Shown here: positions 1 to 62,291 of the stretch, in pieces
How the letters are laid out: every line of letters begins with the position of its first letter
Numbering within the stretch: the first letter of the stretch is position 1
Virus record (IMG/VR): IMGVR_UViG_3300045988_160201
Length of the DNA: 62,291 bases
Source: a virus
Reading direction: 5' to 3' (one strand)
Notes under the pieces: generated by a model
The model's input: the letters and a program-made list of their open reading frames with translations, nothing else
Databases searched by the model: none
What the model was told of the DNA's origin: nothing
Made by a program: the position numbers and the translations under genes

Positions 1-2
1 AA

Positions 3-338
3 GGTGCTGCCACGGCTGGTGATTATGGTGCTGCCACGGCTGGTGATAGTGGTGCTGCCACGGCTGGTGATTATGGTGCTGCCACGGCTGGTGATAGTGG
101 TGCTGCCACGGCTGGTGATAGTGGTGCTGCCACGGCTGGTGATAAAGGTGCTGCCACGGCTGGTGATAGTGGTGCTGCCACGGCTGGTTATAAAGGTGCT
201 GCCACGGCTGGTGATTATGGTGCTGCCACGGCTGGTGATAGTGGTGCTGCCACGGCTGGTGATTATGGTGCCGCCACGGCTGGTGATTATGGTGCTGCCA
301 CGGCTGGTGATTATGGTGCCGCCACGGCAAGAGGAAAG
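3..338 (+). repeat. 24-bp coding tandem repeat: 13 regular units plus 1 degenerate unit
   Basis: The unit is ggtgctgccacggctggtgatNNN. Units start at 3, 27, 51 ... 315. Differences are almost all in codons 7-8 (gat/tat; tat/agt/aaa). Confidence 0.95.
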
Positions 339-545
339 GCTTCAACCGGATCAAATGGTTTGTCAGTGGCAAGAGGTAGCAATGTTCAGGTAAAAGGCGG
401 AATAGGTGCAATTTTGGTCATAGCTGAGGAAAGAGGAGATACGTATGATATTGTCGATTGGAAGGCTGTATTAGTCGATGGTGAGGTTGTCAAGGCTGAT
501 ACATGGTATAGGCTGGAAAACGGTGAGTTAGTGGAGGTTGATTAA
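3..545 (+). CDS. Octapeptide-repeat protein, C-terminal part (same gene as 61845..62291 across the circular junction)
   Basis: Frame 3 reads (GAATAGD[Y/S/K])n, then ARGKASTGSNGLSVARGSNVQVKGGIGAILVIAEERGDTYDIVDWKAVLVDGEVVKADTWYRLENGELVEVD, with a stop at 543-545. The listed ORF 360..545 is its tail. Confidence 0.8.
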   Translation, partial: GAATAGDYGAATAGDSGAATAGDYGAATAGDSGAATAGDSGAATAGDKGAATAGDSGAATAGYKGAATAGDYGAATAGDSGAATAGDYGAATAGDYGAATAGDYGAATARGKASTGSNGLSVARGSNVQVKGGIGAILVIAEERGDTYDIVDWKAVLVDGEVVKADTWYRLENGELVEVD

Positions 546-661
546 CAGTTGACTGATAATACAATTAGAATTTAATTGGTGATAATTACCATTACCTGAC
601 ATCAGGAAAATGGCGGTAGTTATAAAAAAATAATTCAAAATGAGATAGAAAGGAATGAATT

Positions 662-880
662 ATGAATAAAAGAACAATTCAAATAGATGTTATCGGTCCG
701 ATAGAAGAAACTGAATTAATGAAATGTAAATTGTATGTTGATGGTCGTGTGTGTGTAATCGGAATGTCACGATATGACTATGAAGAGTTAATGCGAGAAA
801 AAGTGTTTATCCGGGATGGTAAGAGCGTTGATTCTGCTGGTGTGATAAACACGACTAACACTTTCGTTGAAGATGATTAA
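662..880 (+). CDS. Hypothetical protein (72 aa)
   Basis: ATG-started ORF in a co-directional gene string. No motif recognised. Confidence 0.5.
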   Translation: MNKRTIQIDVIGPIEETELMKCKLYVDGRVCVIGMSRYDYEELMREKVFIRDGKSVDSAGVINTTNTFVEDD

Positions 881-908
881 TATTTGATTAGAAAGGAATT
901 AAAATATC

Positions 909-1358
909 ATGAATGCCTTACAATTTAAAAAACTGAAAATCGGAGATCGAATATTAACCTATAATGGTGCGTGTACCACTGTGACTGACATTGACCGTAT
1001 GGCAGGAAAGTTGACCTGTGGCAACGGACAATGGAGAGATTACCATCGTGTGCGTATGGCGGTTGAAACAGATCTGCTGGTTGAACATAAGAGAGTTCAG
1101 GATTACGTACCACCTGATACAGTCATTCTTTCTCGTGCCTTGTTGCTTAAATTGGGCTTCTCAAAAGTATGTATTCTTCGCGCTATAGAAAATTGCGGGC
1201 CGGATGGCTTTTTGGGAACCTTGCAGGATCTTTTTGTCAGAACGGAATTTATCTCTATCGAATATGTGCGGAATCTTGTTCCGGTAATGATAAGGGAAGG
1301 ACTGATACAAAGAAAGGTTGTAAAACGTGGCTTGTTCAGGCTGACTATTAATAAATGA
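909..1358 (+). CDS. Hypothetical protein with a possible C-terminal winged-helix (149 aa)
   Basis: ORF lies directly upstream of the replication genes. The C-terminal segment ...VRNLVPVMIREGLIQRKVVKRGLFRLT looks wHTH-like. Confidence 0.5.
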   Translation: MNALQFKKLKIGDRILTYNGACTTVTDIDRMAGKLTCGNGQWRDYHRVRMAVETDLLVEHKRVQDYVPPDTVILSRALLLKLGFSKVCILRAIENCGPDGFLGTLQDLFVRTEFISIEYVRNLVPVMIREGLIQRKVVKRGLFRLTINK

Positions 1359-1378
1359 TTAAATAATATACTCGTATT

Positions 1379-2182
1379 ATGGGACAGGAAAGCAGACGGA
1401 AGTCTTTTGTTTTTTATACTGAATGGAAAGAGGTGTTAGTGGATTATCCACCGGAGGTCAGACTTGAAGTGTACGATGCGGTCATTGAATATGCCGAGTC
1501 GGGGACATTGTCGGAGCTGAGACCGTTGGCTAAAATGGCATTCTCCTTTATAAAGAAACAGATAGACTCTAATAAAGACAAATACGACGATATTATAGCA
1601 AAAAGAAGTGAGGCTGGCAAGAGAGGTATGGCCAGTCGGTATAATAAGGATGTAACAAAAGATAGCAAAAGTAACAAGTGTTATCACAAAGTAACAAATC
1701 TAACAAGTGATAACAAAAGTAACAAGGGCTATCAAAGCGTAACAAATCTAACTATAAATGATTATGAGAATGATAATGATGATGTTTTATTTCAAAAAGA
1801 AGAAGAAAAAGTTTTTGGTTCTTCCCCCTTGAAACCCTTGCAGGAATTGTTTGATGAGATGAAGCGGAACGATTCCTGGGCGGAAGGCCTCATCATGAAC
1901 AAACATCATGAGGGATACAAGGCTTTCAATCAGGAAACATTATCGGACTTTCTGGAAGAATTTTTCCGGAAACTTCAGAATGAGAATTGTACAATGGTCA
2001 ATCCGGGAGACGAATATAGGCATTTCTCCAATTGGCTGAATAAAAAGCTTGAATGTAAATCCGATGAAAGAACCAAAACAGATAAAAGAACTAATGCCCG
2101 GACCGGAGGACAGGACTACAATTACGGTCATGAAATCGATCCCCCACACATCATCAAACTGGGAGGACAGGGGAAAGTATAA
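1379..2182 (+). CDS. DUF6291-like phage protein, putative replication organiser/initiator
   Basis: The N-terminus FYTEWKEVLVDYPPEVRLEVYDAVIEYAESG...AKRSEAGKRG matches the pattern I recall for the DUF6291 family. It sits immediately upstream of a DnaC-like ATPase and contains iteron-like repeats. Confidence 0.55.
   Translation: MGQESRRKSFVFYTEWKEVLVDYPPEVRLEVYDAVIEYAESGTLSELRPLAKMAFSFIKKQIDSNKDKYDDIIAKRSEAGKRGMASRYNKDVTKDSKSNKCYHKVTNLTSDNKSNKGYQSVTNLTINDYENDNDDVLFQKEEEKVFGSSPLKPLQELFDEMKRNDSWAEGLIMNKHHEGYKAFNQETLSDFLEEFFRKLQNENCTMVNPGDEYRHFSNWLNKKLECKSDERTKTDKRTNARTGGQDYNYGHEIDPPHIIKLGGQGKV
1650..1752 (+). repeat. Iteron-like GTAACAA(R) direct repeats (7 copies, including two ~38-bp longer repeats); candidate origin
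   Basis: (g)taacaa occurs at about 1652, 1671, 1691, 1701, 1711, 1719 and 1739. The longer repeat aaaagtaacaag...gtaacaaatctaac is at 1667-1704 and 1715-1752. An A/T-rich tract follows at 1749-1815. Confidence 0.5.
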
Positions 2183-2189
2183 CTTCCGG

Positions 2190-2831
2190 ATGGGAGACGT
2201 AAGGATGATGTTGTCCGATGAGGAAATAGAGAAGTTCTGGAAGCACAGGCTGATACTTTCCATGCGGAAAGTTACTCCTGATTTCATGGTGGACGGTTCA
2301 AATTGTCAATTGCTAAGCGAGATATATCAATGGGTATGGCATAAGTCAGATGTGCTGTCCGGAAAGAAAGGAATATTGCTCTATGGTCCGGTGGGAAGCG
2401 GGAAGACCACCATTTTGAAAGGATTGCAGGTCTATATGGCACTTATCAACAGACTTGTATACGGTTGTCGCCGTTCCGACATCTGTTTTGAGATGCGTTC
2501 GGCCACGGAGATAGCCTTACGTTATTCCTCCCAAGGTACGGAGGCGCTTGACAGATGGACAACAAAAGGCATGGCCGGACACCTGATAATTGACGAGATT
2601 GGGCGGGAGGAAAATGCAAAGCATTTCGGTACGTCGTGCAATGTCATACAGACCATCTTGCAGATGCGTTACGAACTTCGGCATGAGATGCTTACATTCG
2701 GTACGACAAACATCGACATGGAGGATTTGTCGCAGTTTCGCAACCTATACGGAGATTATGTGTTGGACCGTGTCAAGGAGATGTTCAATATTGTTCACCT
2801 TGGCGGCAACAGCCGTCGTAAATGGATATAA
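2190..2831 (+). CDS. DnaC/IstB-like AAA+ ATPase (helicase loader)
   Basis: Walker A is GPVGSGKTT and Walker B is HLIIDEIGRE. The ATG at 2190 lies just after the upstream stop; the 2049 extension overlaps the previous gene. Confidence 0.8.
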   Translation: MGDVRMMLSDEEIEKFWKHRLILSMRKVTPDFMVDGSNCQLLSEIYQWVWHKSDVLSGKKGILLYGPVGSGKTTILKGLQVYMALINRLVYGCRRSDICFEMRSATEIALRYSSQGTEALDRWTTKGMAGHLIIDEIGREENAKHFGTSCNVIQTILQMRYELRHEMLTFGTTNIDMEDLSQFRNLYGDYVLDRVKEMFNIVHLGGNSRRKWI

Positions 2832-2832
2832 A

Positions 2833-3291
2833 ATGGAAAAAGAACTAGAAAAACTACAAAGGCAGCTTGCTATGGCGATAAAGGAACGCCGTTACGCCAG
2901 AATGGCCGAGCTGCAACGAAAAATTGCGGCCTTGCAGAATGTTCGTGAACATGTGCCGTTGTCATTTCTTCTACCAAAATTTACACCACAGGAGAGGGAT
3001 AAGGCGCTGGTGTTGATGCATCAGGTATTCGTATTCGCTGACATGCTTTATGGCGCGGCGCTGGAGTTCGAGGAATATCTTAAAGGATTTGATCGTTCCG
3101 TAACCCTTCCCGTAGTGGTCAGGGCGAAGAAGGCTGCGGCAGAGTGCCGGGACATAACCCGGTATGTAGACAGTTTCGGTGATGAGCGTATGAGCGCGTT
3201 ATTCGGAGAAATGTGTGATGAAATAAGCCTCAACGCACAGAATGTTATTTATCGTTATGTCCGCAAGGAAACAAAAAAACAGGAACCATGA
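2833..3291 (+). CDS. Hypothetical protein (152 aa)
   Basis: The ATG at 2833 is 2 nt after the loader stop. The listed ORF 2590..3291 is an upstream in-frame extension. Confidence 0.55.
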   Translation: MEKELEKLQRQLAMAIKERRYARMAELQRKIAALQNVREHVPLSFLLPKFTPQERDKALVLMHQVFVFADMLYGAALEFEEYLKGFDRSVTLPVVVRAKKAAAECRDITRYVDSFGDERMSALFGEMCDEISLNAQNVIYRYVRKETKKQEP

Positions 3292-3728
3292 GAAAAAAGA
3301 TGTTATTATGGGTGATAAGACTCATACGGCTCTTCCACAAGGAGGATCAGTTCATACCGCAGTTGCGCTCCGTGCCGGAAGGCAAGGTGCTGCCGAACAG
3401 GCTTTACCGTCATTTCGGACGTATACTTGTATCGCGCGCTAATCCGCAGAAAGTAGAGATGCGTTATTATTATGCGGAGATAGATCCGGCCATGTCCGTA
3501 CGTCCGAAAGATGATGACTGGAAGGAATGTAGCGAGATACATTATAACGAGCTTATGACAAGAAAGGATGCGGTTACGAAATATGAGCAGACCGGAGCAC
3601 CGTGCGAACATTGCGCATGTCAGATATATGGTCTTCCATGTCATTGTGCTTTTCCAAGGGGAGCCATGACAGGCTATTTCGAACTGTTGCATTGCAACAA
3701 ACAGTATTCTAATAATCCAACCATTTAA
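3288..3728 (+). CDS. Hypothetical Cys-rich protein (146 aa)
   Basis: ATGA overlap with the previous gene. Contains a CEHCACQIYGLPCHC cluster. Confidence 0.5.
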   Translation: MRKKMLLWVIRLIRLFHKEDQFIPQLRSVPEGKVLPNRLYRHFGRILVSRANPQKVEMRYYYAEIDPAMSVRPKDDDWKECSEIHYNELMTRKDAVTKYEQTGAPCEHCACQIYGLPCHCAFPRGAMTGYFELLHCNKQYSNNPTI

Positions 3729-3743
3729 ATAAAAAAGACGACA

Positions 3744-3926
3744 ATGAAAATTAATGTATTCAGGACACAGTGCAAGGAAGGTGCGCGTGTCTTTTTTGAC
3801 GGGGATATCACCTGTACGGGGACAGTAAGGAAGATTTCAAAGGACGGGAGTCGGGCGCTTGTGTGCTTTGACAACGGGGATGTGTCCTGGAAAGAGTATT
3901 TCATGATTGATTTTATTGAGGACTAG
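3744..3926 (+). CDS. Hypothetical protein (60 aa)
   Basis: Compact ORF in a co-directional string. Confidence 0.45.
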   Translation: MKINVFRTQCKEGARVFFDGDITCTGTVRKISKDGSRALVCFDNGDVSWKEYFMIDFIED

Positions 3927-3928
3927 CC

Positions 3929-4420
3929 ATGGAGAACAAGAGAAAAAATATTCTGATCCATCCGGATCATATAGAGGATCTGGATAAGAAATACAAGCGG
4001 CTGGAGGAAAACAGAAAGGAGCCGGTAAGGACAGGTTATACATCTATATGCCGTCTTCGGAATACCAGACTGCACAGGGACATTCTTTTCAGACGGATGT
4101 TTGTCCGTGACAAAATGCCCACCGGAGCTTTTATAATATTTAAAGAACTGGGGAAGGACAGCGTCATGCTCCAGCCATGCAAGCCTGAATGGATGAACCG
4201 GACACATATCAATCATGTGGGAGGACGTTTCCTCGGATGTCTTCGCTTCTTTTCCAGCTATGCTGATTTGGATACGACACCGCCAAGCCAGATATTGTAT
4301 GATCTGAAAATAGATCCGCTGGTAACCTCATACACTTTCCGACTTGAGGAATGGAAAGTGCAGGACGAGCATGACGGTGAGACGGTAGCGTACAAACTGA
4401 TACCGTTGTTTCCGCTATGA
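3929..4420 (+). CDS. Hypothetical protein (163 aa)
   Basis: Tightly packed ORF that starts 2 nt after the previous stop. Confidence 0.5.
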   Translation: MENKRKNILIHPDHIEDLDKKYKRLEENRKEPVRTGYTSICRLRNTRLHRDILFRRMFVRDKMPTGAFIIFKELGKDSVMLQPCKPEWMNRTHINHVGGRFLGCLRFFSSYADLDTTPPSQILYDLKIDPLVTSYTFRLEEWKVQDEHDGETVAYKLIPLFPL

Positions 4421-4875
4421 AACTGGCAAACATACCGTCAGATATTAAAAGAACAGCACGGGAACTTAAGATTCCCGTGCTTCAGCATCATATATATGTT
4501 AATGGCAGGCATAAGCATGTGACTATAAGTAAAAAATGTGTTCGGAAAGCCGGATTGACGGAAAAATACTCTGTACAGATCGTTGTGCTGGGGGAAGTGA
4601 GGGCATATATGATATTCTCTTATGATCCGTTGTGTGAGAACCGTCCCCATCTTCTTTTTCTTCCCTCATCTTGTGAGATTCATAGTCCGTATGTGACACG
4701 TGCTTTGCAAAGAATCGGGGGTGGGAATGAGATATGCAGGTTGCGCTTTCATGGGAAGCCGGTTTTTCTGAAAGGCAAGGACGGTACTGTCGTGACCGTT
4801 GTGTGGCGGATCTCGACATCTCCGGTAAGGGATATAGCCTCAACTGTTCAGAATATACAGAACAGGAACATGTAA
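4417..4875 (+). CDS. Hypothetical protein (152 aa)
   Basis: ATGA overlap with the previous gene. Confidence 0.5.
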   Translation: MKLANIPSDIKRTARELKIPVLQHHIYVNGRHKHVTISKKCVRKAGLTEKYSVQIVVLGEVRAYMIFSYDPLCENRPHLLFLPSSCEIHSPYVTRALQRIGGGNEICRLRFHGKPVFLKGKDGTVVTVVWRISTSPVRDIASTVQNIQNRNM

Positions 4876-4924
4876 GTTGTTATATTTGTGATGTTTATTA
4901 TTCATTTTATAAAAAAGAAGTATT

Positions 4925-7513
4925 ATGACGGAGAAACAAATATCTTTCTCGGGACTTAACCTGACACCTTATTCCGATATTTCTCCTGACGGGCAGCTTT
5001 CCGCATCTGTCGGGCTGGAGATTCATGACGGCAGTATCAGGCCTTCTGTTCTTGCCGGAGAGAAATATATCCTTCCACAAAGTCATAACTCCGCTAAACT
5101 GTTATATATACATTCCGCTACGTCATATTCACATTTTATTTTTCAAGACGGTCTGTCATTATATTGGGCTGATGTGAATAATAAGGGGGAATTGTCACTT
5201 ACATTGCTGGATGAGTCTATACCTGCCAGTTCATTGTTGTCGGTAGGAAACACGCTTGTCGCCTTTGCTGAGGACGGGATGCATTATTTCTTATGGAAAA
5301 ATGGAAACTACAAATATCTGGGGCAGAAACCTCCGGAACCACTTTTGGTGTTTTCCTTGCATTCAACTGTAAGAAGAAGCGGAGAATTTGAACTGTACAA
5401 GAAGGAACAGATGTGGATTAATGGGGATAAATGGCAGATAAAAGATGAATATGTACAGGGGATATCCACAAAAGTACATGCTGAGATAAACAAGTATATA
5501 GCAGAACAGCAAGAAGACGGATATTTCATTTTCCCTTTTTTTGTACGTTATGCATACCGCCTTTATGACGGTTCTGTCATCATGCAGTCCGCACCTGTGC
5601 TTATGTTGCCTAATGACTCCGGTGCACCGGTGGTAGTCAGTAAAATTGAGCGGCTGAGTCAGGTGATTTTTACCGGCATTGGTTATATATCCTCATTCTG
5701 CTCATGGCTTTCATACGCATGTGCCAACAATGACAAGGAGGCGATACAGGAGTGGGGGGATATTATAAAAGGAGTGGATATTTTTATATCCTCCCAATTC
5801 TATACATTTTATACGGACGGTGACATAGACATGAGTCAGAGTCTGTTGAAAGATCTTCCCCAAGGCAAGAGCAACACATACGGATATATTATGGATGATT
5901 TGTCAGAGTACTCCTATCCACCAAGGCCTTTTAGCGAGGCTTATGATAGAAAGTTTGGAAACGAGGCTGCTGCTACATATGCATGGGGCATGGAAGTACG
6001 TAATGAGTTCAAGGAGGAAATATGTAACGCCTCCCTCTTTTATCATGTGAAGACTCTGGAACTGGACGAACTTTCCAGCGACATCCGCTATCTGTTTGGT
6101 GCGGAAGGGGACATGGATCATATTTTGAGCAATTTGGAACTTAGGGAGACATTGACAGATGATTATATGACACACGATATCATCATTCCTGACTTTTCCA
6201 CGACATATAACAGCCGTCTGCATATTGCAAATGTGAAAAGAACTTTTTTCAAGGGATTCAATCCCATGTGTATATCACAATTCCTAGGTCGTGGGGATTC
6301 TTCGGTTTCAATATATACGTATATACATGGGAGCAACGGGGATGTTGTAGTCAAAAGTGATACGGAAGTTTTGGAACAGATACTTCCTGTATATCTGTTT
6401 TATCCTGATACAGATGCGTATAAAATGGTGATTGTGGTCGGTTCCATGGTGTTTGAGTATCCTTTGGCGGAACATCCGACTTTAAATGGGGCGTATTTTT
6501 GTAGCTTGTTAAAAAATACAAATGAATCGTCGGCATCCGTACCGTCCGTTACACCCTTGCAGTCTGAGGAACTGAGCAACAAGATGTTTGTTTCGGAAGT
6601 GGGAAACCCTTTTTATTTCCCATTGAATGGAGTTTATACAATAGGGAACGGTGACATTTATGCAATGTGTCCGGTTACTACAGCCATATCACAGGGACAG
6701 TTCGGACAATTCCCCATGCTACTGTTCTGTTCTGACGGAAATTATGCGATGAGCGTCAATTCTGAAGGGTTTTATTCAACCATTTCTCCGATACAGAGAG
6801 ACGTATGCCTGAATTCCAGATCAATCACACAGATGGATTCGGAAGTGTTGTTCATTTCATCCAGAGGTGTTATGATCACAAATGGGGCTTCCATAGATTG
6901 TATATCACAGGCGTTGCAGGGAGTTTTCGAACCTGTGCCGGAAGAAATTGGAACAAATATGGAAATGATTGACAAACCTCCTATTGAACTGATCAAGACA
7001 GCCATGATAGCCTATGATTATGCGAACCAGCGGATTATTTTTATGCTGAAGGATATGGATACGTCTTTTGTGCTTTCTCTTCCTGAAAACAGATGGAACA
7101 CGGCCGTGTTTGGACGTGTTAAATCTGTTGTCAATATATTTCCATATTCGTATGTGCATATTGAAGACAGGATTGTCCGGCTCACAGATATATATGATTA
7201 TTCCTCCGAGGTGATAAATAAAGGGATTGTTGTTACAAGAGCGTTGAAACTGGATACTTTGCAGTTAAAACGGCTTATGGATATGTCGGTACAAGGCATC
7301 TTTTCAGGTAAGCAGAAAATGATACTGTTTGCTTCACAGGATGGAAAGAAATGGTATAAGATAGGGGAAACGCAGGCCAGACGTGTGGGAGCGATAAGAG
7401 GAAGGTATTTCAAATACTACCGCATTGCGTTGGAAACAGCACTGACAGCTAAAGAGAACATATCAGGAATACGGCTGATATATGATATCATGCCTGAAAA
7501 ACGACTAAGATAA
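4925..7513 (+). CDS. Large hypothetical protein, possibly a virion or tail structural protein (862 aa)
   Basis: Long uninterrupted ORF followed by a fibre-like gene. No catalytic motif recognised. Confidence 0.6.
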   Translation: MTEKQISFSGLNLTPYSDISPDGQLSASVGLEIHDGSIRPSVLAGEKYILPQSHNSAKLLYIHSATSYSHFIFQDGLSLYWADVNNKGELSLTLLDESIPASSLLSVGNTLVAFAEDGMHYFLWKNGNYKYLGQKPPEPLLVFSLHSTVRRSGEFELYKKEQMWINGDKWQIKDEYVQGISTKVHAEINKYIAEQQEDGYFIFPFFVRYAYRLYDGSVIMQSAPVLMLPNDSGAPVVVSKIERLSQVIFTGIGYISSFCSWLSYACANNDKEAIQEWGDIIKGVDIFISSQFYTFYTDGDIDMSQSLLKDLPQGKSNTYGYIMDDLSEYSYPPRPFSEAYDRKFGNEAAATYAWGMEVRNEFKEEICNASLFYHVKTLELDELSSDIRYLFGAEGDMDHILSNLELRETLTDDYMTHDIIIPDFSTTYNSRLHIANVKRTFFKGFNPMCISQFLGRGDSSVSIYTYIHGSNGDVVVKSDTEVLEQILPVYLFYPDTDAYKMVIVVGSMVFEYPLAEHPTLNGAYFCSLLKNTNESSASVPSVTPLQSEELSNKMFVSEVGNPFYFPLNGVYTIGNGDIYAMCPVTTAISQGQFGQFPMLLFCSDGNYAMSVNSEGFYSTISPIQRDVCLNSRSITQMDSEVLFISSRGVMITNGASIDCISQALQGVFEPVPEEIGTNMEMIDKPPIELIKTAMIAYDYANQRIIFMLKDMDTSFVLSLPENRWNTAVFGRVKSVVNIFPYSYVHIEDRIVRLTDIYDYSSEVINKGIVVTRALKLDTLQLKRLMDMSVQGIFSGKQKMILFASQDGKKWYKIGETQARRVGAIRGRYFKYYRIALETALTAKENISGIRLIYDIMPEKRLR

Positions 7514-7519
7514 CGACTT

Positions 7520-8455
7520 ATGAAACAAAAAGGTAAAGTCTTGACAGTATTCCGTCTTGAGGGAGGAAGCGGACAGGAAGCGCAAAGAGAGGAAATCGGG
7601 AATAGCAGGAGAGGGGGCGTTGGCCTTCCGTCTTATTTACCGGGAGGAGGTAATGACAACCAGTCTATTTTTGACAAGTCACTGGCGGCTGAAAGTTATG
7701 TTGATGCAGTTGATATATGCTCATCAACATTCAATTACCTATATAATTCCGCTTTCTCAGATAAGACAGGATGGGAGTTTTTCAATCTTTCAGATGATGC
7801 TTTGGGGGCATATACGGATTTGTATGAGTACCGGAAGTTGCTGCATATTAGCAATGGGGGAGTGTTACAGAAAAACAGCCTCATCAGGAAGCCGGAGAAA
7901 CATAGGATATTTAATGAGAAGAAAGGAGAACTGACGGAAGAGAACATTTCTATAACTGTTGACTACACGGAAGAATATGATGCTTTGTTTCTTTCAGTGC
8001 GGTTCCTTTGTAAATCCTCAGGTGATCTTACAATAGGTTTTACGGATACACAGGGAGATTATGCGTTGAAGACGAAGCATATTGACCAATCGGAGGAATG
8101 GCAGGAATATGAACTTTCTGGGAAATGGGCCGGAATTGGTGATTTTTATTTGTCATTTACAGGATTGATAATCGTTGATATCTTGAGGTTGGCGGACAAA
8201 GCGTATGATGATCATCGTGAAGAGTTCAGGACATACCAGAGCCAGACCAAGCAGAATCTTGAGCTTATGGTGTCCGCTATAAACGAGTTGAAACGGATGA
8301 AATCAGAATATGACAAAAAATTTGAGGAAATATCAAAATCCTTGATCGAGATACGTGGTGAGATACCGGATGTAAGCGGCTTGGAAACCAGTTTGTCCGA
8401 ACTGGAAAAACGTGTGTCCGCATTGGAAAAAGCCGGTTCCGGAGATGGCACATAG
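7520..8455 (+). CDS. Hypothetical fibre or decoration-like protein with a C-terminal coiled coil (311 aa)
   Basis: Gly-rich N-terminus, a central beta-rich region, and a C-terminal heptad-like segment (LELMVSAINELKRMKSEYDKKFEEISKSLIEIRGE...LSELEKRVSALEKA). Confidence 0.55.
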   Translation: MKQKGKVLTVFRLEGGSGQEAQREEIGNSRRGGVGLPSYLPGGGNDNQSIFDKSLAAESYVDAVDICSSTFNYLYNSAFSDKTGWEFFNLSDDALGAYTDLYEYRKLLHISNGGVLQKNSLIRKPEKHRIFNEKKGELTEENISITVDYTEEYDALFLSVRFLCKSSGDLTIGFTDTQGDYALKTKHIDQSEEWQEYELSGKWAGIGDFYLSFTGLIIVDILRLADKAYDDHREEFRTYQSQTKQNLELMVSAINELKRMKSEYDKKFEEISKSLIEIRGEIPDVSGLETSLSELEKRVSALEKAGSGDGT

Positions 8456-8481
8456 TCCGATCTTTCGGGACCGGCACCGTA

Positions 8482-9234
8482 TCAACTCCAGTCCGTGGGT
8501 CTTCTGCCCATCAGTTTTATTCTTGAACGTAAGGCATCACGCAAACCCTCTATGTCACCGGTAAAGAAATTCGCGTATTCTTTCGCCTTTTCCGGAAGTT
8601 GGTTATTAAGGACAGCACTCATTACATAATCCACCATCATACGGTGTGCGCAACTTTTGATGGTTTCCGTCATGCTGATATTGAAACTTGCAGGCATGGA
8701 AAGCTTTAATTCATACATGCCGAAGTCACCAAAAAAGTAAGTCACCTCCGCTTTGCCGTCACTGCCTTCTATCTTTATCCTCTCGTTTGATGAAGGGATA
8801 TACTCAAACTGCCCGGTACCGGTTACTTGACCAAGCACCTTGTCTGTTGATGTGCTTACCGTTACAGATACGTCTGTAATAACTCGGATGATGTAACTTT
8901 GTCCGGGTATAAGGCTGTAAGTTCCCAGTGATCCAGATGATATCGTTTCAGTACTTCGGTTCATTTCGTTGATTCTCTCAAGACGGTTGTCGTCTGTGTC
9001 CCGGCCTGTTATCAGATATTGCTGACAGACACGTTTCACCTCACCGAAAGCCTCCGTCATCGCTCTGGCCACAACCGGCTTTGTGGCCTCATCATCAGGT
9101 GTCATTACTTCTGATGCAGTTTCTTCTGTATCTTCGCTCTTTTGTAATGAGCGTCCTATCAGATTGCATTGCACCGCTACATCGTTTACTATCTGCTTTT
9201 TCAGCAGGCGTATCCAAATTTCTCTTTCTCTCAT
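8482..9234 (-). CDS. Hypothetical virion-associated protein (250 aa)
   Basis: Last gene of the minus-strand operon 10387->8482. ATGA overlap with the upstream gene. Confidence 0.55.
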   Translation of the reverse strand: MREREIWIRLLKKQIVNDVAVQCNLIGRSLQKSEDTEETASEVMTPDDEATKPVVARAMTEAFGEVKRVCQQYLITGRDTDDNRLERINEMNRSTETISSGSLGTYSLIPGQSYIIRVITDVSVTVSTSTDKVLGQVTGTGQFEYIPSSNERIKIEGSDGKAEVTYFFGDFGMYELKLSMPASFNISMTETIKSCAHRMMVDYVMSAVLNNQLPEKAKEYANFFTGDIEGLRDALRSRIKLMGRRPTDWS

Positions 9235-9935
9235 GGCTTGTATATTAAAGGATTATTATATCTGTCTCTTAATATAACATCTGGATCGGATGGATTTTCT
9301 GTTGTAAGCACATCCATGCCTGTGCAACCTATTCCTGTATAAAGGTTGTCTCTGTTGCGTTGTCCGTAGTCTGCATTTCCGGACTGGCTCTGTTGTAATT
9401 CATAGTCATTGTTATTGCGCTGTTCGTAGTCGGCATTTCCGGACTGGCTCTGTTGCAACTCATAGTCATTATTATTGCGCTGTTCGTAGTCGGCTTCTGG
9501 TACGATGAATTCTGATCGTTGGTTTAGGGCGGATACTATTTTTTTCAAGTATCCGGATGCACTGGTCCTGTATCCTTCACAAAGTTCTTTATCCGTTGTA
9601 GGCTCCAGCCATGCGGCTGCAAGATAATGTGAAGCATACAGTCTCATTGCCGTGCGTATCATGTCCGTGATACCTTCATCCATGCGTATGAAGTTTTTGA
9701 ATTCAATGATAATTTCATTCCCGGAAGAGGTCATGTTTATATCATTACTGTCTTTAATCTTGCGCCGAAGCTCGCCTTCCGCTTCATTTACTGCGGCGGT
9801 AAGATAAAGATCCAGTACAGCTTCATTGTCTTCTGTTGCTGCTATATCTGGATAATTACCGCCGGCTTTTCCTGCCCGGGCTGTAAGCGCAATGACATAT
9901 TTGAATATTTCCGGTTTGTTTATGGATGTTTTCAT
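9231..9935 (-). CDS. Head-tail connector (gp6-like) candidate carrying a tandem 20-aa repeat
   Basis: The segment ...TEDNEAVLDLYLTAAVNEAEGELRR... resembles the gp6-like connector pattern. The ATG at 9935 is 5 nt after the upstream stop; the listed start 9953 is an extension. Confidence 0.45.
   Translation of the reverse strand: MKTSINKPEIFKYVIALTARAGKAGGNYPDIAATEDNEAVLDLYLTAAVNEAEGELRRKIKDSNDINMTSSGNEIIIEFKNFIRMDEGITDMIRTAMRLYASHYLAAAWLEPTTDKELCEGYRTSASGYLKKIVSALNQRSEFIVPEADYEQRNNNDYELQQSQSGNADYEQRNNNDYELQQSQSGNADYGQRNRDNLYTGIGCTGMDVLTTENPSDPDVILRDRYNNPLIYKP
9351..9496 (-). repeat. 60-bp tandem repeat, about 2.3 copies, coding
   Basis: 9361-9420 and 9421-9480 are near-identical, and 9481-9496 begins a third unit. 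The repeat encodes (ADYEQRNNNDYELQQSQSGN)x2 plus a partial unit. Confidence 0.9.
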
Positions 9936-9940
9936 AAGTC

Positions 9941-10387
9941 TTAACTGTTGCAAAGTGCATATTCTTTGGTCATTTTCTTATAATTGTCAAAGGCTTTTTC
10001 AAATTCTTTCTTCTCATCTATCTTCTGTGAGTTCCATGGAATGAAGGAAGCGATGGATTCGAGTGCGTATTTCCAGTTTCCCTTGAAGCAGATGGCACGG
10101 TCGTCTAAATATATGTCGGCTATGGGCTTTCCGGAATTGCTGCCTTTAGGCTGATCCGGGTTTTCGTTTATGTAATCATAAGTGATGTGATTATCATTCA
10201 GGTATTTCTTTAATTTGGAACTGGCGGTGCGTGTTGTGAAAATGATGATTGTGAATCCTTTCTTTTTTAGGACTTCCATGGCACTTTGTACACCATCAAT
10301 CGGATCACCGAAGATGTCATTACCTTTAAATCCGTCGTATTGTGCTATGACTCCGTCAAAATCCACACATATTGTTTTCTTTTCCAT
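9941..10387 (-). CDS. HAD-superfamily phosphatase (5'-nucleotidase-like)
   Basis: Motif I is CVDFDGV, motif II is IIIFTTRT, and motifs III/IV are GKPIADIYLDDR. Confidence 0.7.
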   Translation of the reverse strand: MEKKTICVDFDGVIAQYDGFKGNDIFGDPIDGVQSAMEVLKKKGFTIIIFTTRTASSKLKKYLNDNHITYDYINENPDQPKGSNSGKPIADIYLDDRAICFKGNWKYALESIASFIPWNSQKIDEKKEFEKAFDNYKKMTKEYALCNS

Positions 10388-10407
10388 ATAAAAAACGATT
10401 AATAGTA

Positions 10408-10415
10408 CAAATATA
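10408..10415 (-). promoter_or_regulatory. TAnnTTTG -7 box (TATATTTG on the minus strand) for the HAD/connector operon
   Basis: Plus strand reads caaatata. It lies 21 nt upstream of the ATG at 10387. Confidence 0.4.
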
Positions 10416-10486
10416 ATCTCATCTGCCGTATCTGCTTTGATATAATGCTGACTGCATTATATACATTCGTCCAGTTCTTATTAAGC

Positions 10487-10494
10487 TATTTTTG
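10487..10494 (+). promoter_or_regulatory. TAnnTTTG -7 box (TATTTTTG) for the portal operon
   Basis: Lies 14 nt upstream of the ATG at 10508. Confidence 0.4.
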
Positions 10495-10507
10495 TCGTAA
10501 AAGAATA

Positions 10508-12418
10508 ATGAACATGCGCGATAACGAACAAATATCTGACTCCTTGCTTTACGGGCATCGAAAATTCGACGGACAGCGGCGGGCCAAGAGATGGCTGCAT
10601 GTAGCCTATAATGCATATTGCCGTCTTGCTCCTTTCAGAAAGATGCGTGCCGAATGCAAATCGTATGCCTACGGAAAACAGTATGAGAGGCAGATTGTTT
10701 ACAACGGGCGGCATATAACGAAGGAGCAATATCTTAAGGAGAAGGGTATACCTGCATTGCAGACCAACATATTGGGTAAGATCAAACGGGTCGTACAAGG
10801 GCAGTTCAGAATGAACGATACCGCGCCGGTATGCAATGCTGTTGATCCGGAGGAGAAGGAATATGCGGACATTATGTCAGCCTTACTCCGGCAGAACATG
10901 AAGCTCAACAGGCGTTCAGAACTGGATGCGCGTACTTTTGAGGAATATCTTATATCCGGTCTGCCTATATATAAAATTTCATGGGCTTATCGTCGTGGAA
11001 AACTGGACGTGTTCACTGATTATGTAAATCCGAACTTTGTATTCTTTCCTGACAGTCTTGATTTCAATCTTGCAGACATACGGTTTTGTGGTCTCCTTCA
11101 TGATCTTGACTTCTCCGAGGTGCTTGCTTTGTTCTCACATTCGGATTCTGATGATATAAAGTTGAAGGAGATATATAACCATTGCCTTGATAATGAATAT
11201 ATCGCCTCGCAGTTCAGCCGTGACACACGCACGTCACAGATTGAATCCACCGATTTCTACTATCCTTCGGAATTCGGAAAATGCCGTGTTATTGAATTAT
11301 GGACGAAGGAGAGGAGGAAGGCCTGGTTTTGTAATGATCCCTTGGAGAGTGAGCCTTATTTTGTTCCTTATGATCAGAAAGAGAGCATTAAGGAAATAAA
11401 CCGTAGCCGTCTTAAACTTAATATAAAACGTAATCCTGATGGATCCCCCATGCTAGATACGGACGGGGCTCCCGTTACATTCATGGATCCGGATAAATAT
11501 GCGGCCGAGAATCTGATCACTTATGAACGGAGAATCGAGACGTATTGGTATTACCGTTATCTTTCCCCGGACGGATTTGTGTTGGAGGAAGGACAAAGTC
11601 CGTATTGGAATGGATCCGAATCTTTCCATCCGTTTGTGTTCAAACCATATCCCTACATTGACGGAGAATTTCATCCGTTCATATCTGAAATTATCCCGTC
11701 TCAGGAATATTTCAATTACTACATGGTAGCCCTTGATTTTTATATTCGTAATGCGGCCAAGGGTGTGTTGATGATAGATGAACAGTCCTTGTCTGACAAC
11801 ATGAGTATAGAGGATATAGCGGAGCAGTATGTGAAGAGTAACGGCGTAATATTATATACAAGCAAAAGATCTGGCAATGCCCCTGATACAAAGACCGCAT
11901 CATCCATTCCGGGAGGCTTCGACTATATCATACAACTGTCACGTTCCATGGTGGAGGACGTGTCAGGAGTCCAAGCGGCACTACAAGGTAAATCGGGAAG
12001 TTCTGAGAGCGGTGTGCTTTATCAGGCAAAGGCCGCACAGGCCTCATCATCCATACTGGATCTTATAAATACATTCAATTCATTTCTTACTGAAGTGGCA
12101 TATAAGGTAGTAAAAGTGATGCAATGTTTCTATACAGGCCCGAAAGCGGTCAATGTCGCCGGTGAATCCATTCCCTATAATATGGATACAATGTATGATA
12201 TTGACATTGATATCTCAATTAGCGAGGATAGCGACAGCCCGGTATACAGGGCGTTGACAAACCAGCTTTTAATGGCACAGGCTGAGAAGGGGCTTATACC
12301 GTTCAAGGCGGCATTGGAAGCCGGCAATTTCCCGAACTCCAGTAAGATTATAGCGGTACTGGAAAGATATGAGAAACAGTTACAGGAGCAGCAGGCAGCG
12401 CAACAGATGATGTCATAA
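10508..12418 (+). CDS. Portal protein candidate (636 aa)
   Basis: Size and layout fit a portal. The N-terminal segment ...SYAYGKQYE...NILGKIKRVV... is portal-like and the C-terminal tail is Gln-rich. The ATG at 10508 is preferred over the listed 10445. Confidence 0.6.
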   Translation: MNMRDNEQISDSLLYGHRKFDGQRRAKRWLHVAYNAYCRLAPFRKMRAECKSYAYGKQYERQIVYNGRHITKEQYLKEKGIPALQTNILGKIKRVVQGQFRMNDTAPVCNAVDPEEKEYADIMSALLRQNMKLNRRSELDARTFEEYLISGLPIYKISWAYRRGKLDVFTDYVNPNFVFFPDSLDFNLADIRFCGLLHDLDFSEVLALFSHSDSDDIKLKEIYNHCLDNEYIASQFSRDTRTSQIESTDFYYPSEFGKCRVIELWTKERRKAWFCNDPLESEPYFVPYDQKESIKEINRSRLKLNIKRNPDGSPMLDTDGAPVTFMDPDKYAAENLITYERRIETYWYYRYLSPDGFVLEEGQSPYWNGSESFHPFVFKPYPYIDGEFHPFISEIIPSQEYFNYYMVALDFYIRNAAKGVLMIDEQSLSDNMSIEDIAEQYVKSNGVILYTSKRSGNAPDTKTASSIPGGFDYIIQLSRSMVEDVSGVQAALQGKSGSSESGVLYQAKAAQASSSILDLINTFNSFLTEVAYKVVKVMQCFYTGPKAVNVAGESIPYNMDTMYDIDIDISISEDSDSPVYRALTNQLLMAQAEKGLIPFKAALEAGNFPNSSKIIAVLERYEKQLQEQQAAQQMMS

Positions 12419-12472
12419 GTAGTGATTGGAAATTTTAATATTTCTTATAATGATGGATTATACAATAATTAA

Positions 12473-13102
12473 ATGGTGAATGTAATGGAGATAGATATTG
12501 CAAACATTATTAGTGCTGCCGGAACATTGCTGGCAGCTTATTTCGCCTATAATCAGTATACCAAAAACAAGCTGACTGATTTGAAAGTGGAATATTTTAA
12601 ACAAGAGGAGAAAAGAAGAAGTTACCACCGCAGCGAAAATTCCGCCAAGGTGTTCGGTGAGCTGTGGCGTGTACTTTATGAAACGAAAGCAGACAGGTTA
12701 TATATCGTACAACCCCATCCTTTGGGGAATATAGCTTTTCTTTCGGTGCAGTTCGAGGTAAAACGAAAAGGTATAGCCGGGATGCGTGAAAGCATTCAAT
12801 CACTTCCCATGAGTGAAGTGGCCGTTTTTGCAGAAAATCTCGCAAAGAATCTTTTCATGTTCTATTCAGATATTGATAATCAGGTTAAGGATAAGGTTGC
12901 CAAATCTCTATTATCAACAAATGGATGCAACAGCGTCGCTATTAAACGGCTTAATTCATCTCAAGATTGGGTTGGAAATATATTTTGTGAGTTTACAGAT
13001 GAAACGGATTTAAATGAAGATGAACTTCATAAGGTCTTGCATGAAGCAGCGGTTAACATACAATATATCCTGCCGGAATTCAAAGAAAATAAAATCGAAT
13101 AA
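12473..13102 (+). CDS. Class III (T4 T-like topology) holin candidate (209 aa)
   Basis: Single N-terminal TM (IANIISAAGTLLAAYFAYNQY) plus a large soluble domain. It lies immediately upstream of the endolysin. Confidence 0.35.
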   Translation: MVNVMEIDIANIISAAGTLLAAYFAYNQYTKNKLTDLKVEYFKQEEKRRSYHRSENSAKVFGELWRVLYETKADRLYIVQPHPLGNIAFLSVQFEVKRKGIAGMRESIQSLPMSEVAVFAENLAKNLFMFYSDIDNQVKDKVAKSLLSTNGCNSVAIKRLNSSQDWVGNIFCEFTDETDLNEDELHKVLHEAAVNIQYILPEFKENKIE

Positions 13103-13111
13103 TTATAATTA

Positions 13112-13639
13112 ATGAGTAGTATGGCTGACGTAAGAAAACTTGCACCGTTTATCCTAAAGTGGGAAGGCGGTTTTATTGATGATCCTGATGACTTGGGCGG
13201 AGCTACCAATATGGGGGTGACTATCGGAACCTATGAGGCATATTGCCGAAAGAAAGGATATTCCAAGCCTACAGTTGAAAGATTGAAAAATCTCACAAAA
13301 GAGGAATGGACGGAAATCTTGAAAACCATGTACTGGGACAGATGGAAGGCTGATGAGATAAAATCGCAATCAGTTGCTGATATATTGGTTGATTGGGTCT
13401 GGGCATCCGGTGCGCACGGAATTAAGATTCCTCAACGTTTGCTTGGTGTTAAGGTGGATGGCATTGTAGGTCCCAAGACCATTGCCGCGGTAAATGCCAA
13501 GAATCCGCGTGAGTTGTTCGACATAATCAAGATTGCACGGTTTGATTTCATTGAAGATATTTGTCATCAGCGTCCGACCAATAATAAATTTAAGAGAGGC
13601 TGGATGAACCGTATCAATGATATAAAATTTGAGAGATGA
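13112..13639 (+). CDS. Endolysin, GH108 lysozyme with a PG_binding_3-like C-terminus
   Basis: [24 protein letters not shown] matches the GH108 signature. [18 protein letters not shown] is a peptidoglycan-binding motif. Confidence 0.85.
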
Positions 13640-14100
13640 GACAAAGAATCTATATATGGATTGCGGTAGTGATAGTGCTTTTATTTGTCTTTTCGTGTAA
13701 GACCAGATATGTTCCTGTGGAGATCAAGACAACGGAAACAGTGGAAGTACATGATACCACCATAACAGAAAGACTGGTCCCATACAAAGATAGTACTGCG
13801 ACACGTGACACTGTATCTTTTCTTTCCAACCCTTATGCGTACAGCTGGGCTAGATATTCAGGTGGAATATTGCAACATTCGCTGGGAATATGGCCAAATT
13901 CGGTACTTATAGTAACTGTACCTCATTATATGACGGTAACCAAGCGAATCGAAGTACCTAAGATTGTAGAGGTGGAGAAAAAATTAAACTGGTGGCAAAA
14001 AACAAAAATAGAGATAGGTGGATGGTCTATGATAATGAATATATTGCTTATATCTATGATGATTGTCAGATGGTTAAGAAAAAAAAGGAGGTGCCCGTAA
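13636..14100 (+). CDS. Unimolecular spanin (u-spanin) candidate
   Basis: N-terminal lipoprotein-like signal (...VLLFVFSC) and a C-terminal TM ([21 protein letters not shown]). ATGA overlap with the endolysin. Confidence 0.55.
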
Positions 14101-14153
14101 TTTATAGATTGTATTTTTTTCAATTCAGTCTTTCGTTATAACAAAAATCTTCG

Positions 14154-14286
14154 GCGGTCCGGATTGTAAGAAAAGGACCGCACGCTCCTTATCAGGTAGA
14201 AGTCGCTAAGGAGAAACAATACGTCGGAACAAGAATTGTTTTGCGGTCCCAGACTGCTTAACAATTTTCCGACGTATTTTGTTTAT
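14154..14286 (+). promoter_or_regulatory. Three consecutive hairpins (structured leader or operator cluster) upstream of the 14302 gene
   Basis: H1 pairs gcggtcc (14154-60) with ggaccgc (14175-81). H2 pairs ctcctta (14185-91) with taaggag (14207-13). H3 spans 14214-14284 (12+4+7 bp). The H3 loop repeats gcggtcc at 14243-49. Confidence 0.5.
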
Positions 14287-14301
14287 CCAAACAGTGATTA
14301 T

Positions 14302-14598
14302 ATGAAAAGTGATGAAATATATAAGGATGTATTGCAGGTTGTCGCTTCAGTGACGGGAATATCTGAAACAGGTATTATACATAGCAATAAAGAGGAGTGT
14401 GCGAACGCCAGATATCTTCTTGTGCGTTATTTAGCCAAGATTTTCTCTGATACGGAGATAGCGTCATTGACTAACAGGACCAAACAGGCTGTAGGATCGA
14501 TGCGGCGGAATGCTAAAAAACAAGGGGTATGGATTGTGGAAAACAATTGGAAAGAAATAGTAAATAAATTGGAAAATAAATATTTTATTTGCAAGTAA
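14302..14598 (+). CDS. Small HTH protein, DnaA-C-terminal-like (98 aa)
   Basis: ...ISETGIIHSNKEECANARYLLVRYLAKIFSDTEIASLTNRTKQAV... resembles the DnaA domain IV HTH pattern. The ATG at 14302 is preferred over the TTG at 14236. Confidence 0.4.
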   Translation: MKSDEIYKDVLQVVASVTGISETGIIHSNKEECANARYLLVRYLAKIFSDTEIASLTNRTKQAVGSMRRNAKKQGVWIVENNWKEIVNKLENKYFICK

Positions 14599-14620
14599 CT
14601 TATTCCGTAATTTGCCTTTG

Positions 14621-14636
14621 CGGTCAATATTGACCG
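14621..14636. promoter_or_regulatory. Perfect 16-bp palindrome cggtcaatattgaccg (operator candidate)
   Basis: Read directly. It shares the GCGGTC half-site with 14154-60 and 14243-49. Confidence 0.45.
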
Positions 14637-14650
14637 TGATATGTAAAATC

Positions 14651-15139
14651 ATGATTATGGATAATGTAACAGGAATGAGCATCCAGGAATACGCCGCAAT
14701 GCGTGAGTTGGAGTGCGAACACAAAAAGGGATGGGGCGCTACCGCCGCTATCTGGGTTATCGCTGCTGTGATTGTTATTGCCTTCTTCGTGTACAGTTGG
14801 CATAATAACTGTAATGAAAAAGTACAATTTGCAGTAGGGTTGGCTAATCTGACAGGACGGGTTAACTGTATGGAACCTGATGTTCGTTGGGCTGGGCAGC
14901 AGTTGTATGCTGCTAACGGTGCAATTTCCGCTACCGTTCAGGGAGTGGGCGACATGAAGGCCAATTTCGGTGAGCAGCTGTTCCAGTTGAACAAGGAAGT
15001 CTTCTACAATGACGGTTGTGGCTGTGGCCGTGGCAGAAACGGAGGTTGTGGCGGTTGTGGAAACCGTGAGTTCCGACAGACATCTACATATAACTTGGCC
15101 AGTACCAATGTTACGGTGGATGAAACTTGCCGCAATTGA
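14651..15139 (+). CDS. Membrane protein with a Cys/Gly-rich C-terminal tract (162 aa)
   Basis: One TM (ATAAIWVIAAVIVIAFFVY). The tract DGCGCGRGRNGGCGGCGN is near the C-terminus. Confidence 0.5.
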   Translation: MIMDNVTGMSIQEYAAMRELECEHKKGWGATAAIWVIAAVIVIAFFVYSWHNNCNEKVQFAVGLANLTGRVNCMEPDVRWAGQQLYAANGAISATVQGVGDMKANFGEQLFQLNKEVFYNDGCGCGRGRNGGCGGCGNREFRQTSTYNLASTNVTVDETCRN

Positions 15140-15144
15140 TTTCG

Positions 15145-15175
15145 TGAGGGTGGGGATTCCACCCTCATTTATTAT
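15145..15175 (+). terminator. Intrinsic terminator
   Basis: 9-bp stem tgagggtgg/ccaccctca, loop ggatt, then tttatt. Confidence 0.75.
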
Positions 15176-15196
15176 TAATCGTAAAAAAGCTGGACT

Positions 15197-15454
15197 ATGT
15201 TTAAATCAAGAATAGAAATTAGGGAGTTTGCGGTAAGACAGGCTGTTGAGTTGCTCGGCACTGGTAGTCCTCAAAAGGATATTGTCGCAAAAGCTAGAGA
15301 TATTGAAGCCTATATAATAGGAGAGGCCGATTTGCCGGAAGTTTACAATGATACGGAAGCCATCAACGGTATTATGGGAAATGCGATGCAGATGCTGCAA
15401 GGCATATCCTGTTCGGAAATTCCGGTAGAGGATAAACCTGCCAAAAAGAAATAA
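15197..15454 (+). CDS. Hypothetical protein (85 aa)
   Basis: First ORF after the terminator. Confidence 0.5.
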   Translation: MFKSRIEIREFAVRQAVELLGTGSPQKDIVAKARDIEAYIIGEADLPEVYNDTEAINGIMGNAMQMLQGISCSEIPVEDKPAKKK

Positions 15455-15457
15455 GAG

Positions 15458-15874
15458 ATGGGGGTGTCCATGTTTCAGTCAAAGAAACCGCAGACAGAGT
15501 TGAAGTTTACGACACGTGCGGAAGCGTTCAGTTACATGCTTATGTATATGACTGAGGAAAAACATGCGGATCCGCTGGAGGCAGCGCAGAAAGCCAATGA
15601 ATTTGCAGACATCTTCGCCAAGAACATGGGTATCCCTCTTAAAATAGAGCCGGAACCACAGGGTGTCGATAAATACCTGTCAATGGCTACCAAGATTGCT
15701 AATTATATAGAAGAACATCCTAAGGTGGTTGAATACGGCATTCCGGCTTTGACATTCGTTGCCGGTCTGTTCACTGGGAAAAAAGTGGAGCAGGCCAATG
15801 ATAACATGTATGGGCAGCGTCCGGTACCGCCTCAACCGCAGGAAGAAATAGATTTTGATAAAATACCTGATTGA
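15458..15874 (+). CDS. Hypothetical protein (138 aa)
   Basis: Packed ORF with one hydrophobic segment (IPALTFVAGLFTG). Confidence 0.5.
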   Translation: MGVSMFQSKKPQTELKFTTRAEAFSYMLMYMTEEKHADPLEAAQKANEFADIFAKNMGIPLKIEPEPQGVDKYLSMATKIANYIEEHPKVVEYGIPALTFVAGLFTGKKVEQANDNMYGQRPVPPQPQEEIDFDKIPD

Positions 15875-15876
15875 TT

Positions 15877-16128
15877 ATGGCATTAAGGAAATTATATATT
15901 GTGGTGGATTGCGAGAACGACGAGCAGAAGGAAGCTGTTCAGACCGCATTCAACGAATTGTCTAATACGCGGGCTTTGACCAGCCGGACGGTTATCAGCA
16001 TGTATCCGTTTTTCAAAAAACATCGTGATGATCTGTTTGAGCTGTTCAATATGGTCAAGACAGGCGGTGTCAAATCGTTGTTGTCTGTAAGAGGTGGAAC
16101 ATTGATTAATAACTTGAGAAAGGGTTGA
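15877..16128 (+). CDS. Hypothetical protein (83 aa)
   Basis: The ATG is 2 nt after the upstream TGA (TGATTATG junction). Confidence 0.5.
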   Translation: MALRKLYIVVDCENDEQKEAVQTAFNELSNTRALTSRTVISMYPFFKKHRDDLFELFNMVKTGGVKSLLSVRGGTLINNLRKG

Positions 16129-16130
16129 TT

Positions 16131-16352
16131 ATGAGAGTGGAAGGCAAATGTATAGGTGATTGCAGCAAATGCCAGTTGCTGGCAAATGGTGAGGTGGATA
16201 TGATTCCGTGCATTCTTGACCAGATTTTTATCCGGACAAGGAAAATCGAGAAAGAAAACGCTTTTATCAGGAGAAGTCTTGATTCCATGATGCAGGACAG
16301 AAATACAATCCAACTTGCCGGTTTGAGTGATAACGAAGAGAAAACAGATTGA
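16131..16352 (+). CDS. Hypothetical protein (73 aa)
   Basis: Same TGATTATG stop-start junction. Confidence 0.5.
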   Translation: MRVEGKCIGDCSKCQLLANGEVDMIPCILDQIFIRTRKIEKENAFIRRSLDSMMQDRNTIQLAGLSDNEEKTD

Positions 16353-16354
16353 TT

Positions 16355-16843
16355 ATGAAGTATACATTCAAAGAAATGTTGGACGATGCGAAAAGGGCGG
16401 GTCTGACAAGTGACAAGGTCATGATGCGCAGTGCGGAAAGCATGAGCGAGCTTCTGTGCCTTGTGAAGGAAGAACATCCGGAACTGTACTGGAAATTTAT
16501 GCGTGAGCAACATGGAATCATGTATGGTAATCATTACAATGAAGCTTTTGCGATGTTTGATGTCGGCATGATGAGGTACATTGATAGGGATGGAAAGAAA
16601 TGTGAGGGTGCGCACTGGACGGCGGAACAGATAGAGGCAAGTACCCGGATGATGGGATTTCCGGCTGGAACTACGAAATGGGACAAGTATGTAGCGTTCA
16701 ATGCCTTTTATTCCGATCTTTGCACAGTTTATAATGATGAACAGATCATTAAAGGTGCTCATAAGTTCTATTTTGAGGATCAGGACTGGGGGGACACAAC
16801 AAAGATTTGGGATTATGTGTATTGCAAGAATGCAATGGTCTGA
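16355..16843 (+). CDS. Hypothetical conserved phage protein (162 aa)
   Basis: Same TGATTATG junction. The segment ...GNHYNEAFAMFDV...TKWDKYVAFNAFYSDL... resembles an uncharacterised phage family I recall. Confidence 0.55.
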   Translation: MKYTFKEMLDDAKRAGLTSDKVMMRSAESMSELLCLVKEEHPELYWKFMREQHGIMYGNHYNEAFAMFDVGMMRYIDRDGKKCEGAHWTAEQIEASTRMMGFPAGTTKWDKYVAFNAFYSDLCTVYNDEQIIKGAHKFYFEDQDWGDTTKIWDYVYCKNAMV

Positions 16844-16852
16844 TTCTTTGTA

Positions 16853-16903
16853 ACAGACGGTTTGTGCTTATCAAAAATCGAACCGTCTGTTTTTGATAAG
16901 CAC
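16853..16903. terminator. Bidirectional terminator with two overlapping alternative hairpins
   Basis: Hairpin A pairs acagacggtt with aaccgtctgt (16853-62/16881-90). Hairpin B pairs gtgcttatcaaaaa with tttttgataagcac (16864-77/16890-903). It lies between convergent genes. Confidence 0.7.
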
Positions 16904-17139
16904 TATGATTCCAGTTTTTCCCGTATTTCCTTCAGAAGCCGGAAAGAGCCTGCCATCTTGTAATTCCCAAGATTCTGTTCTGCCTGCATTATAAGGCTTT
17001 CTACTGTCAGAGGGAGGTCGGGAGAAAATGAGGATTTGTTGATTTGCAATGTTTTAGGTAATTCTCTCGTATTAAACCATTCCACCATTTCCCTTAATTC
17101 TTCCTCTGAGTAAGCTTCATGTGTTTTTGCATTTTTCAT
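16903..17139 (-). CDS. Hypothetical protein (78 aa), a single-gene minus-strand cassette
   Basis: It has its own -7 box (17163-70) and its own terminator. No function recognised. Confidence 0.55.
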   Translation of the reverse strand: MKNAKTHEAYSEEELREMVEWFNTRELPKTLQINKSSFSPDLPLTVESLIMQAEQNLGNYKMAGSFRLLKEIREKLES

Positions 17140-17162
17140 AATGATCTTGTTTTTGATTTCCG

Positions 17163-17170
17163 CAAAGATA
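17163..17170 (-). promoter_or_regulatory. TAnnTTTG -7 box (TATCTTTG on the minus strand)
   Basis: Plus strand reads caaagata. It lies 24 nt upstream of the ATG at 17139. Confidence 0.4.
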
Positions 17171-17367
17171 GTGATTTGAAAGCAAATCGCAACAGGAAAG
17201 CCGCAACAATAAACGCTTCTTCATTCTGCCAAATTCCTGCCAAATGTTGCCAAGTATGCCAGATATGCTAGATACTGACACAATTGGTGTATGTTGTTGA
17301 TGTGTTTCTTGCGCCACTTATATAATAGCCTCATCTTTGCCATACTGAGAAAAATTTATTGTTTAAT

Positions 17368-17401
17368 TTTTGGGGCTTTATAGAAAAAGAATGTATATTT
17401 G
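17368..17401 (+). promoter_or_regulatory. Bacteroidota-type promoter (TTTG -33 element, TATATTTG -7 box)
   Basis: TTTG at 17368-71 and TATATTTG at 17394-401, with a 22-nt spacer. It drives the leader of the antirepressor gene. Confidence 0.5.
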
Positions 17402-17406
17402 CAATA

Positions 17407-17466
17407 CCTTACATAATATCCAATGGCGAGCGGAAGCCTGCCCAAACATATTGCAGGCATTTTTTA
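17407..17466 (+). ncRNA. Candidate ~60-nt sRNA or attenuated leader transcript
   Basis: The predicted start is just downstream of the -7 box. The hairpin gcctgc/gcaggc (17436-41/17453-58) is followed by attttttat. Confidence 0.3.
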
Positions 17467-17502
17467 TGCTTGTTTGTAAAGCGTTGCAATATATACTTAT
17501 TG

Positions 17503-17586
17503 CGGCTGTCACCCCCGTGTGGAGAAGTTAATGCTCTCCCTGCCTTTGGATAGGTGTAAGGTAACGGGACAGGGCAGCCGTTTTTT
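17503..17586 (+). terminator. Branched structure closed by a 6-bp stem plus T6 (second terminator or attenuator before ant)
   Basis: cggctg (17503-08) pairs with cagccg (17575-80), followed by tttttt. Inner hairpins are ggaga/tctcc and cctt/aagg. Confidence 0.45.
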
Positions 17587-17621
17587 ACTTGCCTATAATG
17601 CCATTAAAACCTTATATATCC

Positions 17622-18428
17622 ATGGCAGATTTAGTATTTCAAAACAGTAATGGTAATGATGTTACTACTTCTTTAATCGTTGCACAAGTGTTCGGGAAAG
17701 AACACAAAAATGTAGTGAGAGATATTGAAAACCTCTCATGTTCAGAAAATTTTAATCGGCTCAATTTTGAGCGCATTACCTACAAGGATGCACGAAACAG
17801 AGAACAGACCGCATACGAAATGACCAAAGACGGTTTCAGCTTCCTTGTCATGGGGTACACGGGCACAAAAGCTGGAGAGTTCAAGGAAAGGTTCATCAAC
17901 GAGTTCAACAGACGGGAATTCTTGCTAAAGGATGATGATTACATTTTAATGCGTTCCCAGCAGATTCTACAAAAACGTTTGGAAGCGTCTGAAGAAAAAA
18001 TCAAACAACTTGAATCCCAAGCCGAACAGCAGCAGGAAACTATCGAACTCCAACAGAAAGAACTTACACAATCCGCTCCGAAAGTCAGCTACTACGACAA
18101 CCACTTGCAAAGCGTGAACGCTCTTACCACAACTCAAATAGCAAAAGAGATAGGTATGTCGGCAGAGAAACTGAATAACAAACTGAAAGAACTTGGAATA
18201 CAGTTCAAGCAGTCTGGGCAATGGCTTCTTAAATCGCCCTACGACAAATGGGGTATGCACGAAACGAGAACCAATATTTTCACAAGTGAAAGAGGTAATA
18301 CCCATACCAACACGTATACGGTCTGGACGCAGCGAGGTAGGCGATTTATCATAGCCCTATATGAAAATGATTGGAGCGTGAAGAAAGCTATCAAGCAAAT
18401 AAAAGGTGAGCTGAATCCAGCCGCGTAA
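17622..18428 (+). CDS. ant: Antirepressor, Rha N-terminal domain plus KilAC/ANT C-terminal domain
   Basis: TTSLIVAQVFGKEHKNVVRDIENL matches the Phage_pRha pattern. TTTQIAKEIGMSAEKLNNKLKELGIQ matches the KilA-C pattern. The ATG at 17622 or 17598 is preferred over the TTG at 17589. Confidence 0.85.
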   Translation: MADLVFQNSNGNDVTTSLIVAQVFGKEHKNVVRDIENLSCSENFNRLNFERITYKDARNREQTAYEMTKDGFSFLVMGYTGTKAGEFKERFINEFNRREFLLKDDDYILMRSQQILQKRLEASEEKIKQLESQAEQQQETIELQQKELTQSAPKVSYYDNHLQSVNALTTTQIAKEIGMSAEKLNNKLKELGIQFKQSGQWLLKSPYDKWGMHETRTNIFTSERGNTHTNTYTVWTQRGRRFIIALYENDWSVKKAIKQIKGELNPAA

Positions 18429-18541
18429 TTTGAATTTTACTTATTAATTAATCCAATGTATTCCCCGTCTTGCTTATGGCAGCGGGATGGTTCGTCACAC
18501 CCCTAATAGTTGTGATTTGCAACCGTTACAATTAATTTAAA

Positions 18542-18697
18542 ATGAATTTTATTATGAACAACAAGGATATTGAGGAAATGAAGAAACTGGTTCTTATGGT
18601 GCTGGAGGAGAACAGGATATTGCGTGAGATGCTTGCCAAGGAGTGGGAGCGGGGAGGATGTCATGCTCCCATGACTTTGAGCAAAGGAGGAAAGTGA
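18542..18697 (+). CDS. Micro-ORF, 51 aa; the last 39 aa are duplicated at 35891..36010
   Basis: MNFIMNNKDIEE + MKKLVLMVLEENRILREMLAKEWERGGCHAPMTLSKGGK. Below the ORF-track cutoff, found by eye. Confidence 0.4.
   Translation: MNFIMNNKDIEEMKKLVLMVLEENRILREMLAKEWERGGCHAPMTLSKGGK
18575..18697 (+). repeat. 123-bp direct repeat, copy 1 (122/123 identical to 35888..36010)
   Basis: Direct comparison. The single difference is C18682 versus T35995. The offset is 17,313 bp. Confidence 0.95.
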
Positions 18698-18702
18698 ACG
18701 GG

Positions 18703-18730
18703 AGCCGGCTGTTAACAGCCGGCTTTTTAT
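18703..18730. terminator. Perfect 22-bp palindrome plus T-run (terminator)
   Basis: agccggctgtt/aacagccggct followed by ttttat. It lies between convergent genes. Confidence 0.75.
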
Positions 18731-19380
18731 TCTGTATTACTTGTAGAAGATTCAGGAGTGTGTGAACGTATCAAGGATCTAGCTATTGCAAATTCAGATT
18801 CCGCACCGGTATTTTCATTTATTGAAATATGATAGAGACCGGCTGCATAATATGCCAATGCTCCTGCATATTTGTTATGAAGGTTGATTTCTCCGTTTTC
18901 TGAGATTGAAGGAGTTGGAATATACCTGAGACTGTATCCCCCCTGTTCTTTTACTGCATGGGCAATGATTGACCTCATGGTATCGTTGGTGATGAATGCT
19001 ACCGGTATTGAGGGACCATTACCTACACCGGGAGCTGATGAATATTGTGCGCTGTATAGTGGCGAATTGTCCGGATATAACATAGTGACCGGATATCTCC
19101 ACCCAGTCAGGTTCACACTGACAAGCCTGATATAGTCCGCAGGTATTTTTATGTAGGCAAAAAACAAACCGTCAGGACGTTTCTCGAATGAGATTGAGGA
19201 TGAATCTGTCATTTCCGAAGCTTCGGCCATCACCCCTTCGTCATTCATCAGTGCGAGTAGCGCGAGTCTGATGAACTCTTTTAATGCCTCATCGGTCTCA
19301 ATCGTGAAACTGTCTTCTTCTGTCGCACTCTCATTGATGATTGTGCGTAAAGTCTTTAGTATATCTTTGACAGGTATCAT
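18727..19380 (-). CDS. Hypothetical head or neck-associated protein (217 aa)
   Basis: Last gene of the scaffold-capsid operon. The ATG at 19380 is 5 nt after the upstream stop; the listed start 19431 overlaps by 46 nt. Confidence 0.5.
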   Translation of the reverse strand: MIPVKDILKTLRTIINESATEEDSFTIETDEALKEFIRLALLALMNDEGVMAEASEMTDSSSISFEKRPDGLFFAYIKIPADYIRLVSVNLTGWRYPVTMLYPDNSPLYSAQYSSAPGVGNGPSIPVAFITNDTMRSIIAHAVKEQGGYSLRYIPTPSISENGEINLHNKYAGALAYYAAGLYHISINENTGAESEFAIARSLIRSHTPESSTSNTE

Positions 19381-19385
19381 GAGGC

Positions 19386-19931
19386 TTAGTCTAATGGATA
19401 ATTGGGAAATTGTATGCCGTGTTCTTTGCATAATGAGGACAGAGCCTCCTTATTTCCACATTGCGAGCGCGGTACTTTGAATCTGACCTCAAAAAAATCC
19501 TTCGCTTCAAGGAATGAGGTCACATTTTCAATATCCTCTTGTATGTCTCTGTCTTCTTGAATGCCTTTTTCTTTGGTCGGTTCTGCGCTTTCGGATTCTT
19601 TTTCTTCCTGCTTAGAAGATGCCGGAGGAATATAGGTGCACATCCGCTTTCCAAGGATACTGTATCTTTGTTTTACCTCTGTTTCCTGTAATACGGAATT
19701 TACGTCATTTTCGTCATGTATTACATCTTCATCTTCTTCTATTGTTTCGGTAATGCGTCCTTCCCGATACCATTTGTGCGCCCTGATTTTCTCAGCCAGT
19801 TCTCTATCCGTTGTATGATAGGTTGATTTGCCACGGAAAAAAGCGGAGAAGTTGACGTACATCATCCGTCCGCAGTGAATGACTGCAAATGATAGTGAGG
19901 AGCTCGCAACGAATTTATAAAGTTTCTTCAT
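19386..19931 (-). CDS. Hypothetical protein downstream of the capsid gene (181 aa)
   Basis: Position in the operon. The central region is acidic. Confidence 0.5.
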   Translation of the reverse strand: MKKLYKFVASSSLSFAVIHCGRMMYVNFSAFFRGKSTYHTTDRELAEKIRAHKWYREGRITETIEEDEDVIHDENDVNSVLQETEVKQRYSILGKRMCTYIPPASSKQEEKESESAEPTKEKGIQEDRDIQEDIENVTSFLEAKDFFEVRFKVPRSQCGNKEALSSLCKEHGIQFPNYPLD

Positions 19932-19988
19932 ACATTATTAATAATGATGAGGTGGATTTCTCCACCTCTGATGATGATTAAGGTTCTA

Positions 19989-21482
19989 TTATACAGTCTG
20001 GGATTCAGGAACCGGAATCTCAACATATTCCGGAATGGACAGACGCGCGTGGGCATCTGGGAATCCAAGTGTCCAGCAGGAGAACTCCTGCATGACAACA
20101 GCGTCACTGTTACTTATGAACAGTTCTTTCAGATTGTATGTGCTGCGCTCCCAGTTCTGGAATACCCATTTGTCAAGATATTCAGGATCAAGAGAGAAAC
20201 CTCTTCCGTTGAATCCCCAGGCGTTGAACAGGTCATGGCGGTAAAACAGAAGTTTTGTTCCCATGCTTTCGAATGACTGGAAGTCAAGTCTCCATTTGTT
20301 GTAGTCACGTTCCGGCTCGAAGATACGTGTGCGGTTGTTGGTCTTGATCTTGCATAATGCCGCATAGATGGTATTGTCAACAAATACAAGTTTTGTGCGG
20401 CTTCCGTTACCGGCACCTTCAATGATGCGTCCTACAAGGTCTACAAGCTCATCCTCCGAGATTACATATTGCTGCACATATTTTCCTTCTTCCACCACAG
20501 GATTTCCGGCAGAGTCAAGCACTTTTTCCCAATGTCCGATTTCAAGGTCTTTTCCGGCGCGGTACCAGATACCTTCACAAGTATATACATTGCCTTGTCC
20601 GTTCACTGCATGTTTGCTCTTGATTCCGAACAGTCCGGAGGCTTCCATACCGATACGCATGTCTTCCATTGCCATCCGTTCCACACGTGTGAATGACCAT
20701 TCCACCTCGGTCTTACTCAACCGGTCATAGATAGTCTGCTCTACCTGCATGATAAAACGCTGGCAATATTGTTCGTCCGGTGATGGAAGCTGGTAATACC
20801 TTCCTGTAGACACATCCTTTTCAGCGGCCGCGCGCCCCATTCTTAGAAGGACGGTACCCTTTGCAAGGGTCGGAATAAGATAAGGATTCTTATTGCTTGA
20901 TTGTTTTCCGTTTACGGCATAGACAAGCGGAAGGTTGGTCTCACTGTTGATTGCGTGCACGCGCAGCATCAATGGGTGTTCAGGATCCACTTCATCGGTA
21001 CCGGATTTGTAACCGGAAACAAACGTTCCGTCAGCGTTCAGGACAAGAAGCGTATCCATTGCGCCCACAATGTTATTATCCTCCAGTTCTATCGCTTTCG
21101 GAGTCTCGGTAGTCATGGCTTCAAGCTGCTTGGCAAGGGTAGCCCGTAGCGGACGCTGTCCGACACTGTAGTACTTGATTACGATGCTGTCCGATTTGTT
21201 TGTCGCCCCATGGCGCAGAATCTGATCAATAGGCGTGCCGGTAAACTTCATCTCGACAATTGTCTTGTCGATCTGCTTCACGTACCATTCCGCGTCCATG
21301 ATTTTCTCGTTCTTTGTTACGGAACTTTCCCCGCCTACTACCTTTCCGCCATCCCCTAGATCCTGGACTGAGCCTCCGTCCGAAACATCGGCGGCACATG
21401 CATAACCTCCCCCGGTCGCTCCGGCAAGGAACATGAGCAATACGGAAAAGAAAAATTTGAATGTTGATTTTAACTTTTTCAT
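19989..21482 (-). CDS. Major capsid protein candidate (497 aa)
   Basis: It immediately follows a scaffold-like gene and has a typical size. The N-terminal 30 aa are hydrophobic and signal-like, which is atypical. Confidence 0.55.
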   Translation of the reverse strand: MKKLKSTFKFFFSVLLMFLAGATGGGYACAADVSDGGSVQDLGDGGKVVGGESSVTKNEKIMDAEWYVKQIDKTIVEMKFTGTPIDQILRHGATNKSDSIVIKYYSVGQRPLRATLAKQLEAMTTETPKAIELEDNNIVGAMDTLLVLNADGTFVSGYKSGTDEVDPEHPLMLRVHAINSETNLPLVYAVNGKQSSNKNPYLIPTLAKGTVLLRMGRAAAEKDVSTGRYYQLPSPDEQYCQRFIMQVEQTIYDRLSKTEVEWSFTRVERMAMEDMRIGMEASGLFGIKSKHAVNGQGNVYTCEGIWYRAGKDLEIGHWEKVLDSAGNPVVEEGKYVQQYVISEDELVDLVGRIIEGAGNGSRTKLVFVDNTIYAALCKIKTNNRTRIFEPERDYNKWRLDFQSFESMGTKLLFYRHDLFNAWGFNGRGFSLDPEYLDKWVFQNWERSTYNLKELFISNSDAVVMQEFSCWTLGFPDAHARLSIPEYVEIPVPESQTV

Positions 21483-21547
21483 TGTTCTCGATTTGTTTTT
21501 AAATTTATAAATAAAAGTTGTGATATGAGCCTGAAAGCGATAGACGA

Positions 21548-22306
21548 TTAAATACGTCTCTTCATGCCTTTATAACGTTGTAGGGTAGGATCCTCCACTT
21601 TTTCCTCACCTCCTCCGTTCCCGCCTCCTCCAAGGTCCGTCGGAGCTTTTTCCGCAAGATTCCTGTGTATAGCTCCCGGACGTGCGGTACGTCCCTGTTT
21701 ACGTCCTTCCTCTCGGGCGGCTTCTATTTCCATGTCCATATTGAAGGCATGGATGATTCTTTTCCAGTCTTCCGCATCCAGTTCGTGCCGGATAATTTTA
21801 TGAATGATACCGTCTGTATCCTGTGTTCCGTACAGCCATTCCAACATGGAAACTACATTCGCCTCATCAACATTGACCTGCCGCACAGCTTCTGTCAGTG
21901 CCTCATCTGTTTTGCGCAGCTTCTCTTCCGCATCTCTTTTTCTTTTTTCCTCATCGGCCGCCTCCTTTATCCGGGCAGCTTCTTTCTCTTTTGCTTTTTT
22001 GATGGCCTCTTCCGTTGTTGCAGCTTCCCTGATATCATCCCCGTAATTGGTTATCAGATATTCCACAAGAGAGAACGGTTCACCGTTCTCATCCATGCCG
22101 CTTGCCAGACCGGTCAGGATGCCGGCGGCTCTTGAGTCTTCTGCAAGAACTTTGTTGAGGTTCTCTCTCTGTGATTCACTATCGTCATAACGTTTGAAAG
22201 AGTCATCAAGGAATTCGCCGACAGCGAGGTCGTCCTCAAGGTCGAGGTCCGGATTTCTGGATGAAACAATATCTCTCCATGATTTTCTTTCTTTTTTTTC
22301 TTCCAT
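21548..22306 (-). CDS. Scaffolding protein candidate (252 aa)
   Basis: Highly charged coiled coil (AKEKEAARIKEAADEEKRKRDAEEKLRKTDE). It lies upstream of the capsid gene. Confidence 0.55.
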   Translation of the reverse strand: MEEKKERKSWRDIVSSRNPDLDLEDDLAVGEFLDDSFKRYDDSESQRENLNKVLAEDSRAAGILTGLASGMDENGEPFSLVEYLITNYGDDIREAATTEEAIKKAKEKEAARIKEAADEEKRKRDAEEKLRKTDEALTEAVRQVNVDEANVVSMLEWLYGTQDTDGIIHKIIRHELDAEDWKRIIHAFNMDMEIEAAREEGRKQGRTARPGAIHRNLAEKAPTDLGGGGNGGGEEKVEDPTLQRYKGMKRRI

Positions 22307-22332
22307 GATATGTCATTGTTGTCTTATACTGA

Positions 22333-22340
22333 CAAATTTA
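22333..22340 (-). promoter_or_regulatory. TAnnTTTG -7 box (TAAATTTG on the minus strand) for the scaffold-capsid operon
   Basis: Plus strand reads caaattta. It lies 27 nt upstream of the ATG at 22306. Confidence 0.4.
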
Positions 22341-22417
22341 GTAGTATTAGTTCAAGCCGGATTGATATAATGCAATCTACTGGAAGTACATTCGCTATCA
22401 TTTAAACAGGAGGTCAC

Positions 22418-22813
22418 ATGAAGCACAAGGGAAATATCAGCGAAATACAATTAATAAGGAACAAGGAGATTGTACGTACATTCATTGAATTGAAAAAGAC
22501 GTGTACATTCTCTTACTACAAGGATATATGCAAGGAAATTGCGGGTATGAAGGCGAAGCAGCATTATGTCAGTGAGGACCGGGCTTACGTGATCTTATAC
22601 AGATATCTGACTGAAGGTAATATACCTGATTGCAGTCTGTATAAATATGAAATGTATTCCAGCCTGATCCGCTGTTGCCTTGATATCATGAAAAAAAAAT
22701 CGGAGGCAAATCTCCGTCTTATCGTAAGACTTGCGATAGAGAGACCTTCTGATTCATTTGGGATAAGTCCTGACCGTATACAGCATATTTTATGGAAAGC
22801 TGGGATGAAATAG
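22418..22813 (+). CDS. Hypothetical protein (131 aa), first gene of the terL operon
   Basis: ORF with helical, HTH-like character. It occupies the region where a small terminase is often found, but no motif was recognised. Confidence 0.5.
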   Translation: MKHKGNISEIQLIRNKEIVRTFIELKKTCTFSYYKDICKEIAGMKAKQHYVSEDRAYVILYRYLTEGNIPDCSLYKYEMYSSLIRCCLDIMKKKSEANLRLIVRLAIERPSDSFGISPDRIQHILWKAGMK

Positions 22814-22823
22814 GTATATCGCT

Positions 22824-23261
22824 ATGAAAATGAGATATTCCATGGGGCTTTACTTGTGCATGACCGTGTTGTTGCCGTATCATGAATTCCTGTCAGGAAG
22901 TCACTGGCTTTATATGTTCGGACATGCCGGATGGCTTCATTATCTTTTGAACGGGATGGCATGGGCTTTTCTATGGAAGGTGATAACCCCTGCACGGACG
23001 CTGGTCGCATGGATGTTCGCTGTCGGAATATCATTTTTCATTCCTTCCGGCAGTCCTGTGATCGGATGGAGTGTCATTATCTACTATTATACGGGCTTGT
23101 GCCTGTCCTCCATGGATGGGGGAAGGCGTAACAGGCTGTTTGCCATAACCGCTCTCGGTTTCTTTCTGCCGCATATTGCGGGTGGATATCATGCGGCTAT
23201 GCTGGCGGCCGGATGGATATTGCGTAAACTGGAGGTTGGATGGCAAAGAACATTAAAATAA
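22824..23261 (+). CDS. Mini rhomboid-like polytopic membrane protein (145 aa)
   Basis: GHAGWLHYLLNG carries the H-x4-H-x3-N TM2 motif. IGWSVIIY is a GxS TM4-like motif. LPHIAGG is an AHxxG TM6-like motif. The gene overlaps the terL start by 22 nt. Confidence 0.45.
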   Translation: MKMRYSMGLYLCMTVLLPYHEFLSGSHWLYMFGHAGWLHYLLNGMAWAFLWKVITPARTLVAWMFAVGISFFIPSGSPVIGWSVIIYYYTGLCLSSMDGGRRNRLFAITALGFFLPHIAGGYHAAMLAAGWILRKLEVGWQRTLK

Positions 23262-25408
23262 ACCATATAGAAACTCTTTTCTCAGCTGTTGTCATAAGGA
23301 ATGCGGAGGAGATGATCCGCAGGAACCGTGAGCGGGAAGCGGAACTGTTCAAGTCCTACAACCCGTTGACAGGGGAGAACGCTCCCGGAAAACGGAAGAG
23401 GATATATCTGGATGATTTTATAAATTCATCTGTTTTCCTTCCTATCGAGATGTTCTCCACCGGTTTTATCTATAAACTGGATCTTGCCGGAAGTATAGAG
23501 GAGTTCTGCTGGCAGACATACGGGGAATATAATGAGGATCTTCGTAATACTGTCATTCAGGAGTTTCTCCGTTACTGGGCCAAATACGACTTTTATTTCT
23601 ATTGTTATGCGTATGCGCGTATCAAAAACAAAGAAGGAGGGGAGGATGTGCCTTTCCTGCTACGTCCGGCGCAGGTAAAGCTGGCTGAGACGTTTGAAAG
23701 GATGCGCCGTGCCGGCAAGCCTATCCGTGTCATATTGTTGAAGGCCCGCCAGTGGGGGGGATCCACATGCACACAGATATACATGTCATGGATACAGATA
23801 ATGCATGTGAAGAGCTGGAACAGCATCATTGTCGGACATCAAGGGGACAGTGCGGCTGAAGTTAAGGATATGTATGTCAAGCTCATAACCCAACTTCCTG
23901 AATTCCTTTTTTATGAAGAAGGGGTGGAGTTTGACGGCTCTCTTCCGAAGATCAAGGGAGGAGGAACTTCCAACATAAGCCTTATACCTTCCCGGAACTG
24001 CAAAATCAAGACGGCAACCGCGATGAATCCGGAGGGTGCCCGTGGTGGTGATTCGGCCATGGCGCATTGTACGGAGGTGGCGTTTTGGCCTCAGACGGAA
24101 AAGATGGATCCGCAAAAACAGGTGAAATCATCCTGTTCGGGAATCCTGTACAAACCGTATACGATGATTGTGTATGAAAGCACGCCGAACGGGCAGAATT
24201 TCTACAAGGATGAATGGGATCGTGCCAATGGAACGGATGATCATGGGGAGAGACTGTCCGCATTCGAGCCGTTGTTTGTCGCATGGTGGGAGATAGAGGA
24301 ATACCGTCTCGATCCGGAAGATATGCTGGAATGGGCCTGTACCCTGATAGAAAGGCGTAACGATAAGTCCGGAAACTGGGACTATATGTACTGGCTGTGG
24401 ACTATTGGAGCGACATTGCAAGGCATCTACTGGTACAGGCAGAAGATGAAGGAGTATGCGGACATACAGGACATGCAGCAGGAGTATCCGTCCGATCCGG
24501 TGGAGGCATTCAAGTATTCCGGGCAGCTTGTATTTGACATTTACAAGGTAGAACAACTCAGAAGGTTCTGCCGTGAGCCGGTATTCCAGGGGGATATTTC
24601 CGGAAAATCCCCGAAAGGTGAACAGGCTGTCGAAGGGCTGAAACTGTTCAGGCGTAAAGGAGGGGAATTGAAAATATGGGAGATGCCAGACAAGACATGG
24701 AGGTTGGAAAACCGCTACTTTGTGTCAGTTGATATCGGGGGGAAATATAGGACGAGTGATTACTCTGTGATTACTGTGCTGGACCGCGCGGATATGATGG
24801 CCGATAGCGGAGTGCTCAATGAGGACGCTGGACCGCGTGTGGTGGCGGAATGGTACGGGCATACAGATCCGGACCTGCTTGCGATCAAATGTGCGCAGAT
24901 TGCGTCATTCTATAACAATGCTCTGCTCATTGTCGAGAACAACACGGCTTACAGTAAGCTTAATGATGTAGACACAGACAACGTCAGCGAATTGTTCTTT
25001 CCCATTCTTATCCCTCTTTATGATAATGTATATGCGCATAATCGGAGCGAGTTGGAAAAAAGGAGCCAGAAAGAAACCAGATGGGGGTTTAATACCAACC
25101 GTAATACAAAAGTGGCCATTATTAAGTATATGGAACAGTGTGTGCGTGACAAACTGTGGATAGAGCGTGAAACCGGAATGATAAAGGAATTGGGATGGTA
25201 CATGAAATATCCGAACGGCAAATACGGCGCGCTTGCGGGGAAGCATGATGATCGGGTAATGAGCAGGGCAATAGGATTATACGTGAGCCGTTTTGAATGG
25301 GACAGATATCCGGTGAGGGTGTTGCCCACTATGGAAGAGAAAATGAATAACATGAAACGCCTCAACAGGTCGGCGACGGGTGCGGAGGCTATATTATATA
25401 AAAATTAG
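23240..25408 (+). CDS. terL: Terminase large subunit
   Basis: Walker A-like LLKARQWGGST. Also IVYESTPNG, the nuclease Asp region VSVDIGGKYRTSDYSVITVLD, and the C-terminal GKHDDRVMSRAIG. Confidence 0.85.
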   Translation: MAKNIKINHIETLFSAVVIRNAEEMIRRNREREAELFKSYNPLTGENAPGKRKRIYLDDFINSSVFLPIEMFSTGFIYKLDLAGSIEEFCWQTYGEYNEDLRNTVIQEFLRYWAKYDFYFYCYAYARIKNKEGGEDVPFLLRPAQVKLAETFERMRRAGKPIRVILLKARQWGGSTCTQIYMSWIQIMHVKSWNSIIVGHQGDSAAEVKDMYVKLITQLPEFLFYEEGVEFDGSLPKIKGGGTSNISLIPSRNCKIKTATAMNPEGARGGDSAMAHCTEVAFWPQTEKMDPQKQVKSSCSGILYKPYTMIVYESTPNGQNFYKDEWDRANGTDDHGERLSAFEPLFVAWWEIEEYRLDPEDMLEWACTLIERRNDKSGNWDYMYWLWTIGATLQGIYWYRQKMKEYADIQDMQQEYPSDPVEAFKYSGQLVFDIYKVEQLRRFCREPVFQGDISGKSPKGEQAVEGLKLFRRKGGELKIWEMPDKTWRLENRYFVSVDIGGKYRTSDYSVITVLDRADMMADSGVLNEDAGPRVVAEWYGHTDPDLLAIKCAQIASFYNNALLIVENNTAYSKLNDVDTDNVSELFFPILIPLYDNVYAHNRSELEKRSQKETRWGFNTNRNTKVAIIKYMEQCVRDKLWIERETGMIKELGWYMKYPNGKYGALAGKHDDRVMSRAIGLYVSRFEWDRYPVRVLPTMEEKMNNMKRLNRSATGAEAILYKN

Positions 25409-25415
25409 TAACATT

Positions 25416-25901
25416 ATGGGAAAAATTAAGTTGTTTTTGAAGGCGGTAAAAAGCCTTGTGCAGAAACGCAGGATCGCAAGTCTGTGGAAGTCCAGCTTGT
25501 TATTGAAAAAGGCGATAGAAGAGGCTGAGGAAAAGAATAAACAGGACGGAAGGCGTTATTTTGTCATATGGGATCCTGCACAACAGAAGCTCATCTCTAT
25601 CACTTATGATTATTATAAGGACAGGTGGGACAGTTATAAATATCTTTTTCATCGGGGAAGGTTCCGTATGCGAATGAACCGAGGGCAGTTGAAAGAGATG
25701 TGCTTTTATTACACGAAAAGCAAGAACGGCTCACCTTCCTGTCAGGACGAGGAAAGAAAGGAGAAAATGATAGAATGGCAGAATTATTATCATCGTCTGC
25801 TGGTTAGTGACAGGATTCGTGTTATTTCTCGTTGCTGGAATTTAAAGTCATTATGGAAGAAGATAACTTTGCGCTCAAATAAAATAGCACATAGGTATTA
25901 G
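25416..25901 (+). CDS. Hypothetical basic protein (161 aa)
   Basis: The ATG at 25416 lies after the terL stop. The protein is Lys/Arg-rich. Confidence 0.5.
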   Translation: MGKIKLFLKAVKSLVQKRRIASLWKSSLLLKKAIEEAEEKNKQDGRRYFVIWDPAQQKLISITYDYYKDRWDSYKYLFHRGRFRMRMNRGQLKEMCFYYTKSKNGSPSCQDEERKEKMIEWQNYYHRLLVSDRIRVISRCWNLKSLWKKITLRSNKIAHRY

Positions 25902-25912
25902 TTTAAGGTTTT

Positions 25913-25950
25913 AGGGACTCGGGCTTGTGAAAGTCTGAGTCCCTTTTATT
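25913..25950 (+). terminator. Intrinsic terminator
   Basis: agggactc/gagtccct stem followed by tttatt. Confidence 0.7.
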
Positions 25951-25978
25951 ATATACATTTCATTGTGAAGCTCTTGCT

Positions 25979-25986
25979 TATCTTTG
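25979..25986 (+). promoter_or_regulatory. TAnnTTTG -7 box (TATCTTTG) for the fibre operon
   Basis: Lies 22 nt upstream of the ATG at 26008. Confidence 0.4.
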
Positions 25987-26007
25987 AATAATAAAAAATA
26001 TATTTAT

Positions 26008-29000
26008 ATGGAAAGATTTGATTCTTGCTTTCATCCTCATCATGCATGTGATCCTCATCCGAATGAATATCATGAAAATATTCATTATACGCCTGATCAG
26101 ATTAATGCATTGCTGGGGCTTATTCCTTATAAGGCGGACAGAGCCGAAGTCCCTAAAATGGAAACGTTGAACGATGTCAATTATATAGGTCATGTGGCAA
26201 CTTCTGAAGCGTTGCCGGACAAGATGGAACAACCGTCATGGGCACTTGTCGGTAGTGTGAAGAAAACAAAGCCGTATTTCTACTATGTTGAAGGATTTGT
26301 TCCTAAAGGATATCGGGCCGGATGGAATGATTTGAGCGGTGTTCTGGGAACTTATGATCTCACAGTCGATAAGGTGAGCATCTTCGATTATAATCTGCTG
26401 ACTGAATATAATGTAAGCCGTAATCATACCCAAGATACCCGGATATTCTCACATGATTGGAAGGAACAGAGATATTTCAGTGCATTTCCTGATTATGTTG
26501 AAGGGAAGAAATACAGACCCTGTGATCGTGTCAACATGCCGGGGTACACAAAAACGTCATTTGTAGCACAACGAAGCACGTCCGAGGCCCCTTTTGTTGT
26601 AAAGAAGAGCAATGTGTTTACTTTTGAAGATGCCATAGCGCTTGTACCGGAGGAATACAGAATACCCGGCATGAAGGTCACGTTTGTTTCTGCTTACACC
26701 AATCAGGCTGAAACATGGTATTTTAAGGGAAATTCTGCTTCGCTTTGGAAAGACAAGAAAAGCTGGTGGAAGATTGATTTAGAGGCGGAGCGTAATGAGA
26801 TTCATGCTGAAGAGGTATTCATTCAGAAGATGGAAGCACCGGAGATGGTGGCTGATAGGGCCATAGCGGATGAGAACGGCAACCGTATACCGGACACTTA
26901 TCTTACACGCAAAGCTGTCAGACGTCACATTGAGGATACATTCAATGATATGTTCATTGATAATCCTCCTACCGTGATGGACGGGATGATAACGCCCGAG
27001 ATGCTTAGTGAATCCACCAAACAGCTTATCGGTAACAAGAGCATAACCAATTTTGCGGATGATGAGGATATTACATCGGTTCACGGTCAACTGAAACTGG
27101 CTAATAAAAGGTATGATCCGAATAATTACTCAGGGAAGGGAAGATGTTATCTGCGCAAGAATCTTGTGGCAGGGCGAAATATTCTGACCCAGTCCATGAT
27201 ATGTTGGTCTGATACGATTTATGTCATACAGTATGATTATGATTTGGAGGGGAAAACTATCACTATTCCGTCAAAATGCACTTTAGATTTTCAAGGAGGG
27301 GGATTTAGTAATGGTACTGTCGTTGGCGACAATACCAAAATTGAAGCAGGACTGGAAAAGATATTTGGTGCTATAACAATAAATGGTAGCTGGGATGTGG
27401 CGGCAGCTTGTCCTGAGTGGTTTGGGGCACTTCCAGATGGAGTACATGATTGTACTGAATCTATACAGGATACCATTAATAATTTTGATATTGTTAAATT
27501 AAACAATGGAATTTATTTTATAGGTAATACGATTCAGGTAAGAAGTAATATTACTTTGTTTGGAGAAAAAGGTAAAACTATCATAAAATCTCCAACTACT
27601 AAGGAGTTTGATGTAAATGATTTACCAAATGCGAATACCCTTCCTTATATTTTTTACTCTGAAAAAGCTGTGAAAGTTCTATTTAGAGGGCTTTCTTTTA
27701 TATTGGGGGATTACTATAATGGTATAGGTTTTAGGCAAAGTGTCAATGGGGATACGGATGAGTGGGACGCTAAAATATATGTAGAAAACTGCCATTTTGA
27801 GCATGGGTATAGAGCTGTAAGTATTGAAAGGACTTATAGAGAATGTAGAATAATAGATTCTATCTCATATTACGCATGCGGTGACTATGCTTTTTTTATG
27901 GAAGGAACTGATAATTCTATTCATAATAGTACGGTTGGGAGTTGTCAACAAGGAGGTATTTATTTATCTCAAAATTCAAGAATGTCTAATTGTAAAGTTT
28001 TTGTTGCCAATAAAGCCTGGAGATATAAATATGATGCTGTTACTCCTAGAAGTAAATACGCAGTTTATGTAAGTGGCAGTTATTGCAATGTAACAGGCTT
28101 GGATATTCAACAAAATTGTGCAAATGGTATTTATGTGGGAGGACATGATAATTATATTCAAGCTGTTCTGAATGCTAATGGGTATCAAAGAGATAAACAA
28201 TCCTCAATATTATGTGCTAATGCTGTTTTGAAGTGTAGTAATAGTATATTAATATTTACTTCAACCACAGGCTTTTTAAATAGTTATGTATCTCATTATC
28301 TATATTCTGTAGGAAGCCCAGCTTATGCTGTTAAAGGTAATTATATAAATATAAATACGCATGATGAACCAGGAGAAGATACTCCTTATGTGTTAAGCAA
28401 TTTTTCAGCTTTTAATAATATAATATTTAATGGAGCGAATATAACTAAATGCCATAATCTTCCTGAGGATTTTGTTAAAAACAACATTCATTCAGAAAAT
28501 GTATCTAGGGGAGAAAGAATGTATGTTACAGTTGGTGCTGGCAAAGCGGTTTCTTTTGATTTGGATGTTACAACTTTTATCACACAATATACTGTTATAC
28601 ATCAGTATTTAACTTTTATAGTTAATCCGTCATTAGCAGTCGTAGATACGCCCTTGTATGAAGTTGGAAGATATAAATTAATAGTAAATGTTGACAACAT
28701 AGATTATACTCTGAAAACCGATATGTTCCAAAACGGGTTAGTATCAATAGAATCTATTAAATATTTATACGATATAATACCGGACCCGAAGGATTCACAG
28801 TGTAAATTAAGATGGGAATTAGCAAATACAAGTAAATCCGCTATAAACTTGGCAATTGATTACCCTATAATTGAAATATATAAAAATAATACAGGTTATG
28901 GAAGCAGTTATGAAACTAATATTATTCCGACGGATTTGAGTAAAGATTTTTGTAAGGATAAGAAGGGAATTTATGGGAAAGTTGCAGATAATACTTATGA

Positions 29001-29856
29001 TATTAATTTGGGGATTATAAGGTTTAATAATGCAATTTCTGATCCTCCGGAATCTTATGAATACATTAAGATAACTAAAGTTCCGACAAGCGGTTTTCGT
29101 TTTTTATATTCGACATATAGGATATTAACCGAATATTCTTTGCTATATGTAGATAATAAATTGTATATACTATCTGATAGATACGATACTGGCAATGATT
29201 CTTTTTTAAATATAAGATGGATATTTGACCCTGTTTCTTATACATTAGACATTTGGATTAAAGTTTCTTCAAAATATGGCAAATTGATAGTGAGAGATAC
29301 CAAATGGGCTACTCTTAACACTTATGAGTGGTTCCCTAAAAATACAGATCCATATCCGGTAGAGGCTGTTGATGCTGAATTTATTACCTCGGATATACTT
29401 ACTTTGCCTGATACTTTAATTGGGATAAAAACCTATGATACGTTTGGAAATATATTAACTTGGTCTAAGTCTGATTGGTTAAATCCTGACGGAACTTTAG
29501 TGACAAAGGTTGTTTTCGCAAGTAAATTAAATGATTTTATTAAAAGTAATACTATATATAATATTATCAGATATATAGATTTGGAAGGAAAAACTCTTAC
29601 TGTTCCTGATAATAGCGTGCTTAATTTTATTGGAGGTACTATTGGAAATGGAACTATAATTGGAAATAAAACTAAAGTCATAAATCTAAATGTTGATAGA
29701 ATTGTTTTATCAGGGACTTGGTTTGATTCAGGAATTACTTCTAATAGACCTACTAATGTTTTAGTAGGATTTCAATATTTTGATAGTACATTGTCGAAAC
29801 CTATATATTATAAAGGTAATAATGAGTGGGTTGACGCTACTGGGGCGACAGTATAA
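26008..29856 (+). CDS. Tail fibre/tailspike 1 with a right-handed beta-helix (depolymerase-like) domain (1282 aa)
   Basis: GALPDGVHDCTESIQDTINNFDIVKLNNGIYFIGNTIQV is a pectate-lyase-type N-cap. The C-terminal motif is SNRPTNVLVGFQYFDSTLSKPIYYKGNNEWVDATG. Confidence 0.75.
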   Translation: MERFDSCFHPHHACDPHPNEYHENIHYTPDQINALLGLIPYKADRAEVPKMETLNDVNYIGHVATSEALPDKMEQPSWALVGSVKKTKPYFYYVEGFVPKGYRAGWNDLSGVLGTYDLTVDKVSIFDYNLLTEYNVSRNHTQDTRIFSHDWKEQRYFSAFPDYVEGKKYRPCDRVNMPGYTKTSFVAQRSTSEAPFVVKKSNVFTFEDAIALVPEEYRIPGMKVTFVSAYTNQAETWYFKGNSASLWKDKKSWWKIDLEAERNEIHAEEVFIQKMEAPEMVADRAIADENGNRIPDTYLTRKAVRRHIEDTFNDMFIDNPPTVMDGMITPEMLSESTKQLIGNKSITNFADDEDITSVHGQLKLANKRYDPNNYSGKGRCYLRKNLVAGRNILTQSMICWSDTIYVIQYDYDLEGKTITIPSKCTLDFQGGGFSNGTVVGDNTKIEAGLEKIFGAITINGSWDVAAACPEWFGALPDGVHDCTESIQDTINNFDIVKLNNGIYFIGNTIQVRSNITLFGEKGKTIIKSPTTKEFDVNDLPNANTLPYIFYSEKAVKVLFRGLSFILGDYYNGIGFRQSVNGDTDEWDAKIYVENCHFEHGYRAVSIERTYRECRIIDSISYYACGDYAFFMEGTDNSIHNSTVGSCQQGGIYLSQNSRMSNCKVFVANKAWRYKYDAVTPRSKYAVYVSGSYCNVTGLDIQQNCANGIYVGGHDNYIQAVLNANGYQRDKQSSILCANAVLKCSNSILIFTSTTGFLNSYVSHYLYSVGSPAYAVKGNYININTHDEPGEDTPYVLSNFSAFNNIIFNGANITKCHNLPEDFVKNNIHSENVSRGERMYVTVGAGKAVSFDLDVTTFITQYTVIHQYLTFIVNPSLAVVDTPLYEVGRYKLIVNVDNIDYTLKTDMFQNGLVSIESIKYLYDIIPDPKDSQCKLRWELANTSKSAINLAIDYPIIEIYKNNTGYGSSYETNIIPTDLSKDFCKDKKGIYGKVADNTYDINLGIIRFNNAISDPPESYEYIKITKVPTSGFRFLYSTYRILTEYSLLYVDNKLYILSDRYDTGNDSFLNIRWIFDPVSYTLDIWIKVSSKYGKLIVRDTKWATLNTYEWFPKNTDPYPVEAVDAEFITSDILTLPDTLIGIKTYDTFGNILTWSKSDWLNPDGTLVTKVVFASKLNDFIKSNTIYNIIRYIDLEGKTLTVPDNSVLNFIGGTIGNGTIIGNKTKVINLNVDRIVLSGTWFDSGITSNRPTNVLVGFQYFDSTLSKPIYYKGNNEWVDATGATV

Positions 29857-29879
29857 TAACGATAATTAAAATAAAAGCC

Positions 29880-30110
29880 ATGTTACAAGGATATCAAATA
29901 AGAATGCTAGAAGAGTATAAGCAACTTAATGACCGGGTAGAAAAGTTGGAGAAATTCATCAATGAATCTCCAGTGTTTTCTAAAATGGAAGTGCATAAAC
30001 AAATACTTCAGCGTTGGCAACTGTCGGCAATGAAATCATATCGTGATGCCTTAAAGAGAAGATGTCTGGCAGAAGGATTTTCTCCGTTGACTGGGGATGG
30101 TCTGGAATAA
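29880..30110 (+). CDS. N4 gp49 / Sf6 gp66-family-like small protein (76 aa)
   Basis: The pattern MLEEYKQLNDRVEKLEKFINESPVF...QILQRWQLSAMKSYRDALKRR matches my recollection of the Phage_gp49_66 family. Confidence 0.55.
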   Translation: MLQGYQIRMLEEYKQLNDRVEKLEKFINESPVFSKMEVHKQILQRWQLSAMKSYRDALKRRCLAEGFSPLTGDGLE

Positions 30111-30142
30111 ATGTTAATTCTATAACTTTTTTAAAAAACATC

Positions 30143-33100
30143 ATGGAAGATAACAACATACAAGATTCTTGCTGCAACAGCAAGTATGCAAGTATCAGGC
30201 AGATGGACAAGCTTGATGAAATGTTGGGAAGAAGATTCCCTTTCTATCCTCGTACAGTGATACAGGCGGTACATGACGGAAGAACCGGCGCGTCGTTGGA
30301 AGCGATACTGGCACAGTATAACAATATTTATGTGCAGTATCAGGGTACAGCGGGACGTACGAGAAATATTGTTCCGAAAGAAATGAGGCGTAAGGGGATC
30401 ATCATATCATACGTGGATATGCAGGGGAATGCCATAACCGAGAAATGTGTGAATGATGCACAGAGGGACAACTTTCACTGGGGGCTTGATGTCAACTGGG
30501 TACGTGTGGACGAACTAACACTCTCTGGAGATATTTCCGTATCGGTAAAAGGCACATGGGTGATTAACGGTGAGGATACCGGCATAGCTGCTTTGGGGCC
30601 CAAAGGGGATAACGGACTTACCCCGTGGCTCAAAACGATAGATAACAAGCTTCACTTCTCCTATGATAACGAGACATGGGAGGTGTGCTCGGATTACATT
30701 GCAGCTTATTTCCGTTTTCAGGATAACAAATTCCAGATATCGCGGGATAACAAAACATGGTCAGATCTTAGCGGAGAAGTTACAAACAGTTTGTCTATTA
30801 AAGCCTATGTAACAGATAAATCACAATATCCTAATCCTAAGCAGGGTGATATGATTATGGTGGGACCTACCTATGCGGACGATGATACCGAACATACCAA
30901 GCCCATCTACCACCTGAATATTTATAATGCCGAAGGATGGATAGATAATGGCCCGTTCCAGTCCATCAATGCCGGTGTGGTGCAGGAACTGGGGAATAGC
31001 GAAACTGAAGTCATGTCACAGAAGGCTGTAAGTGAGAAATTTTCCGAGTTAGAATTAAAAACAGATTTAGTTTTTAATTCTACAAAATTAATCAATACTA
31101 CTACCCCACCGCTATCAAATATCGGGGAAGGTTATACGGCTGCTGGAAGTACGGCTGGCAATGGATGGTCTAAATCTGATTTTATACCTATTAATTATGG
31201 CGATAAGATAGAGTACAAGCTTGATGGGTGGCAAAATTTCTGTATAATAGCATTATTTAATGCTAATAAAGAAAGAATAATCGAAGGGCAGATAGTAGGG
31301 AAAACAGGAATTTTTAGTGGCTCTAACAATTTTGTCTCGGGCGTTTTTGTTAATACTGACAATAATGTAAAGTTTGCGATAGCTCAGACAAGACAAGAAA
31401 CTGTGGGTTCTGTATCTATTAAAGTTACTAATTACACGGATGATTTTATTAATAAAGTTGAGTTTGAGGCTTATAAGAAAGAAAATGAAAATGGGGAAAA
31501 AGAACTAACAGAAAGTATTGCACAGATAGACGGAGTGTTATATTCTAATGAGGAGGATAATATAATTATCAACAATTCATCTGGTAATGGTATTGCCTAT
31601 TCAAACGGTAATAACGCTGGTAGTGGTCATTATGTAACAGAAAAGATAGCAGTATTTGAAGGGGATAGAATTGATTATACCTTATCAGAAGCAAGTAATT
31701 TCTGTATGATTGGCGCGTGGAAAAATGGGGTGTATTCTCAGTCTGATTCAGTTGCTGGAATTGCGTCTTTAACGAGCGGTACATATATTGTACCCAAAGG
31801 AATTACAGAAGTTAAACTTGGAACAAACGTATATCAAGGGGCAACAGCCAAGATTATAAGAAAAGAATTTAGATTTGCTACAAAAGAAGAATTTACTAAA
31901 ATTAAAAATATAAAACCATTCAACACAGATATAGATGAACATCTAATTGATGAGGTGTGTGGAAAATTCTATGGAGAAAGAGCTATTGCCCATAATAAGT
32001 ATATGACTTCTGCAAGTAAGATTGTATATGTTGATACAGTTGGAGGTAACGATGATGATAATGGATTGTCTCAAGATACAGCTGTAAAAACTCTTACAAA
32101 AGCAAATGAAATACTTATAGATGGTGACACTCTGTTAATAAAAAGAGGTAGTGTATTTATTGCCGAAGAAACTATTGAAAAAAATGGCATTATCATTGAT
32201 TGTTATGGTGACCCTACAAAAGAAAAACCAACTTCATACAACCTTATCGATGTAACAAATTCTACAAATATAGAAAAAGTAGTTGGTTATCAGAATATAT
32301 ATAGAATTGCATGGGAAAACAAAGGCGCAAGTGGAAGTGACAGAGCTGCAATACAAGTATTTGTAGATGGGAAAGCCTGTGGGGACTGGACGATATATAC
32401 AAGATATGCTCCAAGCGACTATGACGTAATAACCCAAGAAGGAGCAATGAAGTATCTTGATGAAAATGTAGATGACGCTGCGTGGTGCGATGCTTACTTA
32501 AACAATGGGTTCAGTAATGGATGGGAACCTGGAACAAATTATATATACTTTGCAGTATCATTTGACGCAACAGACCAGGCAACGCTAAATAATCGCAAGA
32601 TTCAAATCACAAGAAGTGTAGGGCAGTTGGTTAAGTTTACAGGAAAAGATACCGACTTGCGAAACTTTATATGGCAAACAATATGCTTTAATGTAGTTGA
32701 CCCGTGTAAATTTAACGAAAATGTAGAATTATACAATTTTGTAAGACATGGATTCCATTATGAATGTTCTTGGTTTATGAACTGCAAAACAGATGTTTTG
32801 GAGGGTATTGGTAAACATTATCATTATCAGCCTAAGAACGACCAAACGTATTATGAGGAAATTATAATTTTTGGATGTAAGGCTATGAGCCGAAGACAAG
32901 ACAGAAAAGGCGAGTTATTTGATGGGCATGGAACTAATACGTCTACTCCCGTTGTAACATATAATAGGGCATACGTTATTAATTGTTATGCAGAAAACTT
33001 ATTATATGCGTCAGATTCTCCCAATATAGCTAATACCTATATTAAAAATCTTGTATTGAAAGATTGTGCATCTATATCAGTTTATAGAAATAATACTATA

Positions 33101-33628
33101 ATAGACGGTGTTTTTGGAACTCTAAATCCTATATCTAACACTCCAATAATAACCACTCCGTCAAAAAATGGAAATGGTTTATTGAAGAACGTACATTTAA
33201 ATATAAATTCTGAAAATGGCGGAACATATTTAATGTATGATACTGGATATAACAAAGAATACGGTAATATGGTGTTTGACGATGTTTGTCTGTTGGTGCG
33301 TAAAAAAGCTGAAAATGCAGGGAATTATGAATTGTCAACAACATTTGCATTTTGGAATGGCAATTCAAATTTCAAATTTAAAGGATGCACATTTGCCTGC
33401 AAGCACGACAGCGGTGTTAAAGAAAATTTCGCAAGAAATACGGATGATACGACAGATTTTTCATTAATGCAATTTGAAGATTGCATAATTGCAGGTATTG
33501 TAAATAATAAAAATTTATCTAATGATGGTATAACTTGGATTGATAACACAGATGATTTGTTCTTGTCAGAGTATCTGCCAAGGCTTATGTACGTTAATGG
33601 AGGATTAAGAATTTTAAAGAACTTGTAG
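30143..33628 (+). CDS. Tail fibre/tailspike 2 with a beta-helix domain (1161 aa)
   Basis: It has a conserved-looking N-terminal anchor and a short collagen-like GPKGDNGLTPW. The entry to the beta-helix is IVYVDTVGGNDDDNGLSQDTAVKTLTKANEILIDGDTLLIKRGSVF (DUF1565-like). Confidence 0.75.
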   Translation: MEDNNIQDSCCNSKYASIRQMDKLDEMLGRRFPFYPRTVIQAVHDGRTGASLEAILAQYNNIYVQYQGTAGRTRNIVPKEMRRKGIIISYVDMQGNAITEKCVNDAQRDNFHWGLDVNWVRVDELTLSGDISVSVKGTWVINGEDTGIAALGPKGDNGLTPWLKTIDNKLHFSYDNETWEVCSDYIAAYFRFQDNKFQISRDNKTWSDLSGEVTNSLSIKAYVTDKSQYPNPKQGDMIMVGPTYADDDTEHTKPIYHLNIYNAEGWIDNGPFQSINAGVVQELGNSETEVMSQKAVSEKFSELELKTDLVFNSTKLINTTTPPLSNIGEGYTAAGSTAGNGWSKSDFIPINYGDKIEYKLDGWQNFCIIALFNANKERIIEGQIVGKTGIFSGSNNFVSGVFVNTDNNVKFAIAQTRQETVGSVSIKVTNYTDDFINKVEFEAYKKENENGEKELTESIAQIDGVLYSNEEDNIIINNSSGNGIAYSNGNNAGSGHYVTEKIAVFEGDRIDYTLSEASNFCMIGAWKNGVYSQSDSVAGIASLTSGTYIVPKGITEVKLGTNVYQGATAKIIRKEFRFATKEEFTKIKNIKPFNTDIDEHLIDEVCGKFYGERAIAHNKYMTSASKIVYVDTVGGNDDDNGLSQDTAVKTLTKANEILIDGDTLLIKRGSVFIAEETIEKNGIIIDCYGDPTKEKPTSYNLIDVTNSTNIEKVVGYQNIYRIAWENKGASGSDRAAIQVFVDGKACGDWTIYTRYAPSDYDVITQEGAMKYLDENVDDAAWCDAYLNNGFSNGWEPGTNYIYFAVSFDATDQATLNNRKIQITRSVGQLVKFTGKDTDLRNFIWQTICFNVVDPCKFNENVELYNFVRHGFHYECSWFMNCKTDVLEGIGKHYHYQPKNDQTYYEEIIIFGCKAMSRRQDRKGELFDGHGTNTSTPVVTYNRAYVINCYAENLLYASDSPNIANTYIKNLVLKDCASISVYRNNTIIDGVFGTLNPISNTPIITTPSKNGNGLLKNVHLNINSENGGTYLMYDTGYNKEYGNMVFDDVCLLVRKKAENAGNYELSTTFAFWNGNSNFKFKGCTFACKHDSGVKENFARNTDDTTDFSLMQFEDCIIAGIVNNKNLSNDGITWIDNTDDLFLSEYLPRLMYVNGGLRILKNL

Positions 33629-33659
33629 AGTAATTAGAAAAGTTTTTTTTGTAAATAAG

Positions 33660-33692
33660 CCAACTGGCGCAGTCTGCCTCTGCGCCAGTTGG
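33660..33692. terminator. Bidirectional terminator (13-bp stem)
   Basis: ccaactggcgcag/ctgcgccagttgg with loop tctgcct, flanked by T/A runs. It lies between convergent genes. Confidence 0.8.
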
Positions 33693-33725
33693 TTTACGTT
33701 TTAATATATTCCTAATATTTGTTGA

Positions 33726-34244
33726 TTAGTTGAAATTAAATAATTTTTCAAAGTTTCCATCACTAAAGGCTGTTTCTAAGTTGTGTATCTTTTCGTCTCT
33801 TCCCTCTTTTAAAGAGGTTATATGTAGGATGTTTGCTGCAACATCCCAAGTCTCTAATCCGAATTTATTAAGATACTCTTCTACTGCTTTGTCTATACCG
33901 TCAAAATCATTTGTAGTGTCCAATCCTGCTACAATAATTGCTTTTTTCTCTGCACTGACACCAATACATTGAATGGAATCAAGTCCTTTTTGCTTTACCC
34001 TATAGTAGTTGAATACAGTTGTCTCTTTACCGTTTTCTTTCACTATCTTTTTCATGAAAGGTAGCTCTGGAGATTGTTCTGGTAAAACTACTAAATCCCA
34101 ATTTATAGTTATTGTTTTACCTGGAACTTCAGTGAATACAGTATCAATATCATCCATATTGCTTGAAGAAACTGTTTTATTAGCTTTATTGCCACAACTA
34201 GCAAATACAGCTAAACATGATAAAAATAAGAATACATTTTTCAT
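33726..34244 (-). CDS. Lipoprotein (172 aa), a moron and superinfection-exclusion candidate
   Basis: MKNVFLFLSCLAVFASCGN carries a signal peptide plus lipobox Cys. AT-rich. It has its own promoter. Confidence 0.65.
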   Translation of the reverse strand: MKNVFLFLSCLAVFASCGNKANKTVSSSNMDDIDTVFTEVPGKTITINWDLVVLPEQSPELPFMKKIVKENGKETTVFNYYRVKQKGLDSIQCIGVSAEKKAIIVAGLDTTNDFDGIDKAVEEYLNKFGLETWDVAANILHITSLKEGRDEKIHNLETAFSDGNFEKLFNFN

Positions 34245-34273
34245 AATTATTAATTTTAAGATTTTCATAATCG

Positions 34274-34281
34274 CAAATATA
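34274..34281 (-). promoter_or_regulatory. TAnnTTTG -7 box (TATATTTG on the minus strand) embedded in the palindrome ATCGC-N7-GCGAT
   Basis: Plus strand reads caaatata inside atcgcaaatatagcgat (34270-86). It lies 30 nt upstream of the ATG at 34244. Confidence 0.4.
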
Positions 34282-34597
34282 GCGATTTGTTCATGAATGT
34301 AAAATATTTGCATGGAATTTTGTATCTTTGCATCGCACATAGCGATGTGCATCAGGATTTGGACGGTTCCGATATAGTTTCGGGCCGTCCTTTTTTGTTT
34401 TCACACTGGTTGGTCTTGTGTATGTTTATCCAATATGTGACAAGGGCGGCTGTCTTTCCCGGATTGCCGCCCTTCCTGTTCAATAATGATTAGTAATCAG
34501 GTATAACAAAGGTATACAAAGATATAAAACAATCTTATTAAAAACAATCGGTAATGTAAAATCTTGAGATTTACATTGTAAATTACAATTATATGCG

Positions 34598-34605
34598 TAT
34601 TTTTG
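34598..34605 (+). promoter_or_regulatory. TAnnTTTG -7 box (TATTTTTG), candidate promoter of the acyltransferase gene with a long leader
   Basis: Read directly. It lies about 260 nt upstream of the ATG at 34868. Confidence 0.3.
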
Positions 34606-34867
34606 TGCAAAAAATATAAAGTATATGAAAAGGTTGGTTATAGCTTCATTGTTTCTGTTTCCTTTTTTGCGACAAATGCTGTGGGATGGATAGATGTTTA
34701 AGATACATGAAAACTATGAGTCTTTTTCTTGTTTTCTATGGGATGAAATATTACTTCCCTAGCTGGATATATGTTTGTTATACCATATATAAAGAATCTG
34801 AATAATGTGATTGGTTTGATTAGCCTCTCCCGAGCTATTGAAAAGTTGAATTAAATAAATTACTGTT

Positions 34868-35851
34868 ATGCTACAAAGATTAGAAGTTATTGATTTTTTG
34901 CGAGGATTCTCTATTTTTACCATTGTGTTAATGCATTTGTTGCAAAGTTTTCCGATAAGTCCGTTCTTAATGGCTGCTTCATCTTTTGGTGGGGCAGGAG
35001 TACATGTATTCATCTTATGTAGTGGATTTGGACTTTATTTATCATATTTAAACAGACCGCTTACTTATATTCAATTTTTGAAACGACGTTTTTTGAAAGT
35101 TTATTTGCCGTACATAATAATTATATTGATAAGTGCTCTGATTCCTTTTTATAATACCTCATCGGATAAACTTCTCCAAGTACTTAGTCATGTATTCCTT
35201 TTTAAAATGTTTTTCAATGATTTGGAAAGTTCTTTTGGATTGCAGATGTGGTTTGTTTCAACAATTATTCAGTTTTATTTGTTATGGCCTTTGTTGTTGA
35301 AACTATTTAATAAATCTACGGGGGTGATTTATGCTTTGCTGATAAGTCTGTTATGGACTACTATTGTAGCGATGCTTGGGAAAAGCGATGTGCGTGTATG
35401 GAATAGTTTCTTTTTACAATATCTTTGGGAATTTGTTTTAGGTATGTATTTAGCTAAATGCTATAAACTTAATGCAAAAATAGTCAATTCGTTGAATTTT
35501 AATATATTAGTACCTGTCTGTATAATATGTGTTGCTCTTACAGGATTTGCTGGAATAAAAGGAGGCATTTGGAAATTATATAATGATATTCCTTCTATGA
35601 TTGGATATTTGTTTGCGTTGTTGATTATATATAAATTACATATAAAACCTATTAATGGCTTATTTATGTTTACTAATAAGATTTCTTATGAATGGTACTT
35701 GGTGCATATACTGGTCTTTAGTTGTACTTTTTATTATTTGTATAAGTTGGAAACTTTTAGTATGGTAGTAATAGCTGTCATTTCATTTATTCTTTCGTAT
35801 GTTGTGGCTTGTTTATATCATTGGATTCTTGGTAAGATGAAGGTATGTTGA
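34868..35851 (+). CDS. Acyltransferase family 3 (OafA/YrhL-like O-acetyltransferase)
   Basis: The N-terminus LEVIDFLRGFSIFTIVLMHL is typical of Acyl_transf_3. About 10 TM segments. Confidence 0.8.
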   Translation: MLQRLEVIDFLRGFSIFTIVLMHLLQSFPISPFLMAASSFGGAGVHVFILCSGFGLYLSYLNRPLTYIQFLKRRFLKVYLPYIIIILISALIPFYNTSSDKLLQVLSHVFLFKMFFNDLESSFGLQMWFVSTIIQFYLLWPLLLKLFNKSTGVIYALLISLLWTTIVAMLGKSDVRVWNSFFLQYLWEFVLGMYLAKCYKLNAKIVNSLNFNILVPVCIICVALTGFAGIKGGIWKLYNDIPSMIGYLFALLIIYKLHIKPINGLFMFTNKISYEWYLVHILVFSCTFYYLYKLETFSMVVIAVISFILSYVVACLYHWILGKMKVC

Positions 35852-35887
35852 AATAATAAGATTCATTATAAACAATAAGATCTTGGT

Positions 35888-36010
35888 GAAATGAAGAAAC
35901 TGGTTCTTATGGTGCTGGAGGAGAACAGGATATTGCGTGAGATGCTTGCCAAGGAGTGGGAGCGGGGAGGATGTCATGCTCCCATGACTTTGAGTAAAGG
36001 AGGAAAGTGA
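35888..36010 (+). repeat. 123-bp direct repeat, copy 2
   Basis: See 18575..18697. Confidence 0.95.
35891..36010 (+). CDS. Micro-ORF, 39 aa (copy 2 of the duplicated ORF)
   Basis: MKKLVLMVLEENRILREMLAKEWERGGCHAPMTLSKGGK. The one nucleotide difference from copy 1 is synonymous (agc/agt, Ser). Confidence 0.4.
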   Translation: MKKLVLMVLEENRILREMLAKEWERGGCHAPMTLSKGGK

Positions 36011-36023
36011 TAAAATCAGTTAT

Positions 36024-36062
36024 AAAAGTTGGCGTTTACATTGTGATTGCCAACTTTTTTTA
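36024..36062 (+). terminator. Intrinsic terminator
   Basis: aaaagttggc/gccaactttt 10-bp stem followed by a T-run. Confidence 0.7.
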
Positions 36063-36070
36063 TAGCTTTG
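36063..36070 (+). promoter_or_regulatory. TAnnTTTG -7 box (TAGCTTTG) for the small-membrane-protein cassette
   Basis: Lies 17 nt upstream of the ATG at 36088, immediately after the terminator. Confidence 0.4.
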
Positions 36071-36087
36071 CATAAAAAGTATGCAGA

Positions 36088-36330
36088 ATGGGAAATTTCA
36101 TCAAGCAACAGGAAGAAAAGAAGGAAGTGAAGGAAAAGGATAAAACCAGACGTGAAAGACTGGCCGGATATTTCTTCGATTTGTCCAAGTTGGTATTTGC
36201 CGCTTTGGTTTTAGGTGGTATAACTCCCTTATTTACCAATGAACCAAACAAGATGAATTGGGTTACAATCATATTGGGTATTTTCTCTACCTATATATTG
36301 GCAAATTTTGCAAATAGAATTTTAAAATAA
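36088..36330 (+). CDS. Small 2-TM membrane protein (80 aa)
   Basis: Lys/Glu-rich N-terminus followed by LVFAALVLGGITPLF and WVTIILGIFSTYILANF. Confidence 0.55.
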   Translation: MGNFIKQQEEKKEVKEKDKTRRERLAGYFFDLSKLVFAALVLGGITPLFTNEPNKMNWVTIILGIFSTYILANFANRILK

Positions 36331-36338
36331 GAAATAAT

Positions 36339-36443
36339 ATGGATGCATTGACAACGATTTTTTTAATAACTAGCGTCATAGGTTCCGCATTGGTTATTTG
36401 GTCACACACCAAGTCTGGAAAGAAATGGCTCGCAAATCTATAA
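36339..36443 (+). CDS. 34-aa single-TM peptide, paralogue A
   Basis: MDALTTIFLITSVIGSALVIWSHTKSGKKWLANL. Below the ORF-track cutoff. Confidence 0.45.
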   Translation: MDALTTIFLITSVIGSALVIWSHTKSGKKWLANL

Positions 36444-36460
36444 TAAGACAGGAGGTTTAT

Positions 36461-36565
36461 ATGGATATGCTTGCTATGACCTATATAACAGGAACTGTTA
36501 TTGGAGCAGTCTTTCTTATATGGCTATACACAAAATCCGGAAAAAAATGGTTAGAGAGCCTATGA
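36461..36565 (+). CDS. 34-aa single-TM peptide, paralogue B
   Basis: MDMLAMTYITGTVIGAVFLIWLYTKSGKKWLESL. It has the same length as paralogue A and shares the (V/I)IG...IW..TKSGKKWL..L pattern. Confidence 0.45.
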   Translation: MDMLAMTYITGTVIGAVFLIWLYTKSGKKWLESL

Positions 36566-36567
36566 TT

Positions 36568-36846
36568 ATGGATGCGGTAACAGATTTTATCATTGAAAGA
36601 TTAAAGAAGCTTGATGATATGTTCAAGGGTATTTTCATCAAATATGCTTTTGACAGCATGACTGATTTTCATATAATTGAGATATCCCCGGAAAATATTA
36701 GAAGAAGAGATGATGAATACATAAGATGGGAGTCCGATATGTGGAATGATTTCTTTGCCATGTTCCCGGATGAGGATTTGCTTATCTCGGAGCCTTGCGA
36801 GTCTAATGATATGTATAATGTGTTGTTTACCAATAAATTTTGCTAG
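36568..36846 (+). CDS. Acidic hypothetical protein (92 aa)
   Basis: The ATG is 2 nt after the TGA of peptide B (TGATTATG junction). The protein is Asp/Glu-rich. Confidence 0.5.
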   Translation: MDAVTDFIIERLKKLDDMFKGIFIKYAFDSMTDFHIIEISPENIRRRDDEYIRWESDMWNDFFAMFPDEDLLISEPCESNDMYNVLFTNKFC

Positions 36847-36876
36847 AATGCCGGAACGGCAGGAGAAATAAATAAA

Positions 36877-36912
36877 CATTAAAGGGTTATCATTATTGGT
36901 AACCCTTTAATG
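36877..36912. terminator. Bidirectional terminator (13-bp perfect stem)
   Basis: cattaaagggtta/taaccctttaatg, between the convergent 36846 (+) and 36921 (-) gene ends. Confidence 0.8.
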
Positions 36913-36920
36913 TTATCGTT

Positions 36921-39900
36921 TTATTGTCTGTACACCTTTTCAACTTCTTTTCTCACTTTTTTAGTGATAGTCTGTTTCTTGTATTTTTTTTCCATATCTG
37001 GGTATTCCGGATGTTCTTCCAACCATTCTTTTTTATCTTTGGCTTCGTCATGTTTTCTTTTGAGTTTTAGGAACTCTTTTTCATTTTTCAAAGTTTCCTT
37101 CTCTTTTTCATTGAGGTTGTTGATGATGTATTTCTTTTTTATTTCAGAGTCTTTCCTTTTAGATGTTCCGTCTGAATAGGGCAGTTTCTTTCTGTAGTCA
37201 TTAAACAGTTTTCCAGCCTCATACATCTTGTTCAGATATTCATAAGGTCCCATATCCTTGTATAGTTTCTCGGCCATTTCCTTTCGTTGGGATTTGGGAA
37301 GGTTGATTAGGAACATAAAATCTACAAGGTCGGGGCGTCCTTCCCTTATGGCGGATTCGGCTCCCAGATAAATGTTTTCCAGTGTCTCTACATTTAATCC
37401 GGCAAATTTCCCTAATTTGGCGGCCAGCTCCCTTTGTACATTCAGGTTGAATCCGTCTTTTACCGCCTCGCTTATCAGATTTGACATCTCTGTAATGAAT
37501 GAGAGAGGATCATATTTGTTCCCTTGTGATATGGCGTTGACAAACTGTCCAATGGAAGTTCCTCCCAAGGAACTTAAAGCAGCAGATAAAAATATGCTTT
37601 TCAATTGTTCATCAGTGAACCATAAATCCTCATCCCCGTCCCCGTATCCGAACATGGCGTAGATATTGGATATGAGTGGTGCTGTGATTCCTGCAATACC
37701 GTATCCTCCTGCCGCCCACAAGCCTCCCATTACAAATAGTCCGAAGGTGGCTTTCCTCAGCCCGGTAAGATAGCTGCCCATCATTGTTCTTTGGGCTTCG
37801 TCTTTATTCATTCCGGATTCAATGTTCAGATTGTATATCCTTTTTGCTCGTGCCATTTCAAGAAGCCCCTCAATACCCATCCGCTGGTATCCTATGTTGC
37901 TGCTTTGGTAAGTGGTCAGCGCCTTGTAGAACACATTGCCGCTTGCCTGCATAGGGGACATCATTTCCGGGCTGGAACTCTGCTGGCTTTCATTGAATGC
38001 TATTTCAGCGTTGTATTTGGCTAAATTGGCGGCTTCCTCATTGCCCAGACCTCTTTTTTGCGCACGCTCATATTCAAAATTGTAAACGGCTCTCGCTCCG
38101 GCCGCACATGTCAGCGCATCAATAAGCTTGTTGGGATACATGCCTGCATTGGTAAGTTTCTCCAGCTTGTTTTTGAATGCATTTTCATCCTTTAATGCTT
38201 CGATTCCCATATTTCCCGTATCAACCCGTTCTTCAAAAGAAGGAAGATGCTCCTTCGCCCATTTCATGTTTCCTGCCGGGGTGAATATGTATTTGAACAA
38301 ATCAGCCTGATATCCCGGCTTTCCGCTGTATGCGGAGAATGCCGGATAGGAGAGCACCTGCTTCATTGCGGTGTTGAGTCTGAATGCTATATTGGAACCT
38401 GCCCAATACCTTAATATCTTGTTTAGTCCGTTATTGAGCGAATCTTGTTTCTGCTTGTCATTGAAACTTCGTACGGCAACCTCCGCCGCTCTCATGAAGA
38501 TATCAAACATTCCTTTATGGTTTGCCTCCATATAGTTCTTGAAAGCCTTGCTTCCCCGCAGGAAATTAAGATCCTGGCGCAGCTCAGCCGTTGCCGCCCA
38601 AGTTTCCATATCCCTTCCGTATTTTAGCATCAGATCAAAAGCGTTTCTGCTAGTGTCCACCTTCAGAGTATTTATCGTACGGTTGATTATGTTTCCGGTT
38701 ATTGTGCTTGGCATACCGATGATTGTTTCTCCTAGCTCTCCCTTTTCACGGATTTCGGATTTGGCTATGACCATAGGGAAATAATTCTCCCGTGAAGCCA
38801 TGCTGGTTCCCGTCATTCTTACATGGACCGGATTGTACCTTTCTTCTCGTAGCCTTGGAAAGAAGTCGTCCGTGATCCATTCTCCGAGTTTCATGTATTT
38901 ATCGCCTATAAAGAACTCTATCTCGGTCATGCTGTCTTCCGTCCATCCGTCCGCCTCTAGCTTCATCTTTCCGTCCGGCTGTCTCCATGTGAGCCATACA
39001 TAGAACGCTTGCCCTTTGTTTAGGTTTGCCTCATACAGGTCGCCCTCCTTATGGTAATTGCTGTCGTACATATATTGTTTGTGAATCCTTTTTTCTGATT
39101 TTTGAGAATCCCTGAATACATTTTCCATTGATTTTCCGAACAGCTCCTTTATTTTTTCTTCCAGTTCTTTGTTGTAAGCCTTTACCCCCAAATATATCCT
39201 ATCATTGGCTTCCACCACTCCATGACTGCTTTTCATGAAATAATCGTATAAGGGACCTTTTCCTATGGCGTGGTTCCTGTCTATGGCTTTCAGCAGATAA
39301 TCGAAACTATACATGGGATAGGCGATAAAGTCACCGATGCTTTGCAATATGGACACAGTTTTTTCCATATTTGTTTCTTTCTCGTTTATGCCTTTTATTC
39401 TTTTATCTTTTACGGCATTTATTCCCATGCTGACAATTCTTCCCCGGTGCGCGGCTTTTTCCTTGTTCAGCATGGCAAGGCGGCTTTTCCCGGTATCAAC
39501 AAGTGCTTTCAGTTCATTGTACACATTATCGGTCATCCTTATTAACTCTTCCTGCGCTACGGGTATTTGTGCAGCTATTTTCTCAGCCTCCTGCAGATAA
39601 AACTTTCGTGCTTCACCTTTGTTGTTGTAGGCGACTCTTCTGGTGGTCACAAGATCGCCCTCCAGTTTGTCCAGATCTCGTTTCATTTTTCTGGATTCGG
39701 CCAATAGTTCGCGTATGGAAAGAGAATCATACTCATCGGCCATAGTCTGTGTGAACACACCTGTTCCTTCCGCCGCTTCATCCATGGCATTCTCTAGCTC
39801 TTCCCGGCGCTTCCGTATCTCTTCAACGGATTCAAGTTCTTTAGTTTTCAGCAGTTCGGCTCTTTCTTTTAATAGATTATCCCTTCGGCTTTTCATTTCA

Positions 39901-42900
39901 TTCTGCTGACCGGTAAGTATGGTGATGCTTTCAGGGGATGTCTCAGATTTTATGAGTTTTCCCAGTTTTACAATTTCGCTTCTTACGGCACGGAGTTCAC
40001 TGTCAGCGCTTGTTAGCAACAGGTCTTTGTAAGCGGATCGTATACTGTCAAACACACGTCTAGTAGCCTCATCAACAACTATCCCTTTTGATACGCCTCT
40101 TGTATCCTGCCCGGAAAGCTTCGTTTTTATCATTTTTTGCATCCTTTTCACCGAACTGTCATATTGGGCATAGTTTATCAACTTTTCAACAAGATTTAGT
40201 GGTTCCTTGAGTTTATTTGTTGATGCGGCCTTGTTTACTTGGGCAATCAGTGACTTTATCATATGTGGCCCCATTTCTTCTCCCGCCTCCTTGGTCAGTC
40301 TTTGATCTATAAAGGAAAGCATGGCTCTTGACGCAGTCTCGTATTCCTCTTTATTTCCTTTTCGTGCCTGATCCAATTGCTTTTTCAATTCCCGTATCTC
40401 TTCTTTCAGATTTTTAATAATCTCCTTCTTTTCTTCCTTTCCTGTAATACGGAACAAGGTCTCTCCCTGAGGAACAGACGGGATGGTACGTGAACTGCCT
40501 GAGAACTCACCAATTCCCAGTTTTGAACGCATGACGGTTTCCTTTGCCACATCAACAGGATAGTTTGACTGTTTCAGTCTGTTGTGGCTTTCATAAAGGA
40601 TGTATCTCAGCTCATTGTCCGTCAGTTCAAATCCCAGATTCACTTTCGCTTTACGGAGCATGTCTATAAAGAAGGTTTTGATTCGTGTCCATAAGGACTG
40701 CTCCGCAAAGGTAGCCGGTCCGCGTTCGGACAGGTCTGCCATATATTCCTCTGTTGCTGTACGGATGGATATGTTCTCATTTTCCGCCATCCGGTTGATG
40801 GTCTGTCTGATTGATGGTGCGGCATTGTTGTATACATTGTCAAGGAAGGTATCGAAGTCCTTTCCGAACAGCTCACGCAATCCCTTATGTGCCACCACCT
40901 CATGGAATATAGTCGCCTGTGCGTCCTCCACGGATGTTGTATTTGGCATATATAGATATACCTTGTTCTCCTTTGGTGAGTACCATCCTTTGATGTTGGC
41001 TCCCGATTCGATACGTCTGCGCGCCTCGCCTTGTGGAAGCTGGTCTTCGGAAGTGATTTTTTCTATAGGTGTATGAAGAGATTCAGAAAGTTCATTCACT
41101 GCTGTATTCATGGGAGCAGACACAGAAGCATAAGCCTCCAAAGCGTCGTTTATAAATATCTGGTCTTCTCGTGCTACATCTTCCGTTTCCGAAGCAAGAG
41201 TATTGCGGCGTTCCTCAGGTGTCATATTCATACGGGATTGTACATTACGTGCTTCAACTTCACCTGAAAGTTCATTGTATCTGTCGTTTTCTCCACCAAG
41301 TCCAAATTTTTCAATAAGAGATTGATACTCATTATAAGCATCCTCATATCCCTCTTTATCATAACCCCGTACCCAAAGATTGAATCCCTTATCAAAAGCA
41401 TTACGGCTGGGGATAAAGCCATCCCCAAACTCGAATCCATCTGAGTGATATTCATTTACCAAAGCATTATAAACATCCATCTGTGAAGCGTCTTCTCCAA
41501 GTTCCTCACGCTTGTCAGCAAACTCTTCAATCATAGACCAGGCATCGCGCTTTTCTTTTAATGCGTCAAGGTGTTTTCTATAAGTCATACTGTTTCCACC
41601 ACGGGCGAATCCTTCAATTGATTGTACGGTATGCTGTACCTCATGCGCTAAGATACTACGGAAATCCGCTCTGTCTAGGACAGACTCATTCACACGTATC
41701 AAGTTTTGGCTTTCATAATAAGTTGCTCCTGTATTGCTTGTAGGGGCGTTGTATATCTCCACGCGTATCTGCTTCAACTCCGGATACGCCTTAAACAAAT
41801 TCTCATCCTTCACATAATCGTCAAGATAACGCACGTCGTTCGCTTCGTATGTGGCGCGAAGTTCTTCTGCCTTTTCTGATAATTCATCAAAACGGGCTGC
41901 CTCTTCTTCCGTCAGCTCTACTCCATCAAACAGTTTGTCGCTTAGCGCATCATACTCTTTGCCCCATGACAGGTTGGACCAAAGTCTGTTTCTTCGCGCA
42001 AGTCCTTTCGGATCAATCTCAAAATCCTCCACTTCATATCTCCATTTTCCGTCAGCCCCACGTTCCCAACCTGTAGCCAGCTTGATTTTCCTAGCATTTT
42101 CTTTTTCATTTGTTTGGAGAAGAGAAACTAATTTCTTATCTTTGATATTGGAAATAGGAGCAGTTTGTATTTCCCCTCTATTCGTCGGACGATTCCGGTC
42201 TTCTGTTCCAGCATCGGGCGTTGAAGACAATTCAGTCGAGGAGGAAGGATTTATTAGGGCAAGTTCATTTATGAGTTTGCCCTTTTCTATGTGTGTGAGT
42301 TTGTGGTCATAATAACGGTTCCCGTCTTTTTCTTCTGCTTCTACCATACGGACTGTATAATCTTCACTGCCAATTTTCAACCCACATATATAATAATGAT
42401 AAGCCACTACATTGGGATTTTTCTGTACGTCTTGGTTTTCAGAACTATCTATATATATAGCGTTTTCTATAATTGAAGGAATGGCTGCCACACTCTTGAT
42501 TTGTACAGTGTCGTTAAGCGTGTCGTGCTGCAATATTTCTTTTAGACCACCGTTCTTGCGGCCTCTTTGTAATTGAATGGTTCTTCCTGTGTCTTTGTTT
42601 GTATATTCTCCTTGTAAATTTTTCCCGTATTCCAATGCGTTTTTCTTATACTGTTTTAAATCATCGCTTGGAGTCACTTCTTTGCCCGTAATCTCTATCG
42701 GCTCACTCTTCCGCAGCTTCTCAATGCGCCCTTTCTTCGTATTGAAAGCGGATTCCATCTCTCGTGCTACATTCAGGTTATCAAGGCGGGTAGTTGCTTC
42801 CTCTGCCTTATCCAGTTTGGACGCGCCTTCCTCTCCAATAAAACGATATCTTACATCCGCTTTTCTTGCATTGAATCGCTTGGAAGGAGGAATAATATTA

Positions 42901-45900
42901 CCTTTGTCGTCACGGGTTATCAGGTCATTCAGTTTTCGGTTGTTTTTTGTATTCTTGTAGCGGTAATCGCTCCTGTCATCATATCCCCATTCGTTGATAT
43001 CATTTCCGTCCCAATATAGATTTTCGGCTGGTACTTCTTCCTTCATAATTCTGTAATTGCCGTTTAAGGCATGTTCTCCATGAACTTTTACATAGGATTC
43101 AGACAGGGAAACCCAGTCACCGTTTCTTACCTTTCCTTCTTTCAATGATTTTGGAACGGCACGATAGATGGTAACGGTCGGTTTTTCTCCTTTGTCAATG
43201 GCAGACAATGCTTCATTGATTGCGGCGGCACTTTCATTTTTGTATTGATCCCTGTTCATGCGAAGCTGCTCATTTAAGGATTCGCGTATCTGATCTTTGT
43301 TTGCGGCAATGTCAACCATGTTTTTATCAATACCTTCCTCATCATAAGAGGGGGCGCGGTGTGCCATTCTGAATTCATCGGCGGAAACATAACCGTTTCT
43401 TCGTGCGGATTCGTGTATGATGTCACGCATACGGGCTTCATTATTTTCTTCCATAGCCTTGAAATAGGCCTCATCCATCTCTTCATCCGTCATCAGTTCA
43501 AATTCCTTTAGACGCTTCTTTTCCGATTCGGCTTCTTCCTCCGCACGTTTACGGGCGGCTTCCATCATGTTACGGGCTTTCATTTCCTCTTGCACGTATT
43601 CATCTCTCAAGGCATCCACATCACCGAACTTTTCATACAGCTCTTTTTTGATCGGAGAAAAAACTTTTACGAATTGCCCTAATGACAGGTTGGAGTTCTG
43701 GAGACGCACATTTCTGCTGATTGATTTGAAAGCATAACTTGCGCCACCCAGATTTTTCATTTTCATGGATTGTGCGTACTTTTTTACATCGGCTTCATCA
43801 AGGTTGTGCTTGTTGGCGAAAGAACTTATTTCCTCATTTCCAACCTCGCGAAACCGGATGTCACTGCCTTCGGAAGTAAGTATCTCATTGCTTTCGTCAT
43901 TCATTGCGCGTAAGCCGGAATATTCGGCTTCAAGTTCCTGCTGTTCCTGGTTCAGTTCCTGTTGCTCGGAGAAAACAGCGTCTCTCTCAACGGAGTCATT
44001 TCCGGCTTCTACCAGAATATCCTCCAGTTCTATCTTCCTGTCCTCTATTTCGGCCAGTCTTGTTTCTATGTCCTTCATTCTGTCCGCATTGGCGGATTCT
44101 ATGGAAGGTGCAAGTTGCACAGGATTCACGCTCTTGTATTCAGAGAACGGCTTTGTCTTTTTTACAGAAGAATCAATCCATTTATAGAACTCATCCTTCG
44201 TTACTTCTGTAATGGTACTTATTCGGTTCTCCCAACCGGGAGAATAGTTTGCAAGATAAGAGGAACGTGCTTCATCCATAGACGGAAAACCGTACATTAC
44301 CTTACTTTCGTCAAATTCACCCTTTTCATTGAGCTGGTCTACTACAAACACATTTCCTTCGGACGGATTGTCTGACAGGAAGATGTCTATATGGTCACCG
44401 TCCACGGCTTTCGTGCCACGGATATAGCCGTAGTCGTTGTTCATGGTAATGCTCCATTCCTGTCCGTTGGCATCCTTTCCGCTACGGACGGATCCTTTCG
44501 GATTTTCTATGGTAATATCATATCCATCAAGTTTAATGTGACCTTTCTTATAGTTCCCGGCTTCCTTCTGCGCTTCAGTAGGAGAGGTGTCGACCATTTC
44601 GCGTGCTTCCGCGATATGGTCTAGGAGTTTGTTTGTGGATGTGTTATCTTGTACATTGTCATTCTGAGGATGCAGTCCTTCATCAGTCTGTCCTTCCATT
44701 TGTCCGGATTTTCCTTGATATCCTTCAGTTCCGACGGCATGAACAGGTTTTTCTCCTTGCAGAACCGCATCGCCTCTTTCGCGTATGCCAAATATTCCTC
44801 CTTGCTCATCGCTTTTACGCGTTCCGATTCCTTCGTCAGTTGGATTCTCTCTTCTGTTGTCATATTCTTGTTGCTTTATTATTTTATCGGCAAATGTATT
44901 ATAAAATTCAGACTTTTCTTCATTCGAATAGACATTTGATTCAGAAAAGGCCTCATCATTAACCCATGCTTCATATTCATCCGGAGACATGTGGTATTGT
45001 TCTTGGTAGAATTGTTCTTTTAGTTCATCCTCATATTCTTTTTCCGCATCTATGGCGCGTTGCGCTTCTTCGGTTCTGTTGTTTCTTATCATATTGCTGA
45101 TATCACCAAAAGTTCGGCTTTGTTGTAGAACGGATAGGATCGCGTTTGTGCCGGCCATGCCGGTATTGTCATTTTCCAGTCCTTCTTTCGCCACTATTGC
45201 CGGATAACTTTCATGGGCGATGCTTATCAGTCTGTCTCCGGCTTCTTCTACGGTCATACCCCCCTTCTCTTTTTTTCTGAAGATGGAAAGAAATGGCGTC
45301 AGGTCTTTGTGACTTAAGCCAGTCATGTTTCTGACACTTCTTTCTCCTGTCATTTGCAGGAACAGGGATTTTCCCAGTACCAAGGATGCAAGCTCTTCCA
45401 AAGTTTCCGGCTCGGTACGTGACAGAATTTCCTGAACAAGAGGATTTTCCGGAAGCTCCGTATCCGTTATTGACTCAGATATTTTCGCAGCAGGCTTCTG
45501 AATACTATTTTTCCTGCCAGTGTCCGGAATTCCCTCTGGTCCCATGCGTTCTTCACCTGTTCCCTTAGCTTCGGGTCTCTTCTCAGTTCCTCTTTCTTTG
45601 CCTTGTTCGCTTGTTTCTGAAACTGGTACGGGCTCATTTGTGTCATTTCCATTCGTGCCAGTCTTACTGCTTTCTGATATTCCATTTGTTTGGTTATTAT
45701 TAGTTTCTGTTATGGGTATGACAGAGTTGTAGAAATTCTTTATTTCTTCATTCTCCGCTTTTGCTTCTCTAATAGCGTCCCTTATCTCATTTCTTTTTCC
45801 CCGTGTGGCGGATGACAGGGATTCATTCAATTTAGCTATCTGTGCATCACTCGCCTCTATATCCTTTCTCAAGTCATCCAGAGCGGTTTCAAGTGATTCT

Positions 45901-48900
45901 GTCAGATTTGTGTATTGGAATGACTGCTGTGGCGTCAGAGATTCATAATCAATGCTTCCGTCCTTCTTTTTAGGAAAGGAGGATATAAGTTTGTCCAGTT
46001 CGGATTTTTCGTAAGTCGGACTCTCTGTGCTTTCCTGCAATGGTTGGTTTCCCATCTCTTTTCCTTCAGGAGCGGTTTCATTTGTTGAACTCTTGGATTT
46101 TTTCACCCAATCGGTGTACTCTTGGACGGGAACCGCACCTAACTGGTATGCTTCATTTTCCAATATATTCATTGATACCTCATCGCTTTTGACCTCATTG
46201 TACTCATCGGTTGGAACGACAAACATACCTCCGATTTCCTCATCAAAACCGATAATGGTCATACTTTCTCCTTCTGGAGTGATATAGGAGGCGCCGATTT
46301 CCGGAGCCGCTTCCGCATCATCTTTTCTTTGTGCGTCAAATAGCGACTGTTTGTATTTGAAATATTGCTCTTCTGTCACGAGTACGGAACCTGTTTCATT
46401 ACCGTTGTTGTCTATGATCTTCCCGGACCATCCGCCGGGAACTTCCTCATCAAGTACTATCTCTTTGCCTCCTGTATATATCTTGTCACCTTTTTCGGGT
46501 TGTAATGCAAGTACTTCCGGACTGAATTTCCGAATTAACTCTTCCTGTCTTCTATTTTCATCCTCTTGTGCGTATTCAGTCCGTATTCCGGCTTTGTCCA
46601 CATTGTCTTTCATGGCCCGGAGTTGTTCATCGCTGACAGAAACCGGCTCCCGACTTCCTTCCATGAGTACGGACCAATTGCCCATTGTATCCTGACCAAC
46701 AACAGAAATGCCGGTCACTGTGCCATTATCATCCGCTATGCTGAATGTCTGTCCTGCGGATATGGGCTGTGCTTCCATGATTGCGGCATCGGCGTTGTAT
46801 GCGCCAAGCATTTGTTCAAGAACTTGATCCCGTCCGACCATTGAGATCTCTGTGTCTGCATTGATTCTTACAGTCTTGGCATTATTCTCATCAAATGAGG
46901 CGAATATCGGACCTTCTGGACCGTTTTCCAATGGCACTACCATGAGTGTGCCTGTTTCTCCGGGTTGCCCAGTGGCATCTATACCATTTATGACAACTCC
47001 GTAACTGTGCTCCTTGTCTCCGAATCTTCCTAACGGAATAGTGACAACTTGTCCTTGGGGAGACATTTGCTGGACTTTGACAGCCGCCTGTTCATATTCG
47101 GAAGCATGAGCCTCATCCAATGCGTCCTCAACTGCGTCATGACGGTCTTTCTGCCGTAGGTAGTCCGTAGCCAAACGTCTGGTCTCTTCGTCCATGACAT
47201 CCAGCATTTCCGCACGTTGGGCGTCATTGGCACCGGCAAGCGCATCTATGGCTTCATCATCCAGTACGGATGAAAGGCGTTCACGGGAAACTTCCTCACG
47301 GAGGACTGTCGTGCGCATGGCTACTGGATCATGAGTTGTATAGATATCCGTTCCCTCTTCTTGTGCTGCCGTGCGCTTTTCGGACTCCTCACGGGTCTGC
47401 TCTCCTGCAATGTCCTCCATGGCATTGTTCTTCGCAATGTCAAACGCATATTCTATCTCGGCCTTTTTCTCTTCCTTGCTGAGGCTACCGTCATTCATGG
47501 TTTCTTTGATGAAAATCCTTATGTCGTCATTGCCACGTTCTTTTGACATACGTTCCAGTTCGGACAGTTTCTCCTGTTGTTCTTTGGTCATGTTTCCGAA
47601 AGCCGCATTCATCTTCTGGCGGTGTCTTACCCTTTCAGCCCCCATGCTTCCAAGTCCTAATAAGCCGAAAGCGACGGAAGTGGGAGCCAGTCCAAGGAAT
47701 GTGTCTATATTGTTGTCAAGGTCTGTGGCTTCTTCCAAGGTCATTTCACCTAACGGGACATTTGCAAGATTATTATACACCTCTTCCATATATTCTTCGG
47801 GTAGCCCGTGGAACTGCGCTTTTTTTGCGGCTTCTTTGAAAGTAGGGTTGTCCTTTATCTCCCTGTATAGCTTACCGGCCCTGCTGTTCGTTATATATTT
47901 CATGAATTCACTTGCGCCACCGGGAACGGTCTCTTCCACATTCTTCCATATTCCTTTGCCCAGTCCTTTGAATGCGTTGAAAATCATCTCGGATTGGTTC
48001 TCAAGAAAAGTGGAAGCGATTGATTTGCCGATGGCTTTACCCATATCCATTCCTCCTTCACGTCCTCCATAAGTCAAGTTTCCATCCTTGTCAACATCAA
48101 ACAGAATATTCCCCATCATTCTGTCTTGTGCTCCTGCGGTGACACGCGCCAGTCCTGTTGTTCCTTCCATTCCTGCTGCGGCCAAAGCGTCTCCGGCAAG
48201 ACGTGCCCCCATTTTTGACATTCCTTTTTTCATGGCGGACGCGCCGAATTTCTTCATACCGTATTTTAGAATGCTTTTGGCTATTCCCTCACCTGCCGCC
48301 GATATCGGGTTTATGGCGAATTCCAGCATGAACGGGATACTGGCTCCTGTGGTTTGTCCAGCCTTGTATCCTCTTCCCAAATCGGAGGAATAATAGGCGT
48401 TGACCGCCATGTTGGTGACAGCGGCGTCAAGCAACTTCTCTTCAGAAGGTGAGAGCTTTTCTCCTTTATCCGCTTTCTCCACCACATTTTTCAGACGGAT
48501 GCCGCCTATCATGTCGGATATGCCTAAAGTCCATTGTTGGGGATCAAATGCGGTATCGGCGAAACCACGCGCTAGACCGCTAAAAAAGTTTGTTTTTCCT
48601 TTCTTCCCGGCTTCCTCTATAATATTGTTCGATTCATCAATAAGGTCTTTCGCCCCTTCCAGATAAGTCCTTTCTCCTCGGTACTGTGCTAATGTAGGAT
48701 CTTCCCTTGTATTCATTCTGGCATTCACCATCGCATTACCGGAATCGTTTCTTAGTATTTTCTTTTGTTTGGTAATCTTTTCCTCTATGTCATCAAGGTC
48801 TTTGTTTACTTCATTGGTCAGGGTGCTAAGATGGGAGCCTACGCTCTTTTTGACAAATCCGGCAAGATCACGCTTCATGTCTGTACCGTAACGTGAAGTT

Positions 48901-49769
48901 ATCTCTTTATTGTATACGTCCTGATATGATTCCAATTCCTTGCTAATGACCTCTCCGTAGGTCTTCTGAAACGCTTCGTTTGCTTTTTGGTTAAGTTCGT
49001 TCCCTTTATATTGTTGTGACAGCTTCCTGTATTCGTCTGAGGCAAGAAACCGGTTGGCATATTTGTCTTGAATCTCCTTCTGTATTCCGGCCATTTCTTC
49101 CGAAAGCTGTTTTCCTCTTTCTGTCAGGGCAAACCTGTCACGATAGTTGTTATATACATCATTCATGGACGATATGGAACGCGGGGTATATTCCTTGTCC
49201 AAGCGGCTTTCTTCTTCAACCGTAAATAGTTTGTCCAATTTTCCTTTGTCCATATCTACTTTCAATCTTTCTCCCAAATTTATCGGAGAAAATTGATATC
49301 TAGCTGAAACCTCCGCCTTGTCTGACTCCATTTGCGATGTGGAGGGGGGGATAAACTGAAAGTTGTCTTTTGAATGCACTTGTTCACGTAAGCCGGGACG
49401 TGTGCTGGGATTATAGTTTCTCATATCAAAAATCCTGTCCGCTTCCTCCTGTGTTCCGACACCACCTGAATATGTTCTTGAAACAGGGTCATATCCGTTG
49501 CCTGTTTGAAAGTAATCAGACTTTGGAGTTTGAGGGGTGTTGTTAGGTTGCTGTATTTGTACAGAGGAATCAACTGGTTGCATGAATTGATTAAAGTCCT
49601 CATATGAGTCAGAGTATCCGGTCTTATCCTTTAATACGTCATATACTTTCTTTCTGGCTTCCTCATTTTCATCCATGAATTTGTTAAAATCCTCATATGA
49701 GTCAGAGTATCCGGTTTTATCCCTTAATACGTCATATACTTTCTTTCTGGCTGTATTATTATCTTGCAT
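36921..49769 (-). CDS. Giant polyvalent protein (4,282 aa), a probable virion-packaged or ejected multi-effector
   Basis: Uninterrupted 12.8-kb ORF. Motifs: pyrophosphatase-like IENPKGS...YGYIRGTKAVDGDHIDIFL; ART-like IYRAV/SLSES/NEWGY; ...YHYYICGLKIGSEDYTVRMV...YYDHKLTHIEKG; HEVQH; FHEVVAHKG; ATGWERGADGKWRYE. The C-terminal region has a Gly-rich TM segment. Confidence 0.85.
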   Translation of the reverse strand: MQDNNTARKKVYDVLRDKTGYSDSYEDFNKFMDENEEARKKVYDVLKDKTGYSDSYEDFNQFMQPVDSSVQIQQPNNTPQTPKSDYFQTGNGYDPVSRTYSGGVGTQEEADRIFDMRNYNPSTRPGLREQVHSKDNFQFIPPSTSQMESDKAEVSARYQFSPINLGERLKVDMDKGKLDKLFTVEEESRLDKEYTPRSISSMNDVYNNYRDRFALTERGKQLSEEMAGIQKEIQDKYANRFLASDEYRKLSQQYKGNELNQKANEAFQKTYGEVISKELESYQDVYNKEITSRYGTDMKRDLAGFVKKSVGSHLSTLTNEVNKDLDDIEEKITKQKKILRNDSGNAMVNARMNTREDPTLAQYRGERTYLEGAKDLIDESNNIIEEAGKKGKTNFFSGLARGFADTAFDPQQWTLGISDMIGGIRLKNVVEKADKGEKLSPSEEKLLDAAVTNMAVNAYYSSDLGRGYKAGQTTGASIPFMLEFAINPISAAGEGIAKSILKYGMKKFGASAMKKGMSKMGARLAGDALAAAGMEGTTGLARVTAGAQDRMMGNILFDVDKDGNLTYGGREGGMDMGKAIGKSIASTFLENQSEMIFNAFKGLGKGIWKNVEETVPGGASEFMKYITNSRAGKLYREIKDNPTFKEAAKKAQFHGLPEEYMEEVYNNLANVPLGEMTLEEATDLDNNIDTFLGLAPTSVAFGLLGLGSMGAERVRHRQKMNAAFGNMTKEQQEKLSELERMSKERGNDDIRIFIKETMNDGSLSKEEKKAEIEYAFDIAKNNAMEDIAGEQTREESEKRTAAQEEGTDIYTTHDPVAMRTTVLREEVSRERLSSVLDDEAIDALAGANDAQRAEMLDVMDEETRRLATDYLRQKDRHDAVEDALDEAHASEYEQAAVKVQQMSPQGQVVTIPLGRFGDKEHSYGVVINGIDATGQPGETGTLMVVPLENGPEGPIFASFDENNAKTVRINADTEISMVGRDQVLEQMLGAYNADAAIMEAQPISAGQTFSIADDNGTVTGISVVGQDTMGNWSVLMEGSREPVSVSDEQLRAMKDNVDKAGIRTEYAQEDENRRQEELIRKFSPEVLALQPEKGDKIYTGGKEIVLDEEVPGGWSGKIIDNNGNETGSVLVTEEQYFKYKQSLFDAQRKDDAEAAPEIGASYITPEGESMTIIGFDEEIGGMFVVPTDEYNEVKSDEVSMNILENEAYQLGAVPVQEYTDWVKKSKSSTNETAPEGKEMGNQPLQESTESPTYEKSELDKLISSFPKKKDGSIDYESLTPQQSFQYTNLTESLETALDDLRKDIEASDAQIAKLNESLSSATRGKRNEIRDAIREAKAENEEIKNFYNSVIPITETNNNQTNGISESSKTGTNGNDTNEPVPVSETSEQGKERGTEKRPEAKGTGEERMGPEGIPDTGRKNSIQKPAAKISESITDTELPENPLVQEILSRTEPETLEELASLVLGKSLFLQMTGERSVRNMTGLSHKDLTPFLSIFRKKEKGGMTVEEAGDRLISIAHESYPAIVAKEGLENDNTGMAGTNAILSVLQQSRTFGDISNMIRNNRTEEAQRAIDAEKEYEDELKEQFYQEQYHMSPDEYEAWVNDEAFSESNVYSNEEKSEFYNTFADKIIKQQEYDNRRENPTDEGIGTRKSDEQGGIFGIRERGDAVLQGEKPVHAVGTEGYQGKSGQMEGQTDEGLHPQNDNVQDNTSTNKLLDHIAEAREMVDTSPTEAQKEAGNYKKGHIKLDGYDITIENPKGSVRSGKDANGQEWSITMNNDYGYIRGTKAVDGDHIDIFLSDNPSEGNVFVVDQLNEKGEFDESKVMYGFPSMDEARSSYLANYSPGWENRISTITEVTKDEFYKWIDSSVKKTKPFSEYKSVNPVQLAPSIESANADRMKDIETRLAEIEDRKIELEDILVEAGNDSVERDAVFSEQQELNQEQQELEAEYSGLRAMNDESNEILTSEGSDIRFREVGNEEISSFANKHNLDEADVKKYAQSMKMKNLGGASYAFKSISRNVRLQNSNLSLGQFVKVFSPIKKELYEKFGDVDALRDEYVQEEMKARNMMEAARKRAEEEAESEKKRLKEFELMTDEEMDEAYFKAMEENNEARMRDIIHESARRNGYVSADEFRMAHRAPSYDEEGIDKNMVDIAANKDQIRESLNEQLRMNRDQYKNESAAAINEALSAIDKGEKPTVTIYRAVPKSLKEGKVRNGDWVSLSESYVKVHGEHALNGNYRIMKEEVPAENLYWDGNDINEWGYDDRSDYRYKNTKNNRKLNDLITRDDKGNIIPPSKRFNARKADVRYRFIGEEGASKLDKAEEATTRLDNLNVAREMESAFNTKKGRIEKLRKSEPIEITGKEVTPSDDLKQYKKNALEYGKNLQGEYTNKDTGRTIQLQRGRKNGGLKEILQHDTLNDTVQIKSVAAIPSIIENAIYIDSSENQDVQKNPNVVAYHYYICGLKIGSEDYTVRMVEAEEKDGNRYYDHKLTHIEKGKLINELALINPSSSTELSSTPDAGTEDRNRPTNRGEIQTAPISNIKDKKLVSLLQTNEKENARKIKLATGWERGADGKWRYEVEDFEIDPKGLARRNRLWSNLSWGKEYDALSDKLFDGVELTEEEAARFDELSEKAEELRATYEANDVRYLDDYVKDENLFKAYPELKQIRVEIYNAPTSNTGATYYESQNLIRVNESVLDRADFRSILAHEVQHTVQSIEGFARGGNSMTYRKHLDALKEKRDAWSMIEEFADKREELGEDASQMDVYNALVNEYHSDGFEFGDGFIPSRNAFDKGFNLWVRGYDKEGYEDAYNEYQSLIEKFGLGGENDRYNELSGEVEARNVQSRMNMTPEERRNTLASETEDVAREDQIFINDALEAYASVSAPMNTAVNELSESLHTPIEKITSEDQLPQGEARRRIESGANIKGWYSPKENKVYLYMPNTTSVEDAQATIFHEVVAHKGLRELFGKDFDTFLDNVYNNAAPSIRQTINRMAENENISIRTATEEYMADLSERGPATFAEQSLWTRIKTFFIDMLRKAKVNLGFELTDNELRYILYESHNRLKQSNYPVDVAKETVMRSKLGIGEFSGSSRTIPSVPQGETLFRITGKEEKKEIIKNLKEEIRELKKQLDQARKGNKEEYETASRAMLSFIDQRLTKEAGEEMGPHMIKSLIAQVNKAASTNKLKEPLNLVEKLINYAQYDSSVKRMQKMIKTKLSGQDTRGVSKGIVVDEATRRVFDSIRSAYKDLLLTSADSELRAVRSEIVKLGKLIKSETSPESITILTGQQNEMKSRRDNLLKERAELLKTKELESVEEIRKRREELENAMDEAAEGTGVFTQTMADEYDSLSIRELLAESRKMKRDLDKLEGDLVTTRRVAYNNKGEARKFYLQEAEKIAAQIPVAQEELIRMTDNVYNELKALVDTGKSRLAMLNKEKAAHRGRIVSMGINAVKDKRIKGINEKETNMEKTVSILQSIGDFIAYPMYSFDYLLKAIDRNHAIGKGPLYDYFMKSSHGVVEANDRIYLGVKAYNKELEEKIKELFGKSMENVFRDSQKSEKRIHKQYMYDSNYHKEGDLYEANLNKGQAFYVWLTWRQPDGKMKLEADGWTEDSMTEIEFFIGDKYMKLGEWITDDFFPRLREERYNPVHVRMTGTSMASRENYFPMVIAKSEIREKGELGETIIGMPSTITGNIINRTINTLKVDTSRNAFDLMLKYGRDMETWAATAELRQDLNFLRGSKAFKNYMEANHKGMFDIFMRAAEVAVRSFNDKQKQDSLNNGLNKILRYWAGSNIAFRLNTAMKQVLSYPAFSAYSGKPGYQADLFKYIFTPAGNMKWAKEHLPSFEERVDTGNMGIEALKDENAFKNKLEKLTNAGMYPNKLIDALTCAAGARAVYNFEYERAQKRGLGNEEAANLAKYNAEIAFNESQQSSSPEMMSPMQASGNVFYKALTTYQSSNIGYQRMGIEGLLEMARAKRIYNLNIESGMNKDEAQRTMMGSYLTGLRKATFGLFVMGGLWAAGGYGIAGITAPLISNIYAMFGYGDGDEDLWFTDEQLKSIFLSAALSSLGGTSIGQFVNAISQGNKYDPLSFITEMSNLISEAVKDGFNLNVQRELAAKLGKFAGLNVETLENIYLGAESAIREGRPDLVDFMFLINLPKSQRKEMAEKLYKDMGPYEYLNKMYEAGKLFNDYRKKLPYSDGTSKRKDSEIKKKYIINNLNEKEKETLKNEKEFLKLKRKHDEAKDKKEWLEEHPEYPDMEKKYKKQTITKKVRKEVEKVYRQ

Positions 49770-49777
49770 GATTCATG

Positions 49778-50977
49778 TTATTTTAGTGACCAACTATTAT
49801 TCCCCTTCAATGACCATGATTTGTTTTCCGGTTTTGAAGAGGGATTGAACGCTTCTCCGCTTTCCACTTTTTGCTGTTTCCCATAAATGGAGAGAATATA
49901 ATCTCTCATGCCTTTTATGGATTTGGGGCGTTTATCCGCTTCAAGGCCAAATGTTTTTTCCAAATCGTTATACATTAGTGCGACATCTTCATTTTTATTC
50001 AGGTTATAGGCTCTTGTACTGCCGGAAAAGCCTTTTTTCCCACTTATGCGATATGAAGGATATTTATTTTTTTTGCCATTTTGCTTTTGAGAATCATTAT
50101 CTATTCTCATTAGACTGATTCTCTCTGTGGCTTTATTATGTCTTTCGATTTCCGCCTGTTTAGCGGCGTTTTCTTCCGCCTTACGTTTGGAGTCTGCCGC
50201 TTTTGCAGCCTGCTCGGTTTCAAACTTATATGTGTTCCAGTTGTATTCCCGTTCTGCTGCTGCTTGTTGTGCCTTCCATCGGTCTTGACGGGCCTTCTCT
50301 ACATCTATTCTCGCCTGCTCGGCCCTGTCACGTGCGATCGCTCCGATATAGTCCTGATAATTCTGACGTGACAGATTGTCCCTGTATTGGCGTATTCTGT
50401 CAATACGTGCTTGGCCTTCACGTCCGGCTCCTGAAAGATTCATTGACGGATTGCCTCTTCGTGTTCTTACCACATTCACCAGATTGGCCAGAACACTTCC
50501 TACAGCATTGATACTCTCGGCGGCACGTAAACGTCTTTCGGCATTAATTCTGTCCTCCTCGCTTTGTAACGGGTCCCGTCCTCTCAGGGCTTCCGCAAGT
50601 TCGGTGTAAGATAATCCCTCTTGTCCTTTTTTCTTGCGATAAGAAGCCACTCCTGACAGGTATGCGGCCGGTGACAGCTGGGGATGAGCCGCATAGGCTT
50701 CTTGTGCGCTCATTTCCTGCCACGGCTTTTCTGTACCAGGAAGCTGGACGGGAAGCTTGTCCGCATTTTCCCGTTCTTGAACGGTATTGACTGTAGACAC
50801 ACTCGTCGCAGGTTTTTGAACAGCCACCGTGGGACGTAACGGCAACTGTTCCCGTGCGTTTTCCTCAGCTTGTCTCGCCACAGACTCATCATGGATCTGC
50901 CGCTCTTCCTCCGGATTGACAATGCCGGCAGCTTCTTTTCTTTTTTGATAATTGGTATATCTGTCCGTAACTGCCAT
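49778..50977 (-). CDS. Hypothetical coiled-coil protein (399 aa), co-operonic with the giant gene
   Basis: Arg/Glu/Ala/Gln-rich central helix. The stop is 8 nt before the giant-gene ATG. Confidence 0.6.
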   Translation of the reverse strand: MAVTDRYTNYQKRKEAAGIVNPEEERQIHDESVARQAEENAREQLPLRPTVAVQKPATSVSTVNTVQERENADKLPVQLPGTEKPWQEMSAQEAYAAHPQLSPAAYLSGVASYRKKKGQEGLSYTELAEALRGRDPLQSEEDRINAERRLRAAESINAVGSVLANLVNVVRTRRGNPSMNLSGAGREGQARIDRIRQYRDNLSRQNYQDYIGAIARDRAEQARIDVEKARQDRWKAQQAAAEREYNWNTYKFETEQAAKAADSKRKAEENAAKQAEIERHNKATERISLMRIDNDSQKQNGKKNKYPSYRISGKKGFSGSTRAYNLNKNEDVALMYNDLEKTFGLEADKRPKSIKGMRDYILSIYGKQQKVESGEAFNPSSKPENKSWSLKGNNSWSLK

Positions 50978-50982
50978 ACCTG

Positions 50983-51489
50983 CTATTTCTTTTTAGTGAT
51001 TTGACTGGCTACAGCACCGCCTATGGGGCCACCGAAAACAGTGGCCGCAGCCGTTATACCTGTATTGAGAAGACCTCCTAATGCCGATGATTCCTGTTGG
51101 GCCTGTTGTTGTTTCACATTATTGATAGCCTCCGTATATGATCGGTTTGCATCCAGATAATTTTTCATGGCCTGATCTTTTTTGGCAGTGGCGGTTGAGG
51201 CTATTCCGGCCGTAATATTTTCAAGTGACTGGTTGGCTCCCTGCTTCTGCAAGGCAACGCTCTCATCTGTAGCACCTGTTACAGCGGCGCTTCCTGCTGT
51301 CCGTTTGTTGTTTGCCATCAGCAGTTCTCTGGCTTGACGCAGAGCCGCCTGATTCGCACTGTCCTGAAGAGGATCAGCGTAAGCCTGTTCCTGATAATAG
51401 TTCATTTCAAGATCCTTCGCCTTTTGAAGATCTTTGATTGATTCCTTATAGGCTTTATTGCCGCCTAGAACACTGGATAAAAGTCCCAT
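50983..51489 (-). CDS. Hypothetical Ala/Gln/Gly-rich protein (168 aa), first gene of the giant-gene operon
   Basis: Gly-rich hydrophobic C-terminus (GGLLNTGITAAATVFGGPIGGAVASQI). Confidence 0.55.
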   Translation of the reverse strand: MGLLSSVLGGNKAYKESIKDLQKAKDLEMNYYQEQAYADPLQDSANQAALRQARELLMANNKRTAGSAAVTGATDESVALQKQGANQSLENITAGIASTATAKKDQAMKNYLDANRSYTEAINNVKQQQAQQESSALGGLLNTGITAAATVFGGPIGGAVASQITKKK

Positions 51490-51520
51490 AAATCGTAAAT
51501 TGCACTTTATTATTTAATAT

Positions 51521-51528
51521 CAAAAGTA
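51521..51528 (-). promoter_or_regulatory. TAnnTTTG -7 box (TACTTTTG on the minus strand) for the giant-gene operon
   Basis: Plus strand reads caaaagta. It lies 32 nt upstream of the ATG at 51489. Confidence 0.4.
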
Positions 51529-51534
51529 ATCAGT

Positions 51535-51542
51535 TACATTTG
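51535..51542 (+). promoter_or_regulatory. TAnnTTTG -7 box (TACATTTG) for the 51.5-55.9 kb small-gene operon
   Basis: Lies 16 nt upstream of the ATG at 51558. It is divergent from the previous box. Confidence 0.4.
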
Positions 51543-51557
51543 TATCATGTTGATATA

Positions 51558-52088
51558 ATGCAAGACGGAAGTATATTGTATAAGGAAGGGGACAAGGTGG
51601 CTCTTGATGGAACCTCATGGAAAGGCACGGTTGTCAAAGTTGAGTCGGACGATAATATATGCGTGGAACTTGACAATGGGATTACCATGTTTGCCCGTCC
51701 GGAATTATTGCATCTTTGCACTAAGGAAAACACAAAGCCTCTTCATGATGAAAATGGTAAATTTACAATAGGACATCCAAAGGTGGGGGGAGTTAAAAAA
51801 GGATATAGGACTGTCCGTCATTATCGAAACAAGCTTATGGAGCAACTGGCTCCGTTTATTGAGAGTATGGGAGAGATAATAGAGGCTATTGATGATCCTA
51901 GTGATAAAGTGCTTGCTGTTTCCCGAATTATCAAATATGCCATGCCGTCTCTTTCGTCCGTAGACTTTAAAGAAAACGCAAAACGAGATCTTTCAGCGGA
52001 GCAGAAGATAGCCCAGCTCAATGCAAGGTACAGAAACTTGCCTGATCCGACTGCCGATGAAGAAGGAGAGGAAGGGCATGAAGACTGA
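51558..52088 (+). CDS. Hypothetical protein (176 aa), a weak small-terminase-like/DUF5681-like hint
   Basis: N-terminal SH3-like segment. The central TIGHPKVGGVKKGYRT resembles the GNPxGRPKG motif. Acidic tail. Confidence 0.45.
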   Translation: MQDGSILYKEGDKVALDGTSWKGTVVKVESDDNICVELDNGITMFARPELLHLCTKENTKPLHDENGKFTIGHPKVGGVKKGYRTVRHYRNKLMEQLAPFIESMGEIIEAIDDPSDKVLAVSRIIKYAMPSLSSVDFKENAKRDLSAEQKIAQLNARYRNLPDPTADEEGEEGHED

Positions 52089-52181
52089 CAATATTGGTGT
52101 ATATTTTGGAAATTGGATAACCATTGTATTACAGTTGTCATATTAATTTGTGTTATGTAATAATCGTAATACATTTAATAT

Positions 52182-52670
52182 ATGGCAGAAATAATCAATT
52201 TTAGACCGACTCCGGATGTGGCGCAGATGATAGAGAGGCAGAAAGCAAAAGGCGTCAATATCAGTCGTTGGATTAATAATCTTCTTATAGGTGCGGATAA
52301 ACAGGCCGACAGCTTGAATTTGCAGATTTATACAATACCTGAAGACGGGATAAACCTGTATGACAGTACAAAGTTAGCTATTGATCAGATGATATCACTT
52401 CATTCGCTCCCATTCAGCCGGTTGAGCATATCTAGGTACAGGGAGGCCAATGATATTATAAAACAAGCAGGCATGGATTATTATCGCTTTAAAATAGACG
52501 AAGATAACTATATCTCGATAATAGCGGTGAACAGAGAAGAGGCTTCTGTGGAATTTTCCCGATATTATATGAAATCTGAAAATAAGGAATATGTCCGAAC
52601 ATCCGTACCATTACCTGTTTACAGGTTTGATGTCAAGAACAAGGTGGTAATTATTATAGCAAGCGAATAA
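52182..52670 (+). CDS. Ribbon-helix-helix-like DNA-binding protein (162 aa)
   Basis: The N-terminus IINFRPTPDVAQMIERQKAKGVNISRWINNLL fits the RHH/CopG pattern. Confidence 0.45.
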   Translation: MAEIINFRPTPDVAQMIERQKAKGVNISRWINNLLIGADKQADSLNLQIYTIPEDGINLYDSTKLAIDQMISLHSLPFSRLSISRYREANDIIKQAGMDYYRFKIDEDNYISIIAVNREEASVEFSRYYMKSENKEYVRTSVPLPVYRFDVKNKVVIIIASE

Positions 52671-52819
52671 TGGAAATATGTAAGACAGATACAGTACGAT
52701 TGCTCAGACTGTTAAAAGAAGCGGCCTTAATAATTGAAGACAATTGTAGAGGCATACGTTCGCTAGATAAGGCCAGACAGTTGCGACAGATGGCAAAGAA
52801 AATTCAACGGAAAAAATAA
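52670..52819 (+). CDS. Small basic ORF (49 aa)
   Basis: MEICKTDTVRLLRLLKEAALIIEDNCRGIRSLDKARQLRQMAKKIQRKK. TAATG overlap with the previous stop. Below the ORF-track cutoff. Confidence 0.35.
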   Translation: MEICKTDTVRLLRLLKEAALIIEDNCRGIRSLDKARQLRQMAKKIQRKK

Positions 52820-52837
52820 TTCAAATCAAATATAGAT

Positions 52838-53101
52838 ATGAGCAAATATCAAACAGAAGCTGGGATAGAATGTACTCCCGAAGAAGATAAGTTAATTGAC
52901 TCTTTGAAACGACTTGCAAAAAAGTGGGAAAAGGACGGTAAACGCCTTTGGCTGTATTCAGCCAGTGGTTCACTTCATGTAATGATGCATGGAGATACAG
53001 ACTATAATCCTACACCGGAATTTACGCAATATGGAGGCAGCAACATTGAAAATAGTGTAACTACTATTGATGGCGTATTAAATGATGGTGGAGACTGGTA
53101 A
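52838..53101 (+). CDS. Hypothetical protein (87 aa)
   Basis: Packed ORF. Confidence 0.5.
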   Translation: MSKYQTEAGIECTPEEDKLIDSLKRLAKKWEKDGKRLWLYSASGSLHVMMHGDTDYNPTPEFTQYGGSNIENSVTTIDGVLNDGGDW

Positions 53102-53111
53102 TAAGAAAGAT

Positions 53112-53513
53112 ATGAAACAGACAGTAGAAGCAGCAGCAAGTGAAAATATCCTATTTAATCATAGGACAGTTGACAGAACTTTGTTTGGTAAAGATTTGGC
53201 AAAATTTGGAGAGATAAATTTTATTCAAGGAGCCGAATGGCAATCCAAGCAATCTCCTTGGATAAGTGTTAAGGAACGGTTGCCTGAGCCAAATAAGCTT
53301 GTCCTTTGCAGAATGGTATCAAATGGAGCGATTGTTAGTGGCTATATCGTTGTTTCACCTGGGAGATCGCCATACGTTGCGACAGACGGAGGATTTGAAT
53401 TTGAGGATTGGAACGACTACGAGTGTGACATGTGGATGCCTATCCCTTCTTTTGATGATATACTAGAAGCCAACAAGGATGTACTTGAACGGATTAAAGA
53501 GAAAGGAGATTAA
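53112..53513 (+). CDS. DUF551-like protein
   Basis: SPWISVKERLPEPNKLVLC fits the DUF551 pattern. The start could be the ATG at 53112 or the one at 53082. Confidence 0.5.
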   Translation: MKQTVEAAASENILFNHRTVDRTLFGKDLAKFGEINFIQGAEWQSKQSPWISVKERLPEPNKLVLCRMVSNGAIVSGYIVVSPGRSPYVATDGGFEFEDWNDYECDMWMPIPSFDDILEANKDVLERIKEKGD

Positions 53514-53516
53514 AAT

Positions 53517-53711
53517 ATGCAGAACGAAATTTTTTGGAATGAAAATACTTGTTATGAGATTTATAATCCATATAGTGATATTTCTCCTTTAGAACCGTGT
53601 GATGCACCCAAAATGAAAAAATATCGCCCAAAAGATGATAGGTGTACAAACAAGCAGATTGCGAAACGCAGGAAGAAGAATAAAAACCGTAAAACGCATA
53701 GGAGAAAATAA
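53517..53711 (+). CDS. Hypothetical protein (64 aa)
   Basis: Packed ORF with a basic tail. Confidence 0.45.
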   Translation: MQNEIFWNENTCYEIYNPYSDISPLEPCDAPKMKKYRPKDDRCTNKQIAKRRKKNKNRKTHRRK

Positions 53712-53713
53712 TT

Positions 53714-53944
53714 ATGGAAGTAAAAAACGGAATAATAATTGATGGAGTGCTGCATGAAATGATTGATGCGTTCACTATAAATTTTGGTTGCAGTAAATGT
53801 TCATTGCGTAAGGAATGCGATGAGTGTGAGATGAGGCATGAAACATATCTATGCAATGTGATGGGTTGTTTCTGTTTTGTCAGTCGTGGTAAAGTAACAG
53901 ATATTAAAACAGAGAAGGAGGAACAATCATGTGTAATTCAATAG
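53714..53944 (+). CDS. Hypothetical Cys-rich protein (76 aa)
   Basis: TAATTATG junction with the previous gene. Contains CSKCSLRKECDECE. Confidence 0.45.
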   Translation: MEVKNGIIIDGVLHEMIDAFTINFGCSKCSLRKECDECEMRHETYLCNVMGCFCFVSRGKVTDIKTEKEEQSCVIQ

Positions 53945-54219
53945 AATGGGGCAGATGCGAAATATGTGGAAAAGAAACCCAGTTGGAACGTACTTATTTT
54001 TACTATCCAATTCATTGTGAATGTTGTGGCAATAAGGAAAATAGACATTTTGAAATGATAAGACATTGTAAAAAATGTCCTGCCCCTATGCCTAAAGAAA
54101 TACATCCACTATGTAAGGCAATGGACGGTAAGACTTATCATGCGAGTGTTTCCAATATGCTTCCCATTGATATTCATGGAGAGTTTATTATAAATGAGCG
54201 AATAATTAAGGAGGAATAA
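53929..54219 (+). CDS. Zinc-ribbon-like protein (96 aa)
   Basis: CEICG...CECCG...CKKC Cys pairs. Confidence 0.45.
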   Translation: MCNSIEWGRCEICGKETQLERTYFYYPIHCECCGNKENRHFEMIRHCKKCPAPMPKEIHPLCKAMDGKTYHASVSNMLPIDIHGEFIINERIIKEE

Positions 54220-54221
54220 TT

Positions 54222-54710
54222 ATGGGATTTACAACACCGTGCTTTATACGCAAAAACACACCGGAGCTTTGGAAGAAGCTGGAAGAATTGGGGTATTCCA
54301 AAGACTATCCTGAATGGACAGTTGATTGTAGTATAATATGGGCTTATCAATATCCAATAAAAGGATTTGATACTCCTAGTTATGTGATTGCGGATTCTTT
54401 TGACCTCCCTTTTGACAAACATAGTGCTTTATGTGGGAAATTTATTGATTGCGGAACAAATGAAGAACTATTCCTGGCTATCGCTGCATTGAGGGATGAT
54501 AGTAACTATATGCAGTGGTTTATAACAGATTCCATTCTTAGCGTTTCTTATGACGATTCTATTGGTAACGACCATTATTTCACAGAACCAAAAGACATTA
54601 TGTTCTTTTGGGATGAAAATTGGGATAATGCAACCATTATTTCAGGACGTTATCACAAGGCTACCGTAGACGAACTGATTGAACATTTTAAAACAAAGGA
54701 GGAACAATGA
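54222..54710 (+). CDS. Hypothetical protein (162 aa)
   Basis: TAATTATG junction. Packed ORF. Confidence 0.5.
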   Translation: MGFTTPCFIRKNTPELWKKLEELGYSKDYPEWTVDCSIIWAYQYPIKGFDTPSYVIADSFDLPFDKHSALCGKFIDCGTNEELFLAIAALRDDSNYMQWFITDSILSVSYDDSIGNDHYFTEPKDIMFFWDENWDNATIISGRYHKATVDELIEHFKTKEEQ

Positions 54711-54985
54711 AGGCAAGAGTAAAATCAACAGGGGAAATTGTAGAAATCAAGAATTTATATGATGATGGCACTGCATTGGTGAATGATAAATATTTCAAAG
54801 TATCGGAACTTGATTTCTTTAGTGAAACTATTGACTGGGAACAACGTAGGTACGAATTAGCGAAAGATATTATTAAGGCTGTTGTAGCAGATGACTGTGG
54901 GGGTAATTCTGATGCAATCGCTAAATATGCGGTTAATTGCGCTGATGCACTAATTAAAAGATTAAAGGAGGTGAATAATGAATAG
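54707..54985 (+). CDS. Hypothetical protein (92 aa)
   Basis: ATGA overlap with the previous gene. Confidence 0.5.
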   Translation: MKARVKSTGEIVEIKNLYDDGTALVNDKYFKVSELDFFSETIDWEQRRYELAKDIIKAVVADDCGGNSDAIAKYAVNCADALIKRLKEVNNE

Positions 54986-55193
54986 CGTACAGACACAAAC
55001 ACTTTCCATTAAAGGAAATGGAGGTGGTGAAGCGTATATTGACTTTTGCGATGGACAATTGTGTGTTTCTGTTGTTATAGAAGGGAAACAGGCGGATTTT
55101 AACTTTGAGCCTGTTACTCTACGAATGTTTGCCCATGCTTATAAGTTGCATTGTGAAGAGTGTGAAGAATGTGAAAAGAAGAAAGGAGAATAA
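54978..55193 (+). CDS. Hypothetical protein (71 aa)
   Basis: Packed ORF. Confidence 0.45.
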   Translation: MNSVQTQTLSIKGNGGGEAYIDFCDGQLCVSVVIEGKQADFNFEPVTLRMFAHAYKLHCEECEECEKKKGE

Positions 55194-55195
55194 CT

Positions 55196-55540
55196 ATGAA
55201 AGTGTTAAGAGATAAAACTCCTGTCGCTCGTAAAGAGCACAGGTGCAATTTTTGCGGTGGAGTAATTTCCGTTGGAGAAAAATACAACAGACAGACCAAT
55301 GTTTATGACGGTCGTGTTGATGACTGGGTATCCCACTGTGAATGTTCCAAGTTAGCCTGTGAACTTGATATGTTTGATGATTGCGATGAAGGACTTGACG
55401 ATGATGGATTTATAGATAACCTTAATCAGTATGTTTACGACAATCATTATGACGATAAAATAGATGATATTGCGAAGGATTGGCAATTACCACGTTATGA
55501 ATTAGTACAGAAAGTGTTGAATGAATTAAATAAGAAATAG
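55196..55540 (+). CDS. Hypothetical Cys/His protein (114 aa)
   Basis: ARKEHRCNFCGGVISVGEKY...SHCEC is a zinc-binding pattern common in small phage proteins. Confidence 0.5.
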   Translation: MKVLRDKTPVARKEHRCNFCGGVISVGEKYNRQTNVYDGRVDDWVSHCECSKLACELDMFDDCDEGLDDDGFIDNLNQYVYDNHYDDKIDDIAKDWQLPRYELVQKVLNELNKK

Positions 55541-55542
55541 TT

Positions 55543-55926
55543 ATGACCGAAGAACTTGTAACTTTAAAAACAGCGAAGATTCTAAAAGAGAAAGGATTTA
55601 ATGAATTTTGCAAAGATATCATTAACGATAACGGCAAGCTAATGGAAACCGTATATCGAACCAATAATGATCTTCCTAAATCATTCTATTCTTGTCCTAC
55701 TCAATCCATCGCCCAGAAATGGCTGCGTGAAATAAGAGGTGTGTATGTATATGTAGAACCTGTTATTGGAAAAAGATGGAAGCTTTCTTTTTGTGATTTC
55801 AATGTTCCAACAGAAGAAAGCGACTGGATGGAGAACGAAATAAACAAAGGGAATGGCTATAAAGTATATGTCACCTACGAGGAAGCACTGGAAGCCGGGA
55901 TACAAGAAGCATTAATGTTGATATAA
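55543..55926 (+). CDS. Hypothetical protein (127 aa)
   Basis: Last ORF of the operon. Confidence 0.5.
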   Translation: MTEELVTLKTAKILKEKGFNEFCKDIINDNGKLMETVYRTNNDLPKSFYSCPTQSIAQKWLREIRGVYVYVEPVIGKRWKLSFCDFNVPTEESDWMENEINKGNGYKVYVTYEEALEAGIQEALMLI

Positions 55927-55995
55927 AAATGACTTCTGTTATATCCTGATAAGTTGAGAATAACGAGGATATTTCTTGTTTGGTTAAATAACTGT

Positions 55996-56046
55996 AATTA
56001 AAGAGGGGGAAGGCGTTCATATTGTCTTTTTCCTCTTTAATTTTGC
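55996..56046 (+). terminator. Terminator-like hairpin (11-bp stem, large loop) plus T-run
   Basis: aattaaagagg/cctctttaatt followed by tt. Confidence 0.5.
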
Positions 56047-56092
56047 CGTGAATTAAAATATTAATCGCAATGCGATAACCAACGACAATTTA

Positions 56093-56113
56093 GGGTTTGT
56101 CAAAGGGTTTGTC
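56093..56113 (+). repeat. Two direct GGGTTTGTC repeats (integrase arm-site candidates, left arm)
   Basis: Copies at 56093-101 and 56105-113, spaced 12 bp apart. Confidence 0.5.
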
Positions 56114-56178
56114 GGCATTTTTTTTGACATGCGTGATAATTGCTTGTAAATCAGTTATAAAAAGTGATTGTACTTGTA

Positions 56179-56223
56179 GCCCTTCTAAGGCGTGGGTCTT
56201 GCGTTCGAATCGCAACGGAATCA
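56179..56223 (+). other. attP core: 3' half of a tRNA-Arg(UCU)-like gene
   Basis: Anticodon loop cttctaa (TCT at 56184-86), variable loop gggtc, T arm ttgcg-ttcgaat-cgcaa, acceptor 3' strand cggaatc plus a. No matching 5' half lies upstream. Confidence 0.65.
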
Positions 56224-56228
56224 CTTAC

Positions 56229-56286
56229 AAAACACAACTGATAACACAATATAAATTGTTGATTTTCAGTTGTGTTTTTGCTTTTT
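56229..56286 (+). terminator. 13-bp-stem hairpin plus T-run downstream of the tRNA fragment
   Basis: aaaacacaactga (56229-41) pairs with tcagttgtgtttt (56266-78), followed by tgcttttt. Confidence 0.55.
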
Positions 56287-56353
56287 ATAAGCAAGATGTC
56301 TTTCATATACGCTTTTAAAAAAAAGTGACAGAAAACCCACTGGTGAGCTATAA

Positions 56354-56377
56354 GGTTTGTCGCTAGGGTTTGTCGCT
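56354..56377 (+). repeat. Two direct GGTTTGTCGCT repeats (integrase arm-site candidates, right arm)
   Basis: Copies at 56354-64 and 56367-77, spaced 13 bp apart, 23 nt upstream of the int ATG. Confidence 0.5.
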
Positions 56378-56399
56378 GGAATTTTAAAAGTATCAAATT

Positions 56400-57608
56400 A
56401 TGGCTACCTTAAACTTAAAAATCCTCCCGAACAGACGTAAATTGTCGGGTAAACTTGGAATTTATGTATCTTTAACTTTTAAGAAGGAAGTTCGGTATAT
56501 CTCTACCGAATTCGAGGTTGATGATGAATACCAGTTTGAAAACGGAAAGGTGTGTTACCGCAAGGATGCGGCAATCATGAACAAAAGAATACAGTATGTG
56601 CTGGGTATATACCGGGAACGGATGGAAGGTCTCAATCTGAATAGGTTTTCCAACTGTGCACAGTTGAAAGAAGTGTTGATGAAGGATGGGGAGGAAGCTG
56701 AGGTGATAACGGTGCGGCAGCTCTTTGAAAGAAGAATAGAGCGTCTTGAAAAAGAAAAGAGAATCTCATACGCGGAAATGAACCGCTATACCTGCAAGGT
56801 TATCGTGTCTCTCATTGGTGATATACCTATAGATTACCTGACAAAACGTGATATCCGGGAAACGCTCTTCAAGGGGATGCAGCGCAGAGGATATGCGAAG
56901 GGGAATATACAGATGCGCATGACCCATTTCAAGGCTGCTATCAATGAAGCTATAGACGAAGGGTTGGTGAAGTATGACGAACACCCGTTCAAGGGATTTA
57001 CCATGCCGCAATCTGAACCCAAGCTGATGGACATAACCGTCACGCAGTTCCAGCGTATTCGGGACATGGTAACATCTGACAGCAAACTCATACTGGCGCG
57101 TGACCTATTCCTCCTGTCGTTCTACTTGGGTGGGATCAACCTTGCAGACCTTGTTGAGACGGATTTGTCAAGCAAGACAATGACATACGTCCGAAAAAAG
57201 AGTGCAGAACACAAGACGGGAGAAAGAACTACATCTTTGACCATACCCGATGAGGCGAAAACAATCATCAATAAATACATTCTGGGAAACAGGTTGAACT
57301 TATCGTTTTGTAACGGGTACAAGAATCTGCAACGTTATGTCAACAAATGTTTCGCAGCCTTGGCACAACATATAGGCATTCAAACTTCATTCTCTTACTA
57401 TGCCGGCAGAAAAACATTCGCACAGTTCGCTTTTATGATAGGAATAAGGACAGAGGTGGTGGAGTATTGTATAGGGCAGTCTGTGAAAAAGAACAGACCT
57501 ATTTACAATTATGTGCGAGTGATGCAGAAACAGGCTGATGCAGCAGTACGGAAAGTAATACAATATACTGTAGATCCGGAAAGCTTTGAAACTGAGAACA
57601 TCCCTTAG
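56400..57608 (+). CDS. int: Tyrosine integrase, Bacteroidetes type with an N-terminal arm-binding domain
   Basis: The N-terminus MATLNLKILPNRRKLSGKLGIYVSLTFKKEVRYISTEF is Arm-DNA-bind-like. The C-terminus has ...YVRKKS..., YYAGRKTFAQ and RPIYNYV (R-II and Tyr present). It lies adjacent to attP. Confidence 0.8.
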   Translation: MATLNLKILPNRRKLSGKLGIYVSLTFKKEVRYISTEFEVDDEYQFENGKVCYRKDAAIMNKRIQYVLGIYRERMEGLNLNRFSNCAQLKEVLMKDGEEAEVITVRQLFERRIERLEKEKRISYAEMNRYTCKVIVSLIGDIPIDYLTKRDIRETLFKGMQRRGYAKGNIQMRMTHFKAAINEAIDEGLVKYDEHPFKGFTMPQSEPKLMDITVTQFQRIRDMVTSDSKLILARDLFLLSFYLGGINLADLVETDLSSKTMTYVRKKSAEHKTGERTTSLTIPDEAKTIINKYILGNRLNLSFCNGYKNLQRYVNKCFAALAQHIGIQTSFSYYAGRKTFAQFAFMIGIRTEVVEYCIGQSVKKNRPIYNYVRVMQKQADAAVRKVIQYTVDPESFETENIP

Positions 57609-57659
57609 AGGATGCCGTTCCACTACTTTGTACACAAAGGTAATTAAGGGATATAAAAT

Positions 57660-57693
57660 AAACGGTTGCTGTCATCACTGATAGCAACCGTTT
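57660..57693. terminator. Bidirectional terminator (11-bp stem)
   Basis: aaacggttgct/agcaaccgttt, between the convergent int and repressor genes. Confidence 0.75.
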
Positions 57694-57746
57694 CAAATAA
57701 TTAGAATAACAACTTAAAAATAGCGTCTATTATAATCTCTCTATCC

Positions 57747-58364
57747 TTATTTTCTTTTTATTCTGATGGCAATGACCTTTGCTGTTTTATTCTTGCAGTA
57801 CTGGCAGCAGAATCGCTGTGCGCATGTTTCGCAATTGCGGCACATATCCAGTAGATATTGTTTTTCTTGTTTGAGTACATCAACCTTGTATTGCAGGTCT
57901 AAAATGACATTTTTTATAGTTTCTTCCATAATAAAAAAGGTATTAGAATCTAATTGGTATTTTATAGAAGAAACAACGTCGGATTCGTTATTGTTTAACC
58001 CGTAATTGACATTTTTCTTTTCTTCAATTTGCTTTTCAAGGAATTTAACTTTCTCTTTTAATAGTGATATAGTATCGTGCTGGTCATCTATTACCTTTTT
58101 ATACCAAGCTTCATCAAAATCATTTGCTTTAATAGAATCGCTAGTCTCGTTTAACATCATGGAACCTGTACCACGAAGCAACCATTCAGCACTTATCTCA
58201 GGAAAAGCGTTGAGTATGGCTTCTATTATTTCTAAACTAAGTTTGCGCTTGTTGGCAGTATAGTTGTTGAGCGTAACTTGATTCACGCCAATCTTCATTG
58301 CGAAATCTCTTTCTGATTTGGCATTTTCAGAAATCAACATTTTAATTATTTCAATTGTTTTCAT
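57747..58364 (-). CDS. CI-like repressor (HTH) with a coiled coil and a C-terminal Cys cluster
   Basis: FAMKIGVNQVTLNNYTANKRKLSLEIIEAILNAFPEISAEWLLRGTGSM carries the Phage_CI_repr WLLxGxG signature. The C-terminus is CRNCETCAQRFCCQYC. Confidence 0.75.
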   Translation of the reverse strand: MKTIEIIKMLISENAKSERDFAMKIGVNQVTLNNYTANKRKLSLEIIEAILNAFPEISAEWLLRGTGSMMLNETSDSIKANDFDEAWYKKVIDDQHDTISLLKEKVKFLEKQIEEKKNVNYGLNNNESDVVSSIKYQLDSNTFFIMEETIKNVILDLQYKVDVLKQEKQYLLDMCRNCETCAQRFCCQYCKNKTAKVIAIRIKRK

Positions 58365-58423
58365 GTTAATTCATTTGTTGTTATATTCGCACTATAATTA
58401 TTAACCCTTAAACTTGTATCGTT

Positions 58424-58768
58424 ATGAATGATTTATTTTATTACATGGATGATTTTATTTATTATTACGCATGGCTTTCAATTGTTGTAGGTATTCTGTT
58501 TATTCCTGTCAAAAGCATCTATAATGCTTTTTGTTTTTCCAAAAAGGAACATTTGGAAAGAAACCTAAACAATTACCATCCAATAAAGTCTATATTGAAA
58601 AGTTTGATTTTTCTATATTTCCTTCATCTTACAACACAAAATAAAGAAGAAATAGAGCAATTAAAACAACGGATAGATATTGTAGAGTCAACTCTATTAC
58701 TTTCTTCGGAATCCAGCCAAAAGACTGATTCAGATACTCTTTCATCCATTCCATCTTTAAATCAATAA
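58424..58768 (+). CDS. Hypothetical membrane protein (114 aa); uncertain
   Basis: Has TM segments. It overlaps the convergent ORF 58629..59024 by 140 bp, so one of the two may be spurious. Confidence 0.3.
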   Translation: MNDLFYYMDDFIYYYAWLSIVVGILFIPVKSIYNAFCFSKKEHLERNLNNYHPIKSILKSLIFLYFLHLTTQNKEEIEQLKQRIDIVESTLLLSSESSQKTDSDTLSSIPSLNQ

Positions 58769-59024
58769 GCTCTTTTTCTCCGATTTTTGTCAGAACCAGA
58801 TTCTTGTTAAGGAAGGACTTTTCTAAAGTTCTTCCTTCTTTTGTCTTAAATACGGTTCCATCATCGGTTACAGCTTTTCTATCTCTAGCCTTATATACTT
58901 CATCTGTGTAATGGGTATAATATGGCAAAAGCCGTTTGTACATTTTTCGTTCAATCCATGATAGATGCTTGCTTTTTTTCTTAACCTCTAGCAGGCAGAA
59001 CAATGAAGCCTCTTTCTTTTTCAT
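58629..59024 (-). CDS. Hypothetical protein (131 aa) divergent from the Cro-like gene
   Basis: ATG-started, basic N-terminus, hydrophobic C-terminus. It occupies the position of an immunity-region gene. Confidence 0.4.
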   Translation of the reverse strand: MKKKEASLFCLLEVKKKSKHLSWIERKMYKRLLPYYTHYTDEVYKARDRKAVTDDGTVFKTKEGRTLEKSFLNKNLVLTKIGEKELIDLKMEWMKEYLNQSFGWIPKKVIELTLQYLSVVLIALFLLYFVL

Positions 59025-59070
59025 GCGTAATAGTTAAATAATGTTTTATAAAAAACATTTGGTTATACTT

Positions 59071-59130
59071 TTTGTTGAAGTGTAAACAAATGGTGTTATA
59101 TTTGCATTGTGATTACAAATCATAATCACA
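59071..59130 (+). promoter_or_regulatory. Early promoter (TTTG -33, TATATTTG -7) with an overlapping operator palindrome
   Basis: TTTG at 59071-74 and TATATTTG at 59097-104. The inverted repeat is tgtgatta-N7-taatcaca (59108-15/59123-30). Confidence 0.5.
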
Positions 59131-59166
59131 TGAGCGATGATTAATTTTCAAATATAGATAAACGAT

Positions 59167-59376
59167 ATGGAAACAGCAAACATGAAATGTAGAATTTGGC
59201 TTCCCTATGGGAAGAAGGCTAAACTGGCTTCTTATTTCGGTGTCAGTAGTGAAACTGTGAGAAAAGCATTGGCTTTTGAATGTGGGGACAATGACTTTCA
59301 TGAGATGATACGTAAAGAGGCAATAAAGAATTATGGCGGGCAGAAAATATTTATTCCATGCAAGTATGCAGGTTAA
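59167..59376 (+). CDS. Cro-like small HTH protein (69 aa)
   Basis: KLASYFGVSSETVRKAL is an HTH. It is the first gene downstream of the promoter/operator. Confidence 0.5.
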   Translation: METANMKCRIWLPYGKKAKLASYFGVSSETVRKALAFECGDNDFHEMIRKEAIKNYGGQKIFIPCKYAG

Positions 59377-59378
59377 CC

Positions 59379-59636
59379 ATGATAACTAAAAAGGCAACAG
59401 GAGGAATGAATATGAACAGATTATCCAAGCAGTGTATAGTTTTTATAGCGGGTATGATCTCATTCCTGTATGTTCTGGGATTGGTAGGGCATCAGGATTA
59501 CATTGAGGAGATATTGTATAACATGCCTCAGGAAACTTATGATGTGATTGTACAGAAGCTGGGAAACGTGTCAAGATCGGAGATTGCTGCTGAATATGAG
59601 GCGAACAGGGCATTTTATGATAACCTTAATAAATAA
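59379..59636 (+). CDS. Small membrane protein (85 aa)
   Basis: TM segment CIVFIAGMISFLYVLGLVG. The ATG at 59379 is 2 nt after the previous stop. Confidence 0.45.
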   Translation: MITKKATGGMNMNRLSKQCIVFIAGMISFLYVLGLVGHQDYIEEILYNMPQETYDVIVQKLGNVSRSEIAAEYEANRAFYDNLNK

Positions 59637-59639
59637 ATT

Positions 59640-59879
59640 ATGAGACGTGATTTTCAAACATCAAAGGCAGAGGAAGAATTAGGGAACCTTTTTCTTGTTG
59701 CCAGGAAGAAGGGCATAACATTTACAAAGAGAGAGGCGTCCAGGTGGGTCGGAGGTCGGTATGTTCTTGAAAGGCTCGTGGCTGAGAGGAAAATACGGAT
59801 GGCAAAACCCGGGGACAGGCAGAACTCGGAATGGAAATGCAATGCGGAGGATGTGTTACGCCACGCATTCAAATATTAA
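59640..59879 (+). CDS. Small DNA-binding protein (excisionase-like HTH) candidate (79 aa)
   Basis: ITFTKREASRWVGGRYVLERLVAERKIRMAKPG...WKCNAEDVLRH resembles the Xis/HTH_17 pattern. Confidence 0.35.
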   Translation: MRRDFQTSKAEEELGNLFLVARKKGITFTKREASRWVGGRYVLERLVAERKIRMAKPGDRQNSEWKCNAEDVLRHAFKY

Positions 59880-59904
59880 GAATACACTTTAAAACCTTGA
59901 ACTT

Positions 59905-60195
59905 ATGAGTATAAAAAGAACGTATTGGACTAAACAGGAGATAGATATACTGTGTGCCATGTATTCCAACACAAAGGCTGCCTGTATACAGGATATTCTT
60001 ACGCGCCACAGCCTCAACTCAATCTATAAAAAGGCGCGTGAACTTATGCTTGATGCGTACTCGTTTCATCTTGAAGAAATACATTATATCCGTTCCATGG
60101 CACAGGATATGACGGTGAAGCAATTGTCACAGAAGATGGGATATAGCGAGCGCACTATTTACCGCCGCTTGAAAGCCATGCGTACCAATTCATAA
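59905..60195 (+). CDS. Hypothetical HTH/Myb-like protein (96 aa)
   Basis: WTKQEIDILCAMY... and the C-terminal LSQKMGYSERTIYRRLK form an HTH. Confidence 0.45.
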   Translation: MSIKRTYWTKQEIDILCAMYSNTKAACIQDILTRHSLNSIYKKARELMLDAYSFHLEEIHYIRSMAQDMTVKQLSQKMGYSERTIYRRLKAMRTNS

Positions 60196-60206
60196 ATAGT
60201 TCCGTT

Positions 60207-60671
60207 ATGAGCAAATCACCTGAACATGATTTACAGACCCGGTGTGTGATCTGGTTTCATTACCGATTTCCACATCTGAAACCTTTGTTCTTTTCCGTTC
60301 CCAACGGAGGATATAGAAAGAAGGCTGAGGCAGCGCGTCTTAAGGCGGAAGGTGCTAATGCCGGAGTGTCTGACCTTATATTGCAGCTGCCTGCCGGAAA
60401 ATGGTCAAGCCTCAACATTGAGATGAAGGCAGGTTCTTCACAAAGGGAAGAACAGAAAGTATATCAGACATGCGTGCAGGTATCTGGAGGACGCTACGAA
60501 TTATGCCGTTCCTACGAACAGTTTGTTGATCTGGTTACCGAATATATATCGCAAGTTGATGGACGGGTACTGGAACGGCTTCGTCAGATACATCTTGAAC
60601 GCGAGGAGGAGGAAAAGCAGAAAATACGTAAGCAATATCAAAAAAGAATAAGTAAAACATTAAAACCATAA
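60207..60671 (+). CDS. VRR-NUC domain nuclease
   Basis: PD-(D/E)XK elements GVSDLIL and LNIEMK, preceded by VPNGGYR. Confidence 0.75.
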   Translation: MSKSPEHDLQTRCVIWFHYRFPHLKPLFFSVPNGGYRKKAEAARLKAEGANAGVSDLILQLPAGKWSSLNIEMKAGSSQREEQKVYQTCVQVSGGRYELCRSYEQFVDLVTEYISQVDGRVLERLRQIHLEREEEEKQKIRKQYQKRISKTLKP

Positions 60672-60674
60672 ATC

Positions 60675-60962
60675 ATGATTGTAGAAGCAACAGGAAAGGT
60701 CATGCAGGTTCTTTCAAAAATAGAAGGGGTCAGCGCGAAGACCGGAAAGGCATGGGAGAAATACACATATCTTATAGAGCAGTCGGGTATGCGCCCTACT
60801 TCTCTAGTGGTTTCAGTATTTAACTATGGGGAACACGTAGGAGAGCTCCTTAATATGGGGGATACTGTAAGAATGTCTCTTCGCATAGAGGCGCATTTTG
60901 TAAAGGATGGACAGAAATGGTATAATGAGGTTACGGCTTTCAATATTGTATCTTTCCGTTAA
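60675..60962 (+). CDS. DUF3127-like OB-fold (ssDNA-binding-like) protein
   Basis: GKVMQVLSKIEGVSAKTGKAWEKYTYLIEQ...WYNEVTAFNIV matches the DUF3127 pattern common in Bacteroidota. Confidence 0.7.
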   Translation: MIVEATGKVMQVLSKIEGVSAKTGKAWEKYTYLIEQSGMRPTSLVVSVFNYGEHVGELLNMGDTVRMSLRIEAHFVKDGQKWYNEVTAFNIVSFR

Positions 60963-60986
60963 AGTTAAAATTAAAACGAAGTATTA

Positions 60987-61343
60987 ATGGGTAAAGTAAA
61001 AATCTATATAAGTGGACCGATAGCGCATTATGATCTTCATGAGCGGAAGCATGCTTTTCTCATGGCGAAAGAAAGACTTGAATCACAAGGTTATGATCCT
61101 GTGAATCCTTTCGATAACGGTGTTCCTGATAATGCGCATTGGAGAGAGCATATGAGAGCCGATATCGCGATGTTGCTGAAATGTGACGCTATTTTCATGC
61201 TTCCCGGATGGGAACTGTCTAAGGGATGCAAGCTTGAACTTGATGTGGCTTCAAGCTGTGGTATAGCCGTTATTATCGAACCTGTTCACCCCTGTGACTA
61301 TGACGTTAAAAAGAGTGGAGCCGAAACGTGTGTACTGCCGTAA
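60987..61343 (+). CDS. DUF4406 / nucleoside 2-deoxyribosyltransferase-like protein
   Basis: KIYISGPI...NPFDN...HWREHMRADIAMLLKCDAIFMLPGWELSKGCKLE fits the DUF4406 pattern. Confidence 0.65.
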   Translation: MGKVKIYISGPIAHYDLHERKHAFLMAKERLESQGYDPVNPFDNGVPDNAHWREHMRADIAMLLKCDAIFMLPGWELSKGCKLELDVASSCGIAVIIEPVHPCDYDVKKSGAETCVLP

Positions 61344-61461
61344 TTGTGCCAATAGTTCGGACCATCGTGGCAATTCATGTTTCTGTAGTGCGAAGGGGCA
61401 CCGCGAATGCGCCTGTAACAAGTACGGACAGATATGTAAGTTCTACAAAAAGATCATATAG
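61300..61461 (+). CDS. Cys-rich micro-ORF (53 aa)
   Basis: MTLKRVEPKRVYCRNCANSSDHRGNSCFCSAKGHRECACNKYGQICKFYKKII. It overlaps the previous gene by 44 nt. It looks more protein-like than the listed 61328..61528 frame. Confidence 0.35.
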   Translation: MTLKRVEPKRVYCRNCANSSDHRGNSCFCSAKGHRECACNKYGQICKFYKKII

Positions 61462-61481
61462 AAACTCTAATAATATGGTTT

Positions 61482-61682
61482 ATGGCAACAAGAAACAGAT
61501 TATACAAGCTTCACTATTTGCTTCGTAAAAAAGGCAATGAGGTGAATGTTAAAGATAGGACAGTATACCGGAGAGCCAAGCTCCTTCCTGCCATAGAGGA
61601 GAAATGGATGAAGGAACTGATAGAAAATGGATATATGGTGGGGAACAACCTGTTTGCCCCCCTCTCCAATAATAACTCTTAA
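61482..61682 (+). CDS. Hypothetical protein (66 aa)
   Basis: ATG-started ORF in a co-directional string. Confidence 0.45.
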   Translation: MATRNRLYKLHYLLRKKGNEVNVKDRTVYRRAKLLPAIEEKWMKELIENGYMVGNNLFAPLSNNNS

Positions 61683-61693
61683 ACTTAATAGAA

Positions 61694-61819
61694 ATGGCAA
61701 CACATGGAATGACAATAGCAAAAGCATCTAAGGATGATTTTGAGAAAGTGTATAATCTGCTTTCTCCGATGGAGGAACTCTTCAACAGCAAATGGTGTAA
61801 TGAAGAAGAAATGTTATGA
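61694..61819 (+). CDS. Micro-ORF (41 aa)
   Basis: MATHGMTIAKASKDDFEKVYNLLSPMEELFNSKWCNEEEML. It fills the gap before 61845. Confidence 0.3.
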   Translation: MATHGMTIAKASKDDFEKVYNLLSPMEELFNSKWCNEEEML

Positions 61820-61844
61820 TTTAAAACGAAAAATAAACAATATC

Positions 61845-62291
61845 ATGGAACAGAAAATAAAGGCTTATAAAGCATTTGATAAGGATTTATCTTGTAGAGG
61901 ATTTAAGTATGAGGTAGGTAAGGAGTATGAAGAAACAGGCGACATAAAGGCATGTGAAAAAGGTTTTCATGCATGTCCTTATCCTCTGGATGTTTTTGGT
62001 TACTATGCGCCAGCCGGGTCAAGGTTTTGTGAGGTTGAGCAGAGTGGTAAAATAGACGATTCAGAAAGTGACAAGGTTTGTTCTTCAAAAATTAGAATAG
62101 GTGCTGAGCTTGATATAAGGGGGCTTGTGAAAGCAGCTGTATCTTATGTCAAGGAACGGTGTACTAACGAGTGTAATGCGGAACCGGGAAAACCTGCCAC
62201 GGCTGGTGATTATGGTGCTGCCACGGCTGGTTATAAAGGTGCTGCCACGGCTGGTGATTATGGTGCTGCCACGGCTGGTGATAGTGGTGCT
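61845..62291 (+). CDS. Octapeptide-repeat protein, N-terminal part (continues into 3..545)
   Basis: MEQKIKAYKAFDKDLSCRGFKYEVGKEYEETGDIKACEKGFHACPYPLDVFGYYAPAGSRFCEV..., then GKPATAGDYGAATAGYKGAATAG... There is no stop before the window end. This N-domain plus repeat layout recurs in uncharacterised phage/prophage proteins as I recall (DUF7666-like). Confidence 0.8.
   Translation, partial: MEQKIKAYKAFDKDLSCRGFKYEVGKEYEETGDIKACEKGFHACPYPLDVFGYYAPAGSRFCEVEQSGKIDDSESDKVCSSKIRIGAELDIRGLVKAAVSYVKERCTNECNAEPGKPATAGDYGAATAGYKGAATAGDYGAATAGDSGA
62190..62291 (+). repeat. Start of the 24-bp tandem array (units at 62190, 62214, 62238, 62262)
   Basis: Same unit as 3..338. The segment 62236-62291 duplicates 1-56. 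Confidence 0.95.

Follow-up and report, generated by a model that had tools for sequence, protein, structure and literature searches.

Large polyvalent proteins, encoded by phages and conjugative elements, usually close to genes for virion or transfer functions, carry 2-15 repertoire domains per polypeptide (Iyer, Burroughs, Anand, de Souza, Aravind, J Bacteriol 2017; PMC5512222). P1 DarB, a large protein of this class, is packaged in the head and injected, and DarB-like proteins have been defined by LPD36, an EcoKI/TaqI-like N6-adenine methylase and an SF2 helicase (Iyer et al., 2017; PMC5512222). The ejection proteins of the short-tailed phages T7 and P22 are encoded by trios of genes. The T7 proteins (gp14/15/16) have 196, 747 and 1,318 aa with 1, 0 and 0 Cys, and those of P22 (gp7/20/16) have 229, 471 and 609 aa with no Cys at all; in the other P22 virion proteins Cys makes up 0.2-2.7%. 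The 2,807-aa polyvalent protein of the Stx2 phage phi24B, a podovirus (vb_24B_48; gp47 of preprint 10.64898/2026.04.10.717836), was detected by mass spectrometry in virions, with a proposed role in ejection. Here, a stretch of 62,291 nt (the window) from a human-gut phage of Bacteroidales was analysed, a circular assembly with a terminal overlap of 56 nt. We consider it probable that its giant gene encodes a phage-type polyvalent protein with a second role as the large ejection (pilot) protein, and that the phage is a temperate, likely short-tailed one of Bacteroidales.

Domains of the giant protein

The initial annotation described a single uninterrupted ORF of about 21% of the sequence. Our analysis confirmed this: the gene takes up 20.6% of the 62.3-kb genome (Table 1), and the frame is open in 26 related IMG/VR contigs. 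The genome also encodes TerL, MCP, an integrase, an endolysin and a portal, the last not adjacent to the giant. Among the products are a capsid protein with a match to SU10_MCP, a beta-helix spike and one with a weak adaptor-like match. Pfam and PHROGs searches of the giant and about 50 other ORFs brought up no family of tubes, sheaths, tail chaperones, baseplates or tape measures, in agreement with the earlier remark that tape-measure, sheath and tube genes were missing.

Table 1. Positions of the giant gene, its protein modules and the neighbouring features in the window.
Feature	Coordinates	Strand	Details
Giant gene, predicted polyvalent protein	36921..49769	(-)	4,282 aa, 485 kDa, pI 5.1
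N-terminal tandem pair, 31-aa motif	49566..49751	(-)	aa 7-37 and aa 38-68
N-proximal Gly/Ala-rich hydrophobic block	47271..48698	(-)	aa 358-833; includes LPD14
Variable central region	44670..47192	(-)	aa ~860-1700; acidic and beta-rich stretches (putative beta-rich modules, aa ~880-1240)
InPase domain, type I inorganic-pyrophosphatase-like OB fold	44175..44576	(-)	aa 1732-1865
YRAVP module, unnamed, conserved	42840..43484	(-)	aa 2096-2310
LPD3 domain	42309..42662	(-)	aa 2370-2487; Pfam PF18798, E 1.9e-23
LPD23 and putative zincin-like metallopeptidase	41145..42101	(-)	LPD23 aa 2567-2579; HEVQH aa 2709-2713; GEVEARN aa 2836-2842
HExxxH block, conserved	40422..41111	(-)	aa 2887-3116; FHEVVAHKG aa 2955-2963; ATEEYMADLSE aa 3005-3015
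Helical, coiled-coil-like linker	39633..40421	(-)	aa 3117-3379; charged, K/E-rich
C-terminal all-alpha domain, ~900 aa	36924..39632	(-)	aa 3380-4282; family-defining module
Motifs of the C-terminal domain			AFNE(S/T)QQSS aa 3924-3932; acidic GDGDED loop aa 4041-4050
Medium gene	49778..50977	(-)	399 aa, Cys-free, Q/R/E/K-rich, helical; 8 nt upstream of the giant
Small gene	50983..51489	(-)	168 aa, Cys-free, Gly-rich hydrophobic N- and C-termini; 5 nt upstream of the 399-aa gene
Promoter-like TACTTTTG	51521..51528	(-)	matches Bacteroides -7 consensus TAnnTTTG; its end lies 32 nt 5' of the trio's first ATG
Palindromic hairpin, 18-bp	36875..36914	.	7 nt 3' of the giant stop codon, between convergent genes
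Integrase	56400-57608		lysogeny module
Repressor-like	57747-58364		lysogeny module

InPase, LPD3 and LPD14 exceeded the Pfam thresholds in the giant and LPD23 fell just under its own. Together with the phage genes of the window and the position of the giant beside portal or TerL in relatives, these several repertoire domains support its placement in the polyvalent class of Iyer et al. (2017), which the initial annotation had proposed. Its pyrophosphatase-like segment proved to be the Pfam InPase domain (PF18823, E 1.9e-54). The match covered 134 of the 135 profile positions, and the acidic, metal-binding motifs (IENPKGSVRSG, DGDHIDIF and VVDQ...FDESK) were intact and conserved across the relatives (A7 consensus). 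In the PDB, the segment matched residues 636-763 of the portal gp19 of Pa193 (E 1.8e-28), a myovirus whose portal has InPase as a C-terminal fusion. InPase was described as restricted to phage-type, probably packaged polyvalent proteins (Iyer et al., 2017; PMC5512222). The unit is thus a named, phage-specific polyvalent domain and not novel, and the earlier statement that it could not be matched to known proteins was mistaken.

Two other enzymatic assignments found no support. The segment taken for a nuclease is LPD3; its AF2 model (pLDDT 75-84) gave no significant Foldseek match in the PDB and no nuclease, so that a nuclease identity of aa 2370-2487 is not supported. The segment called ART-like (aa ~2096-2310) corresponds to the YRAVP module (TIYRAVPK...RNGDWVSLSESY...WDGND..EWGYDD...YKNTKNNRKL...SKRFNARKADVRYRF). 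PF18760 (ART-PolyVal), a family of ADP-ribosyltransferases, whose fold has an active site of the R-S-E type, was not matched at E<=1 in the whole giant or at E<=0.1 in aa 2090-2290. Furthermore, the confident AF2 model of the module (pLDDT ~90) found no PDB fold with E<0.07 and no ART in Foldseek, and an ART identity is likewise not supported. The module was 41-43% identical to two other giants (P0056 and P0089), where the homologous part lies outside and downstream of their ART-PolyVal matches, and its C-terminal part matched phrog_2579.

The conserved module followed by HEVQH held up. GWERGADGKWRYE (aa 2567-2579) matched LPD23 with E 1.5e-5 and 25.2 bits, just short of the Pfam cut-off of 27 bits, and close relatives carry precomputed LPD23 matches, supporting LPD23 in the window. 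In the candidate zincin block, H-E-x-x-H and the downstream GE.E.RN were invariant in 33 relatives. A SprT-like match was obtained here below the Pfam cut-off (E 0.003), and the IrrE zincin profile matched weakly, positioned at the HExxH. The relatives have SprT-like, Peptidase_M78 or DUF6782 matches, and Pfam MPTase-PolyVal gave no match in the giant. In the class of Iyer et al. (2017), a metallopeptidase domain is the proposed processor of the polyprotein.

The second motif of the initial annotation, FHEVVAHKG, is also present, and the HExxxH block around it may be a second metal-dependent hydrolase, a candidate suggested by its residue pattern: H2956, E2957, H2961, E3008 and E3015 were conserved in 62 of 63 sequences and invariant in A12. 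The block was common to the giants of BF1-TP2, BS-TP4 and BKO1-TP3 (E 1e-34 to 1e-52) and showed a weak likeness to phi24B (E 0.002); Pfam and PDB searches gave no match.

Constant ends and a variable middle

Comparison of 115 giants revealed that aa 2900-4200 were common to 50-100% of them, aa 400-800 to ~45%, InPase to ~40% and the rest to <20%. The family has constant ends and a variable middle of swappable cassettes. For example, 11 relatives with the C-terminal domain carry varied effector sets, including ART-PolyVal, PBECR3/5, Kinase-PolyVal, MuF_C, RadC, a DNA methylase and a DUF6782 peptidase. Cassette replacement was seen even within near-identical phages: aa 1152-1438, in the central region, is swapped for other sequence in two close relatives (L028 and L030). 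This central region matched nothing in Pfam or the PDB.

At the N-terminus, the 31-aa tandem duplication noted earlier is real. The two copies were identical at 24/31 aa and 78/93 nt, and TRF reported a 93-nt period with 1.8-2.1 copies. A similar N-terminal tandem was found in 56/116 giants, compared with 2/116 in a control region. The copy number differs between near-identical relatives, with a single copy in L014 and L018. The duplication is a family trait and is new here; the twin motif is a candidate incorporation signal. The Gly/Ala-rich hydrophobic stretches were also as described (aa ~400-720, G+A 24-31%), with Pfam LPD14 within them (aa 609-713, E 1.9e-13). The LPD14 block was common to the window, BS-TP4 gp3 and BKO1-TP3 gp55, and it occurred in 52/115 giants, always starting at residue 196-464.

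At the other end, the initial annotation had listed coiled coil and helical repeats over more than 1,000 aa. Such a description fits the linker of ~260 aa, which was conserved in 45-60% of the giants, but the last 903 aa were modelled by AF2 as one globular all-alpha domain (pLDDT 78.6, pTM 0.74). The Gly-rich segment pointed out near the C-terminus is present and conserved in this domain (aa 4009-4033). As membrane spans, the hydrophobic segments of the giant are borderline (KD 1.46-1.52), with a mean KD of 1.46 for this helix and 1.52 for aa 691-709. A profile search with the C-terminal domain retrieved 1,596 cluster representatives at E<=1e-3, 538 of them at <=1e-30, and nearly all matches lay at the C-terminus of proteins of 3,000-7,091 aa. 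No Pfam or NCBIfam family and no PDB sequence or fold matched. This ~900-aa domain, absent from Pfam, NCBIfam and the PDB, ends giants in about 1,600 clusters and is new here. In BFVD it had 71 matches, C-terminal pieces of viral polyvalent proteins. As some of them come from contigs labelled Myoviridae and Siphoviridae, the labels spanning all three tail types, the domain may not be bound to short tails.

With InPase, LPD3, LPD14, LPD23 and a putative zincin peptidase in one protein, the giant resembles those of Iyer et al. (2017; PMC5512222). Like them it is phage-encoded, and its relatives swap modules and adjoin head genes. It differs in that the twin motif and the ~900-aa C-terminal domain are absent from the Pfam models built in that study, and the window copy has no MuF N-terminal anchor, ART, methylase-helicase or PBECR. 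PHROG families overlapping the giant are labelled 'DarB-like antirestriction' (the match spans aa 1140-2084, InPase included), and BKO1-TP3 gp55 bears this name in GenBank. However, LPD36, the N6-adenine methylase and the SF2 helicase were not found in a Pfam scan of the whole protein, and the DarB-like antirestriction identity was rejected. The likeness to P1 DarB lies in size and class, and presumably in packaging and injection.

The gene trio and its likeness to ejection proteins

The two unassigned genes that the initial annotation placed alongside the giant are on the same strand, separated by gaps of 8 and 5 nt, and neither product matched a known family. The 399-aa protein showed weak similarity to BKO1-TP3 gp56, and a counterpart stands at the same position in L089, BF1-TP2, BS-TP4, Gundel_1, phi38:1 and phi24B. 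Homologues of the 168-aa protein were found in BF1-TP2 (gp70), BKO1-TP3 (gp57) and BS-TP4 (gp1), with E 1e-14 to 4e-7, and also in L089 (2311-2868), which shares the gene layout of the trio. The proteins of 168, 399 and 4,282 aa contain 0, 0 and 2 Cys (2 in 4,849; aa 2462 and aa 3888 of the giant), compared with 1.2% in 17 other window ORFs. By an operational, unpublished definition of an ejectosome trio, we looked for three co-directional, Cys-free genes of increasing size; such a trio is found in the window, and the same layout and signature occur in Gundel_1 (gp72-74), phi38:1 (gp99-101) and phi24B. Cys poverty is not specific to ejection proteins, because scaffold proteins are equally Cys-free (P22 gp8 and window ORF 21548-22306).

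Like T7 gp14/15/16 and P22 gp7/20/16, the window trio is co-directional, ordered small-medium-large and nearly Cys-free, and its phage is presumably short-tailed as well. As in T7, the largest member carries a predicted enzymatic domain. Nevertheless, the large member is 3-7 times longer than its counterparts in T7 and P22, and its domains are of the cytoplasmic effector type, whereas T7 has a lytic transglycosylase; a peptidoglycan hydrolase domain of the T7 gp16 type was not found in the giant. Sequence or fold similarity to the T7 and P22 proteins was not detected either: PDB sequence searches gave no ejection protein, and in Foldseek neither AF2 model (aa 2090-2540 and aa 3380-4282) resembled T7 gp14/15/16 or other solved ejection proteins.

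Relatives tie the gene to the head. In 18 distant relatives the giant adjoins head genes, with the portal downstream on the same strand in 7 and a convergent TerL adjacent in others; in BS-TP4 and BKO1-TP3 the giant is followed by the portal. Gp74 of Tenacibaculum phage Gundel_1 (2,482 aa, Pachyviridae) belongs to the same C-terminal domain family (profile match, E 4.8e-25), and podoviral morphology was reported for this phage (PMC8776804). It is preceded by genes of 225 and 511 aa, all three products are Cys-free, and the portal lies two genes downstream. Gundel_1 gp74 and phi38:1 gp99, gp100 and gp101 are all annotated as structural, labels that are transferred annotations. Gundel_1 is different from the window phage in being a lytic isolate on a marine Flavobacteriia host, and its gp74 is much shorter; outside the C-terminal domain, blastp found nothing in common with the giant, neither InPase nor the LPD3/LPD23 cassette.

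The virion evidence for phi24B bears on the window through a chain of likenesses. The phages of the phi24B giant, BS-TP4 gp3, BKO1-TP3 gp55 and BF1-TP2 gp68 are temperate like that of the window, and these giants follow small and ~400-aa Cys-free genes and have the conserved HExxxH block ahead of a long C-terminal domain. The window has three blocks in common with the three Bacteroides giants, as well as the small gene upstream; the LPD14 block and InPase are among the features shared. The C-termini of these three giants are homologous to the LPD38-type C-terminus of phi24B. In contrast to the window giant, all four end in an LPD38-containing domain with no detectable homology to its C-terminus, and phi24B carries LPD5, LPD1 and MuF_C in place of InPase, LPD3 and LPD23. 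LPD38 (PF18857) did not match the giant, hhalign of the two C-terminal types (A4 vs A8) gave a probability of 3.4%, and the window-type profile missed all four giants in hmmsearch. Since the two C-termini are not detectably homologous, the link to the phi24B experiment is one of analogy and shared blocks.

Possible roles of the giant protein

The earlier suggestion that the giant doubles as an ejectosome is plausible on these analogies: the Cys-poor trio as in T7 and P22, the portal and terminase neighbours, the structural label of Gundel_1 gp74 and the phi24B virion data point to it, and the missing homology to ejection proteins counts against it. The operon of 168, 399 and 4,282 aa would be expressed late, and the giant would enter the procapsid, perhaps via its twin 31-aa motif. 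At infection it would exit through the portal and the tail channel, before or with the DNA. The position-fixed modules, that is the LPD14 block and the C-terminal ~1,400 aa (HExxxH block, linker and alpha domain with its Gly-rich helix), may then help, with the two small partners, to bridge or breach the cell envelope. The exchangeable middle (InPase, YRAVP module, LPD3, LPD23 and zincin) would act in the newly infected cell, where pyrophosphate or a nucleotide-like signal would be hydrolysed by InPase, and the zincin, if active, may cleave the polyprotein into working units.

The alternative that survives best, though we regard it as rather unlikely, is that the giant is capsid-internal polyvalent cargo only, as in the P1 DarB model, with its enzymes injected and the DNA conduit built by other proteins. 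Every named domain comes from the effector/LPD repertoire of Iyer et al., InPase also occurs on a myovirus portal, in a phage type that can do without an ejectosome, the BFVD relatives carry labels of all three tail types, and there is no fold similarity to the T7 core proteins. However, over a third of the giant consists of constant modules at fixed positions in which no enzyme signature is seen, cargo alone would not explain the conserved Cys-free partners or a gene order like that of T7 and P22, and no other ejection-protein candidates were found among the ~50 ORFs.

It is considerably less probable that the giant is a cytoplasmic protein that is never packaged, either an early multi-enzyme anti-defence or takeover factor or one expressed by the prophage. 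Its position, with the fibre/moron region on one side and the lysogeny module on the other, would suit such a role. Against it, entry-stage anti-defence would be useless if made only after a 12.8-kb gene had been transcribed and translated, an argument of Iyer et al. (PMC5512222); moreover, relatives tie the gene to portal and terminase, homologues are annotated as structural, and the Cys-free signature is common with ejection proteins.

Tape-measure proteins are helical, contain hydrophobic segments rich in Gly and in some cases have peptidase or lysozyme domains; their genes lie between those of the tail chaperones and the distal tail. That the giant is such a tail-lumen protein of a long-tailed virion, its Gly/Ala block and helices serving as ruler and membrane-insertion device with enzymes attached, is very improbable: tape measures are often the longest phage gene and aa 400-720 and aa 3100-3380 are of this flavour, but the ~50 ORFs include no tail family of the kinds searched, the gene adjoins portal or terminase and not a tail module in relatives, 4,282 aa at the usual ~0.15 nm per residue would give a tail of ~640 nm, the AF2 model shows a globular domain for the C-terminal 900 aa, and Gundel_1, which bears a homologue, is a podovirus.

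Returning to the ejection protein with effector domains, a wider reading can be put forward tentatively. The twin motif, the ~900-aa C-terminal domain and the two Cys-free partners might represent an injection platform that is widespread among Bacteroidota phages but has not been described. It would be an ejectosome in which the largest subunit is the chassis for interchangeable anti-host enzymes, with at least two non-homologous C-terminal versions (window and LPD38). If this is true, a single molecule would both conduct the DNA across the envelope and deliver the effectors.

Signals were also noted at both ends of the operon. The -7 consensus of Bacteroides promoters is TAnnTTTG, and TACTTTTG might be an element of this type, being a single short match. 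The 18-bp hairpin beyond the giant is likely a bidirectional terminator, judging from its palindrome and position.

The giant gene, its operon and its modules

The giant gene, which encodes the 4,282-aa polyvalent protein (hereafter the giant, to which aa positions refer), is real. Across the ~3,330 codons that 26 related IMG/VR contigs cover, the frame is never interrupted, and GenBank human-faecal phage records contain near-identical fragments of the gene. The window is a circular assembly, with 56 nt identical at both termini and the junction within a 24-nt tandem array, and thus the gene's share of 20.6% of the genome stands. The product has a mass of 485 kDa, an acidic pI of 5.1 and only two cysteines. 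The gaps in the trio formed with the two upstream genes are 5 nt (168-aa/399-aa) and 8 nt (399-aa/giant). Upstream of the trio, a TACTTTTG box fits TAnnTTTG, the Bacteroides -7 promoter consensus, with its end 32 nt from the first ATG, and an 18-bp hairpin lies downstream of the giant's stop codon. Because of this -7-like box and the hairpin, co-transcription of the trio is plausible. Neither the 168-aa nor the 399-aa protein matched a family in Pfam, PHROG or NCBIfam, and an NCBIfam scan of all three trio proteins gave zero matches.

Features of the window and modules of the giant
Feature	Position	Remarks
Giant ORF	36921-49769 (-)	single uninterrupted frame, 4,282 codons
399-aa gene	49778-50977 (same strand as giant)	directly upstream of giant
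168-aa gene	50983-51489 (same strand as giant)	directly upstream in operon order
Portal	10445-12418	PHROG/Pfam
SU10-adaptor-like ORF	18727-19431	weak match
Capsid protein	19989-21482	matches SU10_MCP
TerL	23240-25408	PHROG/Pfam
Pectate-lyase beta-helix spike	25984-29856	PHROG/Pfam
Integrase	56400-57608	PHROG/Pfam
Twin 31-aa unit	aa 7-68	two copies, 24/31 aa and 78/93 nt identical
Gly/Ala-rich hydrophobic block	aa 358-833	holds Pfam LPD14 at aa 609-713
Region without family assignment	aa ~860-1700	
InPase	aa 1732-1865	E 1.9e-54 over full profile, acidic motifs intact
Unnamed YRAVP module	aa 2096-2310	distinct, strongly conserved
LPD3	aa 2370-2487	E 1.9e-23
LPD23, then zincin-like unit	aa 2557-2875	
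FHEVVAHKG block	aa 2887-3116	motif HExxxH, not HExxH
Charged helical linker	aa 3117-3379	
All-alpha C-terminal domain	aa 3380-4282	single domain in AF2 model, pLDDT 78.6, pTM 0.74

The initial annotation had called the giant a polyvalent protein, and this assignment is secure with InPase, LPD3 and LPD14 all recognised in Pfam. The 31-aa duplication that it reported is also present. A tandem repeat was found within the first 130 residues in 56/116 giants vs 2/116 in a control region, so the duplication is, judged by sequence, a hallmark of the family. The period of these N-terminal tandems is ~30 or ~51 aa and they fall into at least three sequence classes. Among 27 near-identical relatives, the repeat (window 49566-49751) has two copies in 25 and one copy in the other two (L014 and L018), where assembly collapse is possible. 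The LPD14 block always starts at residue 196-464 of the giants; its profile gave nothing significant against gp74 of the Tenacibaculum phage Gundel_1 and gp101 of the Cellulophaga phage phi38:1. In the central region, aa 1152-1438 (window 45456-46313) are swapped for unrelated sequence in two loci (L028 and L030) with flanks 74-87% identical, an example of cassettes being swapped inside one phage species or genus. Self-BLAST found no internal repeats in the beta-rich region.

The pyrophosphatase-like unit, which had first been left unmatched to any characterised protein, proved to be the named domain InPase, a hairpin-less clade of type I pyrophosphatases (Iyer et al., 2017). InPase is confined to phage-type polyvalent proteins and is probably packaged, with PPi or a nucleotide-like compound as substrate (Iyer et al., 2017). 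In the PDB its only sequence match was to the Pa193 portal, in a C-terminal extension that the structure authors could not resolve. Two other labels were not upheld. The segment called "ART-like" is the YRAVP module: in two homologous proteins (P0056 and P0089) Pfam ART-PolyVal lies upstream of the part with which aa 2096-2310 align, and the AF2 model of the module (pLDDT ~90) had no PDB neighbour below E 0.07, so that the ART identity is rejected. The segment called "nuclease-like" is LPD3, and a nuclease identity was unsupported by the fold search, which returned neither a nuclease nor any other significant match; the non-significant resemblances (E 0.07-0.35) were to NTF2-like, DUF4783 and Pur-alpha proteins and to the 3'cADPR-binding protein Lockin. 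A D[IV]R[FY]R motif was observed at domain borders, as SDIRFRE at aa 1969-1975 (window 43845-43865) and ADVRYRF at aa 2304-2310 (window 42840-42860). It also occurs in gp68 of the cultured Bacteroides phage BF1-TP2 and in both P0056 and P0089, and relatives have it ahead of LPD23 in the form 'RFRFIGE'. It is a candidate linker or processing site.

In the LPD23-zincin unit, H2709, E2710, H2713 and a downstream GE.E.RN are invariant in 33 relatives. The zincin-like part has a weak Pfam SprT-like score, a profile search touched the IrrE zincin at HExxH, and relatives match SprT-like, Peptidase_M78 or DUF6782. The ~560-aa unit is also found, fused to ART-PolyVal, in stand-alone ~940-aa Phocaeicola proteins. 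Dozens of Phocaeicola and gut-metagenome proteins of ~930-970 aa (P0287-P0328) consist of ART-PolyVal, LPD23, zincin and the HExxxH block, with 37% identity over 96% of the giant's aa 2540-3100; this architecture indicates that the right half of the cassette region also circulates as a separate gene. The second motif reported initially, FHEVVAHKG, is present and conserved, though as HExxxH rather than HExxH: H2956, E2957, H2961, E3008 and E3015 are conserved in 62/63 sequences. The block had no Pfam match and no match to PDB profiles. It may resemble the M49 (DPP III) motifs HExxGH and EExxAE.

The C-terminal domain and the giant family

The C-terminal domain carries a conserved AFNE(S/T)QQSS motif and a Gly-rich hydrophobic helix (aa 4009-4033, mean KD 1.46) followed by an acidic loop. 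When 1.84 billion cluster representatives were searched with a profile built from the final 903 aa, 1,596 proteins matched at E<=1e-3, and at the stricter <=1e-30 there were 538. In the full-length matches the domain is located at the extreme C-terminus of 3,000-7,091-aa proteins. No Pfam or NCBIfam model matched it, and no PDB relative was found by sequence profile or fold. Its matches in BFVD were 71 models of C-terminal pieces from viral proteins with ART-PolyVal, LPD or MuF_C annotation.

Homologue searches of the giant were run with three sub-regions. In a comparison with 115 giants, 50-100% share aa 2900-4200, ~45% share aa 400-800, ~40% share InPase and <20% share the rest. The domain sets of eleven relatives vary, including InPase, ART-PolyVal, LPD3, LPD23, MuF_C, DUF6782, PBECR3/5, Kinase-PolyVal, RadC and C5 methylase. 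Our comparison of these sequences thus describes a family design of constant ends and an exchangeable middle.

Gene neighbourhood, cysteine content and a possible role in ejection

The giants of the cultured Bacteroides phages BF1-TP2, BS-TP4 and BKO1-TP3 have 3,633, 5,391 and 5,553 aa. Upstream of each giant are genes for a 168-aa protein homologue and for a ~370-440-aa protein, and in two of the three phages the portal follows. In a distant locus whose giant is of the window type (L089), the genes run integrase, 185 aa, 295 aa, 3,002-aa giant, portal. The giant adjoins head genes in 18 distant IMG/VR loci, with a same-strand portal downstream in 7 and a convergent TerL adjacent in others; a purely cytoplasmic giant is unlikely. 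In Gundel_1, an isolate of podoviral morphology, genes for 225, 511 and 2,482 aa are followed by the portal two genes further; its giant carries a structural-protein annotation and is hit by the window-type C-terminal profile at E 4.8e-25. The trio of the podovirus phi38:1 (200/549/1,691 aa) is annotated as structural throughout by similarity to phi18:1, and the E. coli Stx phage phi24B has genes of 148(+83)/421/2,807 aa. The 168-aa protein gave an hhalign probability of 0.6% against the small proteins of Gundel_1 and phi38:1, to which its resemblance is organisational only.

Cysteine content of the trio and of compared proteins
Proteins	Length (aa)	Cys
Window trio	168 / 399 / 4,282	0 / 0 / 2
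17 other window ORFs	8,228 in total	1.2%
115 family giants	>=3,000 each	median 0.15%
Gundel_1 gp72-74	225 / 511 / 2,482	0 / 0 / 0
phi38:1 gp99-101	200 / 549 / 1,691	0 / 0 / 0
phi24B	148 / 83 / 421 / 2,807	0 / 0 / 0 / 2
T7 gp14/15/16	196 / 747 / 1,318	1 / 0 / 0
P22 gp7/20/16	229 / 471 / 609	0 / 0 / 0

By trio sizes and Cys counts, the window operon matches the canonical podovirus ejectosomes of T7 and P22 in both layout and composition. Other P22 proteins (TerL, portal, coat, gp4, gp10, gp14, tailspike) contain 0.2-2.7% Cys. However, the Cys-free signature is not unique to ejection proteins, since scaffold proteins share it. A 252-aa ORF at 21548-22306 (-), flanked by the capsid gene and the terminase region, is without Cys like the P22 scaffold gp8 and is probably the scaffolding protein, which again shows a lack of Cys outside the ejection proteins. 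In phi24B vb_24B_48 (L010 3249-11672) both Cys fall within the N-terminal 15 residues as annotated (MPGHCAGFFYGVCMAY...); translation may in truth start at the downstream Met, giving a Cys-free protein.

The phi24B giant was detected by mass spectrometry in purified podovirus virions while absent from the cryo-EM map, and was proposed by the authors as an ejection protein (2026 preprint, 10.64898/2026.04.10.717836). Its LPD38-containing C-terminal region shares homology with those of the three giants from cultured Bacteroides phages (E 3e-40 to 2e-24), whereas the window C-terminal domain showed no homology to LPD38-type C-termini by hhalign (probability 3%) or hmmsearch. The HExxxH block matches phi24B weakly (E 0.002), the operon layout is the same, and the window giant connects to phi24B via blocks common with the BF1-TP2, BS-TP4 and BKO1-TP3 giants. 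The connection is therefore one of analogy, not orthology. The possible ejectosome role suggested in the initial annotation is in this way made plausible, indirectly, by trio layout and Cys composition, but not by homology of the C-terminal domain to the phi24B type.

We lean, with some reserve, towards a giant that is packaged in the head and injected at infection. Its constant modules and the two small partners would form or assist an envelope-spanning conduit, the variable modules would have their effect on the host early on, and the zincin could possibly release them. The main rival, packaged cargo without a conduit role, appears less likely to us beside the T7- and P22-like trio. A tape-measure protein is unlikely; no tail tube, sheath, tape-measure or baseplate family was matched among ~50 scanned window ORFs.

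The polyvalent kind of protein (Iyer et al., 2017), the ejection-protein idea for a related class (the phi24B preprint) and InPase as a named domain are already known. We found no specific earlier description of the Bacteroides giants, which are not discussed in the paper on the isolates either. Several things appear to be undescribed: the C-terminal domain family, which is very large, the twin motif at the N-terminus, the YRAVP and HExxxH modules, both unnamed, and the argument from a Cys-free trio.

Gut Bacteroidales phages are abundant and poorly understood. A single gene fills 15-25% of the coding capacity in this lineage, but its database entries call it "hypothetical" or, wrongly, "DarB-like". 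From the constant modules and from the Cys-free trio of T7/P22 type it is predicted that the giant and its two partners are in the capsid and form an injection apparatus, which the cultured relatives BF1-TP2, BS-TP4, BKO1-TP3 and Gundel_1 make testable. The exchangeable middle points to activities used within minutes of infection, while host defences are at work. InPase and the two metallohydrolase-like blocks are candidates for these, as are several unnamed modules that many relatives conserve. If the giant is indeed such a platform, it would show at which sites foreign cargo might be placed for phage delivery of proteins into Bacteroides.

Other features of the phage genome

Besides the genes in the table, PHROG and Pfam assigned an endolysin, an anti-repressor and a repressor-like protein. 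Relatives of the giant were found in MAGs of Prevotellaceae, Bacteroidaceae, Bacteroidales and Tannerellaceae, and the cultured phages related to the window phage have Bacteroides hosts. A PDB sequence search with the 862-aa ORF and the MCP was uninformative on tail type. Overall, the window represents a temperate phage of Bacteroidales that probably has a short tail.

The 24-nt tandem array (window 3-328 and 62194-62291, 13.6 and 4.1 copies) crosses the circular junction and codes for GAATAGD(Y/S/N) octapeptide repeats; a gene starting near the window's end has its tail in ORF 4-393. A low-GC island at 28000-36000 (GC 0.31-0.34 vs ~0.43 elsewhere) spans the ends of two 1,200-1,300-aa fibre/spike ORFs and an O-acetyltransferase/O-antigen-acetylase-like ORF (34868-35851), and may be a separately acquired host-range and serotype-conversion module. 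The ORFs at 60987-61343 and 9941-10387 comprise one nucleoside 2-deoxyribosyltransferase-like ORF (phrog_355, 1e-30) and one phosphoheptose isomerase or polynucleotide kinase-like ORF (phrog_1238, 3e-26), a hint of nucleotide/DNA modification or sugar metabolism. A 60-nt tandem repeat (window 9355-9494, 2.3 copies, 92% matches) lies within ORF 9231-9953 (-).
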